Source of the DNA: a virus
Virus record (IMG/VR): IMGVR_UViG_3300021440_000003
Location: 8,402-72,401 of that record
Strand: one strand, 5' to 3'
Length of the DNA: 64,000 bases
The notes beneath the pieces were generated by a model, which ran no database searches, was not told the origin of the DNA, and worked only from the letters and a program-made list of their open reading frames with translations. Positions within the stretch are counted from its first letter, which is position 1, and each line of letters opens with the position of its first letter. The position numbers and the translations under genes were made by a program. Positions 1 through 64,000 of the stretch are shown here, piece by piece.

Positions 1-1
1 G

Positions 2-253
2 CAAGGCCGACAGGCTGCGACCTACCTTGTCAAGCACCGATTCGCCGAGTTCATCGGCCAGAGCGTGCTAATCACCGCGAGCGGACGCAACCACTTGGCC
101 AAGATCAATGGTGACCCCGACTTTGCTGTGGCCCAGCCGCGCCAGGTGTTCCACACCGGGCAGTATGTGCCCAAGGCATGGCATACGAGGGAGGGTTCGC
201 AGCAAGCGGGCCAGCTCCCCAGCTTGCTCTTTGGAAAGCAACATGCAGCCTAA
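2..253 (+). CDS. hypothetical early protein, 5'-truncated by window edge
   Basis: Frame is open from position 2 to TAA at 253 and overlaps the next ATG (243), as in the rest of this packed operon. Confidence 0.55.
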   Translation, partial: QGRQAATYLVKHRFAEFIGQSVLITASGRNHLAKINGDPDFAVAQPRQVFHTGQYVPKAWHTREGSQQAGQLPSLLFGKQHAA

Positions 254-431
254 CCCCATCACCTTGCCTGTCAAGCAAGACAGGTGCCTCGGATACCAGT
301 GCGCTGTGACCAGCCAGTGCGCCCGGTTCTCGTTTCACATCTGGCAAACCTTCGGACCCAAGACCAAGCAAGTTGCGCGGTACTGTGGCCCGGAACCCAA
401 ACCAACCCCCATCCTTCTGGAGAAAACATGA
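243..431 (+). CDS. small Cys-containing hypothetical protein (MQPNPITLP...)
   Basis: ATG at 243 after GGAAAG; stop overlaps the next start (ATGA); C-x4-C-x5-C pattern. Confidence 0.55.
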   Translation: MQPNPITLPVKQDRCLGYQCAVTSQCARFSFHIWQTFGPKTKQVARYCGPEPKPTPILLEKT

Positions 432-640
432 CCTTCACCGTTTCCTACGACCGCCCCCTGCCCGCAGCCCGTACCCGCTCGCCCATGACCGCCGCCTTGA
501 TGGAGATGCGTGTCGGCGGCAGCATTTCGCCCCTGACCAAATCTCAAGCCGCCAACGCGACTGCCTTCCTGCGCAAGCTCGGCGGCAAGGGCGCGATGCA
601 CAAGGAAGGCGACACCTACACCGTGTTCAAGACCGCTTGA
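428..640 (+). CDS. small basic hypothetical protein, possibly DNA-binding (MTFTVSYDRPLP...)
   Basis: GGAG RBS then ATG at 428; coupled to flanking ORFs. Confidence 0.65.
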   Translation: MTFTVSYDRPLPAARTRSPMTAALMEMRVGGSISPLTKSQAANATAFLRKLGGKGAMHKEGDTYTVFKTA

Positions 641-948
641 GCGATCGAGTAGTCGCCCTCTACAGGTTGTGGAACGAGGCGCACCGCGCCTTGTCCACGG
701 GGGCAACCCTGCCTGTGGTGTGCGACGATCAACTGGTGCGCAGGACCTGGGCAGAGCTCCTGCCCGGCCTGATGCAGCAACCCGAGGTGCAAAATGCTGT
801 GCTGGCCAGCTTGACCCCGCACCTGCGCCTCGCCCTAGCCGAAGCATACATGCTGGCACATGCTGCCCGTGTTGTCGAAAAAGGAACCCACCATGAAGAT
901 CAAGATGTTGACGGCAGCCCGCCGTCTTTTCAATTCCCCCTACGTTAG
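637..948 (+). CDS. hypothetical protein
   Basis: TTG start overlaps the previous TGA; phage-like codon usage. Confidence 0.5.
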   Translation: MSDRVVALYRLWNEAHRALSTGATLPVVCDDQLVRRTWAELLPGLMQQPEVQNAVLASLTPHLRLALAEAYMLAHAARVVEKGTHHEDQDVDGSPPSFQFPLR

Positions 949-1048
949 CCCTGAGATCAACCGAGCCAACCAGCGAAAGTGGGTCCGCTCCGTGCGCGAC
1001 CTTGGAGACAAGTGGTTGCTTGCCAAGTACCAAGGGAGGACCGCTTGA
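893..1048 (+). CDS. small phage hypothetical protein (MKIKMLTAARRLF...KWLLA)
   Basis: AAGGA RBS then ATG at 893; TGATG coupling to the next gene. Confidence 0.65.
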   Translation: MKIKMLTAARRLFNSPYVSPEINRANQRKWVRSVRDLGDKWLLAKYQGRTA

Positions 1049-1407
1049 TGGGCCACTACAGCGACTCGGAGCTGGTGGGCGTGGCCTTGGCCTCCATGAA
1101 GGCCACAGGCGTGCGCATCGTCAACCAGCTGGACCCGTCCAGTGACGAGGACGAACGACTGCTGGATGTGGCGCTGGATGAGCTTGAAAACTTCATCCAC
1201 GCGAACCACGTGACGTACGGTCCTCTTTACGAGGCCCCGCACCAGGCCATCATGGACGCCATTACCTTGGGCGGCTTTGTGGCCTGCCCTACAGCGCAGA
1301 CAGCCAAAGACTTGTTTGCGATTTTCAACATCCACGGCGAGACGTATGCCAGCGGGCTGTACGCCGAGATGTATCTCGACGGGCACCTCGTGGGAGAGAA
1401 CACATGA
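1048..1407 (+). CDS. acidic hypothetical protein
   Basis: GGAGG RBS then ATG at 1048; ATGA coupling downstream. Confidence 0.65.
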   Translation: MGHYSDSELVGVALASMKATGVRIVNQLDPSSDEDERLLDVALDELENFIHANHVTYGPLYEAPHQAIMDAITLGGFVACPTAQTAKDLFAIFNIHGETYASGLYAEMYLDGHLVGENT

Positions 1408-1544
1408 ACAACTCCGGCATCACCACCGCCGCCATCGTCCTGCTCATTGCGACAGCGGTGGCGAGCTACCTGGCTCTCCTGCTTGCCATCGACATGACGA
1501 TTGACCTGTACCACAAGTTGACTTCAAAGAAGGACCCGAATTGA
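1404..1544 (+). CDS. small single-TM membrane protein (46 aa; below ORF-track cutoff)
   Basis: MNNSGITTAAIVLLIATAVASYLALLLAIDM...; GGAG RBS; overlapping start and stop. Confidence 0.55.
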   Translation: MNNSGITTAAIVLLIATAVASYLALLLAIDMTIDLYHKLTSKKDPN

Positions 1545-1711
1545 CCTACATCCTTGCGGCACTGGCCGCCATCTTCGCCGTGGCCGCGTACCTGTGCATG
1601 CTCACCAGCATGACTGGCACTCAGAGCAAGTTGAAAACCACAGCCGCCTTGGCTTGTGTGGCAGGTTCCTTCGCTTGCGCGGTAACACTTGCTTGGAGGG
1701 TACTGGCATGA
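1541..1711 (+). CDS. small two-TM membrane protein (56 aa)
   Basis: TTG start after AAGGA; MTYILAALAAIFAVAAYLCML...; stop overlaps ATG 1708. Confidence 0.55.
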   Translation: MTYILAALAAIFAVAAYLCMLTSMTGTQSKLKTTAALACVAGSFACAVTLAWRVLA

Positions 1712-2331
1712 CCGAGATCACGATTGACAAAGCAGTGCTGGAGCAGACGCTTGATGCGCTGGAGAGCGTAGAAGCTCTGATTGAATACCAGTACACCGGA
1801 ACGCGCGACGGTATGTCCTATCTGCAAAACACAACAGATGATGCACAGGAGGCGCTGATCACCCTCCGCACCGCCATAGAGCAGGCGGCGCATGGCCCCT
1901 GTGACGGGGGCGAAATTTGCCTTGGTTGCTCTCCGCGAAATCCAGACGGTAGCTGCCCAGATGCGCCACGCACGCCGCAAGAGTGCGTGGCCGCAAGCGC
2001 CGCCATTGAGCGCAACGCCATCGAGCAAGCTGAGGTGTTCCAGCCACTTGCAACTGTGTGGAGATGGGTCGCCATCAAAGACGGAAAAGCCATCTACCAG
2101 TACAGCGACAAAGGCTATCCGCACTTGTTCCGTCACAGTGCCGTGCAGTTGCCGACTGAGGTGGATACAGCCAAGCCGCTGACGGATGAGCAAGACCTGT
2201 TCGAGCAGCATATCCGTGCTTGCACAGTACACCACGAAGCCGCGCTACGAAAAGATGAGCACGGTCGATACAGCATGTGGATGACCAAGTTGCGCTGGGC
2301 GACTTGGCAAGAAGCTAGGAGAACGAAATGA
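1708..2331 (+). CDS. hypothetical protein, mosaic phage early-gene type
   Basis: GGAGG RBS then ATG at 1708 (MTEITIDKAVLEQ...). Confidence 0.65.
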   Translation: MTEITIDKAVLEQTLDALESVEALIEYQYTGTRDGMSYLQNTTDDAQEALITLRTAIEQAAHGPCDGGEICLGCSPRNPDGSCPDAPRTPQECVAASAAIERNAIEQAEVFQPLATVWRWVAIKDGKAIYQYSDKGYPHLFRHSAVQLPTEVDTAKPLTDEQDLFEQHIRACTVHHEAALRKDEHGRYSMWMTKLRWATWQEARRTK

Positions 2332-2564
2332 AGATAGCAACGCTACTGCTAACCGTAGCCCTTGCTGGCTGCGAAGTTGATTCAACAAAGGTAGATCAAT
2401 GTATGCGCCGGGAGATTTTCAACGAGTGCTTGAAAACAATACCCGCAGGGCCGACTAAGGCACACTACAACGACTGGAGCGAAGTCGTCGGCAAGTGCGA
2501 GGATGCCGCGTACTACCAAAGCTTGCGAAAAACAACGCAGATAAAACCGGAGTGCAGAACTTGA
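2328..2564 (+). CDS. small lipoprotein
   Basis: MKIATLLLTVALAG-C lipobox; additional Cys residues in the mature part; AGGAG RBS. Confidence 0.75.
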   Translation: MKIATLLLTVALAGCEVDSTKVDQCMRREIFNECLKTIPAGPTKAHYNDWSEVVGKCEDAAYYQSLRKTTQIKPECRT

Positions 2565-2644
2565 ACACCAAGGTCAATCCTCCCCTTAAAGGGAGGTAAA
2601 AAAATACTTCACGCACAACGCAAATATGTTGTATGATTTGGCAC

Positions 2645-2782
2645 ATGGACAAGATGATTCGCACCAACTACTACTTCCCGCGCCAGATGCTAGACGCGCT
2701 CAAAGCCGCAGCGGAGAAGCACGGGTTGCCAATCAGCGAGCTCATTCGCCGTGCAATCACGGAGTGGCTAAAATGCAACTGA
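2645..2782 (+). CDS. ribbon-helix-helix (CopG-like) DNA-binding protein
   Basis: MDKMIRTNYYFPRQMLDALKAAAEKHGLPISELIRRAITEWLK is a typical RHH strand plus two helices; upstream TTCACG...TATGAT promoter-like boxes. Confidence 0.8.
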   Translation: MDKMIRTNYYFPRQMLDALKAAAEKHGLPISELIRRAITEWLKCN

Positions 2783-3809
2783 CCTACAAGTTCCGTTTAC
2801 GTGATACCTGCGACAGTGAACTTCGCAGGCAAGCCCGCTCCGTCAACCTTGTTTGGAATTACTGCAACGAACGCCAGAAGGAAGCCGTCAACAAGGGACG
2901 CAAATGGCCCAGCAAGTACGACTTGCAAAAGTTGACAGCAGGAAGCTCGAAAGAACTTGACATACACGCGCACACCATTCAGGGTGTTTGCCGCAAGTAC
3001 GACGACAGCCGTAGGACACACAAGAAAGCCTCCCTGCGCTGGCGTAGCAACAAGAAGTCGCTCGGTTGGGTGCCATTCAACCAAGGCACCGTAAGGTACA
3101 GCAATGGGTCGTTCTGGTTCCGTGGGCGCGAATACAAGGCATGGGTCAGCCGCGACCTCCAAGAAGGTAAGACGTTTGGGGCTGGTTCGTTTAATCAAGA
3201 CTCTCAGGGTCGTTGGTATATCAACCTGCCCGTAAAAGTCGAATGCTTGCAAACCGCACAAGGCGACGCCATTGGGGTTGACCTTGGTCTAAAGGAATTG
3301 GCTGCAATCAGCAACGGAAGCAAGATTGAGCACCCTACTCACTACCGCCGCATGGAGCAGCGCATTGCCACGGCTCAGCGAGCAAAGAAAAAGAAGCAAG
3401 TCAAAAAGTTGCATGTCAAGGTAAAAACCAACGCAATGACTTCTTGCACAAAGAATCAACCAAGCTGGTAAAGCAGCATGGTGCGATATTCGTCGGCAAC
3501 GTAAAGCCATCCGCCATCGCCAAAACCCGCATGAGTAAATCAGCACTCGATGCTGGTTGGGCAATGTTTAAGCAGAAACTTCAGTACAAAGCCATTAGGC
3601 ATGGAGTTATGTTTGCGGAGGTCAACGAAGCCTATTCAACCCAGACCTGTTCTTCATGCGGAAGCGTGGAGGGGCCGAAAGGTGTCGCAGGCCTTGGAAT
3701 AAGGCGATGGACGTGTAGTTGTGGCGCGGAACATGACCGCGACACAAACGCTGCACAGAACATTGCCCGCAAAGGACTATTTGCGCTTGCAGAAGGAGCC
3801 TCAGCATGA
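2773..3809 (+). pseudogene. tnpB: TnpB RNA-guided endonuclease, split by a 1-nt frameshift in the A-run 3423-3427 (real or sequencing error)
   Basis: TYKFRL start, VWNY, RuvC-I GVDLG, Zn finger CSSC...CSCG, RuvC-III DRDTNAA. ORFs 2773-3471 and 3444-3809 join if one A is added. Confidence 0.85.
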
Positions 3810-3875
3810 GCACAGATTCTCAAAAGAATCCCCGTGCCTTAGCGCGGGGAGTAGTCAATGGACTTGGTACTGGCC
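3720..3875 (+). ncRNA. predicted omegaRNA/reRNA of TnpB element 1 (5' limit approximate; guide is the flank after 3858)
   Basis: TnpB guide RNAs are known to derive from the element right end; the right-end hairpin is visible here. Confidence 0.45.
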
Positions 3876-3905
3876 TGAGAACGCTCGGGTGGAAAGGCGT
3901 GCGCC

Positions 3906-4121
3906 GTGAGCAAGACACTTTGGAAGTGGGAGCAGAACGGCAACGGCGGCGAGAACGGCACAGCCACCTACTTCCCCGGAACCGTTTACGAGATCAGCGT
4001 GCAACTACCCACGTTCATCGAGGCGAACCACCTCTACGGTTGCATCGCTGCGACAATCCGCGACGAGCGACTTGCTGCGAGGGGTGAGCTGCTTGCTCAG
4101 ATCGGGAGGTTGAAGCCATGA
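3906..4121 (+). CDS. hypothetical protein (MSKTLWKWEQNG...)
   Basis: GTG start; ATGA coupling to 4118. Confidence 0.6.
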   Translation: MSKTLWKWEQNGNGGENGTATYFPGTVYEISVQLPTFIEANHLYGCIAATIRDERLAARGELLAQIGRLKP

Positions 4122-4315
4122 GCGACAATCTACACCCCACCGAGCAGGTCACCACGCTCTACGACCCGCTCACTAACCCACCGCCCAAAGGGGTGAGCTT
4201 GCTGCTCATCAACGAGGGCGGCGTGCTTATCATCGGCCAGTGGTACGAAGGTGCACTGGCCTGGGGCTGAAAACAGTTAGTAGAAATCTAACAAAGTCTG
4301 CTACAATCGGCTCCT

Positions 4316-4921
4316 ATGGAAAAAAGATTAGTCAAAATTGGTGAAGCGGCAGCGCTGTTGGGCGTGGCCGTCAGCACTATGCGCAAGTGGGAATCCACGG
4401 GTGAGTTGTTGCCAGACCGCAAGACGGCCGGTGGCACGCGCTACTACGACCCTGCGAAACTTGCCGGGCTTGGCGACGCGGATGCACCGACCGTGGGCTA
4501 CGCCAGAGTCAGCCGCCACGACCAGAAAGAAGACCTGGAGCGCCAGCACGCCATGCTAGAAGCATATTGCGCAGCCAAAGGTTGGCGCAGTGAGGTCATC
4601 AAAGACCTTGGCTCCGGCATGAACTACCGCAAGAAGGGGTTGAACCAGCTGCTAGAAATGATTTTGCGCAAGCAAATGAAACGCCTGGTTATCACGCACA
4701 AAGACCGGTTGCTTCGTTTTGGTAGTGAGTTGGTGTTTGCGTTGTGCGCCCACCAGCAAATCGAAATAATCATCATCCACAAAGGCGACGAGCCTTCGTT
4801 TGAAGAAGACTTGGCCAAGGATGTACTGGAAATCATCACCGTGTTCTCAGCCCGCCTGTACGGAAGTCGCAGCAAAAAGAACAAACAACTGATGGATGCG
4901 CTCAGCGCCGCTGTAAAGTAA
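4316..4921 (+). CDS. tnpA: IS607 transposase (MerR-type HTH + serine recombinase)
   Basis: IGEAAALLGVAVSTMRKW HTH; YARVS catalytic Ser; DLGSG, DRLLRFG, FSARLYG motifs. Confidence 0.95.
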   Translation: MEKRLVKIGEAAALLGVAVSTMRKWESTGELLPDRKTAGGTRYYDPAKLAGLGDADAPTVGYARVSRHDQKEDLERQHAMLEAYCAAKGWRSEVIKDLGSGMNYRKKGLNQLLEMILRKQMKRLVITHKDRLLRFGSELVFALCAHQQIEIIIIHKGDEPSFEEDLAKDVLEIITVFSARLYGSRSKKNKQLMDALSAAVK

Positions 4922-4924
4922 ATC

Positions 4925-6127
4925 ATGCACCGCGCCCACAAGATAAAACTGCAACCAACAAAGGCTCAAGAGCAATACCTTGCTCGCGCCTGCGGTGTGG
5001 CTCGGTTTGCATTTAATTGGGCATTGGCTGAGTGGAAAAAAGACTACGAGGCTGGTGGCAAGCCGTCCGAAGCGGCGTTGCGCAAGAAACTTAACAGCAT
5101 TAAGGCGACCGAGTTTCCGTGGATGGCGGATGTCACCAAGTGCGCACCGCAACAAGCCATCAAGAACGTCGGTGCCGCATTCCAGCACTTCTTCCGGCGT
5201 GTCAAGCAAGGCGGAAAACCTGGCTACCCTAAGTTCAAACGCAAAGGCCAACACGACAGTTTCCGTGCCGACAACGGGCCTGCTGACGCCAACAGCAATG
5301 CCGTGGAGTGTGACGGCAAGACCATCAAACTGCCACGCTGTGGCACGGTCAAGATGCGCGAGTTGTTGCGCTTCTCTGGCCGCACACTGTCTGCCACCGT
5401 TAGCAAACAAGCCGATGGCTGGTATGTCACCGTTTTGGTTGACACCTCAGACATGCTGACTGGCCCCTTGGGTGGGGGCGTTGTTGGCGTTGACCTCGGC
5501 ATTAAGAATCTGGCGGTGCTAAGCACTGGCGAAGTGCTGGCACCGCTCAAACCGCACCGCGCCTTGCACACCCGCTTGGTGCGTTTATCCCGTAGTCTCA
5601 GCCGCAAGAAAAAAGGCAGCAGCAACCGAGCCAAAGCGAAAACCAAGCTGGCAAAGTTGCACAAGCGTATCGCGGACATCCGTGTTGATGCGCTGCACAA
5701 GCTGACCAACCGTCTTGCAACTGAGTTTGACACCATCGCCGTTGAAGACCTGAACGTGAAAGGAATGGTGCGTAACCGCCACCTTGCCCGCAGCGTGTCC
5801 GATGCTGGGTTTGGCGAGTTCCGCAGCCAGCTTGCATACAAGTCTGCAATGACTGGTGCATCAGTTTTTATCGTAGACCGCTTCTACCCATCGAGCAAGA
5901 CATGCTCTGCGTGCGGCGAAATCCATGATATGAAGCTGAGCGACCGTGTGATGGTGTGTGACTGCGGCAACGTGATGGACCGCGACCTGAATGCGGCCAT
6001 AAACCTAAAGAACAAGGCGGTCAGCTTGACCGTTTCAGCCTGTGGAGAGGATGGCTCTGGCCGTGGTAGCAATACCGCGACGAAACCAACCTCTATGAAG
6101 CAGGAAGATTTGGCTGCATTGTGTTGA
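4925..6127 (+). CDS. tnpB: TnpB RNA-guided endonuclease, intact
   Basis: ARFAFNW; RuvC triad GVDLG / VEDLNV / DRDLNAA; Zn finger CSAC...CDCG. Confidence 0.95.
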   Translation: MHRAHKIKLQPTKAQEQYLARACGVARFAFNWALAEWKKDYEAGGKPSEAALRKKLNSIKATEFPWMADVTKCAPQQAIKNVGAAFQHFFRRVKQGGKPGYPKFKRKGQHDSFRADNGPADANSNAVECDGKTIKLPRCGTVKMRELLRFSGRTLSATVSKQADGWYVTVLVDTSDMLTGPLGGGVVGVDLGIKNLAVLSTGEVLAPLKPHRALHTRLVRLSRSLSRKKKGSSNRAKAKTKLAKLHKRIADIRVDALHKLTNRLATEFDTIAVEDLNVKGMVRNRHLARSVSDAGFGEFRSQLAYKSAMTGASVFIVDRFYPSSKTCSACGEIHDMKLSDRVMVCDCGNVMDRDLNAAINLKNKAVSLTVSACGEDGSGRGSNTATKPTSMKQEDLAALC

Positions 6128-6188
6128 AACATGCAGCTATATCAGAGCGGCTACAAGCCCCGCATACCAGAATCAGTAAAAAGACGCG

Positions 6189-7571
6189 ATGCTAGACAAC
6201 CTGCTACAACAGATCAAACTCCCATTCGACCTGAAGCCCAAGCAACGTGATGCTATAGAAAACATAGCGCAGTTTGACCGGGGAGGCTTGTTCACGGATG
6301 TGGGCACCGGCAAGACTGTGATGGCCACCTTGATCGCCATGATCTGGAGGCCACGCAAGGTGTTCATCGCCATGCCCCCGATCTTGCTTGACCAGTGGGC
6401 TGATTGGCTTGAGTCGATTGGCCAAACGGATGTGTCAATCTACCGGGGACCACGACGCAAGCCGGACCAACTTGACCACGCTTGGGTCCTCATGTCGCAC
6501 AACGTGTTCCGGGACTCCTTCGAGCACGTGAGAGACCGATTCGACGCGTCCCAAGACGTGTTGATTATGGAAGAAGCCCATGCGATGAAGAACCCGGGCA
6601 GCCAGCTGTTCAAGAAGGTGGGCAATGTCCTCATCCCGAAAGGCAAGGTCATCCTGCTCACCGGCACGCCCACCAGCAACCCGGGAGATGGCTACGCCTA
6701 CACCCGCATCAAGACCCCGGCTGTGTACCGCAGCAAGGGCCACTTCGACCGCATCCATGTGGCCGAGCGAGACATCTACAACAATGTGACCAAATGGAAG
6801 GACCTTGACCTGCTGTCCGCAAACTTGCACCTGCAAGCGGTCAAGCTGACCAAGGAAGACATTTTCGGGGACACCCCCGACCCGATCTACACCACCATGT
6901 CGTACAGGCTTGACCCGGCGCATGAGAAGCTCTACAACCAGCTGGCGGAGGAGCAGCTGCTGCTTCTGACGACCGGGGACAAGATTGACGCCACCACGGC
7001 CACCCGCTTGTACCACGCGCTCCAGCAGATCGTGGTCAACTGGTCGCACTTCGCCGCCCAGGACAAGCGCCCTGCGGCCTTCGACTTGCTTGACGAGGTG
7101 ATCGAGTCCACACAGTGCATGGACAAGAGCAAGACCAAGCTGTCGGTGTGGGTCAATTACCGCATGACAAACGAGGCCGTTGTCAAGTACCTTCGCGCCA
7201 AGTTCGGAGATCGAGCCATCGCAGCGGCATACGGCGACGTGGACTCATCCAAGGGTGTGCACGCCATCATGAACGACCCGGAATGCCGGATTCTGGTGGC
7301 GCACCCGAAGTCAGCCGGTGTGGGCCTCAACATGCAGCACGTCTCGCACGAGATGTTGTTTCTGGAGGCCAGCACGGTGCCCATGGAGATGAAGCAGACC
7401 ATCGGCCGCATCGACCGGGCGGGACAGACCAAGGTGCCGCATATCCGGTTCGCCCAGGCCAAGGGCACCATCCAGGTCAAGCTGTTCCGAGACTTGCTCT
7501 CGAAGGACGATTTGGTCTCACACGTGGAGAGGTCTCCTAAGTCCCTTCGCAATTCAATTTACGGGTCCTGA
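6189..7571 (+). CDS. SF2 (SNF2-like) DNA helicase
   Basis: GTGKT Walker A, EEAH motif II, TGTP motif III, GVGLN, QTIGRIDRAGQ motif VI. Confidence 0.9.
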   Translation: MLDNLLQQIKLPFDLKPKQRDAIENIAQFDRGGLFTDVGTGKTVMATLIAMIWRPRKVFIAMPPILLDQWADWLESIGQTDVSIYRGPRRKPDQLDHAWVLMSHNVFRDSFEHVRDRFDASQDVLIMEEAHAMKNPGSQLFKKVGNVLIPKGKVILLTGTPTSNPGDGYAYTRIKTPAVYRSKGHFDRIHVAERDIYNNVTKWKDLDLLSANLHLQAVKLTKEDIFGDTPDPIYTTMSYRLDPAHEKLYNQLAEEQLLLLTTGDKIDATTATRLYHALQQIVVNWSHFAAQDKRPAAFDLLDEVIESTQCMDKSKTKLSVWVNYRMTNEAVVKYLRAKFGDRAIAAAYGDVDSSKGVHAIMNDPECRILVAHPKSAGVGLNMQHVSHEMLFLEASTVPMEMKQTIGRIDRAGQTKVPHIRFAQAKGTIQVKLFRDLLSKDDLVSHVERSPKSLRNSIYGS

Positions 7572-7623
7572 CCCGCCCGGCTGTGATACAGTCGCGGCTT
7601 CGAAAAGAAAGACAACCTAGATC

Positions 7624-8121
7624 ATGGACCACGCAGTACGCAGTTCCTTAGAAAAACGCTTGACACGACAAGCCGCGCAGCAGAGCCTCAACGAGAGCGA
7701 ATACCTGCTGTACACCGGATGTACCCACTACGAAAGATACCTGTGCGGAGCAGGCAAGGTGCTTGCCCTGTGGCGGGTGCGTGACGGGCATCCGATCATC
7801 GAGAACATCTACCGGGTGGTCTCCGTGGCGGTTGATGCCTATGACGGGTTCTCGGCCAAGATCGTGGGCGATGATTGCTCTGAGCACCGCATCACCCACC
7901 ACCCCACACAGCTTGGCCAGAACACGATCTTTGCCAGCTTCCCCTTCTTCCCTGAGACCATGTACCAATCGGTCGGCGTCAACAGCCGAATGATGGTGCG
8001 TTTTCCTCTGGTGTTCCGGCAAGCATCAAGCCCGAGCGCTACCTCCGAGGGTACCCAACACCTGACAGACATTCCGCGATTGGTTGATCTGTTCCCCCAA
8101 TACGAAGGCGTTAAATTCTGA
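7624..8121 (+). CDS. hypothetical protein
   Basis: 165-aa ORF, TGATG-coupled to the primase. Confidence 0.65.
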   Translation: MDHAVRSSLEKRLTRQAAQQSLNESEYLLYTGCTHYERYLCGAGKVLALWRVRDGHPIIENIYRVVSVAVDAYDGFSAKIVGDDCSEHRITHHPTQLGQNTIFASFPFFPETMYQSVGVNSRMMVRFPLVFRQASSPSATSEGTQHLTDIPRLVDLFPQYEGVKF

Positions 8122-11009
8122 TGTACAAGTACTACCAAATCGAGGGTGGTGAGGAGTCTTGGAAAGAAATTCAAGCGAGCCACCGAAGCTCCTTGCCGGA
8201 CCCGATGTTCGTGACCGTGCTGGCCGTGGACCGCTTGGTCACGGATGGAATGACCAAGGCGGAGATTTCCAAGATCAAGTACAGCGGCCCGCTGTACTTT
8301 GATTGGGACGGAACCTCAGTGGCCGAGGTGGTGCCCAACGTGCAAGCGTTCATCGAGTCGCTGCGCAAACTTGGAATTGACGACGAGCACTACAAGCTGT
8401 ACGCCACCGGAGGCCGTGGCTTCCACATCGAGATCCCGCCAGAGGTCTTCATGGAGAAGCCCAAGGCCGTGGAACACTTGCCTCTGATCTTCAAGGAAAT
8501 GGCGCTGGACTTGGTGACGGACACCATGGACTTGCGAGTGTATTCCGGCCGCAAGGGCCGCATGTGGCGGCAGCCCAACGTGCAGCGCCCCAACGGCATG
8601 TTCAAGGTGCGCATCGACCATGACACGCTGGACGGAATGGACGAGGCGCGGTACCGCATGGTGTGTTCCGACACCGCCATCGACATTGACGTGTCTGCGG
8701 AGTTCAACCCCGGACTTGCCCTGCGCTTTGACAAGGCAGTCCAGAAGATCAAGCAGGTGCTGGGCAAGCGCAAGGGCGAGAAGCCTGTGGTGCTGCCAGC
8801 CAATATGCCTTCGATGGACGCCCTGATGGAAGGCCGTGGCATCAAGCCCGGCACAGGGTTCCAGACCATCGCCTTGCAGTTGGGTGTGTTTGCCAATGCG
8901 AGAGGTTACACCGAGGACGAGCTGGTTACCCGGTGTGCAGGCTTGCTGGAGTCGCATGAGTCGGACGGCTCGCGCTACAACAGCCAGGCCAAGCGCGAGC
9001 GAGAGCTGCGTCGCATGTGGGTGTACACCAACGACAACCCGTGCTACAGCTACTCCGCTGGGGCCATCAAGGTGTTGTTGACGCACCCCGCACCGGACGT
9101 GGAGGGCATGGCCGCCACACCCGAGGAAGTCCAAGCGATGATCGACACACCCATCGAGCAGCTGGAGCCTGATGTGGATGACCTTGCCGGTGTTGTATTA
9201 AACCAACACGGCGTGTTTGCCCGTACCGAGTTCGGACCCAAGCGCGTGTCGGCCATCTCGTTCGACAACGTGAGGACCTTGCGCTCGACGGACAACGGCA
9301 CCATCGCCATGGTGGAGGCTGATGTGATGGTCAACGGCAAGACCATCTGCCGGTCGCCCATCGAGCTGGACACGTTCCACAGCGCAGGCAACTTCAACAA
9401 GTTCGCTGCACGCCACGGACACGCGTTCCAGGGTAATGATGCCAACGTGCGGGGCATGTACCTACGCTTGATGGAGAAAGCCAAATTGACCGGTGGAGAC
9501 AACTTCGCGGTGACACGGGAAGGACTTGACGTCATCAACATCCCCAACCACCAAGACGAGAGGCTGCGCAAGCCCTTCTTGATCTGGGCGGACGGCAAGG
9601 GTGTGGTGCTGGAGCCGGAAGCGGCGCAGACCGGTTTGAAGATCTCGTTCCAAGGGTTTCCTGACCCACGAGGGCAGTTCAGGTCAGACTTGCACGACGC
9701 CCCAAACCTTGCCACCTGGCTTGAGGAAGGCAACCACAAGGAACGGATGCGAGTCGCTCTGGAGAATTTCCTCCAATGTCAAGCACCTAACTCCATGGCC
9801 AACCTGCTTGGCTGGTACATAGCATGCTTTTACCGGATGTTGTTCCATAAGGCGTACAACAAGTTCCCGCTGTTGCACGTGAATGGGGCCGCAGGATCGG
9901 CTAAAACGGAGACTAACAAGGCATTGCTTGGGTTATTCTATTATAACCAAGAGCCGCGTATGTTGACACCATCATCGACGGTGTTCGCCATCAACTACTG
10001 CGCCTCGGGCAGCGCGTCCATTCCTCTGGTGGTGGACGAGTACAAGCCGCACGAGATGCCAGCCGCCATGCACGACAAGTTGAAGCTGATCTTCCGTGAC
10101 GCGTACAACTGCCGCGACGTGGCCCGGGGCGGCGGCAGCCGAGACAATGACGACTACCGTGTGCTGTCCTCGGCGATGCTGGCCGCGCCCATGGCCTTTA
10201 TCGCGGAAGCGGTCGAGGACGAAGCAGCCCTGATGGAGCGTGTGGTGCTTGTCACCATGAGCCGACCGACACCCCTGCAAGCGAGCAAAAACCTTGCCCG
10301 CTACCTGCGGTTCTCGGAGTTCAAGGAATGCCTTGCAGTCATCGGCAAGTACATCGCAGCGGACATTGTGTCGAGCTACACGATCGACCAACTCAAGAAG
10401 GACTTTGACCCATTGCTTGAGGAGGCCCGCAAGCAGTTCATGCTGCAAGAGGGTGATATGTCCAACCTGGCCCCTGAGCAGCTGCAACGAAAGTTCTCTG
10501 CCAAGGAACGTACGGTGTTCAACTTCACGGTGGCACGATTCGGCTTGCGTCGGTTCAAGTCGCTGATGGAGGACATTTACGGCGACCAGCTCAACCACCT
10601 GATCGAGGACTTGGACAGCAAGCTCTACGACCGAATGCTTGACCTCGGCTCCTCCACGCAAGCGGAGTGGCTCAAGGTGCTCAACGTCATGGTCGATATG
10701 TCGTACTTGGATGACAACCTACCCTACAAGATGGTGGTCGGCAAGGACTACGCACTGGTGCACCACGGCGGCATTGACTGTGTTGAGGTATCACCTCGAC
10801 TGGCCTATGCCAAGTATCGCCAGTATTGTCGGATGGCTGGCAGCCGTCCGTTGTTTTCAGGAGAGACCGCCTACTTGCACAGCTTGAGGGACGCGTCCGC
10901 AGTGGTCAACATGGGCCACACCGGAGGCAAGATTCAATGTGCAGGTGGCTCTATCCTGTTCGATGCACAAGGGCTTTCCGCCCTTGGCGTGCGAGCCTTC
11001 CGGAAGTGA
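8121..11009 (+). CDS. AEP-family primase fused to a P-loop helicase domain
   Basis: YFDWD, TGGRGFH and DLRVYS...RMWRQPN AEP motifs; C-terminal GAAGSAKT Walker A and VVDE Walker B. Confidence 0.85.
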   Translation: MYKYYQIEGGEESWKEIQASHRSSLPDPMFVTVLAVDRLVTDGMTKAEISKIKYSGPLYFDWDGTSVAEVVPNVQAFIESLRKLGIDDEHYKLYATGGRGFHIEIPPEVFMEKPKAVEHLPLIFKEMALDLVTDTMDLRVYSGRKGRMWRQPNVQRPNGMFKVRIDHDTLDGMDEARYRMVCSDTAIDIDVSAEFNPGLALRFDKAVQKIKQVLGKRKGEKPVVLPANMPSMDALMEGRGIKPGTGFQTIALQLGVFANARGYTEDELVTRCAGLLESHESDGSRYNSQAKRERELRRMWVYTNDNPCYSYSAGAIKVLLTHPAPDVEGMAATPEEVQAMIDTPIEQLEPDVDDLAGVVLNQHGVFARTEFGPKRVSAISFDNVRTLRSTDNGTIAMVEADVMVNGKTICRSPIELDTFHSAGNFNKFAARHGHAFQGNDANVRGMYLRLMEKAKLTGGDNFAVTREGLDVINIPNHQDERLRKPFLIWADGKGVVLEPEAAQTGLKISFQGFPDPRGQFRSDLHDAPNLATWLEEGNHKERMRVALENFLQCQAPNSMANLLGWYIACFYRMLFHKAYNKFPLLHVNGAAGSAKTETNKALLGLFYYNQEPRMLTPSSTVFAINYCASGSASIPLVVDEYKPHEMPAAMHDKLKLIFRDAYNCRDVARGGGSRDNDDYRVLSSAMLAAPMAFIAEAVEDEAALMERVVLVTMSRPTPLQASKNLARYLRFSEFKECLAVIGKYIAADIVSSYTIDQLKKDFDPLLEEARKQFMLQEGDMSNLAPEQLQRKFSAKERTVFNFTVARFGLRRFKSLMEDIYGDQLNHLIEDLDSKLYDRMLDLGSSTQAEWLKVLNVMVDMSYLDDNLPYKMVVGKDYALVHHGGIDCVEVSPRLAYAKYRQYCRMAGSRPLFSGETAYLHSLRDASAVVNMGHTGGKIQCAGGSILFDAQGLSALGVRAFRK

Positions 11010-11151
11010 CCCAGAAAGGACGACTTGTCTTGATCGCAAACAGGAGCGCTATTCCCAGCTGATCTAGGATATACTCCCCCACCCAATTCAGGCGACAAGC
11101 CTGAACCCGTCGCACAAGCGGTCCTTGTGCACCACGAAAAAGGAAACGAAA

Positions 11152-11823
11152 ATGTCAATGAAAAAACCTCAATTTGAAACCAACGAAGGTACCGAAAATG
11201 TTGCTCCTGAAGCCAGCCCCACAACGGCTGTTGCAGCGCCTGCAACATCTTCAGTGGCCATGGTCGGAGCCTCTGGCGCAGACCCTCTTGCAGCTCTCCA
11301 AGATAAACTCCACGTTGAATACGATACGCTTACTCAGGTGAAAGTGTCTCCCGGAGCTTGGCTGGAGCGCGAGACGGAAGAAAGCCTTGGCGACACCATC
11401 GTCCTGAAGCTGCTGTCTTGGCAAGACAGCTACGTGTGCTCCCCCAACGATGACTCTGCTGAAACTGACCTCATCAAGTACAGCGACGACGGCGTGACGT
11501 CCAAGGACGGAGTGAACATGCAGGAGCATCTGGCCCAGCTGAAGGCTGACGGCTACGAAGATGCCAAGATCAGCCAGCGCATGATCTTGGTCGGTGCCCT
11601 GAAAGAGTCCGGCAAGTCCACCCGCTTCCTGAACAAGCCTGTGCAGATTGATCTGCCGCCCACCAGCCGCAAGCAGTTCGTGCGCTACCGTGCCGAGACC
11701 GCCTACGCCGTGAGCGAAGGCTTGATGGATGGCGCGAAAGCTCTGATTGTGGAAGCGAAGATTGTCCAAGCCAAAGGTAAGGGCACGAACCGTTACTCCA
11801 TGGCAACTTTCTCGGCTGCCTAA
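11152..11823 (+). CDS. replication-module protein, possibly ssDNA-binding
   Basis: AAGGA RBS, highly-expressed codon bias, own terminator, position after the primase; function is inference. Confidence 0.5.
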   Translation: MSMKKPQFETNEGTENVAPEASPTTAVAAPATSSVAMVGASGADPLAALQDKLHVEYDTLTQVKVSPGAWLERETEESLGDTIVLKLLSWQDSYVCSPNDDSAETDLIKYSDDGVTSKDGVNMQEHLAQLKADGYEDAKISQRMILVGALKESGKSTRFLNKPVQIDLPPTSRKQFVRYRAETAYAVSEGLMDGAKALIVEAKIVQAKGKGTNRYSMATFSAA

Positions 11824-11832
11824 CTCAACTGA

Positions 11833-11862
11833 AAGCCCGGCCCCGTGCCGGGCTTCTTCATT
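11833..11862 (+). terminator. probable intrinsic terminator
   Basis: AAGCCCGGC-cccgt-GCCGGGCTT stem followed by CTTCATT. Confidence 0.6.
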
Positions 11863-11870
11863 CACACACT

Positions 11871-12545
11871 ATGCGATATTTCGTCATCGACACGGAGACC
11901 GTTGGTCTCAAGACGCCCGAGCTGCCAGCCTCCGGTGTTGTACAAGTTGCGTGGATTGAGATTGACAAGGACCTCAACGTGTTGTCCGAGCATTCCCACT
12001 ACGTGAACCCAGGTTGTCCCATCGACCCCAAGGCATCGGAAGTCCACGGAGTCTACGACGACGACGTGAAGGACTGCCCGACACTTGCACAGGTGATGGA
12101 CCTTGGCACTGACCCGATCACGCTGATTGGCCACAATGTTGCCTTCGACTACCGCTTCTTGTCCAACTGGGTTTACCCAGCGAAAGTCCAGACCTTGTGC
12201 ACCTTGCAGTTGGCTCGGCTGTATGTCAAGCACAGCGCCAACCACAAGCTGACCACGTTGGTGGAGCACCTTGAGATTCCGCAGGACAAGGCGCACAGCG
12301 CACTTGGCGACGTGAAGATGACCAACACCTTGCTCAAGGTGTTGCTGTACATGGGGCGCACCACGCTGGAAGATGCTGTGGCCCGTGAGCAGACGAATGC
12401 GCTGATGCACCGCATGCCCTTTGGCAAGCACAAGGGGGAGCTCATGATGGAGCTGCCCAAACCCTACGTTCGGTGGATGCTCGACCAGACTGACCTGCCT
12501 CCGGCCATCCGCCGCAGTCTTGAACACTTCGTGAGGCTCGCATGA
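11871..12545 (+). CDS. DEDDh 3'-5' exonuclease (DnaQ/ExoX-like)
   Basis: IDTET, GHNVAFD, HSALGD motifs; C-terminal MPFGKHKG. Confidence 0.9.
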   Translation: MRYFVIDTETVGLKTPELPASGVVQVAWIEIDKDLNVLSEHSHYVNPGCPIDPKASEVHGVYDDDVKDCPTLAQVMDLGTDPITLIGHNVAFDYRFLSNWVYPAKVQTLCTLQLARLYVKHSANHKLTTLVEHLEIPQDKAHSALGDVKMTNTLLKVLLYMGRTTLEDAVAREQTNALMHRMPFGKHKGELMMELPKPYVRWMLDQTDLPPAIRRSLEHFVRLA

Positions 12546-13051
12546 CCTTTGACGACTACATCCCGCTGGCCATGCGCACAGCGAAGACCCTCCCTCTGGC
12601 TTTGGACATTGACCACGGCAAGATGCTGCTCATCTCCGAGGTGGGTGAGGTGGTGGACTGCTTGAAGAAGCACGTGATCTACGGCAAGGAGCTGGACACC
12701 ACCAACCTGCTGGAAGAATGCGGTGACCTCTGCTGGGGCATCGCGCTCCTGTCAAGCCGCCTTGGCTTCGTGCCCGAGGTTTACCCAGTCAAGTCATACC
12801 GTGTGGCCACGGACATTGAGATGGTCTATCTGATGGCGCAGATGGCATCCAACATCAGCACAGGTGACATTCGCTTTGGATGCTCCAGCTTGCTCAACGC
12901 TGTGTCCAGCTTCCTGAGCCGATTCGACTTCACACTGGAGCAGGCGATGGAAAAGAACATTGCCAAGTTGGCGGTCCGGTACGGAGACAAGTACAGCGAC
13001 TATGCGGCGCTGAATCGGGACTTGTCGGCTGAGGCCGAGGTGCTTGGCTAA
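12542..13051 (+). CDS. MazG-like NTP pyrophosphohydrolase
   Basis: SEVGEVVD..KK, EECGD, NIAKL..RY motifs. Confidence 0.85.
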   Translation: MTFDDYIPLAMRTAKTLPLALDIDHGKMLLISEVGEVVDCLKKHVIYGKELDTTNLLEECGDLCWGIALLSSRLGFVPEVYPVKSYRVATDIEMVYLMAQMASNISTGDIRFGCSSLLNAVSSFLSRFDFTLEQAMEKNIAKLAVRYGDKYSDYAALNRDLSAEAEVLG

Positions 13052-14187
13052 TGGCCACAGCACTCAATCGCATTCGTGCGACCCAGTATGCGGCTGGTAA
13101 GAAGCATACGCAGCGCATCATCGAGACGCTCGTGGACCTGCTCACGAAGGCCAAGGTGCCCGGTAAGGACCTGATGGCCTACATGCCCGACGCCCCGCTG
13201 GAGTACGCCAGGCCCGCCCTGATTGCCCCCTCCAACCGGGAGACGCTGGAAGTGAGCCCCTTGATGGTGTTCACGCCCCACATGCGAAGCCGGGATCCGG
13301 GCCTGTTCTTCAGTGCGTGGAAGAAGGCATGCAACCGGCTGCTGACCCGGCCGGGGCCTTCCAAGTGCACGTCGCTACCCGACCTGTCCAAGTTCCTGGG
13401 CTTCCCTGTGGGCCACGCAGCCATGCTGTTCTCGCCCCCTATCGGGGATTCGTACCGGGATCTGGTGCAGTTCGCAGCGGAGTCCGTCGCAGTGTTCGAG
13501 ATGGTCTTCGGGGTGTCCGCCTCGGTGAACGACGACAACTACTGCGTGGAGGTGGACTCGTGCATCATCGGAGTCAAGAACCACCAGCTGTGCCTGCCCG
13601 GCTTGAGTACCACGATCATGTGTACGCCGACCGAGTTGAAGGCAAGCATGATACTGGAGCGAGGCCCGGTCTCTTGCTACGGCACGCTGGACATTCTGGA
13701 CTGCATGTACATCTGGTCGGACGAGGCGGAGGACGGAGAGGAGATCAAGTCCCACTTGCTCTACCTGCGAGCCCTCAACGACCCCGAGACCTTGATTGCG
13801 GCCCAGCGAGCTGTACTGGCTGTTGACGGTGTGACCGTCGTGAAGCGGCCACGACGCCGCAGAGCTTCCCGCGTAACCCAGATGAGGGTGACCAAGCAAA
13901 TCACGTACCCTGAGATGCTCTCGGACTTCCAGCGAGTCGAGGAAATCATCATGGACGAAGCGATACCGGACATCTCCCGTGTGTACGACATCGCGGACAT
14001 TTTGGTCACGAAGTACATGGCGGAGGAGTCATTCCGAAGCCGCTTCGGAATCCGCCTTGGGTCCTTGAGAACGAGTACACTCTCAGAGGAGCAAATTGTT
14101 CGATTCAGGACAGGGTGGACGGAGTACAGCACCGCTACCTTGGCCCGTGCCCATAAGCGAGACTCACGTGACAGACAAGTATACTGA
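13051..14187 (+). CDS. hypothetical protein (378 aa)
   Basis: TAATG-coupled long ORF; no motif recognised. Confidence 0.7.
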   Translation: MATALNRIRATQYAAGKKHTQRIIETLVDLLTKAKVPGKDLMAYMPDAPLEYARPALIAPSNRETLEVSPLMVFTPHMRSRDPGLFFSAWKKACNRLLTRPGPSKCTSLPDLSKFLGFPVGHAAMLFSPPIGDSYRDLVQFAAESVAVFEMVFGVSASVNDDNYCVEVDSCIIGVKNHQLCLPGLSTTIMCTPTELKASMILERGPVSCYGTLDILDCMYIWSDEAEDGEEIKSHLLYLRALNDPETLIAAQRAVLAVDGVTVVKRPRRRRASRVTQMRVTKQITYPEMLSDFQRVEEIIMDEAIPDISRVYDIADILVTKYMAEESFRSRFGIRLGSLRTSTLSEEQIVRFRTGWTEYSTATLARAHKRDSRDRQVY

Positions 14188-14395
14188 CCCGATAGACATT
14201 GCCTGCGAGCAGGAAGACTTCTTCAGGCAGGAAGCCATCCGCAGGCAAGCCTTGGCGTCTGCACAAGAGTACGACCCCGAGTTCGATGGAGTGCACTGCA
14301 TCGCTTGCGATGACGACATCCCAGACGGACGCTTGCTGCTTGGCAAGATTCGCTGCATCACCTGCCAAGAAATTAAAGAAAGACGAAGACGTTGA
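14168..14395 (+). CDS. TraR/DksA C4-type zinc-finger protein
   Basis: GTG start; DPIDIA tip motif; CIAC...IPDGR...RCITCQE. Confidence 0.85.
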   Translation: MTDKYTDPIDIACEQEDFFRQEAIRRQALASAQEYDPEFDGVHCIACDDDIPDGRLLLGKIRCITCQEIKERRRR

Positions 14396-14604
14396 AAAAG
14401 TTACCACCACCCATCCCAGTCATCCACCCGCAACACCTACCACCGCCCAACTTGGCGGTGGTTTCCTTTCTGTGGTACCTGCTTGCCGACAAGTGGCAAG
14501 TTGGCCCCGGCTACGAAGCCGTTGGGTATGCCGCCATTGCTATCTTTTTAGGAGCAAGCTGGTTCAGGTACGTCGGGTCCCCTTGGTTCAAAATTCGGAG
14601 TTAA
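14392..14604 (+). CDS. small two-TM membrane protein
   Basis: TTG start overlapping the previous stop; two hydrophobic segments. Confidence 0.55.
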   Translation: MKKLPPPIPVIHPQHLPPPNLAVVSFLWYLLADKWQVGPGYEAVGYAAIAIFLGASWFRYVGSPWFKIRS

Positions 14605-14606
14605 AT

Positions 14607-17600
14607 ATGCGTATTGCAATTGACATGGCTTCCATCCTCAAGACTTGCCTTGCTGCTGGCAAGGATGCTGAGGGCTACACCGTGGAACACGAAGGCAAGT
14701 CGGTGCAGATCAACACCGCTGCCTACGGCTACGAGTTCGTGGTCAACTCGATCAAGGCTGCCTTGGACGAGTTTGGCTTGGTGCCCATGGACCTCATCAT
14801 GGTCACCGAAGGGATGCACAGCAAGGCTCCGCGCCTTGACATGGACTCCCGCTACAAGGCGACGCGTGGCAGCCGCCCCGCCGAGTACTACAACGAGTAC
14901 CAGTCCCTGCAAGACCAAGTGCGCAAGGCGTTCCTCGACTTGGGTGCGCTGGAGATGGTCTGCGACAACGTGGAGGGTGACGACCAGCTGGCGTTCCTTG
15001 CCAAGCACACCGAGGAGGATATGGTCATCATGTCCAACGACGGCGACTTGGTGGCCCTGCACGGCGTCAACGCTCACGGCGCGAACGTCCGAGTGCGCAT
15101 CAACGGCGAGGTCGGCTACAACAAGTTCGGCCCGTTCCCGCACCACTTGGTCACCACCTACAAGGCGCTGGTGGGCGACCCGTCCGACAACATCAAGGGC
15201 TGCCCCGGCTTTGGACCCAAGAAGTTCCTCGACTTCATTGCCAAGTACAAGACGACCGGCTTGGTCGAGCTCCATGAGATGCTGGAGAACGGCAAGTTGC
15301 GCGACTTGGAAGCTCTGGCCGAGGAGTGGCAGTGCCCGCTGCTGGGTATGCTGTTTGAGCAGCGCATCGAGATCCAGAAGTCCTACAACCTGGCCCGCCT
15401 GTACCCCGAGTGGGTGGACAACCTGACCAACCCTGTGCGCTGGTCTGTGGGTCTGGTCCGCAACACGGACGACGAGCGACTCAAGCCTTGGAGCATGGCC
15501 CAGCGTCTGGTGACCGCCGACAACTTCGACAAAGCCAAGAGCTTCTTCCAGCAGCAGTTGCTGACCTCGCAGTTCGTAGCGCTCGACCTGGAAACGACTG
15601 TGCCTGATGAGAGCGATGACTGGCTGGCCGCTTCGGGCAAGGATGGGGTAGACGTGATCGGCAGCAAGATCACAGGGTGCGGCTTGACCTTCGGCCCCAA
15701 CAGCCGCTACAGCTTTTACGTGTGCACCAACCATGCGGACACCAACAACTGCTCCATGGAGCAGCTGCGTACCCTGCTGGAGTGCATCCCGCAGTCGCTC
15801 CATATCGTGTGCCACAACTCTGCTGGCTTCGAGCTGCCTGTCCTGTACAACGCCTTCGGCAAGCACTGGCAAGCCAACGGGTGGCGAGGCTTCCTGCCCA
15901 ACACCATCGACACTCGAATCATGGCTTCGTTCTATGACGAGTCCGGCAAGCAAGGCTTGAAGGACTTGTCCAAGCGGCTGATGAACTACGACCAAGTGTC
16001 TTACGACACCGTGACAGGCGGGCGCAAGATGCACCAACTGTCAGGCGACGAGGTGTTCAGCTACGGTACGGACGACACGGCGGTGACGGCAGGCTTGTTC
16101 AACTTCTTCCGGCTGTTCATGCAACTCGAACACAGCTGGGACACGTTCATGGACACCGAGACGCTGCCGCCCTACCTGACGGCCCAAGCCTTTACCAAGG
16201 GCGTGCGCATCGACCTGCCCAAGCTCAAGCAGCTGTCCCGTGACGACGAAGCCGTTTATGACCAGTGCTGGACCACCTTGTCCAACTACTTGGTCGAACA
16301 CGGCTGGGAAGGTGTGCATCCTCCGGTGTTCACTGAGATCAGCCCGGCCAACATCAAGCAAGCTGTGCAGGTGGTGCTGGGCACCGAGCTCAAGACCATG
16401 ATTCGCACGATCTCCAAGCTGGCGATTCTGGTTCGTGATCTCGATGGTGGCGACCTGCTGGCTCGCTTCATCGAGGACAACGATCTGGACTCCATCAACA
16501 AGCTCGTCGCGCAGCACTGGACGAGCAAGCCGATCTTCAATGTGGGCTCACCTCTGCAAATCTCCAAGCTCATGTACAACGTCATGAACCTGCCTGTGCG
16601 GCTGCGCAACCCGGCCACGGAAACGCAGCGTGCCGCAGGCCAGCGTGAGGGCAACCCCCGCACGGATGACGATGCTGTAGGCTTGACCTTGAAGCTGGAT
16701 GCAACACCGGAGACAGCCCCCGTCTTGAATGCCCTGCTGACCATGAAGTCCTGCAACACCCGCAAGGCTCTCTACTGGGACGCTTGGCCCTCGATGATTC
16801 ACTGGGACACCGGCCGCCTGCACCCTTCGTTCCGCCAGAGCGCGACCAACACCCGGCGCTACACCAGCAGCAAGCCCAACTTGCAGCAGATGGAAGCCGG
16901 TCCGGTTCGGGCGTGTTTGCTGCCGGAACAAGGCCACGTCATTGCAAGTCTTGACTTCGCAGGTCAGGAAGTGCGTGCACTGTGTGCCCTGTCCTGGGAC
17001 GAGAACCTGCGCTCTGTGTTTGTTGGCGAGTCTCTCAAGGACATCCACAGCATCACAGCCAGCACCTTGTTGGGAGTCCCCTACGAGCAGTTCTACGCGG
17101 AGTACACCTCGACCGACCCGGTTGTCCAGAAGACGGCCAAGGGTGTGAGGGACAAGGCCAAGATCTGCTTCTTCGCCTCGGCCTACGGTGCCACGGCCAA
17201 GAAGATTGCCGAGACGCTGGCCATCAGCGAGGACGAAGCCCAGAAGATTCTCGATGCCATCGACCAAGCGTTCCCCCGTACCGTCGAGCGTGCCGAGCGT
17301 GTGGAGCGACTTGTCAAAGAGCAGGGCTACATGACGCTGCACCCAGGCACCCGCCGCCACCTGCGCGACGAGATTCAATCGCCTGACAAGTGGGTTGCTG
17401 CCAAGGCAGTGCGCCAAGCTGGTAACGCGGAGATCCAAGGCTCTTGCGCCACGCAGACCAAGCGGGTCCTGTCCCGCATCTGGTCCAGTGACGTGCTCGA
17501 CCAAGGTGCTGTGTTCATCGCCTCCATCCACGACGAGGTGGTGCTGTCCGTCCCGAAGGACCGCCCCGATCTGGTCAAAGCGGTGCACGGCTTCATGACC

Positions 17601-17726
17601 GAGGAGTTCTGGCCAGGCTTGCCTGCTGGCTCCAGCGTGGGTGTAGGCCCCAACTACCTCCAGCTCAACGAGCTGGGCGACTCTGCAACGCTTGAGCAGA
17701 TCACCACCGCGATGGAGGCGATCTGA
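14607..17726 (+). CDS. polA: family A DNA polymerase with 5'-3' exonuclease, 3'-5' exonuclease and polymerase domains
   Basis: GGAG RBS then ATG at 14607. EGDD, SNDGD, GDPSDNIKG (5' nuclease); DLET, HN..FE, YGTDD (proofreading); DFAGQE, K...F...YG, HDE (pol motifs A, B, C). Confidence 0.95.
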   Translation: MRIAIDMASILKTCLAAGKDAEGYTVEHEGKSVQINTAAYGYEFVVNSIKAALDEFGLVPMDLIMVTEGMHSKAPRLDMDSRYKATRGSRPAEYYNEYQSLQDQVRKAFLDLGALEMVCDNVEGDDQLAFLAKHTEEDMVIMSNDGDLVALHGVNAHGANVRVRINGEVGYNKFGPFPHHLVTTYKALVGDPSDNIKGCPGFGPKKFLDFIAKYKTTGLVELHEMLENGKLRDLEALAEEWQCPLLGMLFEQRIEIQKSYNLARLYPEWVDNLTNPVRWSVGLVRNTDDERLKPWSMAQRLVTADNFDKAKSFFQQQLLTSQFVALDLETTVPDESDDWLAASGKDGVDVIGSKITGCGLTFGPNSRYSFYVCTNHADTNNCSMEQLRTLLECIPQSLHIVCHNSAGFELPVLYNAFGKHWQANGWRGFLPNTIDTRIMASFYDESGKQGLKDLSKRLMNYDQVSYDTVTGGRKMHQLSGDEVFSYGTDDTAVTAGLFNFFRLFMQLEHSWDTFMDTETLPPYLTAQAFTKGVRIDLPKLKQLSRDDEAVYDQCWTTLSNYLVEHGWEGVHPPVFTEISPANIKQAVQVVLGTELKTMIRTISKLAILVRDLDGGDLLARFIEDNDLDSINKLVAQHWTSKPIFNVGSPLQISKLMYNVMNLPVRLRNPATETQRAAGQREGNPRTDDDAVGLTLKLDATPETAPVLNALLTMKSCNTRKALYWDAWPSMIHWDTGRLHPSFRQSATNTRRYTSSKPNLQQMEAGPVRACLLPEQGHVIASLDFAGQEVRALCALSWDENLRSVFVGESLKDIHSITASTLLGVPYEQFYAEYTSTDPVVQKTAKGVRDKAKICFFASAYGATAKKIAETLAISEDEAQKILDAIDQAFPRTVERAERVERLVKEQGYMTLHPGTRRHLRDEIQSPDKWVAAKAVRQAGNAEIQGSCATQTKRVLSRIWSSDVLDQGAVFIASIHDEVVLSVPKDRPDLVKAVHGFMTEEFWPGLPAGSSVGVGPNYLQLNELGDSATLEQITTAMEAI

Positions 17727-18010
17727 TGAGGGTGGTCCACGCTACCCTTGGCAAGCACGTGTACATGGATGAGAACCTCGGTTCCCTGATCGAGTGCTTC
17801 TTCATCCACCACATGAGGGTGCCGAAGGCGTCCGTTGATTCGGAGGCCATACACCGGTCGGTTTTTGAAAACTCGAATGACCCCGAGTTTTTGTCCGAAG
17901 TTGCGGGTATGATGCTGCGCTATCCGACAGACCACCTCATTTTTGAAAGTGGCCTGTCGTTTCACATTTCGCCGCAAGGCAAGATCACCACAAAGAAAGG
18001 TTCGCAATGA
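17726..18010 (+). CDS. hypothetical protein
   Basis: Translationally coupled on both sides. Confidence 0.6.
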   Translation: MRVVHATLGKHVYMDENLGSLIECFFIHHMRVPKASVDSEAIHRSVFENSNDPEFLSEVAGMMLRYPTDHLIFESGLSFHISPQGKITTKKGSQ

Positions 18011-18690
18011 CCAATAACATCATCAACGTGCTGGACCACGGGAGCGTCCGATTGGTAGAGCACATGGGCAGCGACTTGTCCATCGTGCGAAACGCCCGCG
18101 TCAGCTACGACGCGGAGTGGCGCTCCGGCGAGGACGAGGGCAAGGATGCCAAGCTCATCGACTACTTGGTGAAGAACTATCACACGTCCCCACTAGAGGC
18201 CGTGAATCTCACCTTCGACGTGCGTGCTCCTATCTTTGTAGCACGTCAACACATGCGGCACAGGGTATTTTCTTTCAACGAAATATCAGCTCGCTACTCC
18301 GAGCTGCCTGCCGTCTTCTACACCCCTTGGGTGGATCAAATCACCACGCAGAGTCCGACGAACAAGCAGATGCGCACCAAGGAACAGCACCCGCAGGCAC
18401 TGTACTTCCAAGACCTGATGCGCAAGACCTGTGCAGACGCCTTCACCGCGTACAAGGAAATGATCGACGCTGGCGTCCCCCGCGAACTTGCACGTGGCGT
18501 CTTGCCGATGAACACCTACACGCACTACTTCTGCACCGTGGACCTGCACAACCTGATGAAGTTCTGCAAGCTGCGCCTGCACCCCCATGCCCAGCACGAG
18601 ATTCAGGTCTATGCCCAAGCCATGCTTGACCTTGCCAAGCAGGCCGCCCCGATCACCATTGCAGCCGTAGAACGGCACTGGATTGCCTGA
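18007..18690 (+). CDS. thyX: FAD-dependent thymidylate synthase
   Basis: ARVSY, HTSPLE, RHRVFSFNEISARY signature, ELARGVLP, HAQHEI. Confidence 0.95.
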   Translation: MTNNIINVLDHGSVRLVEHMGSDLSIVRNARVSYDAEWRSGEDEGKDAKLIDYLVKNYHTSPLEAVNLTFDVRAPIFVARQHMRHRVFSFNEISARYSELPAVFYTPWVDQITTQSPTNKQMRTKEQHPQALYFQDLMRKTCADAFTAYKEMIDAGVPRELARGVLPMNTYTHYFCTVDLHNLMKFCKLRLHPHAQHEIQVYAQAMLDLAKQAAPITIAAVERHWIA

Positions 18691-19568
18691 TGACACCAAC
18701 CCTTGCCCAAGACATTGAGAAGTGCAAGCTCACGTTCCCGATGATCGCCCAGCCCAAGATCGACGGTGTGCGGGCTTGCTACATCGAGTCCTTCACAGGG
18801 CGATCACTCAAGCCGTTCAAAAACAAGGCGGTCATGGAGATCTTCTCCGACCCCAAGTTCAAGCACTTCGATGGCGAGATGGCTTGGGGCTCCATCAACT
18901 CATCCTCGCTGTGCCGGGATACGACTTCGGTGCTCAACACCGTGAACGGCTCGGCAGACGACGTGGTGTGGCATGTTTTTGACATCACGGACCACCAGGA
19001 CTGGACCTACTCTCAACGCTACTCCGAGCTGCTGTCCCGTGTGGCTACCCTGCAAGACCCCCGCATCGTGGCCGTGCCCAAGCAGGTGGTGTGGACCAAG
19101 GCGGAGATCGACAGCTTGGACGCTGCGTGGGTCTCCGAAGGCATGGAGGGCACCATCCTGCGCAACCCGCTGGCCCCGTACAAGTCTGGTCGGTCTGGCA
19201 CATCCTGCGGCAGCTTGATTCGCGTCAAGCAGTTCGCAGATGCCGAGGCCACCGTGGTGCGCGTCGTGCAAGCGATGGAAAACCGCAACGAAGCCAAGAT
19301 CAACGAACTTGGCCACACCGAGCGGTCCTCGCACCAGGAAAACATGGTGCCCAAGGACATGGTGGGGGCTCTGGAGTGTGTCACAGCAAGCGGGCAGGCC
19401 ATCACGGTCGGCCCCGGCAAGATGACGCACGACGAGCGCCGACACTTCTGGGCCAACCAAGACTTGCTGGTGGGCAAGCTCATCAAGTTCAAGTCGATGG
19501 TCAGCGGGGTCAAGGACAAGCCTCGCTTCCCGACATTTTTGTCACTTCGCATGGAGGAAGACACGTGA
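18690..19568 (+). CDS. ATP-dependent DNA ligase
   Basis: PKIDG adenylation motif, FDGE, FD, EGTILR, PRFP. Confidence 0.9.
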   Translation: MTPTLAQDIEKCKLTFPMIAQPKIDGVRACYIESFTGRSLKPFKNKAVMEIFSDPKFKHFDGEMAWGSINSSSLCRDTTSVLNTVNGSADDVVWHVFDITDHQDWTYSQRYSELLSRVATLQDPRIVAVPKQVVWTKAEIDSLDAAWVSEGMEGTILRNPLAPYKSGRSGTSCGSLIRVKQFADAEATVVRVVQAMENRNEAKINELGHTERSSHQENMVPKDMVGALECVTASGQAITVGPGKMTHDERRHFWANQDLLVGKLIKFKSMVSGVKDKPRFPTFLSLRMEEDT

Positions 19569-19975
19569 CCTTCGCAAACCGTGGCAAGGCGGCGGAAGCC
19601 GCCGTCAAGAAGTACCTGAAGTCCATCGACGCGGTGGACACCATCCACTACCGCTACCCGGACTTCCGGGCTGGGTTCAAGTCCCCCGCACCGTGCGACT
19701 TCATGGTGCTGCGTCAAGGCAAGCTGACCTTGCTGGAAGTCAAGTCTGTGGAGCATGCGTACCGCTTGCCCCACAAAAATATGTCCCCTGACCAAGTGGC
19801 CCGCATGAGGATGTGGGCTTGTGCTGGGGCTGAGTCGTGGGTTCTGGTCCAGTTCACCACCGGGTGGAGGGCCGAATCCGTTGAGCATTTTCTGGTGCGC
19901 GATGGTGGCAGTTGGGACATGAGCCTGATTGAGCCGCGCCCGCTGGTTGCAGTGATGAAGGAGATCCTGTGCTGA
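19565..19975 (+). CDS. PD-(D/E)xK nuclease, RecU-like Holliday junction resolvase
   Basis: GTG start; NRGK..E, PCDF, LLEVKS, Q motifs. Confidence 0.75.
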   Translation: MTFANRGKAAEAAVKKYLKSIDAVDTIHYRYPDFRAGFKSPAPCDFMVLRQGKLTLLEVKSVEHAYRLPHKNMSPDQVARMRMWACAGAESWVLVQFTTGWRAESVEHFLVRDGGSWDMSLIEPRPLVAVMKEILC

Positions 19976-20964
19976 CCGTTTTCAACGACCTACACCTCGG
20001 AGCAATTCGCAGCTCCGGCACCACCGCGCAGTCGGCCATCGCCCTGCGCAGCTACGGCATCGACAGCTACATTGACCTGCTGCAAGGCGTCAACAATGAC
20101 GTGATGCTGCTGGGCGACTGGCTCGATACCTACAACATCCCCATGAGCGATGTGCTGAAGGTGTACTGGGCCACGGCCGAGTGGCTGGCCAAGGGCTACC
20201 ACCTGTACGCAGTCAACGGCAACCACGACTTGTCCAAGTCCTCCGAAAACTTGTCCTCCATGGAGTTCTTGTGCAAGCTGCTCGGTGCCCACTACCCATA
20301 CACCTTCCACCACGTGGCCGCCCCTACGATGACGCCTCACGGCTACGTCATCCCGCACCTGACCAACCAGCAAGAGTTTGATGACGCCCTGGCTGGCGTC
20401 CCTGCATGCGATGTGGTGTACACCCACTGCAACATCTCCAACGAGTTCGCCAAGCAGGCCGACCATTCGCTGAACATGACGATCGGGCAGCTCAATAAGC
20501 TGCCCTGCAAGCATGTGGTGAATGCCCACGAGCACCAGACCCGCAGGATTGGCAAGTGTTGGATTCCTGGCAACCAAATCCCGACCAGCGTATCCGACTG
20601 CCTCGGCAGCAAGGCCAAGTCCTTCATCCAAGTCGATGGCGGCGAGCCCCGCTTGGTGCAGATCAACTCGATCGCGCACTGGTACGCTGAAATTGACTGG
20701 CGCAGCCCGGTTCCCACGCAAGCCCAGTTCGTGCGCATGGTGGGCACAGCGACTGCCGATGAAGCAGTGCTGGTGGCCACAGCGGTCGCGGACTACCGCC
20801 GCTCCTCCCAAGCCTTCGTCGTGGCCAACGCTGTCGTGATCGACTCGGTGGATGGCGCGGACGTTGCCCAATCGCTTGAGCAGGTCGAAGCCTTCGACGT
20901 GATGGGGGCGCTGCGCGAGATTTTGTCCCCTGAAGACATGAAAACCCTGGAGAGCCTGAAGTAA
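19969..20964 (+). CDS. SbcD/Mre11-like metallophosphoesterase nuclease
   Basis: DLH, GD..D, GNHD, HEH motifs; adjacent to an SMC ATPase. Confidence 0.85.
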   Translation: MLTVFNDLHLGAIRSSGTTAQSAIALRSYGIDSYIDLLQGVNNDVMLLGDWLDTYNIPMSDVLKVYWATAEWLAKGYHLYAVNGNHDLSKSSENLSSMEFLCKLLGAHYPYTFHHVAAPTMTPHGYVIPHLTNQQEFDDALAGVPACDVVYTHCNISNEFAKQADHSLNMTIGQLNKLPCKHVVNAHEHQTRRIGKCWIPGNQIPTSVSDCLGSKAKSFIQVDGGEPRLVQINSIAHWYAEIDWRSPVPTQAQFVRMVGTATADEAVLVATAVADYRRSSQAFVVANAVVIDSVDGADVAQSLEQVEAFDVMGALREILSPEDMKTLESLK

Positions 20965-22998
20965 ATGTTCACCTCACTCAAACTCACCAACTTCCGCAAA
21001 CACACTGACCGCGAGATCAACTTCCTGTCGGACTTCAACGTGTTGCGTGGAAACAACGAACACGGCAAGACCACCGTGTCCGAAGCCATCGCCTATGCCA
21101 TGTTTGGGGTCTCGTCCCTGCGCACCTCGCTGGACGAGACGGTCACGTACGGCAAGCCTGTCAGCTCCTTGCGTGTCGAGCTTGTGGTGTCCATCGACGG
21201 TGTGGACTACCATGTGTCCCGGGGCAAGAGCGGCGCGGAGATCCGCTACGGTGACCAGCACGTGACTGGCCAGACGGAGACCAAGGCGTTCATGGAACGC
21301 TTGCTGGGCACGTCCTCGCAGATGGCAGGCAAGCTGCTGTTCGCCAACCAGACGGAAATCCGAGGAATCCTGGCGCAAGGCCCGGCCGCTGCCAGCTCCC
21401 TGATCGAGACCTTGGCCAATCTCCAAGTTCTGGAGACCCTTGTGGAGAAGATCCAGGACCAGCTTCCCTGTGGCAATACCTCGATCTTGTCAGGCCAGCT
21501 GTCCGACCTGCGGGCCAAGGCGGGTGCCCCAGCACCGGCCGCGCCCTCACGGGAACTTGCTGACGCTGCGGAGCAGCACGTCTCTACCGTGGCCGACCGT
21601 TTGTCCCGCATGGAGGCAAACTTGTCCAGCCTGAAGGGCTCGTGGGTACAGGCAACGGAGGATCTGCAAGAGGCTCGCCAAGCACTGTTGAACAACGAGC
21701 GAGTGGCCAAGCGTCGCGCAGTGCTGGAGCAAGTCAGCCACCCAGGTGACGCTACAGTCTCGCAAGAGACACTTGACAACTTGATTCGTCAAGTCGCACA
21801 GGAGACCACCACCCGGGAACTTTACGACGCCAGCCAGATCGTGTTTCCCGACTGCCCTCGCTTCGATGGCACGGTGGCCGAGTTCGAGGCTGCCAAGCAG
21901 ACGGCCGACTGGGACAATATCGCTGCTCAGGAAGCCCTACGGAACATCATGGTGTCTGAGGCTCAAGCCGAGGCCAAGATGATTTCTGACGACGTGTGCC
22001 CCCTGTGCAAGCAGGACCTGTCCATGGTGCCGGAAGTGGCCGCCAGCAACCTCAAGATCACCGAGGAGCTGGCCCAGCTTGAGCAGATGCGGGAGATTGC
22101 TACAAAGCAGCTTACCGCCGCCCGCTTGCTGTGCGCGACCTACGCGGACATGGAAGCGGACGACCGCCGCATCCGCCGCTTGATGACGCCACACTGGAAG
22201 GCTGGTGACACCATGCCAGTGACGCCACAGTGGGTGCACGGCGTGATTGAGAAGCCGGGCAACACCAAGTCGGCTCTGGCCGATGCCCGTCTGGCAGTGC
22301 GCGGCCACCAAGAGGCCATGGCCAAGTGGGATGCCGCCCAGGCGGAACTGGCGTCCCTGAAGGACGTGTCGGTGATCGACACCGCCAAGGCGGAGGTTGC
22401 CATTGGTGCCTACGAGGAGGCCAAACGTATTGTTGAACAAGAGCGTGGAACACTGGCCGATGCCAAAGTCCACGCGGCAAAGGAAACCGCAGCCTTTTCC
22501 ATTGCCAAGGCGGCGTATGACCGCCAAGTGTTGGACCGCGCCAGCTTGGCCGAGCAGATCGAGAAGACGAAAACCATGATCGAGACCATGACTCACCACA
22601 ATGAGCTGGTAAAGAAGCTGCGTGCAGCCCGTCCGGTCATCGCCAACAAACTCTGGACGACCGTGCTCGGCACTGTGGGCCACTACTTCTCACAAGTCCG
22701 TGGAACCCGCAGCATGGTGACCCGGGACAGCGACGGCTTCAAGGTCGATGGCCAAGGGGTAGGCGGCTTGTCCGGCTCCACTTTGGACGCCCTCGGGCTG
22801 GCCCTGCGCCTTGCCTTGGTAAAGACGTTCGTACCCACTGCCAGCTTCTTGGCCTTGGACGAACCAGCAGCCGCGTGTGACAGCACACGAGAGCTGGCCA
22901 TGCTCGGCACCATCGCTGGTGCTGGATTCGAGCAAGTCCTGCTGGTCACGCACAGCGATCTGGCCGACAGCTTTGCAACTCAAGTCATCCAACTTTAA
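20965..22998 (+). CDS. SbcC/Rad50-like SMC ATPase
   Basis: GNNEHGKTT Walker A, coiled coil with CPLC zinc hook, LSG signature, LDEP Walker B, VTH. Confidence 0.9.
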   Translation: MFTSLKLTNFRKHTDREINFLSDFNVLRGNNEHGKTTVSEAIAYAMFGVSSLRTSLDETVTYGKPVSSLRVELVVSIDGVDYHVSRGKSGAEIRYGDQHVTGQTETKAFMERLLGTSSQMAGKLLFANQTEIRGILAQGPAAASSLIETLANLQVLETLVEKIQDQLPCGNTSILSGQLSDLRAKAGAPAPAAPSRELADAAEQHVSTVADRLSRMEANLSSLKGSWVQATEDLQEARQALLNNERVAKRRAVLEQVSHPGDATVSQETLDNLIRQVAQETTTRELYDASQIVFPDCPRFDGTVAEFEAAKQTADWDNIAAQEALRNIMVSEAQAEAKMISDDVCPLCKQDLSMVPEVAASNLKITEELAQLEQMREIATKQLTAARLLCATYADMEADDRRIRRLMTPHWKAGDTMPVTPQWVHGVIEKPGNTKSALADARLAVRGHQEAMAKWDAAQAELASLKDVSVIDTAKAEVAIGAYEEAKRIVEQERGTLADAKVHAAKETAAFSIAKAAYDRQVLDRASLAEQIEKTKTMIETMTHHNELVKKLRAARPVIANKLWTTVLGTVGHYFSQVRGTRSMVTRDSDGFKVDGQGVGGLSGSTLDALGLALRLALVKTFVPTASFLALDEPAAACDSTRELAMLGTIAGAGFEQVLLVTHSDLADSFATQVIQL

Positions 22999-23007
22999 GG
23001 AGCCACT

Positions 23008-23304
23008 ATGAAACGTACTGTGAAACAACCCGAAGGCCGCAAGCTCGATACTGGAAAGCTGCGATGGTCGCTGCTGCCACTGGGCACTGTGGCCTCGATC
23101 ATCGACGTGCTGGAGTTCGGCGCCCAGAAATACGACGTGGACAACTGGAAGAAGGTACCCGATGGCAAGCGTAGATACTACGACGCGCTCATGCGCCACA
23201 TGGACGCTTGGATTGGCGGCGAGAAGCTGGACCCCGAGTCCGGCCGCAGCCACCTTGCCCACGCCGGGTGCTGCATCCTGTTCCTGCTGTTCCTGGACCG
23301 CTGA
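23008..23304 (+). CDS. dATP/dGTP diphosphohydrolase domain protein (DUF5664-like)
   Basis: K.D.GK.RWSLLP, GA.KY...NW, A..RH, DPESG..HLAHA. Confidence 0.85.
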   Translation: MKRTVKQPEGRKLDTGKLRWSLLPLGTVASIIDVLEFGAQKYDVDNWKKVPDGKRRYYDALMRHMDAWIGGEKLDPESGRSHLAHAGCCILFLLFLDR

Positions 23305-23690
23305 TGCGACGTCGGGTACAGAAAGTCAATCCTCTGGTGCACAAGGTTGCGCTCAACAACCTGCGCCAGAAGGTGGTGGACATGCGAATCCAGCTGCTGA
23401 TGCTGGATGACGGAGAGTCCTGCGCGACCCATGTGCTGCTGCTCAACCAGCAGATCACGGTCCTGTCCCTGGCCCTGGAGGCCCGACAGATGCAGGACTC
23501 CGAGCCGTACCAAGCCTTGGCGGCCGCGCACGGTGTATTCCGGGCGTGCGCCGAGGGCGGGTTCAAGTGGAACAAGTCGGACGCGATGGTCGTCGATCAG
23601 GCGCTCGGTGTGTTTCTGGAATGGACAGGCAAGCTGCCGGTGGCCGAACTTGTAGAGGCTACCCGAAAAATGCTTGCCGCATCAACGTAG
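23304..23690 (+). CDS. hypothetical protein, last gene of the + strand arm
   Basis: TGATG coupling; overlaps the convergent endolysin by 32 nt. Confidence 0.6.
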   Translation: MRRRVQKVNPLVHKVALNNLRQKVVDMRIQLLMLDDGESCATHVLLLNQQITVLSLALEARQMQDSEPYQALAAAHGVFRACAEGGFKWNKSDAMVVDQALGVFLEWTGKLPVAELVEATRKMLAAST

Positions 23691-24132
23691 CCTCGGCCTG
23701 CCGCCTGCGTTGCAGGCCCTTGTACACGACCCCACCGGCCGTGTCCGGCTTCGTAATCAAGTCGCAGGCATCGGCCAGCCGTCCCTCGTTCAAGGCGCGA
23801 CGCAAGCGGCTGGCCTTGAACGCGCCCAACCCGCAGTTGTAGGACCAGCTGGTGCAAGCTGCGTGAGCAAGTGGGTGCTCCAACAGCATGGGCGCAAGAC
23901 TTGCCACCCTCAAGCCATACGCCTGTGTGGCGGCCACCAGTTCAGCGTACGCGTCTTGCTTGGATATGGGTTTGGTGCCCTTGCTGATTCCTGTCGTCAT
24001 GCCGTAGCCTCTGGTCCAGACGGGCGGCTTGGCCAAGGTGTCCAAGTAGGGGTACACCTTGTCACCGCGCAAGACCTGGCACCCTTCAAAGGGCGCGATC
24101 AGGGCAGTGGCCGTTTCGTACCAGGTGACCAC
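23659..24132 (-). CDS. endolysin, GH24 lysozyme
   Basis: FEG...YLD......WT.GYG catalytic E/D/T pattern; YNCG; GLQRRRQAE. Confidence 0.9.
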   Translation of the reverse strand: MVTWYETATALIAPFEGCQVLRGDKVYPYLDTLAKPPVWTRGYGMTTGISKGTKPISKQDAYAELVAATQAYGLRVASLAPMLLEHPLAHAACTSWSYNCGLGAFKASRLRRALNEGRLADACDLITKPDTAGGVVYKGLQRRRQAEATLMRQAFFG

Positions 24133-24612
24133 TTACTTCTTCCGCAGCCCACGGTCCATGAACCAGTAGCCGATGATGCTTCCCACGATACCACGGTCGA
24201 AGTCACCATAGATGGCCACGAAGGCAGTGGCCCAAGTCATGTTGGCCATCATGGCCAAGTAGAACAGCGCACACTTGTGCACCGTGTACATGATGATGCA
24301 GTGGTAGAACGTGAGCAGGGGCCGCATCGCTGCGGAGAACTTGGCCACCCAACCGCCCGCAGCGCGAGCTTCCGCTGTCTGGCTGGCCACGGCCACCTTC
24401 AAGGCATCCCACTCGGATGCGGATTCAGCCGCTTGAGCGTCCGCCCGGCGCATCTCGGCGTCATGGGCAAGCCGCTTGTCCTGGAGCTCGACTTGCACCA
24501 TCGTCATGCGGTGCTCGTGGTCTCGCTCCTTGTCTTTGTCCTTCAGGTCCATCCAGTGCTGAACAAGACGGCTTGCGCCGCCGAATACCAATCCCAGAAT
24601 TTCAAGCATCAT
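24133..24612 (-). CDS. holin-like membrane protein
   Basis: Hydrophobic N-terminus, coiled coil, MRPLLT TM, GYWF..R C-terminus; adjacent to the endolysin. Confidence 0.6.
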   Translation of the reverse strand: MMLEILGLVFGGASRLVQHWMDLKDKDKERDHEHRMTMVQVELQDKRLAHDAEMRRADAQAAESASEWDALKVAVASQTAEARAAGGWVAKFSAAMRPLLTFYHCIIMYTVHKCALFYLAMMANMTWATAFVAIYGDFDRGIVGSIIGYWFMDRGLRKK

Positions 24613-24866
24613 TCGCCTTTCGCCCGTATTTTCCGGGTAGTTTCAGCGGTGTACCCGGCCACCAGCCAAATGAAGATCTGCACCTTGTCGGCCGCGTAGT
24701 CGGTGCGCCAGAACTCGTAGGCCAAGCCCAAGGCGAAGATTGCCATACCGGCGAAGCACAGACGCTGAATGTTGGTGTCCTCAAACCGATGAGACCAGAC
24801 GGCGAGGAAGCTGCACGCCGAGATCAGTACCAAGGCGCAGCAAGTGGTGGTAAGCATCAGGTCCAT
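24609..24866 (-). CDS. three-TM membrane protein of the lysis cassette
   Basis: Three hydrophobic segments and a basic C-terminus. Confidence 0.55.
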   Translation of the reverse strand: MDLMLTTTCCALVLISACSFLAVWSHRFEDTNIQRLCFAGMAIFALGLAYEFWRTDYAADKVQIFIWLVAGYTAETTRKIRAKGE

Positions 24867-24872
24867 GGTCGT

Positions 24873-25202
24873 TCACTTCTTCGGGAGGAACCCACGAATC
24901 ATACTCTCTAAGTCCATCATGCGCACGGTGTCGTACACCTTTGAGCAGACGGCCATGCCGAAAAAGCCAACGAACAGCGAGGTCAACTCCAGTGGCAAGC
25001 CACTGCGTGTGGCCATCCACTGAGCACCATAGTATGACAAGGCGCAACCGCCCAGGAACATGGTGATCTTCTCGGGCATAGTGCCCTTCATGAAGGTGAA
25101 GGACAAGCAAGCCCCGATGAATCCCGCTGCCTTGGAGGCGAATACGTCGAGGTCAGGTATGGAAGAATGAGGCATGGTGATGGTCAGTAGTGCAACGCTC
25201 AT
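24873..25202 (-). CDS. holin-like membrane protein
   Basis: AAGFIGACLS, FLGGCALSYY, FVGFFGMAV TM pattern. Confidence 0.6.
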   Translation of the reverse strand: MSVALLTITMPHSSIPDLDVFASKAAGFIGACLSFTFMKGTMPEKITMFLGGCALSYYGAQWMATRSGLPLELTSLFVGFFGMAVCSKVYDTVRMMDLESMIRGFLPKK

Positions 25203-25693
25203 TGTTGCATGGTTTTGGTGCCATCAAATGCCATTATGGGCTGTTGCTGCGCTGCAAAATACCTGTAGAGGTCTGCCGGTGAGGGCGGTGCATCGCCAGA
25301 GTCCCACGGTGTGTTATGCCCACTGCACACCAGCAAGTTGTTGCACAGTTCGGAGCAGATCAGACCGCCTGCGTTGGGTGTCGAACGCCCAAACAGGTGG
25401 AAAAATGGGCGCAACGCGAACATCAGGTAGTCCAGATACCCGTAAGTGCCCAACTCTGAGCTGAGAGCCGACTCCAGAGTCTCTTTGGTCACCAAGGTTG
25501 GGAACAGCGCCACCTGCGATGTGGTGTACAAGGGCCAGGGCCAGGGCCGCCTGCGCATCAGCAGGTGCATGTCATAGAACATCTGCCCTTCCATGTCCAG
25601 AAACCCACAATGGTACGCTGGCAAGCCGGTCCAGAACTTGCACAGCTTGCCCGGGGTGGAATTTGGGTTGAGGATGACGGCGAGGTAGATCAT
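25199..25693 (-). CDS. permuted papain-like (NlpC/P60 superfamily) protein
   Basis: His (YHCG) precedes Cys (ICSEL); Y and SP motifs. Confidence 0.6.
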   Translation of the reverse strand: MIYLAVILNPNSTPGKLCKFWTGLPAYHCGFLDMEGQMFYDMHLLMRRRPWPWPLYTTSQVALFPTLVTKETLESALSSELGTYGYLDYLMFALRPFFHLFGRSTPNAGGLICSELCNNLLVCSGHNTPWDSGDAPPSPADLYRYFAAQQQPIMAFDGTKTMQQ

Positions 25694-25962
25694 TGTGCGA
25701 CAAAAATGTTCTCGAAGACTGTTCCATCTTCTACCGCCTCAATTTCGTGCCACGCATTCTCTTTCAGGACAATGGGCGTGGTGCTCTTGTCAGCGAACAT
25801 CTCTAAGTTTTCTTTGCGAATGATGACCTTGCCAGCGTGGCACACCGTTGCATGCTGGAAAGTGTGTTCGTGCCTTGGCAAGCCTTCCCCAGCTTTGCAG
25901 TGGTACACGTTGTGAGTACACCCAGCATAGGTGAAGGTATGTGCTGGTATGGTGGGAATCAT
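25690..25962 (-). CDS. small cupin-fold protein
   Basis: HEH...H and HEIEA.ED.TVF motifs. Confidence 0.7.
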   Translation of the reverse strand: MIPTIPAHTFTYAGCTHNVYHCKAGEGLPRHEHTFQHATVCHAGKVIIRKENLEMFADKSTTPIVLKENAWHEIEAVEDGTVFENIFVAQ

Positions 25963-26378
25963 ACTGTCTGCATTCCGGTGCTGCGTAGGGACAAGGGCAA
26001 GATTTCCTCGGACCGGGCTTCAGAGATCAAGCCGAACGTCACGAGGGCTTCCATGCCGGATGACATGCGAGGGTCGGAAAATACCACCTCTTGAGATGCC
26101 ATCAACTTGTCATACCAGAGTCGAAGTGCAGGGGAAGACATTGCCGCAGTCACAATGGCAAGTTGTTCGGTATCCGTGAACTTCTCGATGAATTGCAGTG
26201 GGGTGCATTTGGTTTGCGGCACAGGTGCTTCTGCCGGTATAGCAGGCACGGGTTCATCAATGTGGTGGCCAATACCGATGTGGTCTGGGCACACTACCGA
26301 GTCCACAATCTCGCTCAGTGAGTCAACAATGACTGTGTTGATTACAATGCCGTCTTTGTTTAGAATTGCTACTCGCAT
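25959..26378 (-). CDS. tail fibre assembly-like protein
   Basis: Directly downstream of the fibre; QF..KFT..E...I, V...DP, LIS..R..EIL pattern. Confidence 0.55.
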   Translation of the reverse strand: MRVAILNKDGIVINTVIVDSLSEIVDSVVCPDHIGIGHHIDEPVPAIPAEAPVPQTKCTPLQFIEKFTDTEQLAIVTAAMSSPALRLWYDKLMASQEVVFSDPRMSSGMEALVTFGLISEARSEEILPLSLRSTGMQTV

Positions 26379-26379
26379 G

Positions 26380-27732
26380 TTAGATCATCTCGAAAAGAAT
26401 AATTTGACCGGGTTGCCCATTACTTGCACCGGTGCCACCATCCCCTGCTTGACCACCTGCAGCATACGGGCTGAAGCTGAGGTTGACTGTGGGGAATAAT
26501 ACTTGCGCAGATGCACCGTATCCACCGGAGAATTGTGGAGAACCACAGCCTGCAACAGATCCAGAAGCTCCCGCGAGGAACTTCGGAGTTCCGGGAGATT
26601 CGACACCCGGAGATAATGCAATAGCACTGACGTTTTGAGAGGTGGCGGCAAGCCCCCCGACTCCACCACTAAGACCAGAGGCTCCGGAGCCACCTGTGCC
26701 ACCGCCACCCGCTCCATTGGATCCTGCGCTCGGCGCACCTGCACCACCGGCGTATCCATTACCGGCGCGCGAACCGGCTCCGCCGCCTCCACCACCCCCG
26801 CCGCCTGCGCCCCCGCTAGCTCCGCCAGAACCTCCAGTGGCGCTGAAAGTTCCACCGGAACCAACCCCACCGGCCCCACCGGCCCCATTAACGGTTCCAC
26901 CACTTGAACCAGTGACTGTCATCACATCAAACGTGGTAGTACCACCGGAGGTGTTGGTATTACCAGACATCGTACCTCCAGCGCCAATACTATAGGTATA
27001 TGACGCAGCTGGTGTTGCATAGTATTTCTCGGAGTACCCGGGACCTCCAGCTCCACCAACGGAATAGCTAGGGGTAGTCCTACTAGCCGATCCTGTAGCA
27101 CCTGATACAAACACATACAACCGCTTCACATCAGAGGGTGTTGTATATACCGTACCAGATGTAAGGCTACGTACACGTATGCTACTACCACCAATACCAG
27201 TAAGAGCAGAACCGTCCACGGCAGGCAACTTGCCGGACGAATCCAACTGAACCACAGAGTTAGCACCTGTGCCCACGTTCAGCACCGCAGCTGTACCAAG
27301 ACCAAGGTTGGACCTTGCACCCGCAGCCGTGCTGGGAACGTAACTCACGCACTGCCACCCATTGACCGTGCCCGAGGTCGTCTTCGGAGCGAAGATCGCT
27401 ACATCCCCAGCCACCACGGAGATGTTGGCGCTGTTGGGCAGGAGCAAGGTGGTGGCGTTGTGGGTAAGCGTCGGTGTGCCGGAGAATCGCACGACCACAG
27501 GCCCTCGGTAGTTGGTGCCCAGGCTCGTGATCGACGCCGTGCCGGTGACAAGCAGCTTCATGCTTGCCTGTCCGCCAATGTCGATTGTGGCGGATGCCAC
27601 GACGCTGACTTCGGCAGCTTGGTACGCCTCGTTGAGAACGTCCCAGATGGTGCCAAGAGAGGCTCTGGCAACGCCGTTGGTTGGGTTAGGGTAGGTGTCG
27701 CTTACACCTGTTCGTGCGGGAAGCATCGTCAT
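26380..27732 (-). CDS. Gly-rich tail fibre / receptor-binding protein
   Basis: ARSNLGLG, QLD..GKLPAVDGS.LT fibre repeats; Gly-rich C-terminus. Confidence 0.8.
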   Translation of the reverse strand: MTMLPARTGVSDTYPNPTNGVARASLGTIWDVLNEAYQAAEVSVVASATIDIGGQASMKLLVTGTASITSLGTNYRGPVVVRFSGTPTLTHNATTLLLPNSANISVVAGDVAIFAPKTTSGTVNGWQCVSYVPSTAAGARSNLGLGTAAVLNVGTGANSVVQLDSSGKLPAVDGSALTGIGGSSIRVRSLTSGTVYTTPSDVKRLYVFVSGATGSASRTTPSYSVGGAGGPGYSEKYYATPAASYTYSIGAGGTMSGNTNTSGGTTTFDVMTVTGSSGGTVNGAGGAGGVGSGGTFSATGGSGGASGGAGGGGGGGGGAGSRAGNGYAGGAGAPSAGSNGAGGGGTGGSGASGLSGGVGGLAATSQNVSAIALSPGVESPGTPKFLAGASGSVAGCGSPQFSGGYGASAQVLFPTVNLSFSPYAAGGQAGDGGTGASNGQPGQIILFEMI

Positions 27733-27734
27733 TT

Positions 27735-30700
27735 TCAGTAGCCTTTGACAGTCAAATCCACGGTCGCGCCGGACACTGCGACGTGGGAAGAATTGTACAC
27801 CTTGACCAGTCTGCTGATCTTGTCAATCTCCACGGTCTCGCCCCCAGACAAGTTGGCTTGCAGGGTGGCCTGAATGTTGACGACTTTGGTGAAATTGCTG
27901 GTCAGCGGGATGGTGGTTCCGCTCGCGCTGATGGGCAAGTCGTTCACTTGCTCCTCGATGTCCGGCGCGTCGATCACGAACGCCATGTAGGTGATCTTGG
28001 GCTGCACAGTTGAGGGTGTCAATGTGACACGGAACTGGTACACATCAGCAGTGGCGGGAATCTGGCCGGGCCAAGGTGCCCATGGTGTGGCATCCGCGTA
28101 GGTTGGGTCATTGTCCGGCCCGTAGAAGCTGCCGGAGTTGGATGAGCCGTAGAAACTGCTGGAGTCCAGTCCGAAGAAAGAGCCTGGCCCAATGATGCGG
28201 TACTCGATCGTGGTGGTGGCCGCACCCTCGGTAGTCAGCAGCAGCGTGGCGTTGCTGCCAGTCAAGATGGTCGGTGGGACATACCCAAGCGTGGTGTACA
28301 CCAACTCACCCCAAGACGCAGGGTCGTAGAACGGGTAGTTGTCCCCGATAGCGGAGCCGCCGCCAGTGTCGGAGTGGTAGAAGCTGTCGTTGTCCGGCCC
28401 GTAGAAGCTGTCCAGCCCGGTTGCAACAATGTTACCACCAGAGATCGACCCACCGGTTATCGTACCGGGGTAGCCCAAGGCATCCAGGTCGAAGGTCACC
28501 AGCACGTTGGCCAGAGCAGCGTCTCCGAGGTCGGTGATGATGTACGCTGGATTGACGGACTCGTTTCCGCTGGTGTCCACCGCCTTGATGAGAAGCGTAA
28601 CCGGGCCGGTCGGCAGTGTGGTCATGCTGTATGGCGTCTCGGTCAGGAAACCTGAGTGCATGGGCGTGGCACTGGCCCAGTTGACGTTGTTCCCAACATG
28701 GAACCGAACTTGGTAGCCACGCAGATCAAGCACGGACACCGGGGTCCAGGCTAGGGTAGTGCCGTAGATGGTCAGTGTTGGTACATCTGGAGGCGGGGAT
28801 GACTTGCCAATGATGGTGTGAGTGAGATATGACCAGTCTCCGCTGATACCTAGGGTAGCATTGAAGACCCGGGCACGAACCGTGTACGCCTCACCGTCCT
28901 GCACACCGGAGAAGTACGTAGAGCCATTCGACATGGCCACCGTAACGGATTCCCACGTATTGGTGACCGTCTTTTTGGCTTGTATTTCGACGAAAGATGC
29001 GCCAAGGTAGCCAGTCTGCTGCCACGATACTTTCAGGCGAGACACAATGTCGCCCGACCCAAGCACCAGCAGCACATCCTCCCCAGACTCCGCAGCCAGA
29101 CCTTGCACCAAAGGGATGGAGAACGGGTCTGGCAAGTCGGTGTTGGGTGTCTCATCCTCAACAACAGCGTCTGATTGGTCCCAGATGGTGGGGTCGTCCT
29201 CTTTCAAGGCCAGCTTGATGGGTTCCCCCACCTTGTACGACTTGTCCAGCACCCTGAACACCTTGTTGGTCATGCCGAACAAAGGCAAGGTCAAGGTCAG
29301 GCGGTCGCCGGGGCGCAAGCGCCAGGCCGCGTAGGAGAAGTCAGCCGTGATGGACAGAGCGTTACGCGTGTCCTCCATGTGGATGCGAGCCAAGTCGTGT
29401 ACACCCTGCACGTTGTTCGTGTAGGGGTAGTCCACGTCGATTACAAGTTCTTCCCCGTCGGACGCCCGGTATTTGGCGTTGGTGTACGGGGTGTAGTCTG
29501 TAGGGACGTATTGGTTGGCCGGGCTGGAGTAACGGCCGCGAACCAAGTTGTACACGTCCACCAAACCAGGACCGGCATTGACGGCCAAGGACCCAACAAC
29601 AGCATCTTGTTGTAAAGCTACAACAGGTGCGCGGTACTTGCCAGCGTAGACGCTCCAAGTGGTGGCGTCCAGAGTGCCAGCCATCGAATCTGCCATCAGC
29701 TCAAGGATCTTTTTCGGAGCCTCGCCCGCCGTCACCACACCGTTGAAGGTGTAGCGCTTGCGTGTGGGTGTGCCTACCATGTCGTCGCAGTCATTGGCAG
29801 CGGCCGAGTAGTCGCTCATGGGAATGGACACGTCCGGCACGCCGATGTACGGGCCGCGCAGGTAGTCCAGCATCACCAGAGCAGGGTTGTCGCTCCACGC
29901 CGTGACGCCTGTGCGGGGGTCGTACAGCTTCTTGCCGGAGATCAACGCCTTGACGGAGGGAACTCCGTTCTGGAACTCGGGCTGGGTCAGGTTCAGGGTG
30001 ATGACCAAGTAAGCGTGCCCGGGCAAGGTGTGGTCGGCCGTCCATTTGGCTGGAAGGATGTTTTGTAGGTACGAATCCGCAGGCTCCCCCGGGGTGCCAA
30101 GGTGCTTCTGGATGTTGAGCTTGGAGTTAGACGTAGACCCACTAGAACCATTCAAGCTACCAATGTAGTTATAGCTGATGGTATAAGTATCAATAATACG
30201 ATAGACGCTTGGGCTAATAGTGACTAAAGTACCTGAAATGGTAAAATCTACAGGTACTGTATATCCATCTTCGTTCCTACGTACCGATACTGAGCCCGGA
30301 ACGTAATTACTTGGCAGTGTCCAAGTGTCTACTTGGTACATATTCTCAGAGATAGACTCGTTAGTACCATTGTAGTACACACCGTTGTACACCCAACCAT
30401 CATTATTGAGATCACCAACGAGCTTATCAGCTATGTAGATCTCATGGTAAGCAGTGATTTCATGGGCGGCCATTTCCACCACGAGGTGCTTGAACTCGTC
30501 GTTGTCCCCGCTGCTGAAGATGGCCACCACGTTACCGCCTACCATGTCCTTACCGTAAATGGTGCGGTAGTACTGCTCCGTGGTCACATTGGTGACCGTA
30601 CGGTCTTGCAGGGATGCAAGGGCTGCGGCCTGCGCGGCGGAGGCGCGGGCAGCCAAAGCAGCCTTGGCTTTCTTCTGTTGAGCATTACCGAATAGAGTCG

Positions 30701-30848
30701 CCCCGATCATAAAAGCGATCCGGCCGTAGGTCACACCCAGCACAGCCACAGTGGAGAAGAAGCTGGTAATCGAGGAAACTACCGCCGCTTCAACGGCGAA
30801 AGCCGAACCCGGCAGCAGGGCCAGCAGGAGCAATAGAACCGCCTTCAA
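27735..30848 (-). CDS. central tail tip / host-specificity protein (gpJ-like)
   Basis: TTG start overlapping the upstream TGA; IYG, GKKLYDPR, WSDNPAL, FN3-like C-terminal domains. Confidence 0.85.
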   Translation of the reverse strand: MKAVLLLLLALLPGSAFAVEAAVVSSITSFFSTVAVLGVTYGRIAFMIGATLFGNAQQKKAKAALAARASAAQAAALASLQDRTVTNVTTEQYYRTIYGKDMVGGNVVAIFSSGDNDEFKHLVVEMAAHEITAYHEIYIADKLVGDLNNDGWVYNGVYYNGTNESISENMYQVDTWTLPSNYVPGSVSVRRNEDGYTVPVDFTISGTLVTISPSVYRIIDTYTISYNYIGSLNGSSGSTSNSKLNIQKHLGTPGEPADSYLQNILPAKWTADHTLPGHAYLVITLNLTQPEFQNGVPSVKALISGKKLYDPRTGVTAWSDNPALVMLDYLRGPYIGVPDVSIPMSDYSAAANDCDDMVGTPTRKRYTFNGVVTAGEAPKKILELMADSMAGTLDATTWSVYAGKYRAPVVALQQDAVVGSLAVNAGPGLVDVYNLVRGRYSSPANQYVPTDYTPYTNAKYRASDGEELVIDVDYPYTNNVQGVHDLARIHMEDTRNALSITADFSYAAWRLRPGDRLTLTLPLFGMTNKVFRVLDKSYKVGEPIKLALKEDDPTIWDQSDAVVEDETPNTDLPDPFSIPLVQGLAAESGEDVLLVLGSGDIVSRLKVSWQQTGYLGASFVEIQAKKTVTNTWESVTVAMSNGSTYFSGVQDGEAYTVRARVFNATLGISGDWSYLTHTIIGKSSPPPDVPTLTIYGTTLAWTPVSVLDLRGYQVRFHVGNNVNWASATPMHSGFLTETPYSMTTLPTGPVTLLIKAVDTSGNESVNPAYIITDLGDAALANVLVTFDLDALGYPGTITGGSISGGNIVATGLDSFYGPDNDSFYHSDTGGGSAIGDNYPFYDPASWGELVYTTLGYVPPTILTGSNATLLLTTEGAATTTIEYRIIGPGSFFGLDSSSFYGSSNSGSFYGPDNDPTYADATPWAPWPGQIPATADVYQFRVTLTPSTVQPKITYMAFVIDAPDIEEQVNDLPISASGTTIPLTSNFTKVVNIQATLQANLSGGETVEIDKISRLVKVYNSSHVAVSGATVDLTVKGY

Positions 30849-31219
30849 TTGAGGCTCCAGAACGCCGCAGCAGCAGATTGTGGGTAGAACTGGAATCCAG
30901 AAGGTATGGAAACACCAATCACGTAGGGGCCAGAGACGATACACATACCCCCAAGTGTACTGGGAAGCAAGGCCAGGTCTCCGTCTTTAGGTGACGTACG
31001 CAGCTTGGGGCCAAGTCGGGCAGACACCCCAGACTCCAGACCGCCAACGGATGAGATCACCCGCATGGCGGCTACCTTGTTGTCCCACGTGGGCAAGTCT
31101 GATAGAACGTGCCTGCCAGTGCAGTACGCTACCCACTCCGATGCGAACATCACGCAGTCGTGCACACCCCACTCGAACGGGGTGTAGAGCTTGCTCATGA
31201 GGTACTGGTCCAGCTTCAT
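30845..31219 (-). CDS. tail assembly NlpC/P60-like protein
   Basis: FEWGVHDC..FA, GD motifs; position between minor tail genes. Confidence 0.7.
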   Translation of the reverse strand: MKLDQYLMSKLYTPFEWGVHDCVMFASEWVAYCTGRHVLSDLPTWDNKVAAMRVISSVGGLESGVSARLGPKLRTSPKDGDLALLPSTLGGMCIVSGPYVIGVSIPSGFQFYPQSAAAAFWSLN

Positions 31220-31803
31220 CACAACCCCGATTTCTGGAATTTCTTGGAAAGCCACAGCTGGGGGTTGGCAAGCAGATCAGCCTGATACACCATACCCAAG
31301 CTGCCTGGGCTCAGGCTCTGGTGGGTGATGTTGTTCAGGCGCAGGTTGCGCGGGCGCTGCAACCGGTCGGCCGCAGGCTTGCAACGGACCGTCACCGACC
31401 CACCGCCGTCCTTGCCCACGTCCACCACCATCTGGTCAAGGGTACCGTTCCAGCACATGACCGGCACATCGACCAGCACGCCATCTGCCAAGGGGCAGAT
31501 GTACAGACGGGCGCTCTTGCCCCTGTAATCCGTAGCCGGAACCAAGGTCATGGCCAAGATTGTGGGGTCCGCTATGTTGAGCGTCAAATCAATCGGGGAC
31601 GACTCCAGCTTCACCATCTCCTTGACATCGTTGATGGCGCTCAACGTACCGGCCCCGATCCACGTGTTACTGCCCCATACCAGGTTCTGGTTCCAGGTGG
31701 TGAATCTGATGGTAGCCGCCCGGAACTCCAGCTCGGCGAAGAAGGCGACACTGATGTACTGGGCGGACAGCGCATTTTGCTGCGCCGTGGTGAGCGTGAA
31801 CAC
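31219..31803 (-). CDS. minor tail (hub) protein
   Basis: W...WIGAG, G.LD.M motifs; synteny downstream of the distal tail gene. Confidence 0.7.
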   Translation of the reverse strand: MFTLTTAQQNALSAQYISVAFFAELEFRAATIRFTTWNQNLVWGSNTWIGAGTLSAINDVKEMVKLESSPIDLTLNIADPTILAMTLVPATDYRGKSARLYICPLADGVLVDVPVMCWNGTLDQMVVDVGKDGGGSVTVRCKPAADRLQRPRNLRLNNITHQSLSPGSLGMVYQADLLANPQLWLSKKFQKSGL

Positions 31804-31804
31804 G

Positions 31805-32419
31805 TCAGATTCTCCAGTCTTCGAGCAGGTCGAGCGACGCGCCGCTCACCACCACTGTGGAGTAGTCCCACCCGACCTCTGGCTGCTGCTGCCGAAACAA
31901 GGCGGTGGGCTTGTCCCACACTACAGCGTCGTTCGTGGCCCTTGCAGTACGGTTGGCGGGGGCAAAGCTCACGGTAGCCGTTCCGGTGCCCGACAGGGTG
32001 ACGTCGGAAGTGACCATCACTACTTGGCGGTCATACCCGGAGCCAAGTCCAAGATAATCCCCGGCCTTGAGGGTCGTGTTGGCCTGCCCAGCCCCTGCAG
32101 TGATGGCCATGCTGGAGACCCCCGCAGCAAGTGAGCTGGATAGGGTGGGGCTTCCGCGCATGGTCCCTATGGGGGCTGGGCGACCGACGTTGTGCAGGGC
32201 GAGATGGTTACGGTTTCCCTCAAGCTGCATCAGCAAGGCTTGGTACGGTCCAGACTCGGCACTCGTCAACTGGTCGAACGTGACAGCGACCTTCCACAGC
32301 GGGTATCCGCCGTTGATGCCCTGCACGCCGAAGATGCTTCGGTGCACCACGTCTTGGGACATGCGAGACCAGCGCATGTCACTCACTCGTAGGGTGGAAG
32401 GGAAGCTCAGAATGGTCAT
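31805..32419 (-). CDS. distal tail protein (Dit-like)
   Basis: Immediately after the tape measure; L.G......L, LKAGDY, P..R motifs. Confidence 0.7.
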   Translation of the reverse strand: MTILSFPSTLRVSDMRWSRMSQDVVHRSIFGVQGINGGYPLWKVAVTFDQLTSAESGPYQALLMQLEGNRNHLALHNVGRPAPIGTMRGSPTLSSSLAAGVSSMAITAGAGQANTTLKAGDYLGLGSGYDRQVVMVTSDVTLSGTGTATVSFAPANRTARATNDAVVWDKPTALFRQQQPEVGWDYSTVVVSGASLDLLEDWRI

Positions 32420-35400
32420 CGTTGCAAGGCTCCAGATTGTTCAAGTTGGTCCACCAAGCGGGCGTTGCCTGCCTGGACAGCTTGCCCGACCAGCGCCCGG
32501 ATCTGGCCTTGGTCGGACCGGCTGTCAATGTTGACCACCAGATTCTGTGAGATGGTAACACCACCCATGCCGCCCAGCTTCTCAGCCGGTGTGATTACAC
32601 CCGAATTTGCACCAGTCATCAGGTAGTCTCGGCCACCCATGGAGAGCAACTCGGTACCACGCTCGTTCACTTCATAGACCGAGCGCGGGTTGACTGAGCC
32701 TCCAGATGCGAAGCCAGCCAGTGCCATCACCTCTGCGGATGCTCCGGAGTCGGACGTTACACCTCCACCAAACAAACCGGAGAACAGACCGCCAATATCG
32801 CCCTTGGCCAGAGACCCGCCAAGGGAGGACATGATGCCCCCGCCGACGCCGCCAAGCAGGTTGTCCATCATGCCCTTGACGATCACAGTGAGTGGGCGCT
32901 CCAGCAAGGCTTCTTGCAGGTAGTTGCGCAGCTTCTGGCCACCTTCCTTGCCGCCCTTGAGCAAGCTGGTGGTGATCGAGCTGGTCAACGCTGCGCTGGT
33001 GTCGGCGGTGAACTGCTTGATGTCGTTTTCGCGTTGGGTCTTCATCGCATTGACCTTGGCCATCTCGGCCCCGACCTCTCGGCGCTGGATAAGAGCCTGC
33101 TTGTTGGCTTCCGCCTTGATGCGATTGTCCACCGCGTCTTCCCACGACGTGCGGTTGCTGGCTGTCTCACTTTCGGCCAGTAGATTGCTCCACATGCGCT
33201 CGTTGTTCTGCGCCTCGGTCACCACTTTGTTGTAGCCTACCAGCTCGTCAGCGTACTTCTTCAGGTACTCGATCTTGGCCTTCGCCCCAGCAGCTTCGAC
33301 GTCAGTCATTCCAGCGGTGAACACCGTGGGCAGGGCATTCTCGGCAAGCTGCGCATCGTGCTTGTCCATGGCCAGCACAATCTTGTTGTACTCGCCTGTC
33401 GTGGCCTCCCGGTAACGCTTGAGGTCTTCGTAGCGGGCCAGTCGGGCACGCTCGTCTTCGGTACGGGCAGCGTCGCGCAGCGCCTTGCCCTGCGAGTTGT
33501 AGATGGCTTCCTTGGCAGCGGCCAGATCCTTGACCTTCATCTTGCCCAAGGCTTCCAGCTCTTTGGCAGTACCTTGGTTGATGGTGGCCACCTTCTCGTT
33601 GTACTCATCCTCGATGGACTTGACACTGGCAGCCACCGCCTCTGCGTGCGTGCGCAGACCGGCCTTTTCTTCAGCGTCGATCAAGCGGCGCTGGGACGCG
33701 TACGAGCTGGAGATTTCCTGCAAAGCGGAGGACAAGTCCTTCTTGGCGTACCCGAGGTACGGTGCTCCGGTGATGTTGTCTTTCAGAGACAGGTTACCAA
33801 ATTGGTTCTTGGGTGCATTGAGTGCTTGGTTGTACTTAGTAGCCTCCGCCACCTCCTTAGACGCCAGCTTGTGCCCGGCGATCTGGAGATCAAGTTTCTT
33901 CTCAAGATCAATCAAGTCCGCGATCTGTGCGTCCAGGTCGGCCTTGCCCTGTACTCGGTTGTACCCGGTGCTGGCACTGAACGGTTCATTACCGGTAGAT
34001 GGCAGGTCCATGCGGTCGCGCTTGGCTTGCAGGGCTTCTCTGGACGACTTTGCGTCAGACTTCGCCTTACCGATGTCGCGCTCGCGCAACAAGTCCTCAA
34101 GGGAAATGTTGCGGCGCAGGGCTTCCGACTTGTCGTTGAGCGCCTTGGTCTCTTTCTCAAGCCGGTCGATCATCGCCTTGGCGGTGTTCTCAGCCAGGTT
34201 ACTCTGCGCCGACTCCAGGGCCTTGCCACTGAACAAGTCGTACAGCTGCCATGCGGTGATGGCCAAGCCGATCACGGGCAGGAACCTGGAAATCCATGCG
34301 ATTGTGGAAGCGACCCCGGTGGCGGCCGTCGTCATGGCAGAAGCGAACGCGGAGGTACCAGTGGCGGCCGTGGTCATGGCTGCGCCGACCGTGGTGACCT
34401 GCTGCGCCATGTTCATTTTGGACATGGCCGTCATGTCCACAGCCGTCTTCAACCCCAACATGGCAGAGGTAGAGGTCTGGATTCCCATGGCAAGTTGTGT
34501 GAACTGGCTTCCGGCGAACATGCTCAACTTGAGAGCCACCCAGCCCGCACCGACGACAGCCAGCACGTCAGCCCACTTCACCAGGAACACGATGGTTTCA
34601 CCGATGCCCACGATGAGCTTCTGAAGGCCAGACTGCATCTCCGACGACTGGAACATCTCGCGCAGTCGGGTGGACACGTCCAGGATGTAGGGCTGGGCCG
34701 AGGTGAAGGCTTCGACCAAGGCAGCCTGCCACGAGCTGGTCACCGACATCATCTGGTTCTTGCTCGTCAAGGCCAGCTCGGCAGCTGCTTGTGCCATGAA
34801 ACCGAAGTGGTCCTCAATCTCGGCACGCATCTCCTGCGCCCGGGTCATGCCGCCGTACTTCTTCTGATCCTCGGCTGGCTTGGCCAGCGCATCAGATGCC
34901 TCCACGATCAGCTTACCACCACGCTCGCTGGTCAAGGTGTGGCGCAAGCGTTGGCGCTCCTGCGCGTCTCCGATCTTGTTGATGGCGACCGTGTACTCCT
35001 CGGCCAAGGTCAGCAAGTCCTTGAACTTCTTGGTGTTCTCGTCCAGGGCGCTGAACTTCAGCTTGTCCATGGCGTCTTGGGCAGACTTAGACCTACCAGA
35101 CATATCCACATACATATTGCGCAGCGCCGTACCAGCGCTGGAGCCGCCAATGTTCAAGTTGTTGAGCATGGCCACACCGAGGGCCACGTCCTCCAGGCTG
35201 ACGCCATATTCCTTGTGCACCACCGAGGCGGTTTTCATGGCTTCGGTGATCGACTCGACAGAGGCTTTGGAGGTGGCCGCTGTCTTGGCGATCACATCCC
35301 CCACGTAGGAGAAGCTGCGGGCGTCCAAGTTGAAGGCCGTGGCAATACCCGTCAGCGCCTCGGCGGCTTTCTTGGAGTCCACGTCACCGGCCACCGATAG

Positions 35401-36627
35401 ATTCAGCACGTCACGGATGGCATAGCTGGCGTCGGTGGCATTCTGCCCGGCCAAAGCCAACGTCTTCATGCCCTCGGCAATCGCTTGGGGGCCGATGGGG
35501 CCAGACCGGGCCATCTCCAGCATCTGAGACGTCAGGGCGGCTGTATCGGCTGTGGTGTACTGCGCCAGCACGCGCATGGTTTCCAGCGTGTGATTGACCT
35601 CGGAACCCTGCTTGATCGTCTGCACAAAGGCGTTGCTGATCGCCGCGCCAGCGAGCAAGGGACCCATGCGGCCCCACGTCAGCCAGAGCAAGTCGAATCC
35701 GCTGGCCAAGCCCCGGGCGGCGGAGCGCGCGTCGTTGGCGTGCAACGCGAAACTTTGCAGGTTCGTGTTCGTCAGCTGCGTCAAGGGGGCCATCTTGGCC
35801 TTCTTGGCAGACAGCGACTCCACCTGAGCGCTCAAGTTGGACAAGGAGCCAGTCGCCTGTGCGGCAGCCACGGCACTCTGGCCAAAACTTTGGGTCAGGG
35901 CGTCCGCCGATTGGCCGGAGTCGAGCCCGCGTAGGACTCGGCCCTGTACTCGGTACTGAGCACGGGGGTCCATCTGTGCGTATCGGTCGTCCAGCGACAG
36001 TCTCAACCGTTGCGACATGGTTGTGTAGCTGCCGGACGCAGCATCCGTTGCCGCCTTAACTTGGGCCTGGATACCGACGAACCGTGAGGTCTCAGCGTTC
36101 AGCGCCGCTTGATTGGCTACCTGGATCTCACCTTGGGTAGCCCGCATACGCATGTTTGCCAACCACTTGTCGGCATTTTCACGGGTATCTGCGTCTCCCA
36201 GCATCTGGGTCGTGCCCACCTTGGTCTTCAAGCGGAGCAACCACTTGTCTGCACCCTTGCTTGAGCCTTCATCGAACCCATCCCCGAACGCCTTGCCAGC
36301 ATCCGCCCCCGCCTTGGCCGCAGGCGTACGCACATTGCCAAGCGAATTGGCGATCTGGTTGGAAATCTGTGTGCCCATCTGGCCAAAGGTCACCACAAAG
36401 GTGCTGGCCAAGGCTTCGATGCTGCGCGTCATTCCGGCTACGCCGGACGACATATTGTTCATTGCAGTCGCCATCTGCATGATGGCTTCGCGGGACTCTG
36501 TAACCGCCGTGCGCGTAGCACCCTGCGATTTGGTCATGCGGTTGCTGTTGGTCGTTATCTTGTCGATAGCATCCGCAATACGCTCTAAAGCTACAGCATT
36601 TTGCGTGATCTCAACAGAGGTTGTCAT
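32416..36627 (-). CDS. tail tape measure protein
   Basis: About 1400-aa Ala-rich helical ORF; TP901-like core (GSSAGTALR); C-terminal GFASGG...VNERGTEL. Confidence 0.93.
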   Translation of the reverse strand: MTTSVEITQNAVALERIADAIDKITTNSNRMTKSQGATRTAVTESREAIMQMATAMNNMSSGVAGMTRSIEALASTFVVTFGQMGTQISNQIANSLGNVRTPAAKAGADAGKAFGDGFDEGSSKGADKWLLRLKTKVGTTQMLGDADTRENADKWLANMRMRATQGEIQVANQAALNAETSRFVGIQAQVKAATDAASGSYTTMSQRLRLSLDDRYAQMDPRAQYRVQGRVLRGLDSGQSADALTQSFGQSAVAAAQATGSLSNLSAQVESLSAKKAKMAPLTQLTNTNLQSFALHANDARSAARGLASGFDLLWLTWGRMGPLLAGAAISNAFVQTIKQGSEVNHTLETMRVLAQYTTADTAALTSQMLEMARSGPIGPQAIAEGMKTLALAGQNATDASYAIRDVLNLSVAGDVDSKKAAEALTGIATAFNLDARSFSYVGDVIAKTAATSKASVESITEAMKTASVVHKEYGVSLEDVALGVAMLNNLNIGGSSAGTALRNMYVDMSGRSKSAQDAMDKLKFSALDENTKKFKDLLTLAEEYTVAINKIGDAQERQRLRHTLTSERGGKLIVEASDALAKPAEDQKKYGGMTRAQEMRAEIEDHFGFMAQAAAELALTSKNQMMSVTSSWQAALVEAFTSAQPYILDVSTRLREMFQSSEMQSGLQKLIVGIGETIVFLVKWADVLAVVGAGWVALKLSMFAGSQFTQLAMGIQTSTSAMLGLKTAVDMTAMSKMNMAQQVTTVGAAMTTAATGTSAFASAMTTAATGVASTIAWISRFLPVIGLAITAWQLYDLFSGKALESAQSNLAENTAKAMIDRLEKETKALNDKSEALRRNISLEDLLRERDIGKAKSDAKSSREALQAKRDRMDLPSTGNEPFSASTGYNRVQGKADLDAQIADLIDLEKKLDLQIAGHKLASKEVAEATKYNQALNAPKNQFGNLSLKDNITGAPYLGYAKKDLSSALQEISSSYASQRRLIDAEEKAGLRTHAEAVAASVKSIEDEYNEKVATINQGTAKELEALGKMKVKDLAAAKEAIYNSQGKALRDAARTEDERARLARYEDLKRYREATTGEYNKIVLAMDKHDAQLAENALPTVFTAGMTDVEAAGAKAKIEYLKKYADELVGYNKVVTEAQNNERMWSNLLAESETASNRTSWEDAVDNRIKAEANKQALIQRREVGAEMAKVNAMKTQRENDIKQFTADTSAALTSSITTSLLKGGKEGGQKLRNYLQEALLERPLTVIVKGMMDNLLGGVGGGIMSSLGGSLAKGDIGGLFSGLFGGGVTSDSGASAEVMALAGFASGGSVNPRSVYEVNERGTELLSMGGRDYLMTGANSGVITPAEKLGGMGGVTISQNLVVNIDSRSDQGQIRALVGQAVQAGNARLVDQLEQSGALQR

Positions 36628-36633
36628 GGCATG

Positions 36634-36663
36634 AAAATGGCGGGTTATAGGCCCCGCCATTTT
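36634..36663. promoter_or_regulatory. perfect inverted repeat between the chaperone and the tape measure start
   Basis: AAAATGGCGGG-8 nt-CCCGCCATTTT. Confidence 0.5.
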
Positions 36664-36666
36664 AGC

Positions 36667-37020
36667 TCAGGAAGTAGCTTTCGCTGCTGCCGCCCGCTTG
36701 GCATACTGCACGTCAAGCCATATTCGGTCGAACATGAAGACGTATTCACGCAGTTCTTCGCTGTCTGTCACCGACAACTGGTGCAGTTGGCAGTGGGCAA
36801 GCAGCTCAGACACGGGTATTGGAAGCGGCTGGCCCTCTGTGTACGCCCGGCTACGGGCCAGCTCTTGGTACTGGTCGTAGTAGTAAGCAAGGTGGGGCTC
36901 CAGAGTAGGTGCAGTCAGCAGAGCTTTTGGGACAATCCCCATCTCCTCTGCTGTCTTCTGCAAGAACTCCATCTGGTCGCCCCACTCAGCGAGCCACTCG
37001 AACAGCTCCCTTACTTTTTT
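36667..37020 (-). CDS. tail assembly chaperone gpT-like segment, reached by -1 frameshift
   Basis: The -1 frame from A AAA AAG reads KVRELFEWLAEWGDQ into ORF 36667-36972; GQPLPIP.SE motif. Confidence 0.8.
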   Translation of the reverse strand, partial: KKVRELFEWLAEWGDQMEFLQKTAEEMGIVPKALLTAPTLEPHLAYYYDQYQELARSRAYTEGQPLPIPVSELLAHCQLHQLSVTDSEELREYVFMFDRIWLDVQYAKRAAAAKATS

Positions 37021-37415
37021 GCGTCGGCCTCGTCCTGCTCGGTTTTGAAGTTGGCCATCTCAGATGCTTGGACGTGGACCCATTCCCGGAAGTCCTTGAC
37101 GCCAAGCAGCAGCTTGGCGTTGGCCTTGCTGTACTCCAGCTTCTCGCCTTTGAAGGTCATGTCACCGCGCCAGCCAAGCAGGATGGTTTCGGCGTATGTG
37201 TCAACAGTGATTTCATCAGACTTCTGCTCGGCCGCATCCGATTTGGTCTCGATCACGCGCTTGTGCAGCTTGTACTGCTGGGCAAACATCTTGGCGAATT
37301 TCTTGTTGCCGAAGCGGGCAATCAAGAACTCAACGTCGCCAGCATAGGGGACCCATGTGCCGGATTCTTCAGCAGCGGTGTCAGTTGCAAAGTCAGAAAA
37401 GATGTCGATGGACAT
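37011..37415 (-). CDS. tail assembly chaperone (gpG-like)
   Basis: Between tail tube and tape measure; G.W, ILLGW.G, YS..NA..LL; ends in a slippery site. Confidence 0.85.
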   Translation of the reverse strand: MSIDIFSDFATDTAAEESGTWVPYAGDVEFLIARFGNKKFAKMFAQQYKLHKRVIETKSDAAEQKSDEITVDTYAETILLGWRGDMTFKGEKLEYSKANAKLLLGVKDFREWVHVQASEMANFKTEQDEADAKK

Positions 37416-37455
37416 TGAATGTTCTCCAGGGTTAAAGACCCTCGAATTTTAGAGC

Positions 37456-37481
37456 AAAAAACACGGGCGCAAGCGCCCGTG
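37456..37481 (-). terminator. intrinsic terminator after the tail tube gene
   Basis: CACGGGCGC-tt-GCGCCCGTG followed by T6 on the - strand. Confidence 0.8.
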
Positions 37482-37514
37482 AATGGTCATGTGAATGACC
37501 CCCCAGAGAACTCT

Positions 37515-38735
37515 TTAGACGACGGCCACACCCACGCGGTCGATGAAGACCAGTTGACGCAGGGTGGAGTCAGCATTGGATGCGTCGCGCAAGGCTGTGA
37601 AGCTCACGCTGGCCATCAAGTCCTGATCTTTGCCGCCAGCCACCACTTTGTGGGTGCTGATGTTGGCCACAGGAATCGTGAACACATAGCCGTTGCCGGA
37701 ACCGTCCACCGAGCTGAACACCAGCTCGGTGTTGGTGTTGTTCAGGAAACGGTCGAAGATCGAACCATCGGCGAAGTAGATCTCAGCTTGCAGCGTCAGG
37801 TTGATGTTGCCAGAGCCAAGGCCAACAGGACCCAAGCTGCACAAGGCGTTCTGCTCGCGCAGCGAGTTGTCGTAGGACATGCTGATGGATTTCACCAGGC
37901 TCAGGGGTGCGCCGTTTTCCCACAGCACGCAAGAGCTGCCAGACACACCAGAATGCACGTCGTACGTGTACGAAGGCGTAGCGGCGCTGGGCAGCAGAGT
38001 GGAGGTGCTGCGACCGACACCGGAGCCTTTGAAGTCGAACTTGATGCTGGACAAGCCGCCCTGCGACAAAGCCACATCCATCTTGGACGGGGTTTGGCCG
38101 GTGTACTTGAAGAACTGGCCCACATCGTTCAATTCTTTCTGGAAAGTGAACGAGGTCTGGGTGGTGCCGTTGGTCAAGCGGCTGGACTGGACGGCCACAC
38201 CGGCGACAGCAGTACCGGCCACAGCAGGGGTGTTGGCATCCAACGTGATGACGGTAGCGGTGGGAGCCGTGGTCTTGCTGACGCGCAGAATCTTGCCGTT
38301 GTTGGCGTTCGCACCAGCGGAGACGCGGAACCACTGACCCTTCTTCAAGCCGGTGAAGGCGCTGGAGCCTGTGGGGGCAGCCGAGGCAGTGATCGTAGTG
38401 GCAGTGAAGTCAGCCGTGAAGGTGGCACCCACACCGTTGGTACCATACACCGTGTATGCGCTTTGCAGGGCAGCAGACATCAAGCGGTCAAACTCGGCGT
38501 ATTGCAGCTCGCCGCCAATGCCCCCGGAGCTGGAGGCCGACACAGGGACCATAGAGCTTACGGAACGGTAGGCGTTGATCTCTTTGGACATCTCTTTGGA
38601 GATGCTGTAATCGAACGACTCGTCGAGCACGCGCAGGGCATAGACGGTGCCAGAAGCAGGCGTAACACCAAAGGTGGCTTCGGGGATGTACGATACGTTC
38701 AGGCGGGAAGAAGAAGCTAAGGTAGGCATGTTCAC
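37515..38735 (-). CDS. major tail tube protein
   Basis: E..FG.TP, S.EI...R, GELQY, SFT.QK...D motifs; strong codon bias; synteny. Confidence 0.85.
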   Translation of the reverse strand: MNMPTLASSSRLNVSYIPEATFGVTPASGTVYALRVLDESFDYSISKEMSKEINAYRSVSSMVPVSASSSGGIGGELQYAEFDRLMSAALQSAYTVYGTNGVGATFTADFTATTITASAAPTGSSAFTGLKKGQWFRVSAGANANNGKILRVSKTTAPTATVITLDANTPAVAGTAVAGVAVQSSRLTNGTTQTSFTFQKELNDVGQFFKYTGQTPSKMDVALSQGGLSSIKFDFKGSGVGRSTSTLLPSAATPSYTYDVHSGVSGSSCVLWENGAPLSLVKSISMSYDNSLREQNALCSLGPVGLGSGNINLTLQAEIYFADGSIFDRFLNNTNTELVFSSVDGSGNGYVFTIPVANISTHKVVAGGKDQDLMASVSFTALRDASNADSTLRQLVFIDRVGVAVV

Positions 38736-38854
38736 ACTCCAGGTTGGTGACCCGTAGTGTAAGGCGCTGACCTACCGTTGAATATCCGCGAACGCCGATA
38801 GTGCTCCGGCTGTCAGACGTTCCTGAGTGTTGTTGTCACAAAAGCACTGAACCG

Positions 38855-39343
38855 TCATTCACCATATACCTTTGGCCAGCCGAATGATATATTGTGCAGC
38901 CACACGGCACTGGCAGTTGGAGCGGCCATCACGGCAGCTTTGTGAATCTCGGCCACCTTGAAAATCTCACCATCGGATGTGGCTGCGGCGAGAAAGATCT
39001 GGTGTGCAAGTTCTGGGGTCATCTGTACAAAGCTACCATCCATTGTTTTCCACAGGATAGTGGTAGGCATGTTGGACCCCATCAGCATAAGACCAATATG
39101 CTGTGATCTGGACGTTAGGTCGCTGTGGAACCATTTACCATTGACTTGGTATCCACCTTCAAGAGTTCTACGGTCCCTCTCGGATTTTATGTCTTCCCAC
39201 CTCTTGGCTTTCAGCTTAGGAAGCTCAACTAAGTCAAGCACGTCGGTATCTTGCAGTGGTACACAACCTTCAGGTAGTAGATTCTCATTTTCGTTAGAAT
39301 CTATGAAGATAATCTCATTAGATGTGGTTCTATAGTATGGCAT
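38855..39343 (-). CDS. fibre-associated chaperone (DUF4376-like)
   Basis: IK.ERD.R..GG...G.WF.SD..S, WKT.D; low GC. Confidence 0.7.
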   Translation of the reverse strand: MPYYRTTSNEIIFIDSNENENLLPEGCVPLQDTDVLDLVELPKLKAKRWEDIKSERDRRTLEGGYQVNGKWFHSDLTSRSQHIGLMLMGSNMPTTILWKTMDGSFVQMTPELAHQIFLAAATSDGEIFKVAEIHKAAVMAAPTASAVWLHNISFGWPKVYGE

Positions 39344-40716
39344 TATGCTGTCCTAGCGTACCATGAATAACCGGCTGTTAACGAAGTTGGGGCTGTACTA
39401 CCTATACCATTAGGAGTCGATAGTGTAGACGCAACTTTATAAAGCTGAGATGGTGTCGTAGATTGTGTCATCAAAAAATACGTACCATTATATGCTATAG
39501 TTGATGGGGAGGATTCAGAATTAGTTGGTGTAGTAGTATGCACATTCCAAGTCACTCCATCAGCACTGTAGATTAGATTCCCTGGTACTTTCATCCAGAA
39601 ATACCCACTAGCAAATATAAGCCCACCTTGGTTAGCTTGGTATGTGAGTGTATATGGAAGTGTAGCTACATTAGACCAAGTGATACCATCGGTAGACCTA
39701 TATACGTTACCACCAGTATCTAGTATTAGGAAATATGAGCTTCCGAAAACGATACCCAACGCATACTTACCGTTCGAGAATACCTGAGTTGCGTTTGTAA
39801 ATGTGATACCGTCAGTACTTACGTATGAGTACCCATACCCACCGCTAAACCCAACAGTTGCAAATTTAGTACCGCTCCAACAAATATATGACGATTGGTT
39901 AAGGTTAGTAGCACCTGCTGACCATGTTATACCATCTGTACTATAGTACTGTGGCGCAGCATTACTATTACCAAGTACGAACCTAGTACCATTCCAGATA
40001 CCCTGCTGCATCCAGCCGTTATAGTATCCTCCTGGACCATTTGTGGTTCTAGTCGTCCATGTGGCTCCACCGTCTGCGCTGGTGTAAAATAAAGTAGTCG
40101 AGCCAGTAGACAATACTATTAAGCTACCGCTAGACATTAGAGTAGCATAAGCAATGGTTGCACCATTAACGCTGCGGGCAGTCCAAACTATACCATCTGA
40201 ACTGGTGTATACAGCTGGGTTAACATTAGGTACAAATGCAATCCATCGAGTGCCATCGTATATGATCTGCCCCCCAGACACCATACTGGAGGCATTTCCG
40301 AAGTTGACGTTAGACCCGTAAGAAACATACTTAGAGTTAAGTTGCTGCAAATTATGGTAATTAGCGTCGTAGGTTAGTGAAGTACCATTTAATACGGTGA
40401 ACTTACCGGTACCTAGTGTAAGTAGATTAGATGTGCTTGGATACACGATAGCATCGTTAATTGCTACTTCTACTAATGCACCACCAGACCCACCTGTGGC
40501 ACTCAAAGTACCTGCCGATAGGGTCAAGCCTGTACCTACCGAGATTTCTTCGATGGCACCAGTACCGGCAGTGGTTCGTCCAGCCAGCCGTGCAGCTTGC
40601 ATCGTCAGGCCGCTGGACCCGATAGCCCCGGCTACGGCTACGCCGGACACAGAATCGCCAGCGGGCAACTCTTGGAGTTGCCCGCTGACCAGTACCAGAG
40701 GCTTGCGGATTGCCAT
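39343..40716 (-). CDS. second fibre/adhesin with Asp-box (S/T-x-DG-x-TW) propeller repeats
   Basis: Conserved-type N-terminus RKPLVL..GQLQELP.GD; about six SxDGxxW repeats; AT-rich C-terminal part. Confidence 0.75.
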   Translation of the reverse strand: MAIRKPLVLVSGQLQELPAGDSVSGVAVAGAIGSSGLTMQAARLAGRTTAGTGAIEEISVGTGLTLSAGTLSATGGSGGALVEVAINDAIVYPSTSNLLTLGTGKFTVLNGTSLTYDANYHNLQQLNSKYVSYGSNVNFGNASSMVSGGQIIYDGTRWIAFVPNVNPAVYTSSDGIVWTARSVNGATIAYATLMSSGSLIVLSTGSTTLFYTSADGGATWTTRTTNGPGGYYNGWMQQGIWNGTRFVLGNSNAAPQYYSTDGITWSAGATNLNQSSYICWSGTKFATVGFSGGYGYSYVSTDGITFTNATQVFSNGKYALGIVFGSSYFLILDTGGNVYRSTDGITWSNVATLPYTLTYQANQGGLIFASGYFWMKVPGNLIYSADGVTWNVHTTTPTNSESSPSTIAYNGTYFLMTQSTTPSQLYKVASTLSTPNGIGSTAPTSLTAGYSWYARTA

Positions 40717-41318
40717 TACGCCAGAACTACGGGTGGGTCAGACTGAAAGTTGATGGCCGTCGCGCTAATGGCAAATCCAATGCGCTGCGCCACATTGCCA
40801 GCGCCTGACGGGGCGGTGGAGGTGGCTCCCCCGGCTGTGGTGTTCAGGTATACCACACCTGGGGTTGCACCAGACACAGCAGTGTTGGTACCCTCGAAGT
40901 ACACGGTGGCCTGTGCGCCAGAGGCCACCGCAGCCAGCACGAAGCCGTGGGCCTCTTTACCTGCGGTCGTGGCGTCGGCCTTGCGAACCTTCGCGCCAGC
41001 GGAGTTCCACACGTTCACGAAGTCTCCAGCGGCCAGTGCCTCGGATGCAGTGATAGATGCTGTATCGTCACCAAAACCGACAGGCATCATCGTCGCGTCG
41101 ATGCGCCCAGAGCCGTCGAGCGCCACCACCTTGCCGGAGCTGGGCGCACCAGTAGAGGAAGTCGTGCTGTTAACGATGGTGGTGTCGAGCACCCCGGATG
41201 CGTTCAGAGCGGGGACTTTGTTTGCGTCGGCCGCGCCAGCCGAGGTAGTCAGTGCGGCCTCCTCGGTAAGTACGCCCGATGCGTTCTTGAGGAATTTTTT
41301 GCTAGATGCGGTTCCCAT
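40716..41318 (-). CDS. virion fibre/decoration protein
   Basis: TSAGAADANKVPAL..G.LD repeats; ASEALAAGDFVN...RKADA...AHGFV. Confidence 0.65.
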   Translation of the reverse strand: MGTASSKKFLKNASGVLTEEAALTTSAGAADANKVPALNASGVLDTTIVNSTTSSTGAPSSGKVVALDGSGRIDATMMPVGFGDDTASITASEALAAGDFVNVWNSAGAKVRKADATTAGKEAHGFVLAAVASGAQATVYFEGTNTAVSGATPGVVYLNTTAGGATSTAPSGAGNVAQRIGFAISATAINFQSDPPVVLA

Positions 41319-41331
41319 TTCACAACCCCTT

Positions 41332-42132
41332 TCAGGTCAAAATCAATGGCATTTGAATGTCTACGATGATTGTAGACGGAGTTTTGGCACTTGCCACCAC
41401 AAGGGAGAAAGCAGCCGGTTGCACTGGGGGAATTTGGGTGAGCGTCCCGTTTGCACCAAGGAAAATTGGGAGGTTGACGTCCCAGTTCCAAGATGGCTCA
41501 CTGATCTCTCCAAGTCGAAGAACGGTAAGCAAGGTGCCTGCGAGTGCAGCCCCCGTGCTCATACCGGCGACCTTCGGTGCATGGTCGATCATTGTATTGT
41601 CGGCGTAGATGAACTGACCAAGGGCGTCGAACGTCACCATGCGGTGGCCGCCCACAGCCATACCGGCTGGCAGTGTGAAAGTTGGGGCAACCACCAAGGT
41701 GGTGTTGGACGGGCCAGTGGCTGTTTCGTCGTACCAAAAAGGAATCACCATGCCGATGCTCAACCACCCGTCCACGGGCTTCGACGGAGGCAGAGGCTTG
41801 GCACCCATCGTTCGGATGGGCGTCAGCATGTCCGTCATATGCAAGGCGGGGTAGAAGTGGTCGAGGATCTCGTTGGCGGCTCGGGTACCCTTACCGACCT
41901 TCACCATTCCCTCCAGGAGAATGTTGCCCATCATTCGGTGGATGGGGTTCGCCGACAAGTCCACCTGCCAACCGTCCCGGAACTGGGTGCTCACGCGCAA
42001 AAATGCGTTGGACTGTGCCCCAAGGTTCAACAGCAGGTTGTCATACTCGACGCCCAGCGCGGCACCAGACCAGCTCGTCCTGCGAGCTTCCACAGCGGTG
42101 CGGATAGCGGTGCGTATGGCTTCTGTGCTCAT
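41332..42132 (-). CDS. tail terminator-like protein fused to a C-terminal decoration-type domain
   Basis: N-terminal ~135 aa at the terminator position (EYDN, GKGT, IPFWYD); C-terminal GGHRMV...YADN...IFLGANG.LTQ.PP domain. Confidence 0.65.
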   Translation of the reverse strand: MSTEAIRTAIRTAVEARRTSWSGAALGVEYDNLLLNLGAQSNAFLRVSTQFRDGWQVDLSANPIHRMMGNILLEGMVKVGKGTRAANEILDHFYPALHMTDMLTPIRTMGAKPLPPSKPVDGWLSIGMVIPFWYDETATGPSNTTLVVAPTFTLPAGMAVGGHRMVTFDALGQFIYADNTMIDHAPKVAGMSTGAALAGTLLTVLRLGEISEPSWNWDVNLPIFLGANGTLTQIPPVQPAAFSLVVASAKTPSTIIVDIQMPLILT

Positions 42133-42137
42133 TTGGT

Positions 42138-42656
42138 TTAGGAAGAACGTGTCACGATATTGTACCCGGACAGACCGTACTTGAGTTTGATGTATTCCCC
42201 CATCATCACCTCCCCGGATGGGCCAAGGTTGACCTCCCGGATGTCGCGCCCATCGGGGCCTACACCGGCCTGCACAGCAGCCGCGTACGGGGTGCGGTTG
42301 ACGAAGGTGACCTTCTGGTTCCAGCGCAGGGTGTCCAACTTTGGCATCTCGCGTACCAAGGTGGCCGTGACGGCTGGGTCATTGCCCATCTTCTGCACAC
42401 CCTTGTTGGCTTCCCCCGGGCCAGCCCACGTGGTGCTGTAGGCGGGAATCTCGCGGTAGGACGGGTTACGACCGTCGCCGATCTTGATGAACCAGTTAGA
42501 TGTCAAGTTGCCGGACCACTGCGGGGTGACCTGAACCAGGTCTGCGAACATCTCGGCCACCGCACCCCGGTACTCGGCCGTCACCCTGCCCTCAAGACGA
42601 GCCTGCACCAGCTTGGCATCGCTCAGGAGAGCATGGGCGCTGGCCATGGAGATCAT
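42138..42656 (-). CDS. tail completion/neck protein (HK97 gp10-like)
   Basis: TPQWSGN..SNW and N.TPYA motifs. Confidence 0.7.
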   Translation of the reverse strand: MISMASAHALLSDAKLVQARLEGRVTAEYRGAVAEMFADLVQVTPQWSGNLTSNWFIKIGDGRNPSYREIPAYSTTWAGPGEANKGVQKMGNDPAVTATLVREMPKLDTLRWNQKVTFVNRTPYAAAVQAGVGPDGRDIREVNLGPSGEVMMGEYIKLKYGLSGYNIVTRSS

Positions 42657-43483
42657 GCAAGCCTCACCAAGCACTTCCAGGAGTCAGCCTCTGCTGTCAC
42701 CGAGAAGATCTGATACATGGTCCCAGCGACTTCCACCTGACGGCCGACTTCAGGAGATGCGGCGCTGGACGCTACCACCAGAATGTGGTCACCAGCTTGC
42801 ACAAGTGGGTCTGCCTGTGTGCGGTACTCGTAGAGCTTGTAGGCTTCCAAGAGCAAGCCTGTGGTCGCTACCGTGGCCCCGGAGTACGACTCGCTGATGG
42901 GGTCAAAGGTGGACGCCTGGAACAGCACGGGCACCGTGGCGGCGTCCAGCTGGTCGGCTTCGCTGACCCGGTAGCCGTTGAGCAAGTCGTAGGTGTTTCG
43001 GACACGGTAGGTGGCCGTACCGCCCACCAGATACCCGCCCTTGGTCACCGTCTCCGTGGTGGACGTGTAGATGTTCCAGAACGTGTCGTATTGGGCTTCA
43101 GTCGGGCTGTTGACCGTGGACTTCAGGTATTCCTTCTGGGCGTACGCTGTGACGCCTCCAAGGCCCAGAGCAGCCTGCCCTGGCGTGCGCAGCACCAAGG
43201 TGTCCGTGATCTTGCGCATCGCGTATGACGTGCGTACGGCCTGCCCTTGGATGCCATCTCGCACGCCGTCCCCTACCAGCCACAGCTCTCCCAGGTAACT
43301 GATGATGCGGCGGGGTGGGATGACAAGATCAGTGGCAAGCGACAGGACCCGTCGCTGGGAGATGGTGCCATCCACTTGGGAGTCGATGAACGAACTCACT
43401 TGTCCATCGTACAGGTACGTGTTCACGTACCCATCGTAGATGGGGATGTCATCAAACCATCGGCTGTAGACATTGAGGTCCAT
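42653..43483 (-). CDS. head closure / neck protein
   Basis: Synteny; FDPI..., C-terminal W.C.VR. Confidence 0.55.
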   Translation of the reverse strand: MDLNVYSRWFDDIPIYDGYVNTYLYDGQVSSFIDSQVDGTISQRRVLSLATDLVIPPRRIISYLGELWLVGDGVRDGIQGQAVRTSYAMRKITDTLVLRTPGQAALGLGGVTAYAQKEYLKSTVNSPTEAQYDTFWNIYTSTTETVTKGGYLVGGTATYRVRNTYDLLNGYRVSEADQLDAATVPVLFQASTFDPISESYSGATVATTGLLLEAYKLYEYRTQADPLVQAGDHILVVASSAASPEVGRQVEVAGTMYQIFSVTAEADSWKCLVRLA

Positions 43484-43989
43484 CAGGTGGTCACCGGGTC
43501 TTTGTTGAGGCCGGTCGCCGTGAAGTAGACACGGGTGTGGCCAGTGGCGCCGCTGCTCACCACCCCGCCGATCACCGTGTAGGCTGTCAGCAAGCGGCGG
43601 CGTAGGGTAGACAGCATCAAGGGGACGCTTTCCTTCACATCCGCGAAGGGGTCGGCAATTCGTTCGGCTTCCGCCCGCCCGTCGGTCACGCGCTTAACCG
43701 CGAAGTACGGCAGCGAGGTGAGCAAGGTGTTGCTTACGCTATACGCACTATATACCTGTGCCAGCTCGAAGTACCTCTGCTGGTCAGCTGTCCGTGAACC
43801 TTGGGGAGTGCCAGAAACGGTGGCATACAGGCTGCGAATGCCTGAGCCTGCCGTACTGTCCAGAGAGTCCAAGTCAATCAGCAGGAGCCGCTCGTACAAG
43901 GCCAAGGCAAGCGTCTCGTCCTTGATGTCCTTGTTGGAGACACCAAGAACAGCACGAATCTCGTCGTAGGAAGTGTAGTCGGTCAGCAA
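43483..43989 (-). CDS. head-tail adaptor protein
   Basis: YT..DEIRA.LGV; GGAG RBS with TTG start; synteny. Confidence 0.6.
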   Translation of the reverse strand: MLTDYTSYDEIRAVLGVSNKDIKDETLALALYERLLLIDLDSLDSTAGSGIRSLYATVSGTPQGSRTADQQRYFELAQVYSAYSVSNTLLTSLPYFAVKRVTDGRAEAERIADPFADVKESVPLMLSTLRRRLLTAYTVIGGVVSSGATGHTRVYFTATGLNKDPVTT

Positions 43990-44089
43990 AATGAACTCTC
44001 CAAGTCAGCCCGAGTATTGTGACAGGGTGGGAGCCTTGGGATGTGACAAGGTGGTGCTTGGTGTGCGTTTGGTGTATGCTTCGGCCCCT

Positions 44090-44425
44090 ATGAAAACAAA
44101 TTTTGGGTTCGATGGTCGCATGTTTCTCACCGAAGCGGAGCACTCCACCTATCTCCGACGGATGCCAGTGCGCTACGTCAAGCACAAGAAATCGCTGCTA
44201 TGTTGCGTGTGCGGAAAGCCGGGGACCAAGGAATCTCCGATTGAAAACGCCCACAAGATCGGGTTCAGGGATGGCATCGTCCGGTATTGGCTGACACCTG
44301 ACTACCTGGACAGGGAGGAGAACATCGCGTCCGCACACCGTGGGGCCTGCAACTCCGCTGTGGAGTGGACGCATGAGCAGGTACAAGAATTTCTGGGCAA
44401 AGAAAACCCCGCCGAGGCGGGGTGA
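44090..44425 (+). CDS. HNH-type endonuclease, antisense within the head operon
   Basis: CCVCG...AH....N....H..CN; TATGCT -10-like box just upstream. Confidence 0.6.
   Translation: MKTNFGFDGRMFLTEAEHSTYLRRMPVRYVKHKKSLLCCVCGKPGTKESPIENAHKIGFRDGIVRYWLTPDYLDREENIASAHRGACNSAVEWTHEQVQEFLGKENPAEAG
44403..44423 (-). terminator. terminator after the capsid operon segment
   Basis: ACCCCGCC-tc-GGCGGGGT then TTTC on the - strand. Confidence 0.6.
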
Positions 44426-44427
44426 TC

Positions 44428-44643
44428 TTATTTGGCCTTGGCCTTGGGCAATGGCTCCCGCATAGGCTCTACATCGACTGTGGGGTCGGGAATCTCCACG
44501 ATCGCAGGTTGAGACAAGATGGACACCGTGGGAGTAGCTTTGGTGGCCACCCCAGGCTGCAAGTACACACCGGCTTCGTGATCGAAGAAGGGGTAGCTTG
44601 CGGTCAGTCGGAACCATTTTCCTTTAGGGTCATGAATTTGCAT
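44428..44643 (-). CDS. small protein downstream of the capsid gene
   Basis: 71-aa ORF with Lys-rich tail; typical post-capsid position. Confidence 0.6.
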   Translation of the reverse strand: MQIHDPKGKWFRLTASYPFFDHEAGVYLQPGVATKATPTVSILSQPAIVEIPDPTVDVEPMREPLPKAKAK

Positions 44644-44678
44644 GTGTCAGAGGGCCGGGTTTCCCCGGCCCACTCCTA

Positions 44679-45881
44679 TCAGGCAATAGTCAGGATGTCA
44701 AACCCGCGCAGTTCACTGTTACCCATCGTGCGGTAGCACAGTTCGCTCCAATCATAGCGCAGTGCTGTGCTTCGAGCCATAACGAAGTTCTCTGAGGCCG
44801 CATAATTTGCAGCTGCGTTCGTCACCTTGGTGATGGCAGAGCGGCTGTCCAGAGCCCACACTTGACCTTCGGGCACGGGGCCACCAGCGGCGTAGTCGTC
44901 CACGATGAACCACTTGACATCGTTGCCGAAGCCAGCGTTCACAGCAGATGCCTGCGGGTCGATACGAGCCAGAGTGGGGTCGTAGTTGTTGGTGCCGGGG
45001 CGACCAGTACGACCTTCAACTTGCAGGTAGGTGCCCACGGTGCCGATCACGAAGTCAACCTTGCGGTACTTGCGATTGCGAGCCAGGAACTTCACCCAAG
45101 CCTTGTGGGTCAGCACGCCACCGGTGGCAGCAGCATCCAAGGATGTGGAAGTCACGGCAGACACAGCGCCAGTGTTCAGGTCGTTGTCGCCCAGGAACAA
45201 GGAGCTCAGGTAGTCATACACGCGGCTGTCCTTCTCGACTTCCATGAAGCGAGCGGTCATCAGGGCCACCATGTCCAAGGTGCTGGCACGCAGGGCCTGG
45301 TCGGAGAACTCCATACCGATCGACCACACGGGCAGACGGCGGATACGGTCAGCGGTGCTGAACTTCAGGACCGTGGCGGGCGTGGCGTTTTGGGCGATAC
45401 GCTGTGCACGGGCTTGCTCGGGACCGCCAGCAGTGCCGTAGTTGATGACGGGCTGCTCGAAGTTCTCGTTGGTCACAGAGATGTTCTGGCCAACCATCTG
45501 GTCGAACACCACGGTGTCAGTCACGCGGTCCTTGGCAAGCTGGGACTCGATGGCGGCCAGCAAGGCGGGCGGGAACAGCGTACGGGAGGCGGAGCCGAAG
45601 GGGGTGCCGGAGTCCGTGGTGTTGATACCAGCAGAAGCCTTGCCGCTCAGGATCTCGTCGATGGTGGAAGCACGCAGGCCGAAGGGGTTTTTGCCGGGGA
45701 GGGCAAGACCTTCAGAAGCGCACAGCTGCTGGAACGCGGTACCGATTTTGAGGTCGGCGTTGGCGTGTTCACGGTTCAGGAAGTGCTCAACGCTGAGGTT
45801 GGCTTCCAGAGCTTTTTTGTGGACTTCCGGTCCGACAGCAACTTGCTGGGTGTTGCCGGAAGCGTCGATGTAGGCTGCCAT
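44679..45881 (-). CDS. major capsid protein
   Basis: 400 aa; GAGGAG RBS; strong codon bias; follows protease and decoration genes; GC hairpin 44652-44671 downstream. Confidence 0.85.
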   Translation of the reverse strand: MAAYIDASGNTQQVAVGPEVHKKALEANLSVEHFLNREHANADLKIGTAFQQLCASEGLALPGKNPFGLRASTIDEILSGKASAGINTTDSGTPFGSASRTLFPPALLAAIESQLAKDRVTDTVVFDQMVGQNISVTNENFEQPVINYGTAGGPEQARAQRIAQNATPATVLKFSTADRIRRLPVWSIGMEFSDQALRASTLDMVALMTARFMEVEKDSRVYDYLSSLFLGDNDLNTGAVSAVTSTSLDAAATGGVLTHKAWVKFLARNRKYRKVDFVIGTVGTYLQVEGRTGRPGTNNYDPTLARIDPQASAVNAGFGNDVKWFIVDDYAAGGPVPEGQVWALDSRSAITKVTNAAANYAASENFVMARSTALRYDWSELCYRTMGNSELRGFDILTIA

Positions 45882-45901
45882 TTCGTATTACTCCTCAGAA
45901 A

Positions 45902-46378
45902 TTAAAGACGTTCGATCACGACGGTGGTGCCAACAGCACCAGTACCGACGGTACCCAGGGACACAACGCGCCACATGAAACGGATGCCAGTTTGGGAAGT
46001 GGCCTTCACGACTTTGGGGAAGTCGGTCAGATCGGTACCCTTGGCAGTCACGGTGCCAGCCACAACGTAGTCGCCAACAGCGAGAACGCCAGTGCCAGGG
46101 GTGGCTTGCAGGCCATCAGCGCGAGCATAGATGCGACCTTCGGTCACGATGCCGCCGATGGAATAGCCGTTTTGCGTGGCGGACTCGACGGAAGACACGA
46201 CGCCTTCAATCTCGTCACCAACGGCGCACAGGTTGTAGCGGGACTCGCCCACCAACTTCACCAGCTTGCCTTCGTCAACGTCAGCGAAACGATCGCCAAC
46301 TGCATTTCCAGCACCGAGACGAACGGTGGTGGACTCCTCCGAGGGAGCGGTAGGAACAATGTAATGATCGCGTGCCAT
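45902..46378 (-). CDS. head decoration/cement protein
   Basis: Gly/Val-rich beta protein between protease and capsid; AGGAG RBS. Confidence 0.7.
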   Translation of the reverse strand: MARDHYIVPTAPSEESTTVRLGAGNAVGDRFADVDEGKLVKLVGESRYNLCAVGDEIEGVVSSVESATQNGYSIGGIVTEGRIYARADGLQATPGTGVLAVGDYVVAGTVTAKGTDLTDFPKVVKATSQTGIRFMWRVVSLGTVGTGAVGTTVVIERL

Positions 46379-46390
46379 GAAAAATACTCC

Positions 46391-47779
46391 TTATTTCGAG
46401 GCGGGAACAGATCGAGCCAACACAGCAAAGAGAGGGTTGGAAGCAGTTTCACCTTTCGGCTTGCTACCTTCAACCGGGGCGGTTGCTGCGACCCCACCCA
46501 CCTTAAACTTCTCAGCGTACACGGCAGACAAGCGTTTGTGCTCGGAGGCCAGTGCTTCACCGGTGAATGCGGAACCGCTGGCGGTGCCACCCAGGGCGAC
46601 GGCCATGTGGTCCACGCTCACGCGGACAACCGATTCAAACTCGGCGTAGAGGGCAGCTTGGCCATCGGCTTTTTCCGTGGCGGCTTTGGATTCAGCACGA
46701 GCAGCAACTGCGTCGGCTTGGGCCAGCTTCAGCTCGTCGCGCAGGAAGGACACCAGAGCGCCTTCAGTCTGCACAGCAGCAACGGGGGCCGGAGTAGCTT
46801 CAGGAGCCACAGGCTCTGCGGGGGCCACAGCAGCTACTGCGCTGGTATCTTCCAGTGTAGCTTCGGGCAAAGTAGGTTTGGTCATATCATGTCCTTGACT
46901 CAGATGTGCGGAATTATCAATCACCGCCGAGGCCGAACCAACAGAAGCACGCTGTTTTGGCTTCATACTGGCAGCGACTGATGCTGCGTATTTTAGAGCA
47001 TCCTCGTACGTACCGATGGCGTCTACAAGGCCAACATCCAAATTTTGTGAGCCGATGAAGACACGTCCTTGGGCCATCTTGGCATCAGCTTCCATCGGGC
47101 TCACGCCGCGCTGGTCGGCCACATGGGCCAAGAACGGCTTGTAGAGGTGGTCAACCTGCGACTGCAAGGTGGCTTGGCCATCTGCCGACAAGGGTTCCAT
47201 CGAGTGCGTGTTGGCTTTGTACTTTCCAGCACGCACGACCGTCACGGTGATGCCATCCTGAGCAAGCTGCTTGCTGCGCTCGGCGTGCACTTGGAGCACA
47301 CCGATGGAACCGGCCACTGTGGTGTCACTCACGATCACGTGCGAGCCTGTGGACCCCAGCCAATACGCCGCAGAGACCATCGTGCCATCGCTGAAAGTGG
47401 TCACGGGCTTGATCTTACCGGCTTCAGCCAGGAACTTGGCCGTGTCAGACACGCCCGCAACCTGCCCGCCACCGGAATCCACGTTGAGCAAGATGGACTT
47501 GACGTCCGGGTGGACAAGGGCTTCCACCACAGCTTGGCGCACGTTGTCGTAGCCAGTCACGCCGAAGAAGCGCATCCAGCCAGCATCACCTTGCACCAGA
47601 GGGCCTTGGATGTCAACAACACCTACGTTGCCAACCCGGTGCCACATCGGGGGCATCTCCGGGGCTTTGTCGGACGCGGCGGCAGCCATGGCCACAGCCT
47701 TGTCCGAGCATGACAGCACGTATTCGTAGCTGTCTTGGGTACCGCACCAAAACGGTTGGGGTTCGATACTGGCTCTCAT
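46391..47779 (-). CDS. S49 (SppA-like) prohead protease with C-terminal scaffold
   Basis: DSGGG, SAAYWL, GSIGV, GKYK, GLVD; Ala/Pro-rich coiled-coil tail. Confidence 0.92.
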   Translation of the reverse strand: MRASIEPQPFWCGTQDSYEYVLSCSDKAVAMAAAASDKAPEMPPMWHRVGNVGVVDIQGPLVQGDAGWMRFFGVTGYDNVRQAVVEALVHPDVKSILLNVDSGGGQVAGVSDTAKFLAEAGKIKPVTTFSDGTMVSAAYWLGSTGSHVIVSDTTVAGSIGVLQVHAERSKQLAQDGITVTVVRAGKYKANTHSMEPLSADGQATLQSQVDHLYKPFLAHVADQRGVSPMEADAKMAQGRVFIGSQNLDVGLVDAIGTYEDALKYAASVAASMKPKQRASVGSASAVIDNSAHLSQGHDMTKPTLPEATLEDTSAVAAVAPAEPVAPEATPAPVAAVQTEGALVSFLRDELKLAQADAVAARAESKAATEKADGQAALYAEFESVVRVSVDHMAVALGGTASGSAFTGEALASEHKRLSAVYAEKFKVGGVAATAPVEGSKPKGETASNPLFAVLARSVPASK

Positions 47780-47790
47780 TTCAACTCCAA

Positions 47791-48291
47791 TTAGGCCAAG
47801 ATGTCTGTAAGCAATAGGGCGAGAATATCATCATCCGACAAGTCATGACGCCCTTCCGCGAGGATTTTACCCACTTGTGTCGCATGTTCCACGTACACCA
47901 CACGAGTTTGTGCTGCTCCACTGGCCAGCAAGTCTCCAGCTTCATACTCGTGCACCGCTGGAAGCAGGCGTACTTGGGCGCTGCCTGATGCCGTGATCTC
48001 ACCAATCAGGTGGTCGTATCGGACTGCCGGAATCTTGATCTCGGCAGACACAAACTTCATGGTCGCCGGGGCGTACTTGTGCAAGCCGCGCAACGGCCCG
48101 TCAAGTGTCTTCGGTACGGCGGTGGGCGCGAACCCTTGAACGGCCAGCAGCTGCGGGCTGTACCCAACACCTTGGACCGACACCGGGTTGTGATGCCCGG
48201 CAATAATCAAGCCGATCAGGCCAGCGGCCGCTACCTGAGCGACCCCGAAGCCAATACCTTGGGCCGCTGTGGCCCTTGGGTTGATTCTCAC
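47791..48291 (-). CDS. hypothetical protein of the accessory structural module
   Basis: Two NP....QG(I/V)G(F/Y) repeats; C-terminal DDDILALLL. Confidence 0.6.
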   Translation of the reverse strand: MRINPRATAAQGIGFGVAQVAAAGLIGLIIAGHHNPVSVQGVGYSPQLLAVQGFAPTAVPKTLDGPLRGLHKYAPATMKFVSAEIKIPAVRYDHLIGEITASGSAQVRLLPAVHEYEAGDLLASGAAQTRVVYVEHATQVGKILAEGRHDLSDDDILALLLTDILA

Positions 48292-49190
48292 GCCGTGCGC
48301 GTAACGGTCACGATGCCGTTCACGTCCGTGATGCTCTGCACCATATCACCCGCCAGTCGGGTATCCACCGAGACCACCAATGGAACAGCTGGGTCAAGGC
48401 CGTGGATTTCGTACATGCGGCGCAGGTAGTCGTGCTCCACCGGGGTGAGGCCAACACCATTGGCCAGCGTGGTGCCCACGCCCAGCATGGCATCCTTGGC
48501 CGTCGTCGTGCTGTTGAGCAGGTATTCCCACGTGGCTTGAGCAATCTGTTGCAGCGGGGGCGTGGACGAGTAGTCGCCAGAGGCAAGCCTGGTGGACACA
48601 GCCACATCAAGTTTGGCCAGCTCGACAGCCAGCTCGGTACGTACCGCAGCAGGCATGAGGTCGATGAGCGTGGATAGGTGGTCGAACTCGGCCATGTAGA
48701 TCCCCTGCCTTGTGTCAGCTTGTGCGGTGGTTTCCAGTGCAGCGAAATCTGTGGCAAGTGCCAGCTTGACGGCTGCCGCGATGTCAATGGCCGTCGGGCC
48801 TTGGTTAACGCCGCCAGCCGTAGCGATGGTGATGGCCTGCACCGGCTGCTGGCGATTGATCTGAACGGTGAAATTGCCCAGCGTGGGCACGAAGGCATCA
48901 GCCGCGCCACCATCGACGAGCAGCACACCACCCGTCACGTTGAGGGTGTGGTCAGCTTCTTGAGGACGGATGCGCCATCCGTTCATCAAGTAGCAGTAAT
49001 ACGGGATGTACGTCCCAGCCGTAGCGTCGATGGGGTCACCACCGATGATGCTGAAGGCTGGGAGGTACTTGCTGTTGTCAGCAGTGGAATGCCAGCGAAC
49101 CCAATCGCTCCACAGGTCTTGAACCGAGAGGCTCGTCGTCCCTGTGGTGAGCGTAATCAGCCGGGTTTGGCCGTCGAATTGGGTTGCCAT
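48288..49190 (-). CDS. putative virion structural protein
   Basis: Thr/Ala-rich; N-terminal domain resembles that of 49203-50588. Confidence 0.6.
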   Translation of the reverse strand: MATQFDGQTRLITLTTGTTSLSVQDLWSDWVRWHSTADNSKYLPAFSIIGGDPIDATAGTYIPYYCYLMNGWRIRPQEADHTLNVTGGVLLVDGGAADAFVPTLGNFTVQINRQQPVQAITIATAGGVNQGPTAIDIAAAVKLALATDFAALETTAQADTRQGIYMAEFDHLSTLIDLMPAAVRTELAVELAKLDVAVSTRLASGDYSSTPPLQQIAQATWEYLLNSTTTAKDAMLGVGTTLANGVGLTPVEHDYLRRMYEIHGLDPAVPLVVSVDTRLAGDMVQSITDVNGIVTVTRTA

Positions 49191-49202
49191 GCAAAAAGCC
49201 TT

Positions 49203-50588
49203 TTACAAGTAGGCGCGGTCTTGTTCCGCGACCAGAGCAATTGTAATGCCCTTGGCTCGCGTAATGGTTGCACCGAATTGTACAGGTTTGGCACTGCCGG
49301 GGCGACCAGCGATCACGGTCACATTCGCGTCAGTACCTGCTGTACGGCCACCCTGCGAGTTGCCGTCGTAGTCGTACGTGAAGGTGATAGCGCCCGTGAA
49401 CGAGCCTGCGATGTCCACACCAGCTGCGTCCTTGACGGTGACTGCACCAGACTCGCCGAAGTCGTCCAGCACGCCTGGCAGCGTGGTGAAGAACATGCGG
49501 TAGTAGCTGCCAGCACCGATGAGGGGGCTGTTGGGCACAATGCTACCAGCCGACAGGTAGGAGTAGTAGCGGTCAACGCTGTTCTGATCCTTGAACACGA
49601 CACGGTTGATGTCGTTGGCGTTGATGTTGTTGATGAACACGCCCTGCGTGGTCTTGAGCGTGTCACCCTCGAAGGACAGCAGCGCGTCGGCGGTCTTGCC
49701 GATCACAGTGCCCGAGCCTTGGTCGATGTCGCTGTTCTGGCGAAGCAGGTACTGCACCTTGGTGTAAATCTGCTCCAGAGTAGCGCCGTTGCCCTCGACA
49801 ACAACGCGGAACGGGTAGTTCGTGCCGTTGATCGACTTGTTCTGGTTGGACGCGTAGTAGGTGACGTTGATTCCGCTGTAGGGTGCGCTGCTCATGGCGG
49901 CGTCAGCAGCGGAGATCTTCGTGTCAACCTCGTTGGACAAGAGCAAGTTGACGATGTACGCACCTGTACCAGTCTTGCCGGTGTCGGAGAGCACGCTGTC
50001 CTTGTACTTGTAGCCCTGCTCGCGCACGAAGCCACGGAAGTACGCACGGTTGTCAAAAGCGCCGTTGGTGGAGTCACCGTACACCTGCACGCCAATGTTG
50101 GCCGCGTCGGTGAAAGTGAAGTCGGTGGCCGCGCCGCCGCTGGTTTTTTGGTAGTACAACTGTGAGCCGGTGTTGACCGTGCCCAGAGACACGATGCCCA
50201 CGTACACGCGGTTGAGCGTGCCGGTGCTGGTGATCGCGCCGGGGGTGGTGGGACTCCACTCCTCCCAGCCACCATCGCGCATCATGTTGCGCGTGGCATC
50301 ATCTGCGGGCTTCCAGCCGGTGTAGAACTGACCATCGAAACCGAAACGATACTGACCTGAGAGTGCGTCAATAGCGTACATAACAAAAGGTGAGTCTTGA
50401 TATGACGCGGTTTGCCAGAGTTCGATGAACTTTGAGTAAACAGCTTGTAAACTGACACCATCCTTGGCGATAAGGCCGTTGGTTGTCGCACCAGTCGCAC
50501 TAGCTACCAATGTGAACGTACGATTCGTCTCGTCAATCGTCAGGTTTGTCCCGACGATCAGTTGAGAGCGGTTGGTTAACTTCGCCAT
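49203..50588 (-). CDS. putative virion structural protein
   Basis: Thr/Gly-rich beta protein; strong codon bias. Confidence 0.65.
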   Translation of the reverse strand: MAKLTNRSQLIVGTNLTIDETNRTFTLVASATGATTNGLIAKDGVSLQAVYSKFIELWQTASYQDSPFVMYAIDALSGQYRFGFDGQFYTGWKPADDATRNMMRDGGWEEWSPTTPGAITSTGTLNRVYVGIVSLGTVNTGSQLYYQKTSGGAATDFTFTDAANIGVQVYGDSTNGAFDNRAYFRGFVREQGYKYKDSVLSDTGKTGTGAYIVNLLLSNEVDTKISAADAAMSSAPYSGINVTYYASNQNKSINGTNYPFRVVVEGNGATLEQIYTKVQYLLRQNSDIDQGSGTVIGKTADALLSFEGDTLKTTQGVFINNINANDINRVVFKDQNSVDRYYSYLSAGSIVPNSPLIGAGSYYRMFFTTLPGVLDDFGESGAVTVKDAAGVDIAGSFTGAITFTYDYDGNSQGGRTAGTDANVTVIAGRPGSAKPVQFGATITRAKGITIALVAEQDRAYL

Positions 50589-50609
50589 GACATGAGCCTT
50601 TCAAGTTGG

Positions 50610-53240
50610 TTAAGCGAATACGCGGTCTACAGTTTGTGCCACAGGGATTGTGGCGGCGGTTGTCGTGAGTTGGTAGTTCCTTATGTAATAAGGTACGTAT
50701 CCGCTCAAGAAAATTCCAATGTCAATCGGTTGGGTCGTCGTGTAGCCGTAGGTGTAGCTCGACGACGGCACGCTGTCCCCGGTGTCAAGCACCGTGGTCG
50801 TGCCCGCTTGGTACACCACCACGTCTGACCCCGGCTGCACACCAGTAACCGTCAAGCCCACCGTGTCAAGCGGGTACAGCGCGGCATTTTGCAGGGCAAG
50901 TGTCGTGGTGCCGTTTACCACCATTGTGGTAATGACGTTGCTGGTGCTGGCAATGGTGCAAGTGATGCGGAACCGGAACTTCAAGCCTGTGGTCGGGCTG
51001 ATGCCAGTCTCGGCAGCCAGGTTGGCGTTGCTCAGGGTCTTGAACGTGCCCGAGAAGCCAGCACCCTTGTCCATGTCGTACTGGATGGTGTGGTTGTTGG
51101 GCACGTTCGTGCCCGTGGTAGCGAACGACGTTGCACCGTTCCAGCCCAGCATGAAGTACGGCATCGTCCAGGTGATCTGGTCGCCCACGGACTGCATCAC
51201 GATGGAGCCGGTGCTCGTGAACTTCGGCGTGCCGCTGTCCACGGTGTACGTGCCCGACGTGGATGTGGACTTCTCGGTGAAGACAAGGGCTACCCGCGTC
51301 GTGGTGTCGCTGGTAAAGCTGTCCCAGAAGTGCATACCGTCAACGTGCGTGTAGGACGTAGGTACAGAACCGCTGTTCTGCCGGTTGCCGCGCACAGTGC
51401 TGTTGTACCAGTTCGGGCCTTGCGTCAAGGTGGCGTCGGTGTTGTAGCAGTTCTGGAACCTGATGCTCTGCGTGGTATTCGTGCTCGACGCCAAGCCGAT
51501 GCGCAGGTTGGTTAGCCAGTTGCGCTGGAACCGGATGTTCTTGTTCAGGCCGCCATCCGCGAACAGGTAGCCGGAACGGGCGTTCGCCACGCTGCCCCCA
51601 TCCAGAGGAGATGCAGATGAGCCAAGCCCCGTCACCAGCAGATCGGAGCAGGTGTTCATATACACCCAACCGCCCAACGGATGCACGTTGGCCACCCCCG
51701 GCCAAGTTGCCACATTGGTCAGGATGCCAGCTCGGCAGTTAGCCATCAGCTCGACCGCCTGCGTAGAAACGGTCGTGTTGGTGGTCGTCGCCTTCGGGTT
51801 GTCGGCGTAGTACACATTCGTCACAGACCAGTTCGAACAAGCCGACATGATGAGGCGCTTGCCCACCAGGTACAGGTTGGTCACGGTGATGGAGTCGCAG
51901 GTGTTGATGAACACCGGCCCGGCCAGCGCGGTAGCGTCTTGCGCGAACATGCCCTTCACGTTGTCCAGAGTCCACCCACCGTACAAGTTCACGAAGTAGA
52001 TCGCATAGCCTGCGGTGCTGATCTGCTGGGCGCGAACGCCAGTCAAGCGCTTGGCGGTGCCACCAGTCAGGCACTGCTGGAACACAATGGCGTTGGAGGC
52101 ATACGAGGTGGCTTGGTTGGACAAGCCGACCATCACCCCGTCGATGTCTGGAGGTGTCGAGGGCTCACCAAGCACGAACTGCTCGCAGGTGTGCATGTCC
52201 CGGATATACACCGAGTACGCCTGCTGGATGTTCATGTACCAGCAACCGGACACGCGCCGAATGTCCACAGCGCCGGACGAGTTCGTGGCAAGCTCATAGC
52301 GGGTGCCCATCGTCAAGCTGGGGGTGGTGTTGACTGCGTACCCGACTACGCCATTGGTGCTCGACGTGACGATGTTGGGCAAGCGGATTTTGCACCCTGC
52401 GGCGGGCAGGTCCCCGGCGTTCGCGCTGTTCGTGTCGAGGCCGAACGTCAGCAGGCCAGTCGAGTTCACCCAGCAAAAGCGGGAGCGGGAGTCCGTGCCG
52501 AGGTTCGCTGCGAGAAACATCTGACCGGCATTCGGCCAGTGATCGTACACACCAGAGCCGGGGGCCGTCTCCACTTCGACGCCAGGGTAACCCATCGTCT
52601 GCAAGGACGCGCCCTGCACGAAGGCCGGAAGCTGGACGGTCTGCCCACGCACACCACTAGTGGTAGCCAAGGTGCCCGCGTCGTCGATGATCGGGTAGAA
52701 CCAGTCACCGTTGATGGTCAGCTTGTTGAGCCGGTTGACCGTCAAGGTCATGGACTCCACGCCCACCACCTCGATGAAACTGCGAATGGGCGCGACGGCA
52801 ATCGTCACGACCTGGCCAGAAGACAAGGTGGCCGGGCCAGTCGTGAACGTTCCGCCCGTCATGCCGCGCAACTTGATCCAAGCACCCGTCGTCCAGACGC
52901 CGCCGGAAGCGGTAACCGCACCCCCATGGCGCTGCATGGCGATCAGGAACTCCGCCGTCACACCACCCTGCGTGATCGTCACGCCGGATGCAGGCACAGT
53001 ACCAGTGGCAGCAGACACGTACATCTGCCAGACGTTGTTGCCGTCAATGGTCATCGTCCCGCCAAGGGTCGATGACAGTGAGATGTTGGCGAAGGGGCCG
53101 GTCGTAACTGTGCAGTTCGGCCCGTACCTGGTATCACTATCAACAGTCAGTGAACCACCGTTAACATTGTACGTGTCAGAACCTGTCTTTCCAGACAAGG
53201 CGGTGAAGTTCTGCGCTGTAGTGATCGTGAATGTTGCCAT
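50610..53240 (-). CDS. large beta-rich virion appendage/adhesin (876 aa; beta-helix-like middle, Ig-like end)
   Basis: Very Thr/Gly/Asn-rich with short beta-repeat spacing; fold is inference. Confidence 0.6.
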   Translation of the reverse strand: MATFTITTAQNFTALSGKTGSDTYNVNGGSLTVDSDTRYGPNCTVTTGPFANISLSSTLGGTMTIDGNNVWQMYVSAATGTVPASGVTITQGGVTAEFLIAMQRHGGAVTASGGVWTTGAWIKLRGMTGGTFTTGPATLSSGQVVTIAVAPIRSFIEVVGVESMTLTVNRLNKLTINGDWFYPIIDDAGTLATTSGVRGQTVQLPAFVQGASLQTMGYPGVEVETAPGSGVYDHWPNAGQMFLAANLGTDSRSRFCWVNSTGLLTFGLDTNSANAGDLPAAGCKIRLPNIVTSSTNGVVGYAVNTTPSLTMGTRYELATNSSGAVDIRRVSGCWYMNIQQAYSVYIRDMHTCEQFVLGEPSTPPDIDGVMVGLSNQATSYASNAIVFQQCLTGGTAKRLTGVRAQQISTAGYAIYFVNLYGGWTLDNVKGMFAQDATALAGPVFINTCDSITVTNLYLVGKRLIMSACSNWSVTNVYYADNPKATTTNTTVSTQAVELMANCRAGILTNVATWPGVANVHPLGGWVYMNTCSDLLVTGLGSSASPLDGGSVANARSGYLFADGGLNKNIRFQRNWLTNLRIGLASSTNTTQSIRFQNCYNTDATLTQGPNWYNSTVRGNRQNSGSVPTSYTHVDGMHFWDSFTSDTTTRVALVFTEKSTSTSGTYTVDSGTPKFTSTGSIVMQSVGDQITWTMPYFMLGWNGATSFATTGTNVPNNHTIQYDMDKGAGFSGTFKTLSNANLAAETGISPTTGLKFRFRITCTIASTSNVITTMVVNGTTTLALQNAALYPLDTVGLTVTGVQPGSDVVVYQAGTTTVLDTGDSVPSSSYTYGYTTTQPIDIGIFLSGYVPYYIRNYQLTTTAATIPVAQTVDRVFA

Positions 53241-53243
53241 CGC

Positions 53244-53423
53244 TTACCCCAAAATAGGCCATTTGTTGAGCGGGCACTTGGAGTTCGTCAGCAACATCTT
53301 GCCTGACAAGGGACACTTGCACTTGCCGCACACCGGGCGACCAAACAGCATGACGCGTTCTGCACACCCGGTGCAGATGGATTCTCGACGTTCGCGCTGC
53401 TCTTTGGTCGTGATAATGCTCAT
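53244..53423 (-). CDS. small Cys-rich zinc-binding protein (59 aa; below ORF-track cutoff)
   Basis: R..IC..C...C..C.C....K......CP..KW; ATGA overlap with the HNH stop. Confidence 0.7.
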   Translation of the reverse strand: MSIITTKEQRERRESICTGCAERVMLFGRPVCGKCKCPLSGKMLLTNSKCPLNKWPILG

Positions 53424-53761
53424 TCCGTGGCCCTGCCAGCGATTAACTGTCGCATGCGCTCCGCATCCGACTCAACACTGGGATTGTATGCGCGAAAGTT
53501 GCCGCCGTGCCCGATGGCCAAGTGGCAGTTGATGAACTTCGTGCCTTCGCACAAAGTGATAAGATTTGTCAGTTCCAACTCCAGCTCAGGCTGCAAGTGA
53601 AACGGTTTCTTGTGATGCACTTCCACTTTGTCAGTACCACCGCACACGGCACACGCCGGGTACATGGCCAAGTGGCGCTTACGGGTGGTGGGCCATTTAG
53701 ACGATCGCTTGTTACCCAAGTCGGTCTTGCCCTGTGCTACGTCAATCAAGTGGGTCAGCAT
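53420..53761 (-). CDS. HNH endonuclease
   Basis: RS.KW...RK.HL, CAVCG, EVHH, NLITLC, CHL..GH. Confidence 0.88.
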   Translation of the reverse strand: MLTHLIDVAQGKTDLGNKRSSKWPTTRKRHLAMYPACAVCGGTDKVEVHHKKPFHLQPELELELTNLITLCEGTKFINCHLAIGHGGNFRAYNPSVESDAERMRQLIAGRATE

Positions 53762-53786
53762 CTTAGCCTCCGATGCAAGTCGTCCA

Positions 53787-53817
53787 GAAAAGGGGTCAGC
53801 CTTGTGAGCCGACCCCC
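53787..53817 (-). terminator. intrinsic terminator
   Basis: GGGGGTCGGC-loop-GCTGACCCCT then TTTC on the - strand. Confidence 0.65.
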
Positions 53818-53827
53818 TTTCTCAGGC

Positions 53828-54682
53828 TCAGTCAGCCAAGCCCATGCGACCACGCATTGCAGCGCGGAAGCTGTGACCAATCACGGCGCAGTTGATGTTC
53901 TGGACTTCAACTTTGGTGAGGTAGGTGTTGCCAGCAGCGGCGACATCCGAAGCCAGAGCGGCGACGGCGGCGTTGGCAGTGGCAGCAGAGGTTCCAGCGG
54001 TGGTTGCAGCGGCCTGAGCAGCAGCAGCGTTAGCCAGAGCGGTCTGAGCCGTAGCAGCAGCGGCTTCGGCAGTAGCTTGGGCAGCGGCAATGCCAGCGGC
54101 TTGGGTTTGCAGGGCCTCTACGGCAGCTTGCAGGCTGGAGATCTGGCTGGATTGGTTCGCGTCGTTGCCGGTCAGGTTGGCGACGGCGGTGTTCAGCGTG
54201 GCGATGCTGGCAGCGATGGCAGCGCAGTCACACGCACCGGCTTGACCAGCGTCAATAGCAGCTTGAATCGTCACCAGAGACTGGGCCATGTTGTCCACTT
54301 GGGACTGCACTTGGGCGATCTGGGCAGCGTTGGCGGAGTCGCCGTCGATGCGGTTCTGGGTCTCGGCAGCGAGAGCAGCCTGCACACCAGCAACGGTAGC
54401 AGCCAGGTCAGCAACAGCGGTCGAACCTTCGAGGCTCGTCACGCGGCCAGCCAGAGCGGTCAGCTGGGCCACGATGGCCTGGGCAGAAGCAGCGTCACCG
54501 GCAGTGTTGGCGGACAGCAAGCTGTTCAGGGTGTTGATCTGGGCTTGAACAGCGGCGATGTCAACGCCTTCAAGGGCCAGAACGGCGTTGATTTTTTCAT
54601 TGACCGCGAGACCAACTTCGTCACCGAAGGTGGTAGCGATACACTGAATCAAGACGGTCAAGTCGTCGTTATAGGCAGCCAT
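53828..54682 (-). CDS. Ala-rich long coiled-coil protein, putative fibre shaft
   Basis: Heptad repeats (L..L..RV..LE); AAGGA RBS; highly-expressed codon bias. Confidence 0.7.
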   Translation of the reverse strand: MAAYNDDLTVLIQCIATTFGDEVGLAVNEKINAVLALEGVDIAAVQAQINTLNSLLSANTAGDAASAQAIVAQLTALAGRVTSLEGSTAVADLAATVAGVQAALAAETQNRIDGDSANAAQIAQVQSQVDNMAQSLVTIQAAIDAGQAGACDCAAIAASIATLNTAVANLTGNDANQSSQISSLQAAVEALQTQAAGIAAAQATAEAAAATAQTALANAAAAQAAATTAGTSAATANAAVAALASDVAAAGNTYLTKVEVQNINCAVIGHSFRAAMRGRMGLAD

Positions 54683-54714
54683 GGAAATTTCCTTTGCAAA
54701 AGATTTTCCACCAC

Positions 54715-54891
54715 TTACGCGGGTGGGTTAGCGTCACCAGTGCAAGCCGTACCGTCGAGCACGGCTTGCAGTTGTTGAATCCGTGCCACCTGCGCCGCCA
54801 CCTCAGCTTCAATCATGCAGCGCAGGATGTCGCCTATCTGAGCACCCACATCCGCAAACGCACAGTTGAGCTTTTCCTCAAGTTCGTTCAT
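54715..54891 (-). CDS. small helical protein (MNELEEKLNCAFADVG..., 58 aa)
   Basis: ATG at 54891 after GGA; fills the gap between flanking genes. Confidence 0.55.
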   Translation of the reverse strand: MNELEEKLNCAFADVGAQIGDILRCMIEAEVAAQVARIQQLQAVLDGTACTGDANPPA

Positions 54892-54906
54892 TTAAAGTCC
54901 AGTGCT

Positions 54907-55296
54907 TCAGAGGTAGATGGCGAAGTCGCTCAAGTGTACCTTGAAAGTATCGTTGGTCGAACTGACATCTTCACCAAGATCAAAGACAAGCAGGGTCTTG
55001 TAGTCCGAGTAAATCTGGCCGTATCGGGCACGGATGGTCGCCCCTTTCCAAGCCGCCATACCGGAAAACTGAAGGACTGCGAACTCCCCGTCCGTTCCGA
55101 CCACTGGGCCGGCGATCTGCACACCCCCGGCCCGGTACCCCTGGGCCTTGATCTCGTTGACGGTGCTGTACTTGGCCGTCGTGATAGGCAAGGGCTCGCG
55201 GAACAAGGCCAGGTAGTACGTACCGTGCTTCCAGTCCCCGGCCAGCATCGCCTTGCGGGCTGGCGTGACCCACTTAGCGCTGCTCGTCATCGTCAT
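54907..55296 (-). CDS. putative virion structural protein following the portal
   Basis: YLALF, NE....GY.AGG, F....W...TI.AR...IY, FD.G motifs. Confidence 0.6.
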   Translation of the reverse strand: MTMTSSAKWVTPARKAMLAGDWKHGTYYLALFREPLPITTAKYSTVNEIKAQGYRAGGVQIAGPVVGTDGEFAVLQFSGMAAWKGATIRARYGQIYSDYKTLLVFDLGEDVSSTNDTFKVHLSDFAIYL

Positions 55297-57043
55297 GCTC
55301 CATCACAATAGATGAGAGTCGGCCGTCCTCGTCCCGTGTGACCTTCAAGGTCTTCGGGCCGCGTTCCTTGAGCAGGGTCAGCTTGACCTCGCTGGGGGCC
55401 ACGCTCACGTTCACGGGCTGGCGCGACTGGCTGGCCACCGCATTTTGCATGGCCCAAGCCAGATCGGACACGGACTTCGTGGTGTTGTCCGTCGTCTGCT
55501 TGGCATGAGCCAGCGCGTCCTGCGCGAGCGAGTGGCTGTTGTGCAGCATCGCCGTCAAGTTGGGATCGACCTCCGCCTTCGCCGGGCCTTTGGGCTGCTG
55601 CGGGGTACTCTGGCCGTCGCGCATCGTGCTTGTCTGGCTGTTCGGGTTTTGCTGCGGGGCGGCTTGGGCTGTTTTGAACATGGTGCCGGACAAGGGTTTG
55701 AACCCTGCCGGGGGCAAGTTTCCGGTCAGCTTGATACAAGCCTCCTCATCCGTAATCAAGCCCAGAGACAGCTGCTCCAAAATCCGAGACTGCTCCATGC
55801 TGCGGTACGCTTCGAGCTCGCTTTGGGGGCGCATGTCAAGGTCGGCGTAGCGGAACTCCACATACACGTCCTGCCCGAACAAGCGCACAGCCTGCGTCAA
55901 GGCGCGGCTCAACAGGGTGTTGAGCATAGTGCGCACCATCTCCGCGTTCTTCAGGAACAGCATGGTGTCCACGCTGGCGGTCGTACCGCTGCCGTTGCCA
56001 CGACCAAGCACGGCCGGAAGCGTCTTCGCGCCTGCTTGCAGCTTGGAGTTAATCATGTCCTGCACAGCCTGCATGGTGTTGCCGGGGTCGGTACCACCGT
56101 TCTCACTCTTAAGGTAGCTGTACTCCACCGTGTCGAAGGAGATCAAGGCATCCTCGGGGTTCAAGCCGTTGATGGTGCTCTCCAAGCCGGAAATCAAGTC
56201 CGACATGAACGAGTTGATCTTGTCCGGGTCGTTCAAGATCTCAGGGGGCGCACTCTGGCGCACGCGCTCCTCGATGATGCTGGCCACCAGTCGGGGGTGG
56301 ATGGCACGCTTCATGACGCGGCGCAAGTCGTTCAGGAAGGCGCTGTCGGCAAGCACAGCCTGCACGGCCGACTCCAGCGGGCTGTCCGAATACGGCGTCA
56401 GCAAGCTCTGGTCCTGGTTGAAGATGAACACAGTCGGGATGTCAAGGTCGATCTCTTGGCCTCCCACGACCTGCACAGGTCTCACGCCCTCGTCGTCCTC
56501 GTAATACCGGATGGCTGGCGTGTGCACGGGCACCAACCGGGTGGGCATGCGGGTCTTGTCGAGCACCAGCTCCAAGCTGGCGCTGCCGTACAGCAGAAGC
56601 TCCTTGCCAAGCGAGGCGGACAGCTCGGGCAGCGACGAAAAGCTGTTGTAGCCGAGGTTGGGGTCGCCCACGAAGGTGATGCGGCGCAAAATCTCGTTGG
56701 CAATCTGCGTGCTTTCCGGGCTCACGATGCCGTCCGTCGTACGGGCCACCACCGTGAAACGCTCCGGGATGCCGATACGCAGATATGCGTTCATAGTGGC
56801 AGACAAATCCGGGCTTGCGGCTGCCAAATCACGGATAACCTGCTTGGTTGTCTGGCCAAGCCGCATCTCCAGGATGTCGGACTGGGCAAGTCGGCGATCA
56901 GGCTTGGCTAGGGCGCTGGTCTGCTTGGTGATCTGCGTCTTGTAGCCGGGCACGCTCGCCTGCTTGGGCTTTACCTTCGCAGGGGGCAGAGCAGGCAGCT
57001 TGGCTGCTGCCCAGATACCGCTGATTTTGTCTAAAATGGCCAT
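55274..57043 (-). CDS. portal protein with C-terminal extension
   Basis: Follows the large terminase; ELLLYG...ELV, LP.VLG, LSLGLIT.EEA. Confidence 0.85.
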   Translation of the reverse strand: MAILDKISGIWAAAKLPALPPAKVKPKQASVPGYKTQITKQTSALAKPDRRLAQSDILEMRLGQTTKQVIRDLAAASPDLSATMNAYLRIGIPERFTVVARTTDGIVSPESTQIANEILRRITFVGDPNLGYNSFSSLPELSASLGKELLLYGSASLELVLDKTRMPTRLVPVHTPAIRYYEDDEGVRPVQVVGGQEIDLDIPTVFIFNQDQSLLTPYSDSPLESAVQAVLADSAFLNDLRRVMKRAIHPRLVASIIEERVRQSAPPEILNDPDKINSFMSDLISGLESTINGLNPEDALISFDTVEYSYLKSENGGTDPGNTMQAVQDMINSKLQAGAKTLPAVLGRGNGSGTTASVDTMLFLKNAEMVRTMLNTLLSRALTQAVRLFGQDVYVEFRYADLDMRPQSELEAYRSMEQSRILEQLSLGLITDEEACIKLTGNLPPAGFKPLSGTMFKTAQAAPQQNPNSQTSTMRDGQSTPQQPKGPAKAEVDPNLTAMLHNSHSLAQDALAHAKQTTDNTTKSVSDLAWAMQNAVASQSRQPVNVSVAPSEVKLTLLKERGPKTLKVTRDEDGRLSSIVMEHDDDEQR

Positions 57044-57067
57044 GGATTACGTCCTTTTGGGCACATT

Positions 57068-58304
57068 GTGACATACTCCACCCCCTTTGGGGGCGGGGCT
57101 TCATGCTTCGTTGGTGACAGCGCGAACGGATGGCTTGCGCCCCCGCTTGCGACTTACATCGCCTCCACATGCAGAAGCGACTAGCCCAGCCGCCATCATT
57201 CGTTTTGCCTCTTCCCGGACGTTCACTGCCGCATTCACGTCGCGGTCGTGGTGCGTGCCGCATGAGTGGCACGTCCAAGAGCGAACATCTAGTGGCATGT
57301 CCGGTTTTTTGTGAGACACGTACTGCACAGCTTGCTGGACGGGAAAAACCGATTTACCTCGATGTACCCCTTACCAGCTCGTGCAGCCTTGTACTTTAGG
57401 AATGCTGAAAACATACCCCAGCCAGCATCACCAATCGACTTTGCCAGCTTGCGGTTTTTCATCATTCCACGCACATTCAAGTCCTCCACGGCGACAACTT
57501 GGTTTTCGTTGACGATTCGTGTTGACAGCTTGTGCAAGTAATCCTTACGCTGGTTGCTTACCTTGTTGTGGCACTTGGCAACCGACAGTTTTGCCTTATC
57601 CCTATTCTTAGATCCTTTGACTTTACGGGAAAGTTTTTGTTGCTTACGCTTCAGGTTTTTGTGCGCCTTCTGAAAAAATCGCTCACTGTCGAACTTCGAG
57701 CCGTCGCTGGTGACAGCAAAATGCTCCAGTCCAACGTCGATGCCAAGGACTTTACCGTCGTATGACACGTCTGGCGCGTCTGCTCCATCCTCTGTGAGAA
57801 TGGAGATGTGATACTCGCCAGCGGCGTTCTTTGAGACGGTGCACGTTTTAATCACGCCAACAATCTCGCGGTGAATAACAGCCTTTACATGGCCGATTTT
57901 TGGGAGTTGCACTTTGCACCCGTCAACTACCTTTACGCCTTGCGGATAGCTCGCAGACTGCTTCCCGTGTTTGCTCTTAAATTTTGGGTACTTTGTGCGT
58001 CGCTCGAAAAAGTTTACGAAAGCGCGGGACAGGTGCATGCAGGCCGATTGAAGCGTTTGTGCGTAGGGTTCGTTTAACCACTCGAATTCTTTTTTGAGTT
58101 GCGGGAGTCTTGCCGTCATCTCAAACTGTCCAAGCCCCTTGCCAGTCTCTTTGTAAACCTCTTGTGTCTTTGCAAGGTTGTTATTCCACACCCAGCGTGC
58201 GCAGCCAAATGCCTGAGCAAGCATATTTGCCTGCTTTTTGTTCGGGTACAAACGTACTTTGGTTGCGGTGAGCATTATCGTATTGTAATTGATTTTTACC
58301 TTAA
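57068..58304 (-). mobile_element. tnpB-only IS200/IS605-derived cassette between terL and portal (left boundary uncertain)
   Basis: Right end GAAG + hairpin CCCCGCCCCC/GGGGGTGGAG + terminal TCAC (57068-57071); AT-richer than the flanks; no left hairpin visible. Confidence 0.75.
57101..58275 (-). pseudogene. tnpB: TnpB, frameshifted within the Zn finger at A AAA AAC (57304-57310)
   Basis: KVRLYP, FGCARWVWN, GIDVG, VEDLNV; the -1 frame supplies WTC..CG..HDRDVNAA. Confidence 0.88.
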
Positions 58305-58309
58305 GTCAA
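58282..58309 (-). promoter_or_regulatory. sigma70-like promoter TTGACT-N16-TACAAT for tnpB, probably leaderless
   Basis: Near-consensus boxes; only 6 nt between the -10 box and the ATG; -35 box overlaps the terL stop codon. Confidence 0.55.
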
Positions 58310-59985
58310 TCCATCTTGTTCCTGAAGCTCTTGACCAGTGACATGCCCCGGTGCAAGGCTCCTCCTTGAGCAGTCGCACGCAAGCGGCAAGCCAGCATCA
58401 GGTAGAGCAAGGCGAAGTGCATGTGGTCCTCTCCCTTGCTGCTTTTCACCCACTGGTAGTTGATCTCATTGTTGCGGTCGAACACCTGCTGACGGCGCAT
58501 ATCGGTGTAGTGCGCGTTGTACGCCTCTGACCTCGGCCCCTGATGGATGACAAGTGATCGGTCCTTGAACATCTGCATGATCGAGTCCAAGGCCACCGTC
58601 CGATTGACCTTGACCATGCGCAAGTTCATGCGCCCGGTCGTGTGGTCCGCGTCTCGCTGCGCCACGGTGTACATATCGGTGCTTTTCGTGGTCACGAACC
58701 CGGCTCCGTACGCGTTTTTGTCGTAGTCGGTGATGCGACGCACCAAGTCTGTCTCCGGCTGGGCGTCGTGAACGGAAATGAGCACCCGGTATTTCGCGCA
58801 CAGCTCGCGTCGGCGCTGCTCGAAGATGGCAAGTGGGATCTCCTCGCGGTGCACCACCAGCAACTTTCCGTCAAGCGTCATGCGGCCAATGCTCACGGTG
58901 CAAGTGATGTGGCCCATGTCGCACCCCATGTAGTGCACTTCCGAGCTGTTGAGGTCGCCCTCGTAAGCACAAGCGGCCACGTCGCTGGCGGAGATCTGGT
59001 CGTCGGACGTTTCGGCCTCGATGCCAAGCACCTGGTTGTGGAACTCAGCCTTCGTGTTGAACTCCGTGGACGAGCGCACGATGTAGTCGGGTGTCAGGAT
59101 GCCGTAAGCTGTCGCGGGGCTTACGTAATAGGTGGCCGCCTCGTGCTGGTCAAGGTGGTTTTCGATCACCCATTCAAGCCTGGAGCGGTCGAGTTGTGGG
59201 TCTTTTCCGCACTTTGGACAAGCCCAGTGCGCTTCCTGCCACCGAACGTCCTTCAGGTTGCTGCGTGTGATGTCCATGAGGCTGCCGCTGTAGCCTGGGA
59301 CCTGCATGTGGGTGTAATACTCGGGCAAGAACCGGTGGCCACAGCAGGCGCAAGTCGCAAAGTGGCGGTAGCGGCGGCTGGTCTCGGCTTCCTTGGAAAT
59401 CCCGACTCCGGCGATGGTTGGGGTCGAGAAGTTGCGAATCAGGCGGTGTTTGCTGGCCTGCAAGCGGGAGCGGAACTGGAGCAAGGTGTCCGGGTCGGAC
59501 CGGTCGATCTCGTCGTTGACCAGCATGTCGGCGGAAATGGACAAGGCTGCTGTTTCAGACCGTGTTCCACGGATAAACAGGAAGTTGGCACCCAGTTGTT
59601 TGAGCTCGGAGTTGTTGACTTCGGGGTTTATCAAGCGGCGCAGCTCGGGGCTGCCCATGAGCAAGGGTGCCATCTTGGTCGTGGACAGCTTTACGGCGTC
59701 CGTGGCGCTTGGCATCGTGTAGATCACGTTCAGAGGACGCTGCGTGGCAAGTGCGGCAAGGGCGTGGCACATGGAGACCGTGGACAAGCCGATCTGGGCG
59801 CACTTGACCACGTTGACGACCCGGGCGGGGTTGTCGATGATGTCGGCCTGGAAGCTGTATTTCCCGCTCAGATCGATGAGCTCGCCTTCCAAGTAGATGT
59901 TCTTTTGCACCCACTTGGACAAGGTGGAGAGGGTGTAGGTGCCAGCAACGGCGTCCCGGACGCGCTGGAGGTGGTCAGCGAACAT
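58306..59985 (-). CDS. terL: terminase large subunit (lambda GpA-like)
   Basis: KCAQIGLS Walker A variant, DEID, STPT, CACC/CPKC Zn motifs, GCDMG and DH..FA nuclease motifs. Confidence 0.92.
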   Translation of the reverse strand: MFADHLQRVRDAVAGTYTLSTLSKWVQKNIYLEGELIDLSGKYSFQADIIDNPARVVNVVKCAQIGLSTVSMCHALAALATQRPLNVIYTMPSATDAVKLSTTKMAPLLMGSPELRRLINPEVNNSELKQLGANFLFIRGTRSETAALSISADMLVNDEIDRSDPDTLLQFRSRLQASKHRLIRNFSTPTIAGVGISKEAETSRRYRHFATCACCGHRFLPEYYTHMQVPGYSGSLMDITRSNLKDVRWQEAHWACPKCGKDPQLDRSRLEWVIENHLDQHEAATYYVSPATAYGILTPDYIVRSSTEFNTKAEFHNQVLGIEAETSDDQISASDVAACAYEGDLNSSEVHYMGCDMGHITCTVSIGRMTLDGKLLVVHREEIPLAIFEQRRRELCAKYRVLISVHDAQPETDLVRRITDYDKNAYGAGFVTTKSTDMYTVAQRDADHTTGRMNLRMVKVNRTVALDSIMQMFKDRSLVIHQGPRSEAYNAHYTDMRRQQVFDRNNEINYQWVKSSKGEDHMHFALLYLMLACRLRATAQGGALHRGMSLVKSFRNKMD

Positions 59986-60349
59986 CTTGGGGGAATTTTT
60001 TGGTGTAGAGCTCGAAGAACTTGTCCTGCATGGGTTGGGGCATGGCTTTCAGGGTCTCGATCAGGATGAGCTCGATGTCTTTGATGCGCTGCGAGCTGTA
60101 GAGCTCGGTCTGCAACTTCGTGAGCTGGGTCAAGATCGTGGTCATGCTGTTCATGATCTGCGCGATCTGGTTGGGAGGCACGTCGTCGCGGTAGGGCAAG
60201 GTGTCTCGCAGGGCAAGGGCGGCGTTGTAGTTGTCCAACAGCTCTGAGTGGATGTCCAAGGTCTCCGCTGTCACCGTGCGGAATATCGCGGCTTGCTGTT
60301 GGGGCTCTTGTTGGGTGTCGCCGTGCAAGTCGAGGTTTTTAAGCGCCAT
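59975..60349 (-). CDS. probable terminase small subunit
   Basis: Helical 124-aa ORF overlapping the terL start. Confidence 0.6.
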   Translation of the reverse strand: MALKNLDLHGDTQQEPQQQAAIFRTVTAETLDIHSELLDNYNAALALRDTLPYRDDVPPNQIAQIMNSMTTILTQLTKLQTELYSSQRIKDIELILIETLKAMPQPMQDKFFELYTKKFPQDVR

Positions 60350-60629
60350 TTCGTGCCTTCGCCTTGTACCGGAAGATCGTGCGTGTAGAGCAATGGGCGA
60401 TGCGGGCGGCCTCCAGGGTAGGGGTCGTGGAGGCAAGCTGGGTGCGGAAGGCCCTGCGGGCTGCGTTCAGCTCGGATTTCTTGGGTTTTTTGGGGCGCGG
60501 AGGGCGCGGGAGTATCTGGTAGAGGTACCCGATGGGGATGTTGTAGCGTGCAGATAGCTCTTTGGAGGTGATCTCAAAGCGTAAATAAGCTGCACGTTCT
60601 TCGATGGGGATGCGCTGGATTGCACTCAT
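60339..60629 (-). CDS. basic protein with two HTH-like segments
   Basis: ITSKELSARYNI...YL and TLEAARIAHCSTRTIFRY. Confidence 0.65.
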   Translation of the reverse strand: MSAIQRIPIEERAAYLRFEITSKELSARYNIPIGYLYQILPRPPRPKKPKKSELNAARRAFRTQLASTTPTLEAARIAHCSTRTIFRYKAKARNGA

Positions 60630-60649
60630 TCGCGGATTATGAATCGAAT

Positions 60650-60668
60650 TGTCGCTAAATTAGTGACA
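60650..60668. promoter_or_regulatory. operator-like palindrome TGTCGCTAA-A-TTAGTGACA in the divergent intergenic region
   Basis: 8/9 inverted repeat about 20 nt upstream of the HTH gene start. Confidence 0.45.
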
Positions 60669-60935
60669 TTTTGAGTGTAAATGTGCGAAAAGTTTTAAAA
60701 AATTTTGTATATGGCGGAGGTGGGAGAGGCGGCGCATCGCATTATACCAAAAATAAACCCTATACGTCAACCACATATACATGCTATGCACTGTTACAAA
60801 CTCTGACACATTGTGGTAACCAAACAACATATTTTCATGTATAGTTCAGCACATGGCAAATTTCAACACCTCCCCACAGTGCATGGCTCTGCCATAGCTA
60901 TGCACACTCATGCCCACAGGGGCAAAGGATCAACC

Positions 60936-61376
60936 ATGACAAACCAAGTCGTCACATTCAACGCACTTACCCGCGTCACGGGCAAGGCACCGGCCAAAGT
61001 GGCTCACGCTATCGCTCAAGGCGCAGACGCTGGCACGCTGCTCGCCATTGGCAAGCATCGCAGGGCTATCATCGGGAGCATAGCCCTCGCAGGGGAGCAG
61101 GCCACAATCCGCGAACTGTCCCACGGGAACATTCGCCCAGCGTGCGCTGCCCTTGTCGAGCTGTCAGGCAAGGCTGTCACCCTCATGGAGATTGACGGAA
61201 AAGCCCCATACTCTGAATTCCTGCGAATGGGCGCGGCACTGGCCCAGTTCCAGCAGTTGACCAAGGCCGGGAAACCTACCAGCGCGGCCAGAGCCCTTGC
61301 CAAGTTCACACAATGGCGTGACCAAGCCTCTGCGCTCCGCGCTGAACGTATGGCCGGTAAAGCGTTGCCCGCATAA
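60936..61376 (+). CDS. first early gene, hypothetical protein
   Basis: AAGGA RBS then ATG at 60936; preceded by hairpin 60879-60905. Confidence 0.7.
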   Translation: MTNQVVTFNALTRVTGKAPAKVAHAIAQGADAGTLLAIGKHRRAIIGSIALAGEQATIRELSHGNIRPACAALVELSGKAVTLMEIDGKAPYSEFLRMGAALAQFQQLTKAGKPTSAARALAKFTQWRDQASALRAERMAGKALPA

Positions 61377-61379
61377 CCC

Positions 61380-62215
61380 CATAGCCCCCTCGGGGGTTTA
61401 CATAAGGGACAAACCCCTTATGTAAGCCTCTAACCCGTTCGCTGATCGCAGCGATATGTTAAACCGGGTTTGTTCATTGTCGCATTTTGCGCGAGCCCCA
61501 CGGGGCCTGCGCATGGCGGAGCCATGCCCTACGGGGTCACGGTATCCAATGCACGATGACACAAACGTGACAACGGCTTTATCCGGGGTATTCTTTAAAA
61601 ATTTATAGACAGCACGGCCATTGTACGTGTCCACTATTCGGACATAGGGTTAACCGTGCGAGTCGCCAAGGCGAGAACCAACATCGCATAATCTACGCGT
61701 TTAATACTATCAACCGTTGATAGCATCAGTATATTGTGCATGGTGTTGATGTGTGTGACGTAATGTCACGTAAATGCACCCACGAAGCAAAGGCGACTAT
61801 AAAGAACGGCATTTATGCCAAGAACGTGTAACCTAGCAGGACTCGGAGCACGTAACCCCTAGATTGTCTGGAAAATGGCATATTGGCGACAATATGCAGC
61901 ATCATCATGCGGTTTCCTGACTCAATAAGCGGTATGAAACAAGCGGCCTACAGGCGTGAGGGATTATCAATACCCGCAAGGTTCATTCTTGCGGCATACG
62001 ATAAAGCCACCCCACAATGTGCCACACCACTTCATACCCTACTATTGAGCTTTTAAACCAGAGTACGACAATTCGCAAGGTTTAATAAAGAACCCGATTA
62101 CAAGGGTATAAAGCATCCGTGATAGTACGGAATTAGACAACGATGGGGCTTAACCCGCCCCTGATAGCGCGGTTGAGAAACCGCCTAAGTGCATAGCCGT
62201 GTGCTTAGGCTGTTT
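61380..62215 (+). ncRNA. candidate large highly structured non-coding RNA (~830 nt)
   Basis: No credible gene; more than 20 local helices, nested multibranch and long-range pairings, G-U pairs and GNRA/UNCG loops favouring the + strand. Confidence 0.7.
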
Positions 62216-62231
62216 TTCATAGGAGAAAATC

Positions 62232-62543
62232 ATGCGAGATCACATCTACATCGGCTCGGCCCCATCGGACGAGCTGTGCGCCCAACTTGGATTCCCTGAC
62301 TTCGAGCGGCTCCAGTCCATCGAACTCACACAATTCTTGCGTATGTTGCGGGAACGCTTCCCTCTGCCTGACTTCCGTGTCAAGCGGGAGAGCCACGACT
62401 TCGGCTCTTACCGCGAAGTCGTCGCTTACTTCGATGACGAGGACGAAGATCAAGCGGCACAAGCCTACGAAGCTGAGTGCTACTTCGACAAGTGGGACGA
62501 CCAAGCTCGTGAGTCCACCCATGTTGCAAGTCAACACCAATAA
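62232..62543 (+). CDS. conserved-type acidic phage early protein
   Basis: AGGAG RBS; IG.AP.DE.CAQ.G and HDFGSY.EV motifs. Confidence 0.75.
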   Translation: MRDHIYIGSAPSDELCAQLGFPDFERLQSIELTQFLRMLRERFPLPDFRVKRESHDFGSYREVVAYFDDEDEDQAAQAYEAECYFDKWDDQARESTHVASQHQ

Positions 62544-62865
62544 CCAACTCCAGTACAAGTTCAAGCCTCTGGGCTTGTACGTGAGCCAGGCCGACACACA
62601 GACGGTCATCTACAGCCTAAAACCGGCCTACAAGCAGCACAAGATGCCTTGCAGCCGCTATGCCCTCTCCACGGCCTATGGCAGGGCCGTTCTCACTGAA
62701 CACCTCACCATGAAAGGACTCACCCCCATGAGCATCGTTATGTCCCTCTGCTTCGCCTCCATGTTCATCATGGCCGGGGAAGCGTCCGTTGCCTCTGTCA
62801 TTGTCGCTGCCGTCACCGTTGTGCTTGGCGTGGCCGTCCAGGTCATCGAGAGTCGGACGCATTGA
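62521..62865 (+). CDS. hypothetical protein with C-terminal TM segments; possible internal start at 62728
   Basis: ATG at 62521; internal AAGGA RBS before ATG 62728. Confidence 0.5.
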   Translation: MLQVNTNNQLQYKFKPLGLYVSQADTQTVIYSLKPAYKQHKMPCSRYALSTAYGRAVLTEHLTMKGLTPMSIVMSLCFASMFIMAGEASVASVIVAAVTVVLGVAVQVIESRTH

Positions 62866-62884
62866 CAAGGGTTGGGGCTGGGGC

Positions 62885-63181
62885 CTTGTCCTTGGCAAGC
62901 CGCTAGGCATTGTCCTTGGCCTTGTCCTTGGCCTTGGCCTTGGCATTGTCCTTGGCCTTGGCAAGCCGCTAGGCATTGTCCTTGGCCTTGGCAAGCCGCT
63001 AGGCATTGTCCTTGGCCTTGGCAAGCCGCTAGGCATTGTCCTTGGCATTGTCCTTGGCAAGCCGCTAGGCATTGTCCTTGGCATTGTCCTTGGCAAGCCG
63101 CTAGGCATGGTTCCTGCCCTTGGCAAGCCGCTAGGCCTTGTCTTGTTCTTGTCCTTGTCCTTGGCAAGCCGCTAGGCCTTG
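62885..63181. repeat. eight copies of CTTGGCAAGCCGCTAGGC separated by hexamer-built linkers
   Basis: Copies start at 62891, 62957, 62987, 63017, 63053, 63089, 63119 and 63160. Confidence 0.95.
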
Positions 63182-63210
63182 CCTATTCCCACAACCCACA
63201 ACCCAACCCT

Positions 63211-63408
63211 ATGACACCCACACAAACACTCGCCAAGGCCCTGGAAACGGCTCCTACAAAGGCGCTGGCCCTGCAAGCGGCTCAGGAGCTGCGCCGACTC
63301 GAAAAAGAGCGTATGGAGCTGCTCCATGCCCTTGCGGATAGCGTGACCGCAACCCTGAATGGAGTTCAGGCCATGCACCGGCTCATGAGCCGGTATCTTG
63401 ACGCTTGA
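63211..63408 (+). CDS. small coiled-coil hypothetical protein
   Basis: MTPTQTLAKALE...AAQELRRLE. Confidence 0.55.
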   Translation: MTPTQTLAKALETAPTKALALQAAQELRRLEKERMELLHALADSVTATLNGVQAMHRLMSRYLDA

Positions 63409-63571
63409 AGGTTGGGAGATGGGGTCCTTGTCTCGGTCCTTGTCAACACCCCAGATTAACGGCCCTGCAAGCCTCTAAACCCTCTCCAAGCACCCTACCC
63501 CTACCCAACCTTAAAAATCGCTTCCAACCCTGTTCTGGCAAGTCCTAGACCCCAACCCCAAGAGAACCACC

Positions 63572-63795
63572 ATGAAAACTACGGCGTATTCGTAATCGAC
63601 CCCGAAACCTCAGTTCGCTACCGCTTGAAAGCCTTTGCCAACTTGGACAACGCGGTCAAACTTGCACAAAAATCTAATGGGCAAGTCGTTGACCTGCTCA
63701 ACAACACGCTTTATCAGTCAGTAGGCTACCTACTCGGCCCCAAATTCAAGCGAAGCAAGCGTATAGACAAGCTCAGTGCGCAGATTTTCGCATAA
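63572..63795 (+). pseudogene. small gene with an apparent 1-A deletion right after the start codon
   Basis: ATG AAA ACT reaches a stop at codon 8; one extra A gives a 74-aa ORF MKNYGVFVIDPETSVRYRLKAFANLDNAVKLA... Confidence 0.5.
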
Positions 63796-64000
63796 GTTGG
63801 CACAAAAATTATTGACAGGCAGTCAAAAGTACGCGTAACGACCAAAACTAGGTAGCTATTCCGTACGCTAGGCAAGCCTTCAGACCAAGCCAAGCAAGCC
63901 CAAACCAAGTCAAACCTCTACTGTCGAGACCCAAAAAACGCGCAGATGCAAGCTCATTTTGGCATCTTCCGAAAATTAGCCTTGCCAAAAGGACGCTGTT

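What the first reader, a model, noticed from the sequence alone, without database searches (positions are those of the whole stretch)
61380..62215. Candidate large ornate phage ncRNA (~830 nt) in the early region
Seen: in an otherwise tightly packed genome, 830 nt has no credible gene and is almost fully structured. Local stems: 61393-61430 (16 bp, 2 G-U), TCGCTG/CAGCGA 61439-61454, GCATGGC/GCCATGC 61511-61527, CCC-TACG-GGG (UNCG loop), CTATCAA/TTGATAG 61707-61723, GCATATTG-GCGA-CAATATGC 61878-61897 and GCGGTT-GAGA-AACCGC 62169-62184 (GNRA loops), CCGCAAG/CTTGCGG 61974-61994. Closing helices of multibranch domains: 61469-80 with 61553-65; GCACGG 61612 with CCGTGC 61654; GCGTTTA 61697 with TAAATGC 61771 (encloses three hairpins); AGTCGCC 61661 with GGCGACT 61792; CTCAATA/TATTGAG plus GGTATGAA/TTCATACC (61921-38 with 62031-49). 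Long-range or pseudoknot candidates: GGCTTTATC 61575 with GATAAAGCC 62000; TTCTTTA 61591 with TAAAGAA 62086; ATTGTC 61863 with GACAAT 62067. Known: GOLLD and ROOL are phage-associated ornate RNAs of this size range. Inference: this is a divergent member of such a class or a new class, made very early in infection. I do not recognise it as a known family.
Basis: partly seen in the sequence, partly recalled or inferred. Interest (0 to 1): 0.9.

Follow-up and report, generated by a model that had tools for sequence, protein, structure and literature searches.

The report
New large folded phage RNA family
The gene-free 830 bases after the first rightward gene of this uncultured freshwater phage encode a long, intricately folded non-coding RNA of a family in no catalogue, found in environmental RNA libraries, whose job is still unknown.

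Summary
Window 61380-62215 folds far better than shuffles on the + strand (z -8.3; - strand -4.3) and matches no Rfam family. The window is most of a 72.4-kb siphophage record. The stretch follows the first gene (gene1) of the rightward replication arm and ends in a terminator-like hairpin that abuts the next gene's ribosome site.

Ten distinct contigs encode a gene1 relative. All carry the same ~230-nt 5' module: a long hairpin, a small hairpin, and a three-way junction with twin C-YACG-G hairpins. On 7 sequences 92% of pair cells pair, against 35-45% in slid controls. 51 of 81 pairs change on both sides, against 6-12.

The remaining ~600 nt is lineage-specific. In the window's lineage 20 pairs show compensatory changes, against 0-3 in controls.

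Contigs from four freshwater RNA libraries lie on the stretch.

My reading is a new class of large structured phage RNA, closest in kind to GOLLD and ROOL but unrelated to them. Its function is inferred only: a stable trans-acting RNA (about 45%) or a cis-acting leader gating the replication arm (about 30%).

The scan's notes hold no look-alike on other DNA.

The parts
60936..61376 (+). gene1. A 146-aa helical protein of unknown function and the first gene of the rightward arm. It is the constant upstream neighbour of the RNA.
   Evidence: ORF. No PHROG or Pfam match. AF2 pLDDT 92.4, with no fold match. Relatives form 67 clusters at 90% identity and 18 at 50%. All 10 distinct contigs with a relative carry the 5' module downstream.
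61384..61431 (+). P0/P1. A short hairpin directly after the gene1 stop, whose 3' arm can instead extend the long P1 hairpin (17 pairs, 61392-61408 with 61415-61431).
   Evidence: Helix 1. 15 of its 17 pairs change on both sides among 7 sequences. P0, the P0-versus-P1 alternative and P1 in all ten loci are my reading of the sequences. Single-sequence folds of eight of the ten show P1.
61439..61454 (+). P2 hairpin (TCGCTG-ATCG-CAGCGA). The loop region carries GATC in 6 of 10 loci.
   Evidence: Helix 5: 3 of 4 pairs change on both sides. The GATC count is my reading of the sequences.
61458..61574 (+). Three-way junction. Long stem P3 (61458-61486 with 61548-61574) closes twin hairpins P4 (61491-61517) and P5 (61518-61547). 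Each is capped by a C-(C/U)ACG-G loop.
   Evidence: Helices 6-11: 10 of 18, 4 of 6 and 7 of 12 pairs change on both sides. The same architecture appears in single-sequence folds of 8 loci. Coordinates.
61567..61601 (+). Conserved single-stranded linker TC(A/T)TTAAAAA. It is overlapped by a sigma-70-like site (GTGACA-16-TATTCT) at the homologous place in groups A and B.
   Evidence: The motif is in 9 of 10 loci; L023 has TCATTCAAAA. Promoter-like sites (window; L007). No conserved pairing partner was found.
61612..61858 (+). Central multi-branch domain, specific to the window's lineage (group A). It comprises GCACGG/CCGTGC, AGTCGCC/GGCGACT enclosing three hairpins, GGCA/TGCC and ACGTGT.../...GCACGT.
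   Evidence: Helices 13-23. Helices 13, 14, 15, 17, 18, 19 and 21 carry compensatory changes. Covariance model R2 of 61606-61812 finds nothing significant in groups B and C.
61878..61897 (+). Hairpin GCATATTG-GCGA-CAATATGC.
   Evidence: Helix 25. Three pairs change on both sides. A fourth becomes U-G in L005/L006, which pairs only on the + strand.
61911..62059 (+). 3' multi-branch domain (GGTTT/AAACC, GACTCAATAAG/CTATTGAGC, GGTATGAA/TTCATACC, inner helices, CCGCAAGG/TCTTGCGG). It is nearly invariant in group A.
   Evidence: Helices 27-33: two pairs of helix 33 vary on one side only, one cell of helix 28 is unpaired, no pair changes on both sides, so the fold is predicted but not tested. Identity to L005 is 0.90-0.95 here, against 0.72-0.81 in gene1.
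62117..62130 (+). Hairpin CCGTG-ATAG-TACGG. It may be the counterpart of the GGATAGAGT-loop hairpin of groups B and C.
   Evidence: Helix 36, with one compensatory pair. L007, L010 and L016 have stems CAATC/GATTG, CTAC/GTAG and ATTGC/GCAAT around a GGATAGAGT loop. The homology to group A is my inference.
62145..62184 (+). Two small hairpins (GGGGC...GCCCC and GCGGTT-GAGA-AACCGC). AGCGCGGT can alternatively pair with ACCCGTT at 61433-61439 and close the whole RNA.
   Evidence: Helices 37 and 4. They are invariant or vary on one side only, so they remain untested.
62183..62219 (+). Terminator-like hairpin (12 pairs) and T-run. It abuts the gene2 ribosome-binding site, with no room for a promoter.
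   Evidence: A like site ends the region in L007 (5451-5478). Groups C end in GTGGCTTTTTGTGT, which the scan tool did not call.
62232..62543 (+). gene2. A 103-aa acidic protein of unknown function, downstream of the terminator. It is not tied to the RNA.
   Evidence: L004 has a gene2 relative with no ORF-free gap before it and no R1 match. L006 has an extra 181-aa ORF between terminator and gene2.

Best explanation
The stretch is the body of a long, highly structured non-coding RNA read on the + strand. It belongs to a family not in Rfam and is so far seen only in a small clade of uncultured freshwater siphophages.

The RNA is modular:
- A ~230-nt 5' module follows the gene1 stop codon. It has a long hairpin, a small hairpin, a three-way junction with twin C-YACG-G hairpins, and a single-stranded TC(A/T)TTAAAAA. 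It is kept in every relative.
- A ~600-nt body of multi-branch domains is lineage-specific.
- A terminator-like hairpin with a T-run ends it just before gene2.

Shown:
- The fold of the 5' module and of the central domain, by covariation.
- The + strand, by G-U pairs, gene orientation and terminator orientation.
- Its presence in RNA libraries.

Inferred: it is transcribed rightward, with or just after gene1. It ends at the terminator and accumulates as a stable RNA. The long P1 duplex may be a processing or stabilising site.

My commitment on function is inference only. About 45%: it acts in trans as a stable structured RNA, a scaffold or decoy like GOLLD and ROOL, perhaps together with the gene1 protein. 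About 30%: it acts in cis as a leader (first rival).
For: Fold beyond chance: z -8.31 on + against -4.25 on -.

5' module:
- Model R1 was built from the 3 group-A sequences. It finds 7 of 10 loci at E <= 1.3e-9. It finds the other 3 (group C) at the expected place and strand at E 0.0016-0.017.
- On the 7-sequence alignment 92.2% of 529 cells pair, against 35.3-44.9% when partners are slid.
- 51 of 81 pairs change on both sides, against 6-12 in slid controls.
- 0 of 500 shuffles reach any of the five measures.
- With all 10 sequences: 90.1% against 38-44%, and 69 against 18-26 pairs.

Full length, on a MAFFT alignment of 3 sequences not fitted to any structure:
- 263 pairs, 98.8% paired.
- 20 pairs change on both sides, against 0-3 in slid controls.

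Strand:
- 70 G-U cells against 6 A-C cells.
- The terminator T-run and both flanking genes lie on +.

Not coding: 14 of 17 small ORFs are broken in homologues.

Not catalogued: Rfam.

RNA libraries, all four laid: X8 has a 713-nt contig on 61444-62138. X10 covers 61786-62138. X11 covers 61712-61927 and 61948-62172. X12 covers 61615-61932.

Context:
- The rightward arm holds helicase, primase and DNA polymerase.
- The terminator abuts the gene2 ribosome site.
- A terminator-like site also ends the region in L007.
Against: - The family is small: 10 contigs in three lineages.
- The alignments were fitted to the model's structure and lean towards it.
- The structure tested was derived from the same three sequences, and two of them are 94% identical.
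- The 3' third (61900-62215) is almost invariant, so its fold is only predicted.
- Models of the group-A body find nothing in groups B or C. 'One 830-nt RNA family' is therefore only true of the 5' module.
- The RNA-library evidence is from assembled contigs. These cannot give strand, ends or level, and DNA carry-over in the libraries is not excluded.
- Nothing bears directly on function. The gene1 fold gave no RNA-binding hint.
- A 57-aa ORF (61883-62056) stays open in all three group-A sequences.
Confidence: 0.7

Rival explanations
1. Cis-acting leader. The RNA is a giant regulatory leader of the replication arm. Its fold decides whether RNA polymerase stops at the terminator at 62183-62219 (attenuation). 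Alternatively, it modifies the polymerase so that it reads through, in the manner of the HK022 put RNAs or of nut sites with gene1 as the protein partner. The abundant RNA would then be the terminated by-product.
For: - It sits between the first promoter-proximal gene and a terminator-like hairpin.
- That hairpin abuts the gene2 ribosome site, so gene2 must be reached by read-through.
- A terminator-like end is kept in L007 and a T-run in group C.
- Alternative pairings exist at both ends. P0 competes with the P1 extension next to the gene1 stop codon (my reading). ACCCGTT/AGCGCGGT competes with the GCGGTT hairpin next to the terminator.
- The comparison with lambda cro-nutR-tR1 and HK022 put is recalled knowledge, not a tool result.
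Against: - At 830-1060 nt with some 35 helices, it is far larger than any attenuator or put/nut element I know of (recalled).
- The alternative pairings near the terminator are invariant, so they are untested.
- The body is lineage-specific while the terminator logic is shared. That fits a cargo better than a switch.
- No ligand or tRNA-binding family matches.
Confidence: 0.3
2. Only the 5' module is a functional element: a 3'-UTR processing or stabilising structure for the gene1 message, such as an RNase III site. The following ~600 nt would be a fast-evolving spacer that folds well but has no role of its own.
For: - Only the 5' module is shared by all 10 loci.
- The body is not detectably related between group A and groups B and C.
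- P1 is a 17-pair duplex in the window, and I read about 21 pairs in the L007 fold.
Against: - The group-A central domain has compensatory changes in 7 helices.
- The 3' part is better conserved than either flanking gene: 0.90-0.95 against 0.72-0.87.
- Group B and group C bodies share a 150-nt region at E 2.4e-5 and a hairpin with a constant loop on covarying stems.
- The RNA-library contigs lie on the body and not on P0/P1.
Confidence: 0.1
3. A DNA-level element, such as a replication origin, a packaging site or an array of protein-binding palindromes, and not an RNA.
For: - The region is richer in A+T than its surroundings: GC 0.45-0.52 against about 0.6.
- It lies 1 kb from the terminase genes.
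- It lies 0.7 kb from a repeat array at 62885-63181 (note e1-6180047; repeats visible).
- The - strand also folds better than shuffles (z -4.25).
Against: - G-U pairs are kept on + where the - strand would have A-C mismatches: 70 against 6 cells.
- One pair of helix 25 is U-G in L005/L006.
- Long-range helices that close multi-branch domains covary, which DNA cruciforms do not need.
- The z-score is twice as strong on +.
- Contigs from RNA libraries lie on it.
Confidence: 0.03
4. It hides one or more small protein genes, chiefly the 57-aa ORF at 61883-62056 (+).
For: The ORF is open in the window, L005 and L006. Substitutions against L005 fall 3, 2 and 6 on codon positions 1, 2 and 3.
Against: - It starts with TTG. 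I saw no clear ribosome site before it (my reading).
- 4 of its first 8 residues differ in L005, while the RNA hairpin encoded there keeps all its pairs.
- A 1-nt indel changes its last residues and its stop.
- The rest is invariant, with no third-position drift, unlike gene1 and gene2 at 72-87% identity.
- 14 of the 17 ORFs are broken in homologues.
Confidence: 0.05

Closest known systems
GOLLD and ROOL RNAs (large 'ornate' RNAs of phages and prophages)
   Same: Both are phage-encoded, hundreds of nucleotides long, with many helices in multi-branch domains. Their function is unknown and expression is high in at least some cases. Passages of PMC12286853 read say many GOLLD members exceed 800 nt. 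They say ROOL env-120 is 659 nt. Both are encoded in phages and prophages. GOLLD expression rises during lysis. ROOL can be as abundant as 16S rRNA.
   Different: There is no match to either Rfam model, even at E <= 10. No tRNA genes are in the window, whereas those RNAs often lie near tRNA islands. This RNA is tied to one protein gene and to the head of the replication arm. Only its 5' quarter is conserved across relatives. Whether it forms multimeric cages as they do is untested.
HK022 put RNAs and lambda nut sites (cis-acting antitermination RNA elements); recalled, not from a call
   Same: It is promoter-proximal, downstream of the first early gene and upstream of a terminator that precedes the rest of an early operon. 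It has paired hairpins with constant loops.
   Different: Those elements span tens of nucleotides (recalled). This one spans 830-1060 nt with about 35 helices.
Other uncatalogued large phage RNAs noted by this scan (e1-5645226, e1-3418048)
   Same: They are gene-free, strongly folded stretches of uncultured viruses with covariation and no Rfam match. e1-5645226 also lies beside the strand switch of an aquatic phage.
   Different: No sequence likeness to this stretch is on record.

Membership tests
GOLLD / ROOL / OLE / HEARO / raiA and every other Rfam 15 family | A match to the family's covariance model at or above its gathering score | tested here: not met
   There are 0 matches in the 64-kb window at gathering. 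At E <= 10 on 61200-62400 only four hits appear, of 12.7-17.4 bits. They are freshwater-2, Retro_dr1, Mu-gpT-DE and RAGATH-32, with gathering scores of 41.8-49.9. Homologous loci give only one tRNA elsewhere and chance-level hits.
GOLLD / ROOL | Frequent neighbourhood of tRNA genes (typical, not strictly defining; PMC12286853 passages) | tested here: not met
   ARAGORN finds no tRNA in the window. One tRNA lies 1.5 kb downstream in L010 only.
GOLLD / ROOL | Homo-oligomeric RNA-only cage | not testable with these tools
   This needs cryo-EM or native gels of a transcript.
Structured non-coding RNA (general) | Base pairs kept through compensatory changes beyond controls | tested here: met
   51 of 81 pairs against 6-12 in slid controls, and 0 of 500 shuffles; 20 of 263 against 0-3; 69 of 81 against 18-26.
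Structured non-coding RNA (general) | A transcript exists | tested here: inconclusive
   Contigs from four RNA libraries lie on 61444-62172. Contigs give no strand or ends, and DNA carry-over is not excluded.
Intrinsic (factor-independent) terminator | A G+C-rich hairpin followed by a T-run on the transcribed strand | tested here: met
   62183-62210: 12 pairs, then TGTTTTTCAT. A like site occurs in L007. Function was not tested.
Self-splicing introns, RNase P RNA, tmRNA, 6S RNA | A match to the Rfam models, or ARAGORN for tmRNA | tested here: not met
   In addition, gene1 ends in a stop and gene2 has its own ribosome site.
RNase III processing site (P1) | A long, nearly perfect duplex of about two helical turns (recalled criterion) | tested here: inconclusive
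   P1 has 17 pairs in the window. I read about 21 in the L007 fold. No cleavage data exist.

The most novel reading that the evidence does not exclude
A new class of ornate phage RNA built from a constant 'handle' and an interchangeable 600-800-nt 'body'. The handle is the 5' three-way junction with twin YACG hairpins, possibly bound by the gene1 protein. The RNA would accumulate during infection and act in trans, for example as an RNA-protein scaffold, a decoy for a host factor or defence system, or a self-assembling particle. The swapping of bodies between lineages would reflect an arms race.
Probability: 0.3. Interest if true: 0.85.

Novelty: new variant of a known kind. Interest (0 to 1): 0.72.

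Why it matters
Very few large, intricately folded RNAs are known in bacteria and phages. In the cryo-EM work on three of these classes (PMC12286853, passages read), GOLLD, ROOL and OLE each turned out to form an ordered homo-oligomeric structure.

This one adds a class with three useful properties:
- A compact, well-supported 5' module, suitable for structure work.
- A fixed protein-gene partner, which suggests a testable RNA-protein pair.
- A position at the gate of the replication genes, which suggests a testable regulatory role.

It also shows that an element this large can be common in environmental RNA libraries and still absent from catalogues.

Tried and rejected
Searches and comparisons that found nothing:
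- blastn of 61300-62300 against 50,697 phage records gave no match.
- tblastn of gene1 against the same records gave no match. The terminase's best cultured relative is only 27% identical, so no cultured model phage exists.
- Rfam gave nothing.
- For the gene1 fold, Foldseek found no hit at E <= 0.001. VIA-align's best was Z 4.6. The PDB sequence profile found none. The Atlas had no usable hit. No function can be read from any of this.

Alignment attempts that failed:
- RNAalifold on plain MAFFT alignments of all 10 or of 7 5' modules recovered only 16 and 39 pairs. The alignments were not structure-accurate, so I used the covariance model instead.
- A pairwise L010/L016 alifold gave 27 pairs changed on both sides, on an alignment of 50% identity that I do not trust.
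- A four-sequence alignment of the region shared by groups B and C gave no consensus.

Extension of the family:
- Model R2 of the group-A central domain finds no significant match in groups B and C.
- nhmmer of group A finds only the 5' module in L007.
- The pattern ACGGG...CCYACGGGTT...TCWTTAAAAA hit only the five contigs already known in viral contigs.
- It hit three MAG contigs in genome contigs. R1 does not confirm these at the pattern's place, so I treat them as chance.
- Two 20-mers of the group-A body occur only in the two known contigs.
- The genome-contig scan with the gene1 profile found none.

Tests of function that gave nothing:
- No antisense match of 12 nt or more to the rest of the phage genome.
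- No conserved partner for the TC(A/T)TTAAAAA linker.

Points that I do not use as evidence:
- The listed contigs do not lie on gene1, gene2 or the terminase, and some bins have no depth.
- Contig depths (16.6 in X8 and 31.9 in X12 on the RNA) cannot rank genes.
- X8 and X10 contigs both stop at 62138, but no DNA run was laid for comparison, and strain variation just downstream could break contigs.
- Adapter-like loose ends occur at 61444 and 61932, but such ends also occur elsewhere in X8.

L008 and L009 contigs end at the same place, about 50 nt past the 5' module. Their last ~60 nt are identical and they come from one sample. I read this as an assembly-graph break and not as a genome end.

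Supplements of papers were not consulted. The reference lists of Rfam-derived motif papers may hold unnamed candidates that I could not see.
Full report
**What the window is.** The window is bases 8402-72401 of a 72,401-base virus record whose ends repeat 127 bases.
- It is a siphophage.
- On the - strand it has a tape-measure gene (32416-36660), a major head gene (44679-45881), a portal gene (55274-57043) and a large terminase gene (58306-59985).
- On the + strand, running over the record's ends, it has an ATPase, helicase, primase and DNA polymerase.
- The two arms diverge at 60630-60935.
- The target follows the first gene of the rightward arm (gene1, 60936-61376, 146 aa) and precedes gene2 (62232-62543).
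- The nearest cultured phage has a terminase only 27% identical. None has gene1.

**The observation.**
- The 836 bases hold only short ORFs.
- As RNA the + strand folds to -300.9 kcal/mol, against -242.8 +/- 7.0 for 20 dinucleotide-preserving shuffles (z -8.31). The - strand gives z -4.25.
- The 3' 603 bases alone give z -4.48.
- No Rfam family reaches its gathering score anywhere in the window.
- With permissive filters and E <= 10, four chance-level hits appear, of 12.7-17.4 bits.

**Relatives.** I searched with gene1, gene2 and profiles of gene1. These gave ten distinct contigs, counting the window. They fall into three lineages:
- Group A: window, L005, L006.
- Group B: L007, L008, L009, L023.
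- Group C: L010, L016, L031.

Many locus numbers are repeat fetches of the same contigs.

Each contig has an ORF-poor stretch after gene1. It is 0.85-1.1 kb long where the contig goes on far enough.

In group A the RNA stretch is 84-85% identical over about 810 bases. A sliding comparison with L005 shows three levels:
- The late genes are about 95% identical.
- gene1 is 72-81% identical, and the first half of the RNA 57-85%.
- The last third of the RNA is 90-95% identical, above both flanking genes.

**The 5' module.** Single-sequence folds of eight of the ten loci show one architecture. By my reading of the sequences, the other two (L006, L009) share it.
- A short hairpin (P0) lies right after the stop codon.
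- A long hairpin (P1) follows, then a small hairpin (P2).
- A long stem (P3) closes a three-way junction with two hairpins (P4, P5). Both are capped by C-(C/U)ACG-G.
- A single-stranded TC(A/T)TTAAAAA comes last.

A covariance model built only from the three group-A sequences (R1) gave these results:
- It finds the four group-B loci at E 1e-9 to 1e-14.
- With filters off, it finds the three group-C loci at the expected place and strand at E 0.0016-0.017.

On the seven-sequence alignment:
- 92.2% of 529 pair cells are standard pairs, against 35-45% when partners are slid by 1-3 columns.
- 51 of 81 pairs change on both sides, against 6-12 in slid controls.
- None of 500 shuffles reaches the observed values.

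With all ten sequences the figures are 90.1% against 38-44%, and 69 against 18-26 pairs. The three group-C rows alone pair at 85.4% against 38-43%.

These alignments were fitted to the model, which favours the structure. The gap to the slid controls on the same alignments is nevertheless large.

**The body in the window's lineage.** I used a plain MAFFT alignment of the three group-A sequences, which is not fitted to a structure. The RNAalifold consensus has 263 pairs.
- 98.8% of cells pair.
- 20 pairs change on both sides, against 0-3 in slid controls.

Compensatory changes support these elements:
- The 5' module.
- The central domain: GCACGG/CCGTGC, the hairpin inside it, AGTCGCC/GGCGACT and four helices within.
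- The hairpin at 61878-61897. There GCA...TGC becomes ATG...CAT, and one pair becomes U-G.
- The hairpin at 62117-62130.

Helices from 61899 to 62107, and those beyond 62145, never change on both sides and so carry no test. The structure was derived from these same sequences, and two of the three are 94% identical. This amounts to one good comparison and not many.

**Strand and coding.**
- Paired columns hold 70 G-U cells against 6 A-C cells.
- The terminator's T-run and both neighbours lie on +.
- Of 17 small ORFs, 14 are broken in L005 or L006.
- The 57-aa ORF at 61883-62056 stays open. However, 4 of its first 8 residues differ in L005 while the hairpin there keeps pairing, an indel changes its end, and the remainder is invariant.

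**How far the family reaches.**
- The group-A body is not found in groups B or C by nhmmer or by a covariance model of 61606-61812.
- Groups B and C share a 150-base region (E 2.4e-5).
- They also share a hairpin with a constant GGATAGAGT loop on covarying stems.
- A specific motif pattern finds only the known contigs among 2.9 million viral contigs.
- Its three hits in bacterial MAGs are not confirmed by R1.
- gene1 relatives form 67 clusters at 90% identity.
- They form only 18 at 50% identity among 1.84 billion representatives.

**Expression.**
- The stretch is held by 19 listed runs of 18 studies, all labelled freshwater or aquatic. Six are RNA libraries.
- I laid four RNA libraries on 44001-64000, and all four have contigs on the RNA. 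X8 has one contig of 713 bases on 61444-62138. X10 covers 61786-62138. X11 covers 61712-61927 and 61948-62172. X12 covers 61615-61932.
- The X8 contig bridges the junction between the 5' module and the body.
- The same libraries have contigs on the major head gene and on an unknown gene at 53828-54682.
- Contigs cannot show strand, ends or level, and DNA in the libraries is not excluded.

**Ends and signals.**
- A 12-pair hairpin with a T-run (62183-62210 plus tail) ends the stretch and runs into the gene2 ribosome site.
- L007 has a like site.
- Group C ends in GTGGCTTTTTGTGT, which the scan did not call.
- A sigma-70-like site lies at the homologous place in the window (GTGACA-16-TATTCT) and in L007 (GTGATA-16-TATCAT). 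It overlaps the conserved linker. Whether it is a promoter is open.

**What it is and how it may work.** The evidence shows a real, + strand, highly structured RNA of an uncatalogued family. It has a constant 5' module and a lineage-specific body, and it is present in RNA libraries.

Function is inferred only.
- I lean (about 45%) to a stable trans-acting RNA of the GOLLD/ROOL kind, possibly working with the gene1 protein. My reasons are its size, the selection on the body, and its presence in RNA libraries alongside late messages.
- The main rival (about 30%) is a cis-acting leader that gates read-through into the replication genes.
- DNA-level and coding readings are unlikely.

**Literature.**
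- PMC12286853: I read passages found with 'find' and the start of its abstract in a listing.
- I saw all other papers only in search listings.
- None of these three searches turned up a description of this RNA.
- The comparisons with lambda nut, HK022 put, P4 and P1 immunity RNAs and RNase III criteria are recalled.

Noticed in passing
window 62617-63408: Overlapping ORFs on both strands translate to short repeated peptide units, which betrays a DNA repeat array. Identity to L005 drops to 0.40-0.53 here.
   Followed up: no
window 2626-3471 (+), 4925-6127 (+), 57289-58275 (-): Three genes match PHROG 506 'transposase' (E 4e-29, 1e-117, 1e-108). One sits between the portal and terminase genes. 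That makes several copies of a TnpB-like element in one phage genome.
   Followed up: partly
window 53828-54682 (-): A 284-aa ORF with no PHROG and only a sub-threshold coiled-coil Pfam hit. Contigs from all four RNA libraries laid lie on it, as they do on the major head gene.
   Followed up: no
window 60700-60775; L005, L006, L007, L010 homologous places: The divergent intergenic region keeps AAAAAATTTT and TA(T/C)ACGTCA in all five sequences aligned (TATACGTCAA in four). The second holds the TTGACG of a strong - strand promoter-like site (TTGACG-18-TATAAT, 11 of 12).
   Followed up: partly
window 61384-61431 and homologues: The 3' arm of hairpin P0 can pair either with the bases just after the gene1 stop codon or with the bases after P1. 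This holds in at least groups A, B and L010. A ribosome stopping at gene1 would cover the first partner, so the fold may sense gene1 translation.
   Followed up: no
L006 5412-5957: One group-A relative has an extra 181-aa ORF between the RNA's terminator and gene2, so the RNA-gene2 junction is a site of gene insertion.
   Followed up: no
L007 4455-4505: The gene1 relative of L007 ends in a tandem 12-base repeat (four copies, giving a repeated Q-E-A-T) just before the RNA.
   Followed up: no
L010 7016-7101: A tRNA gene (63.8 bits) lies about 1.5 kb downstream of the RNA region in one group-C phage. There is none in the window.
   Followed up: no
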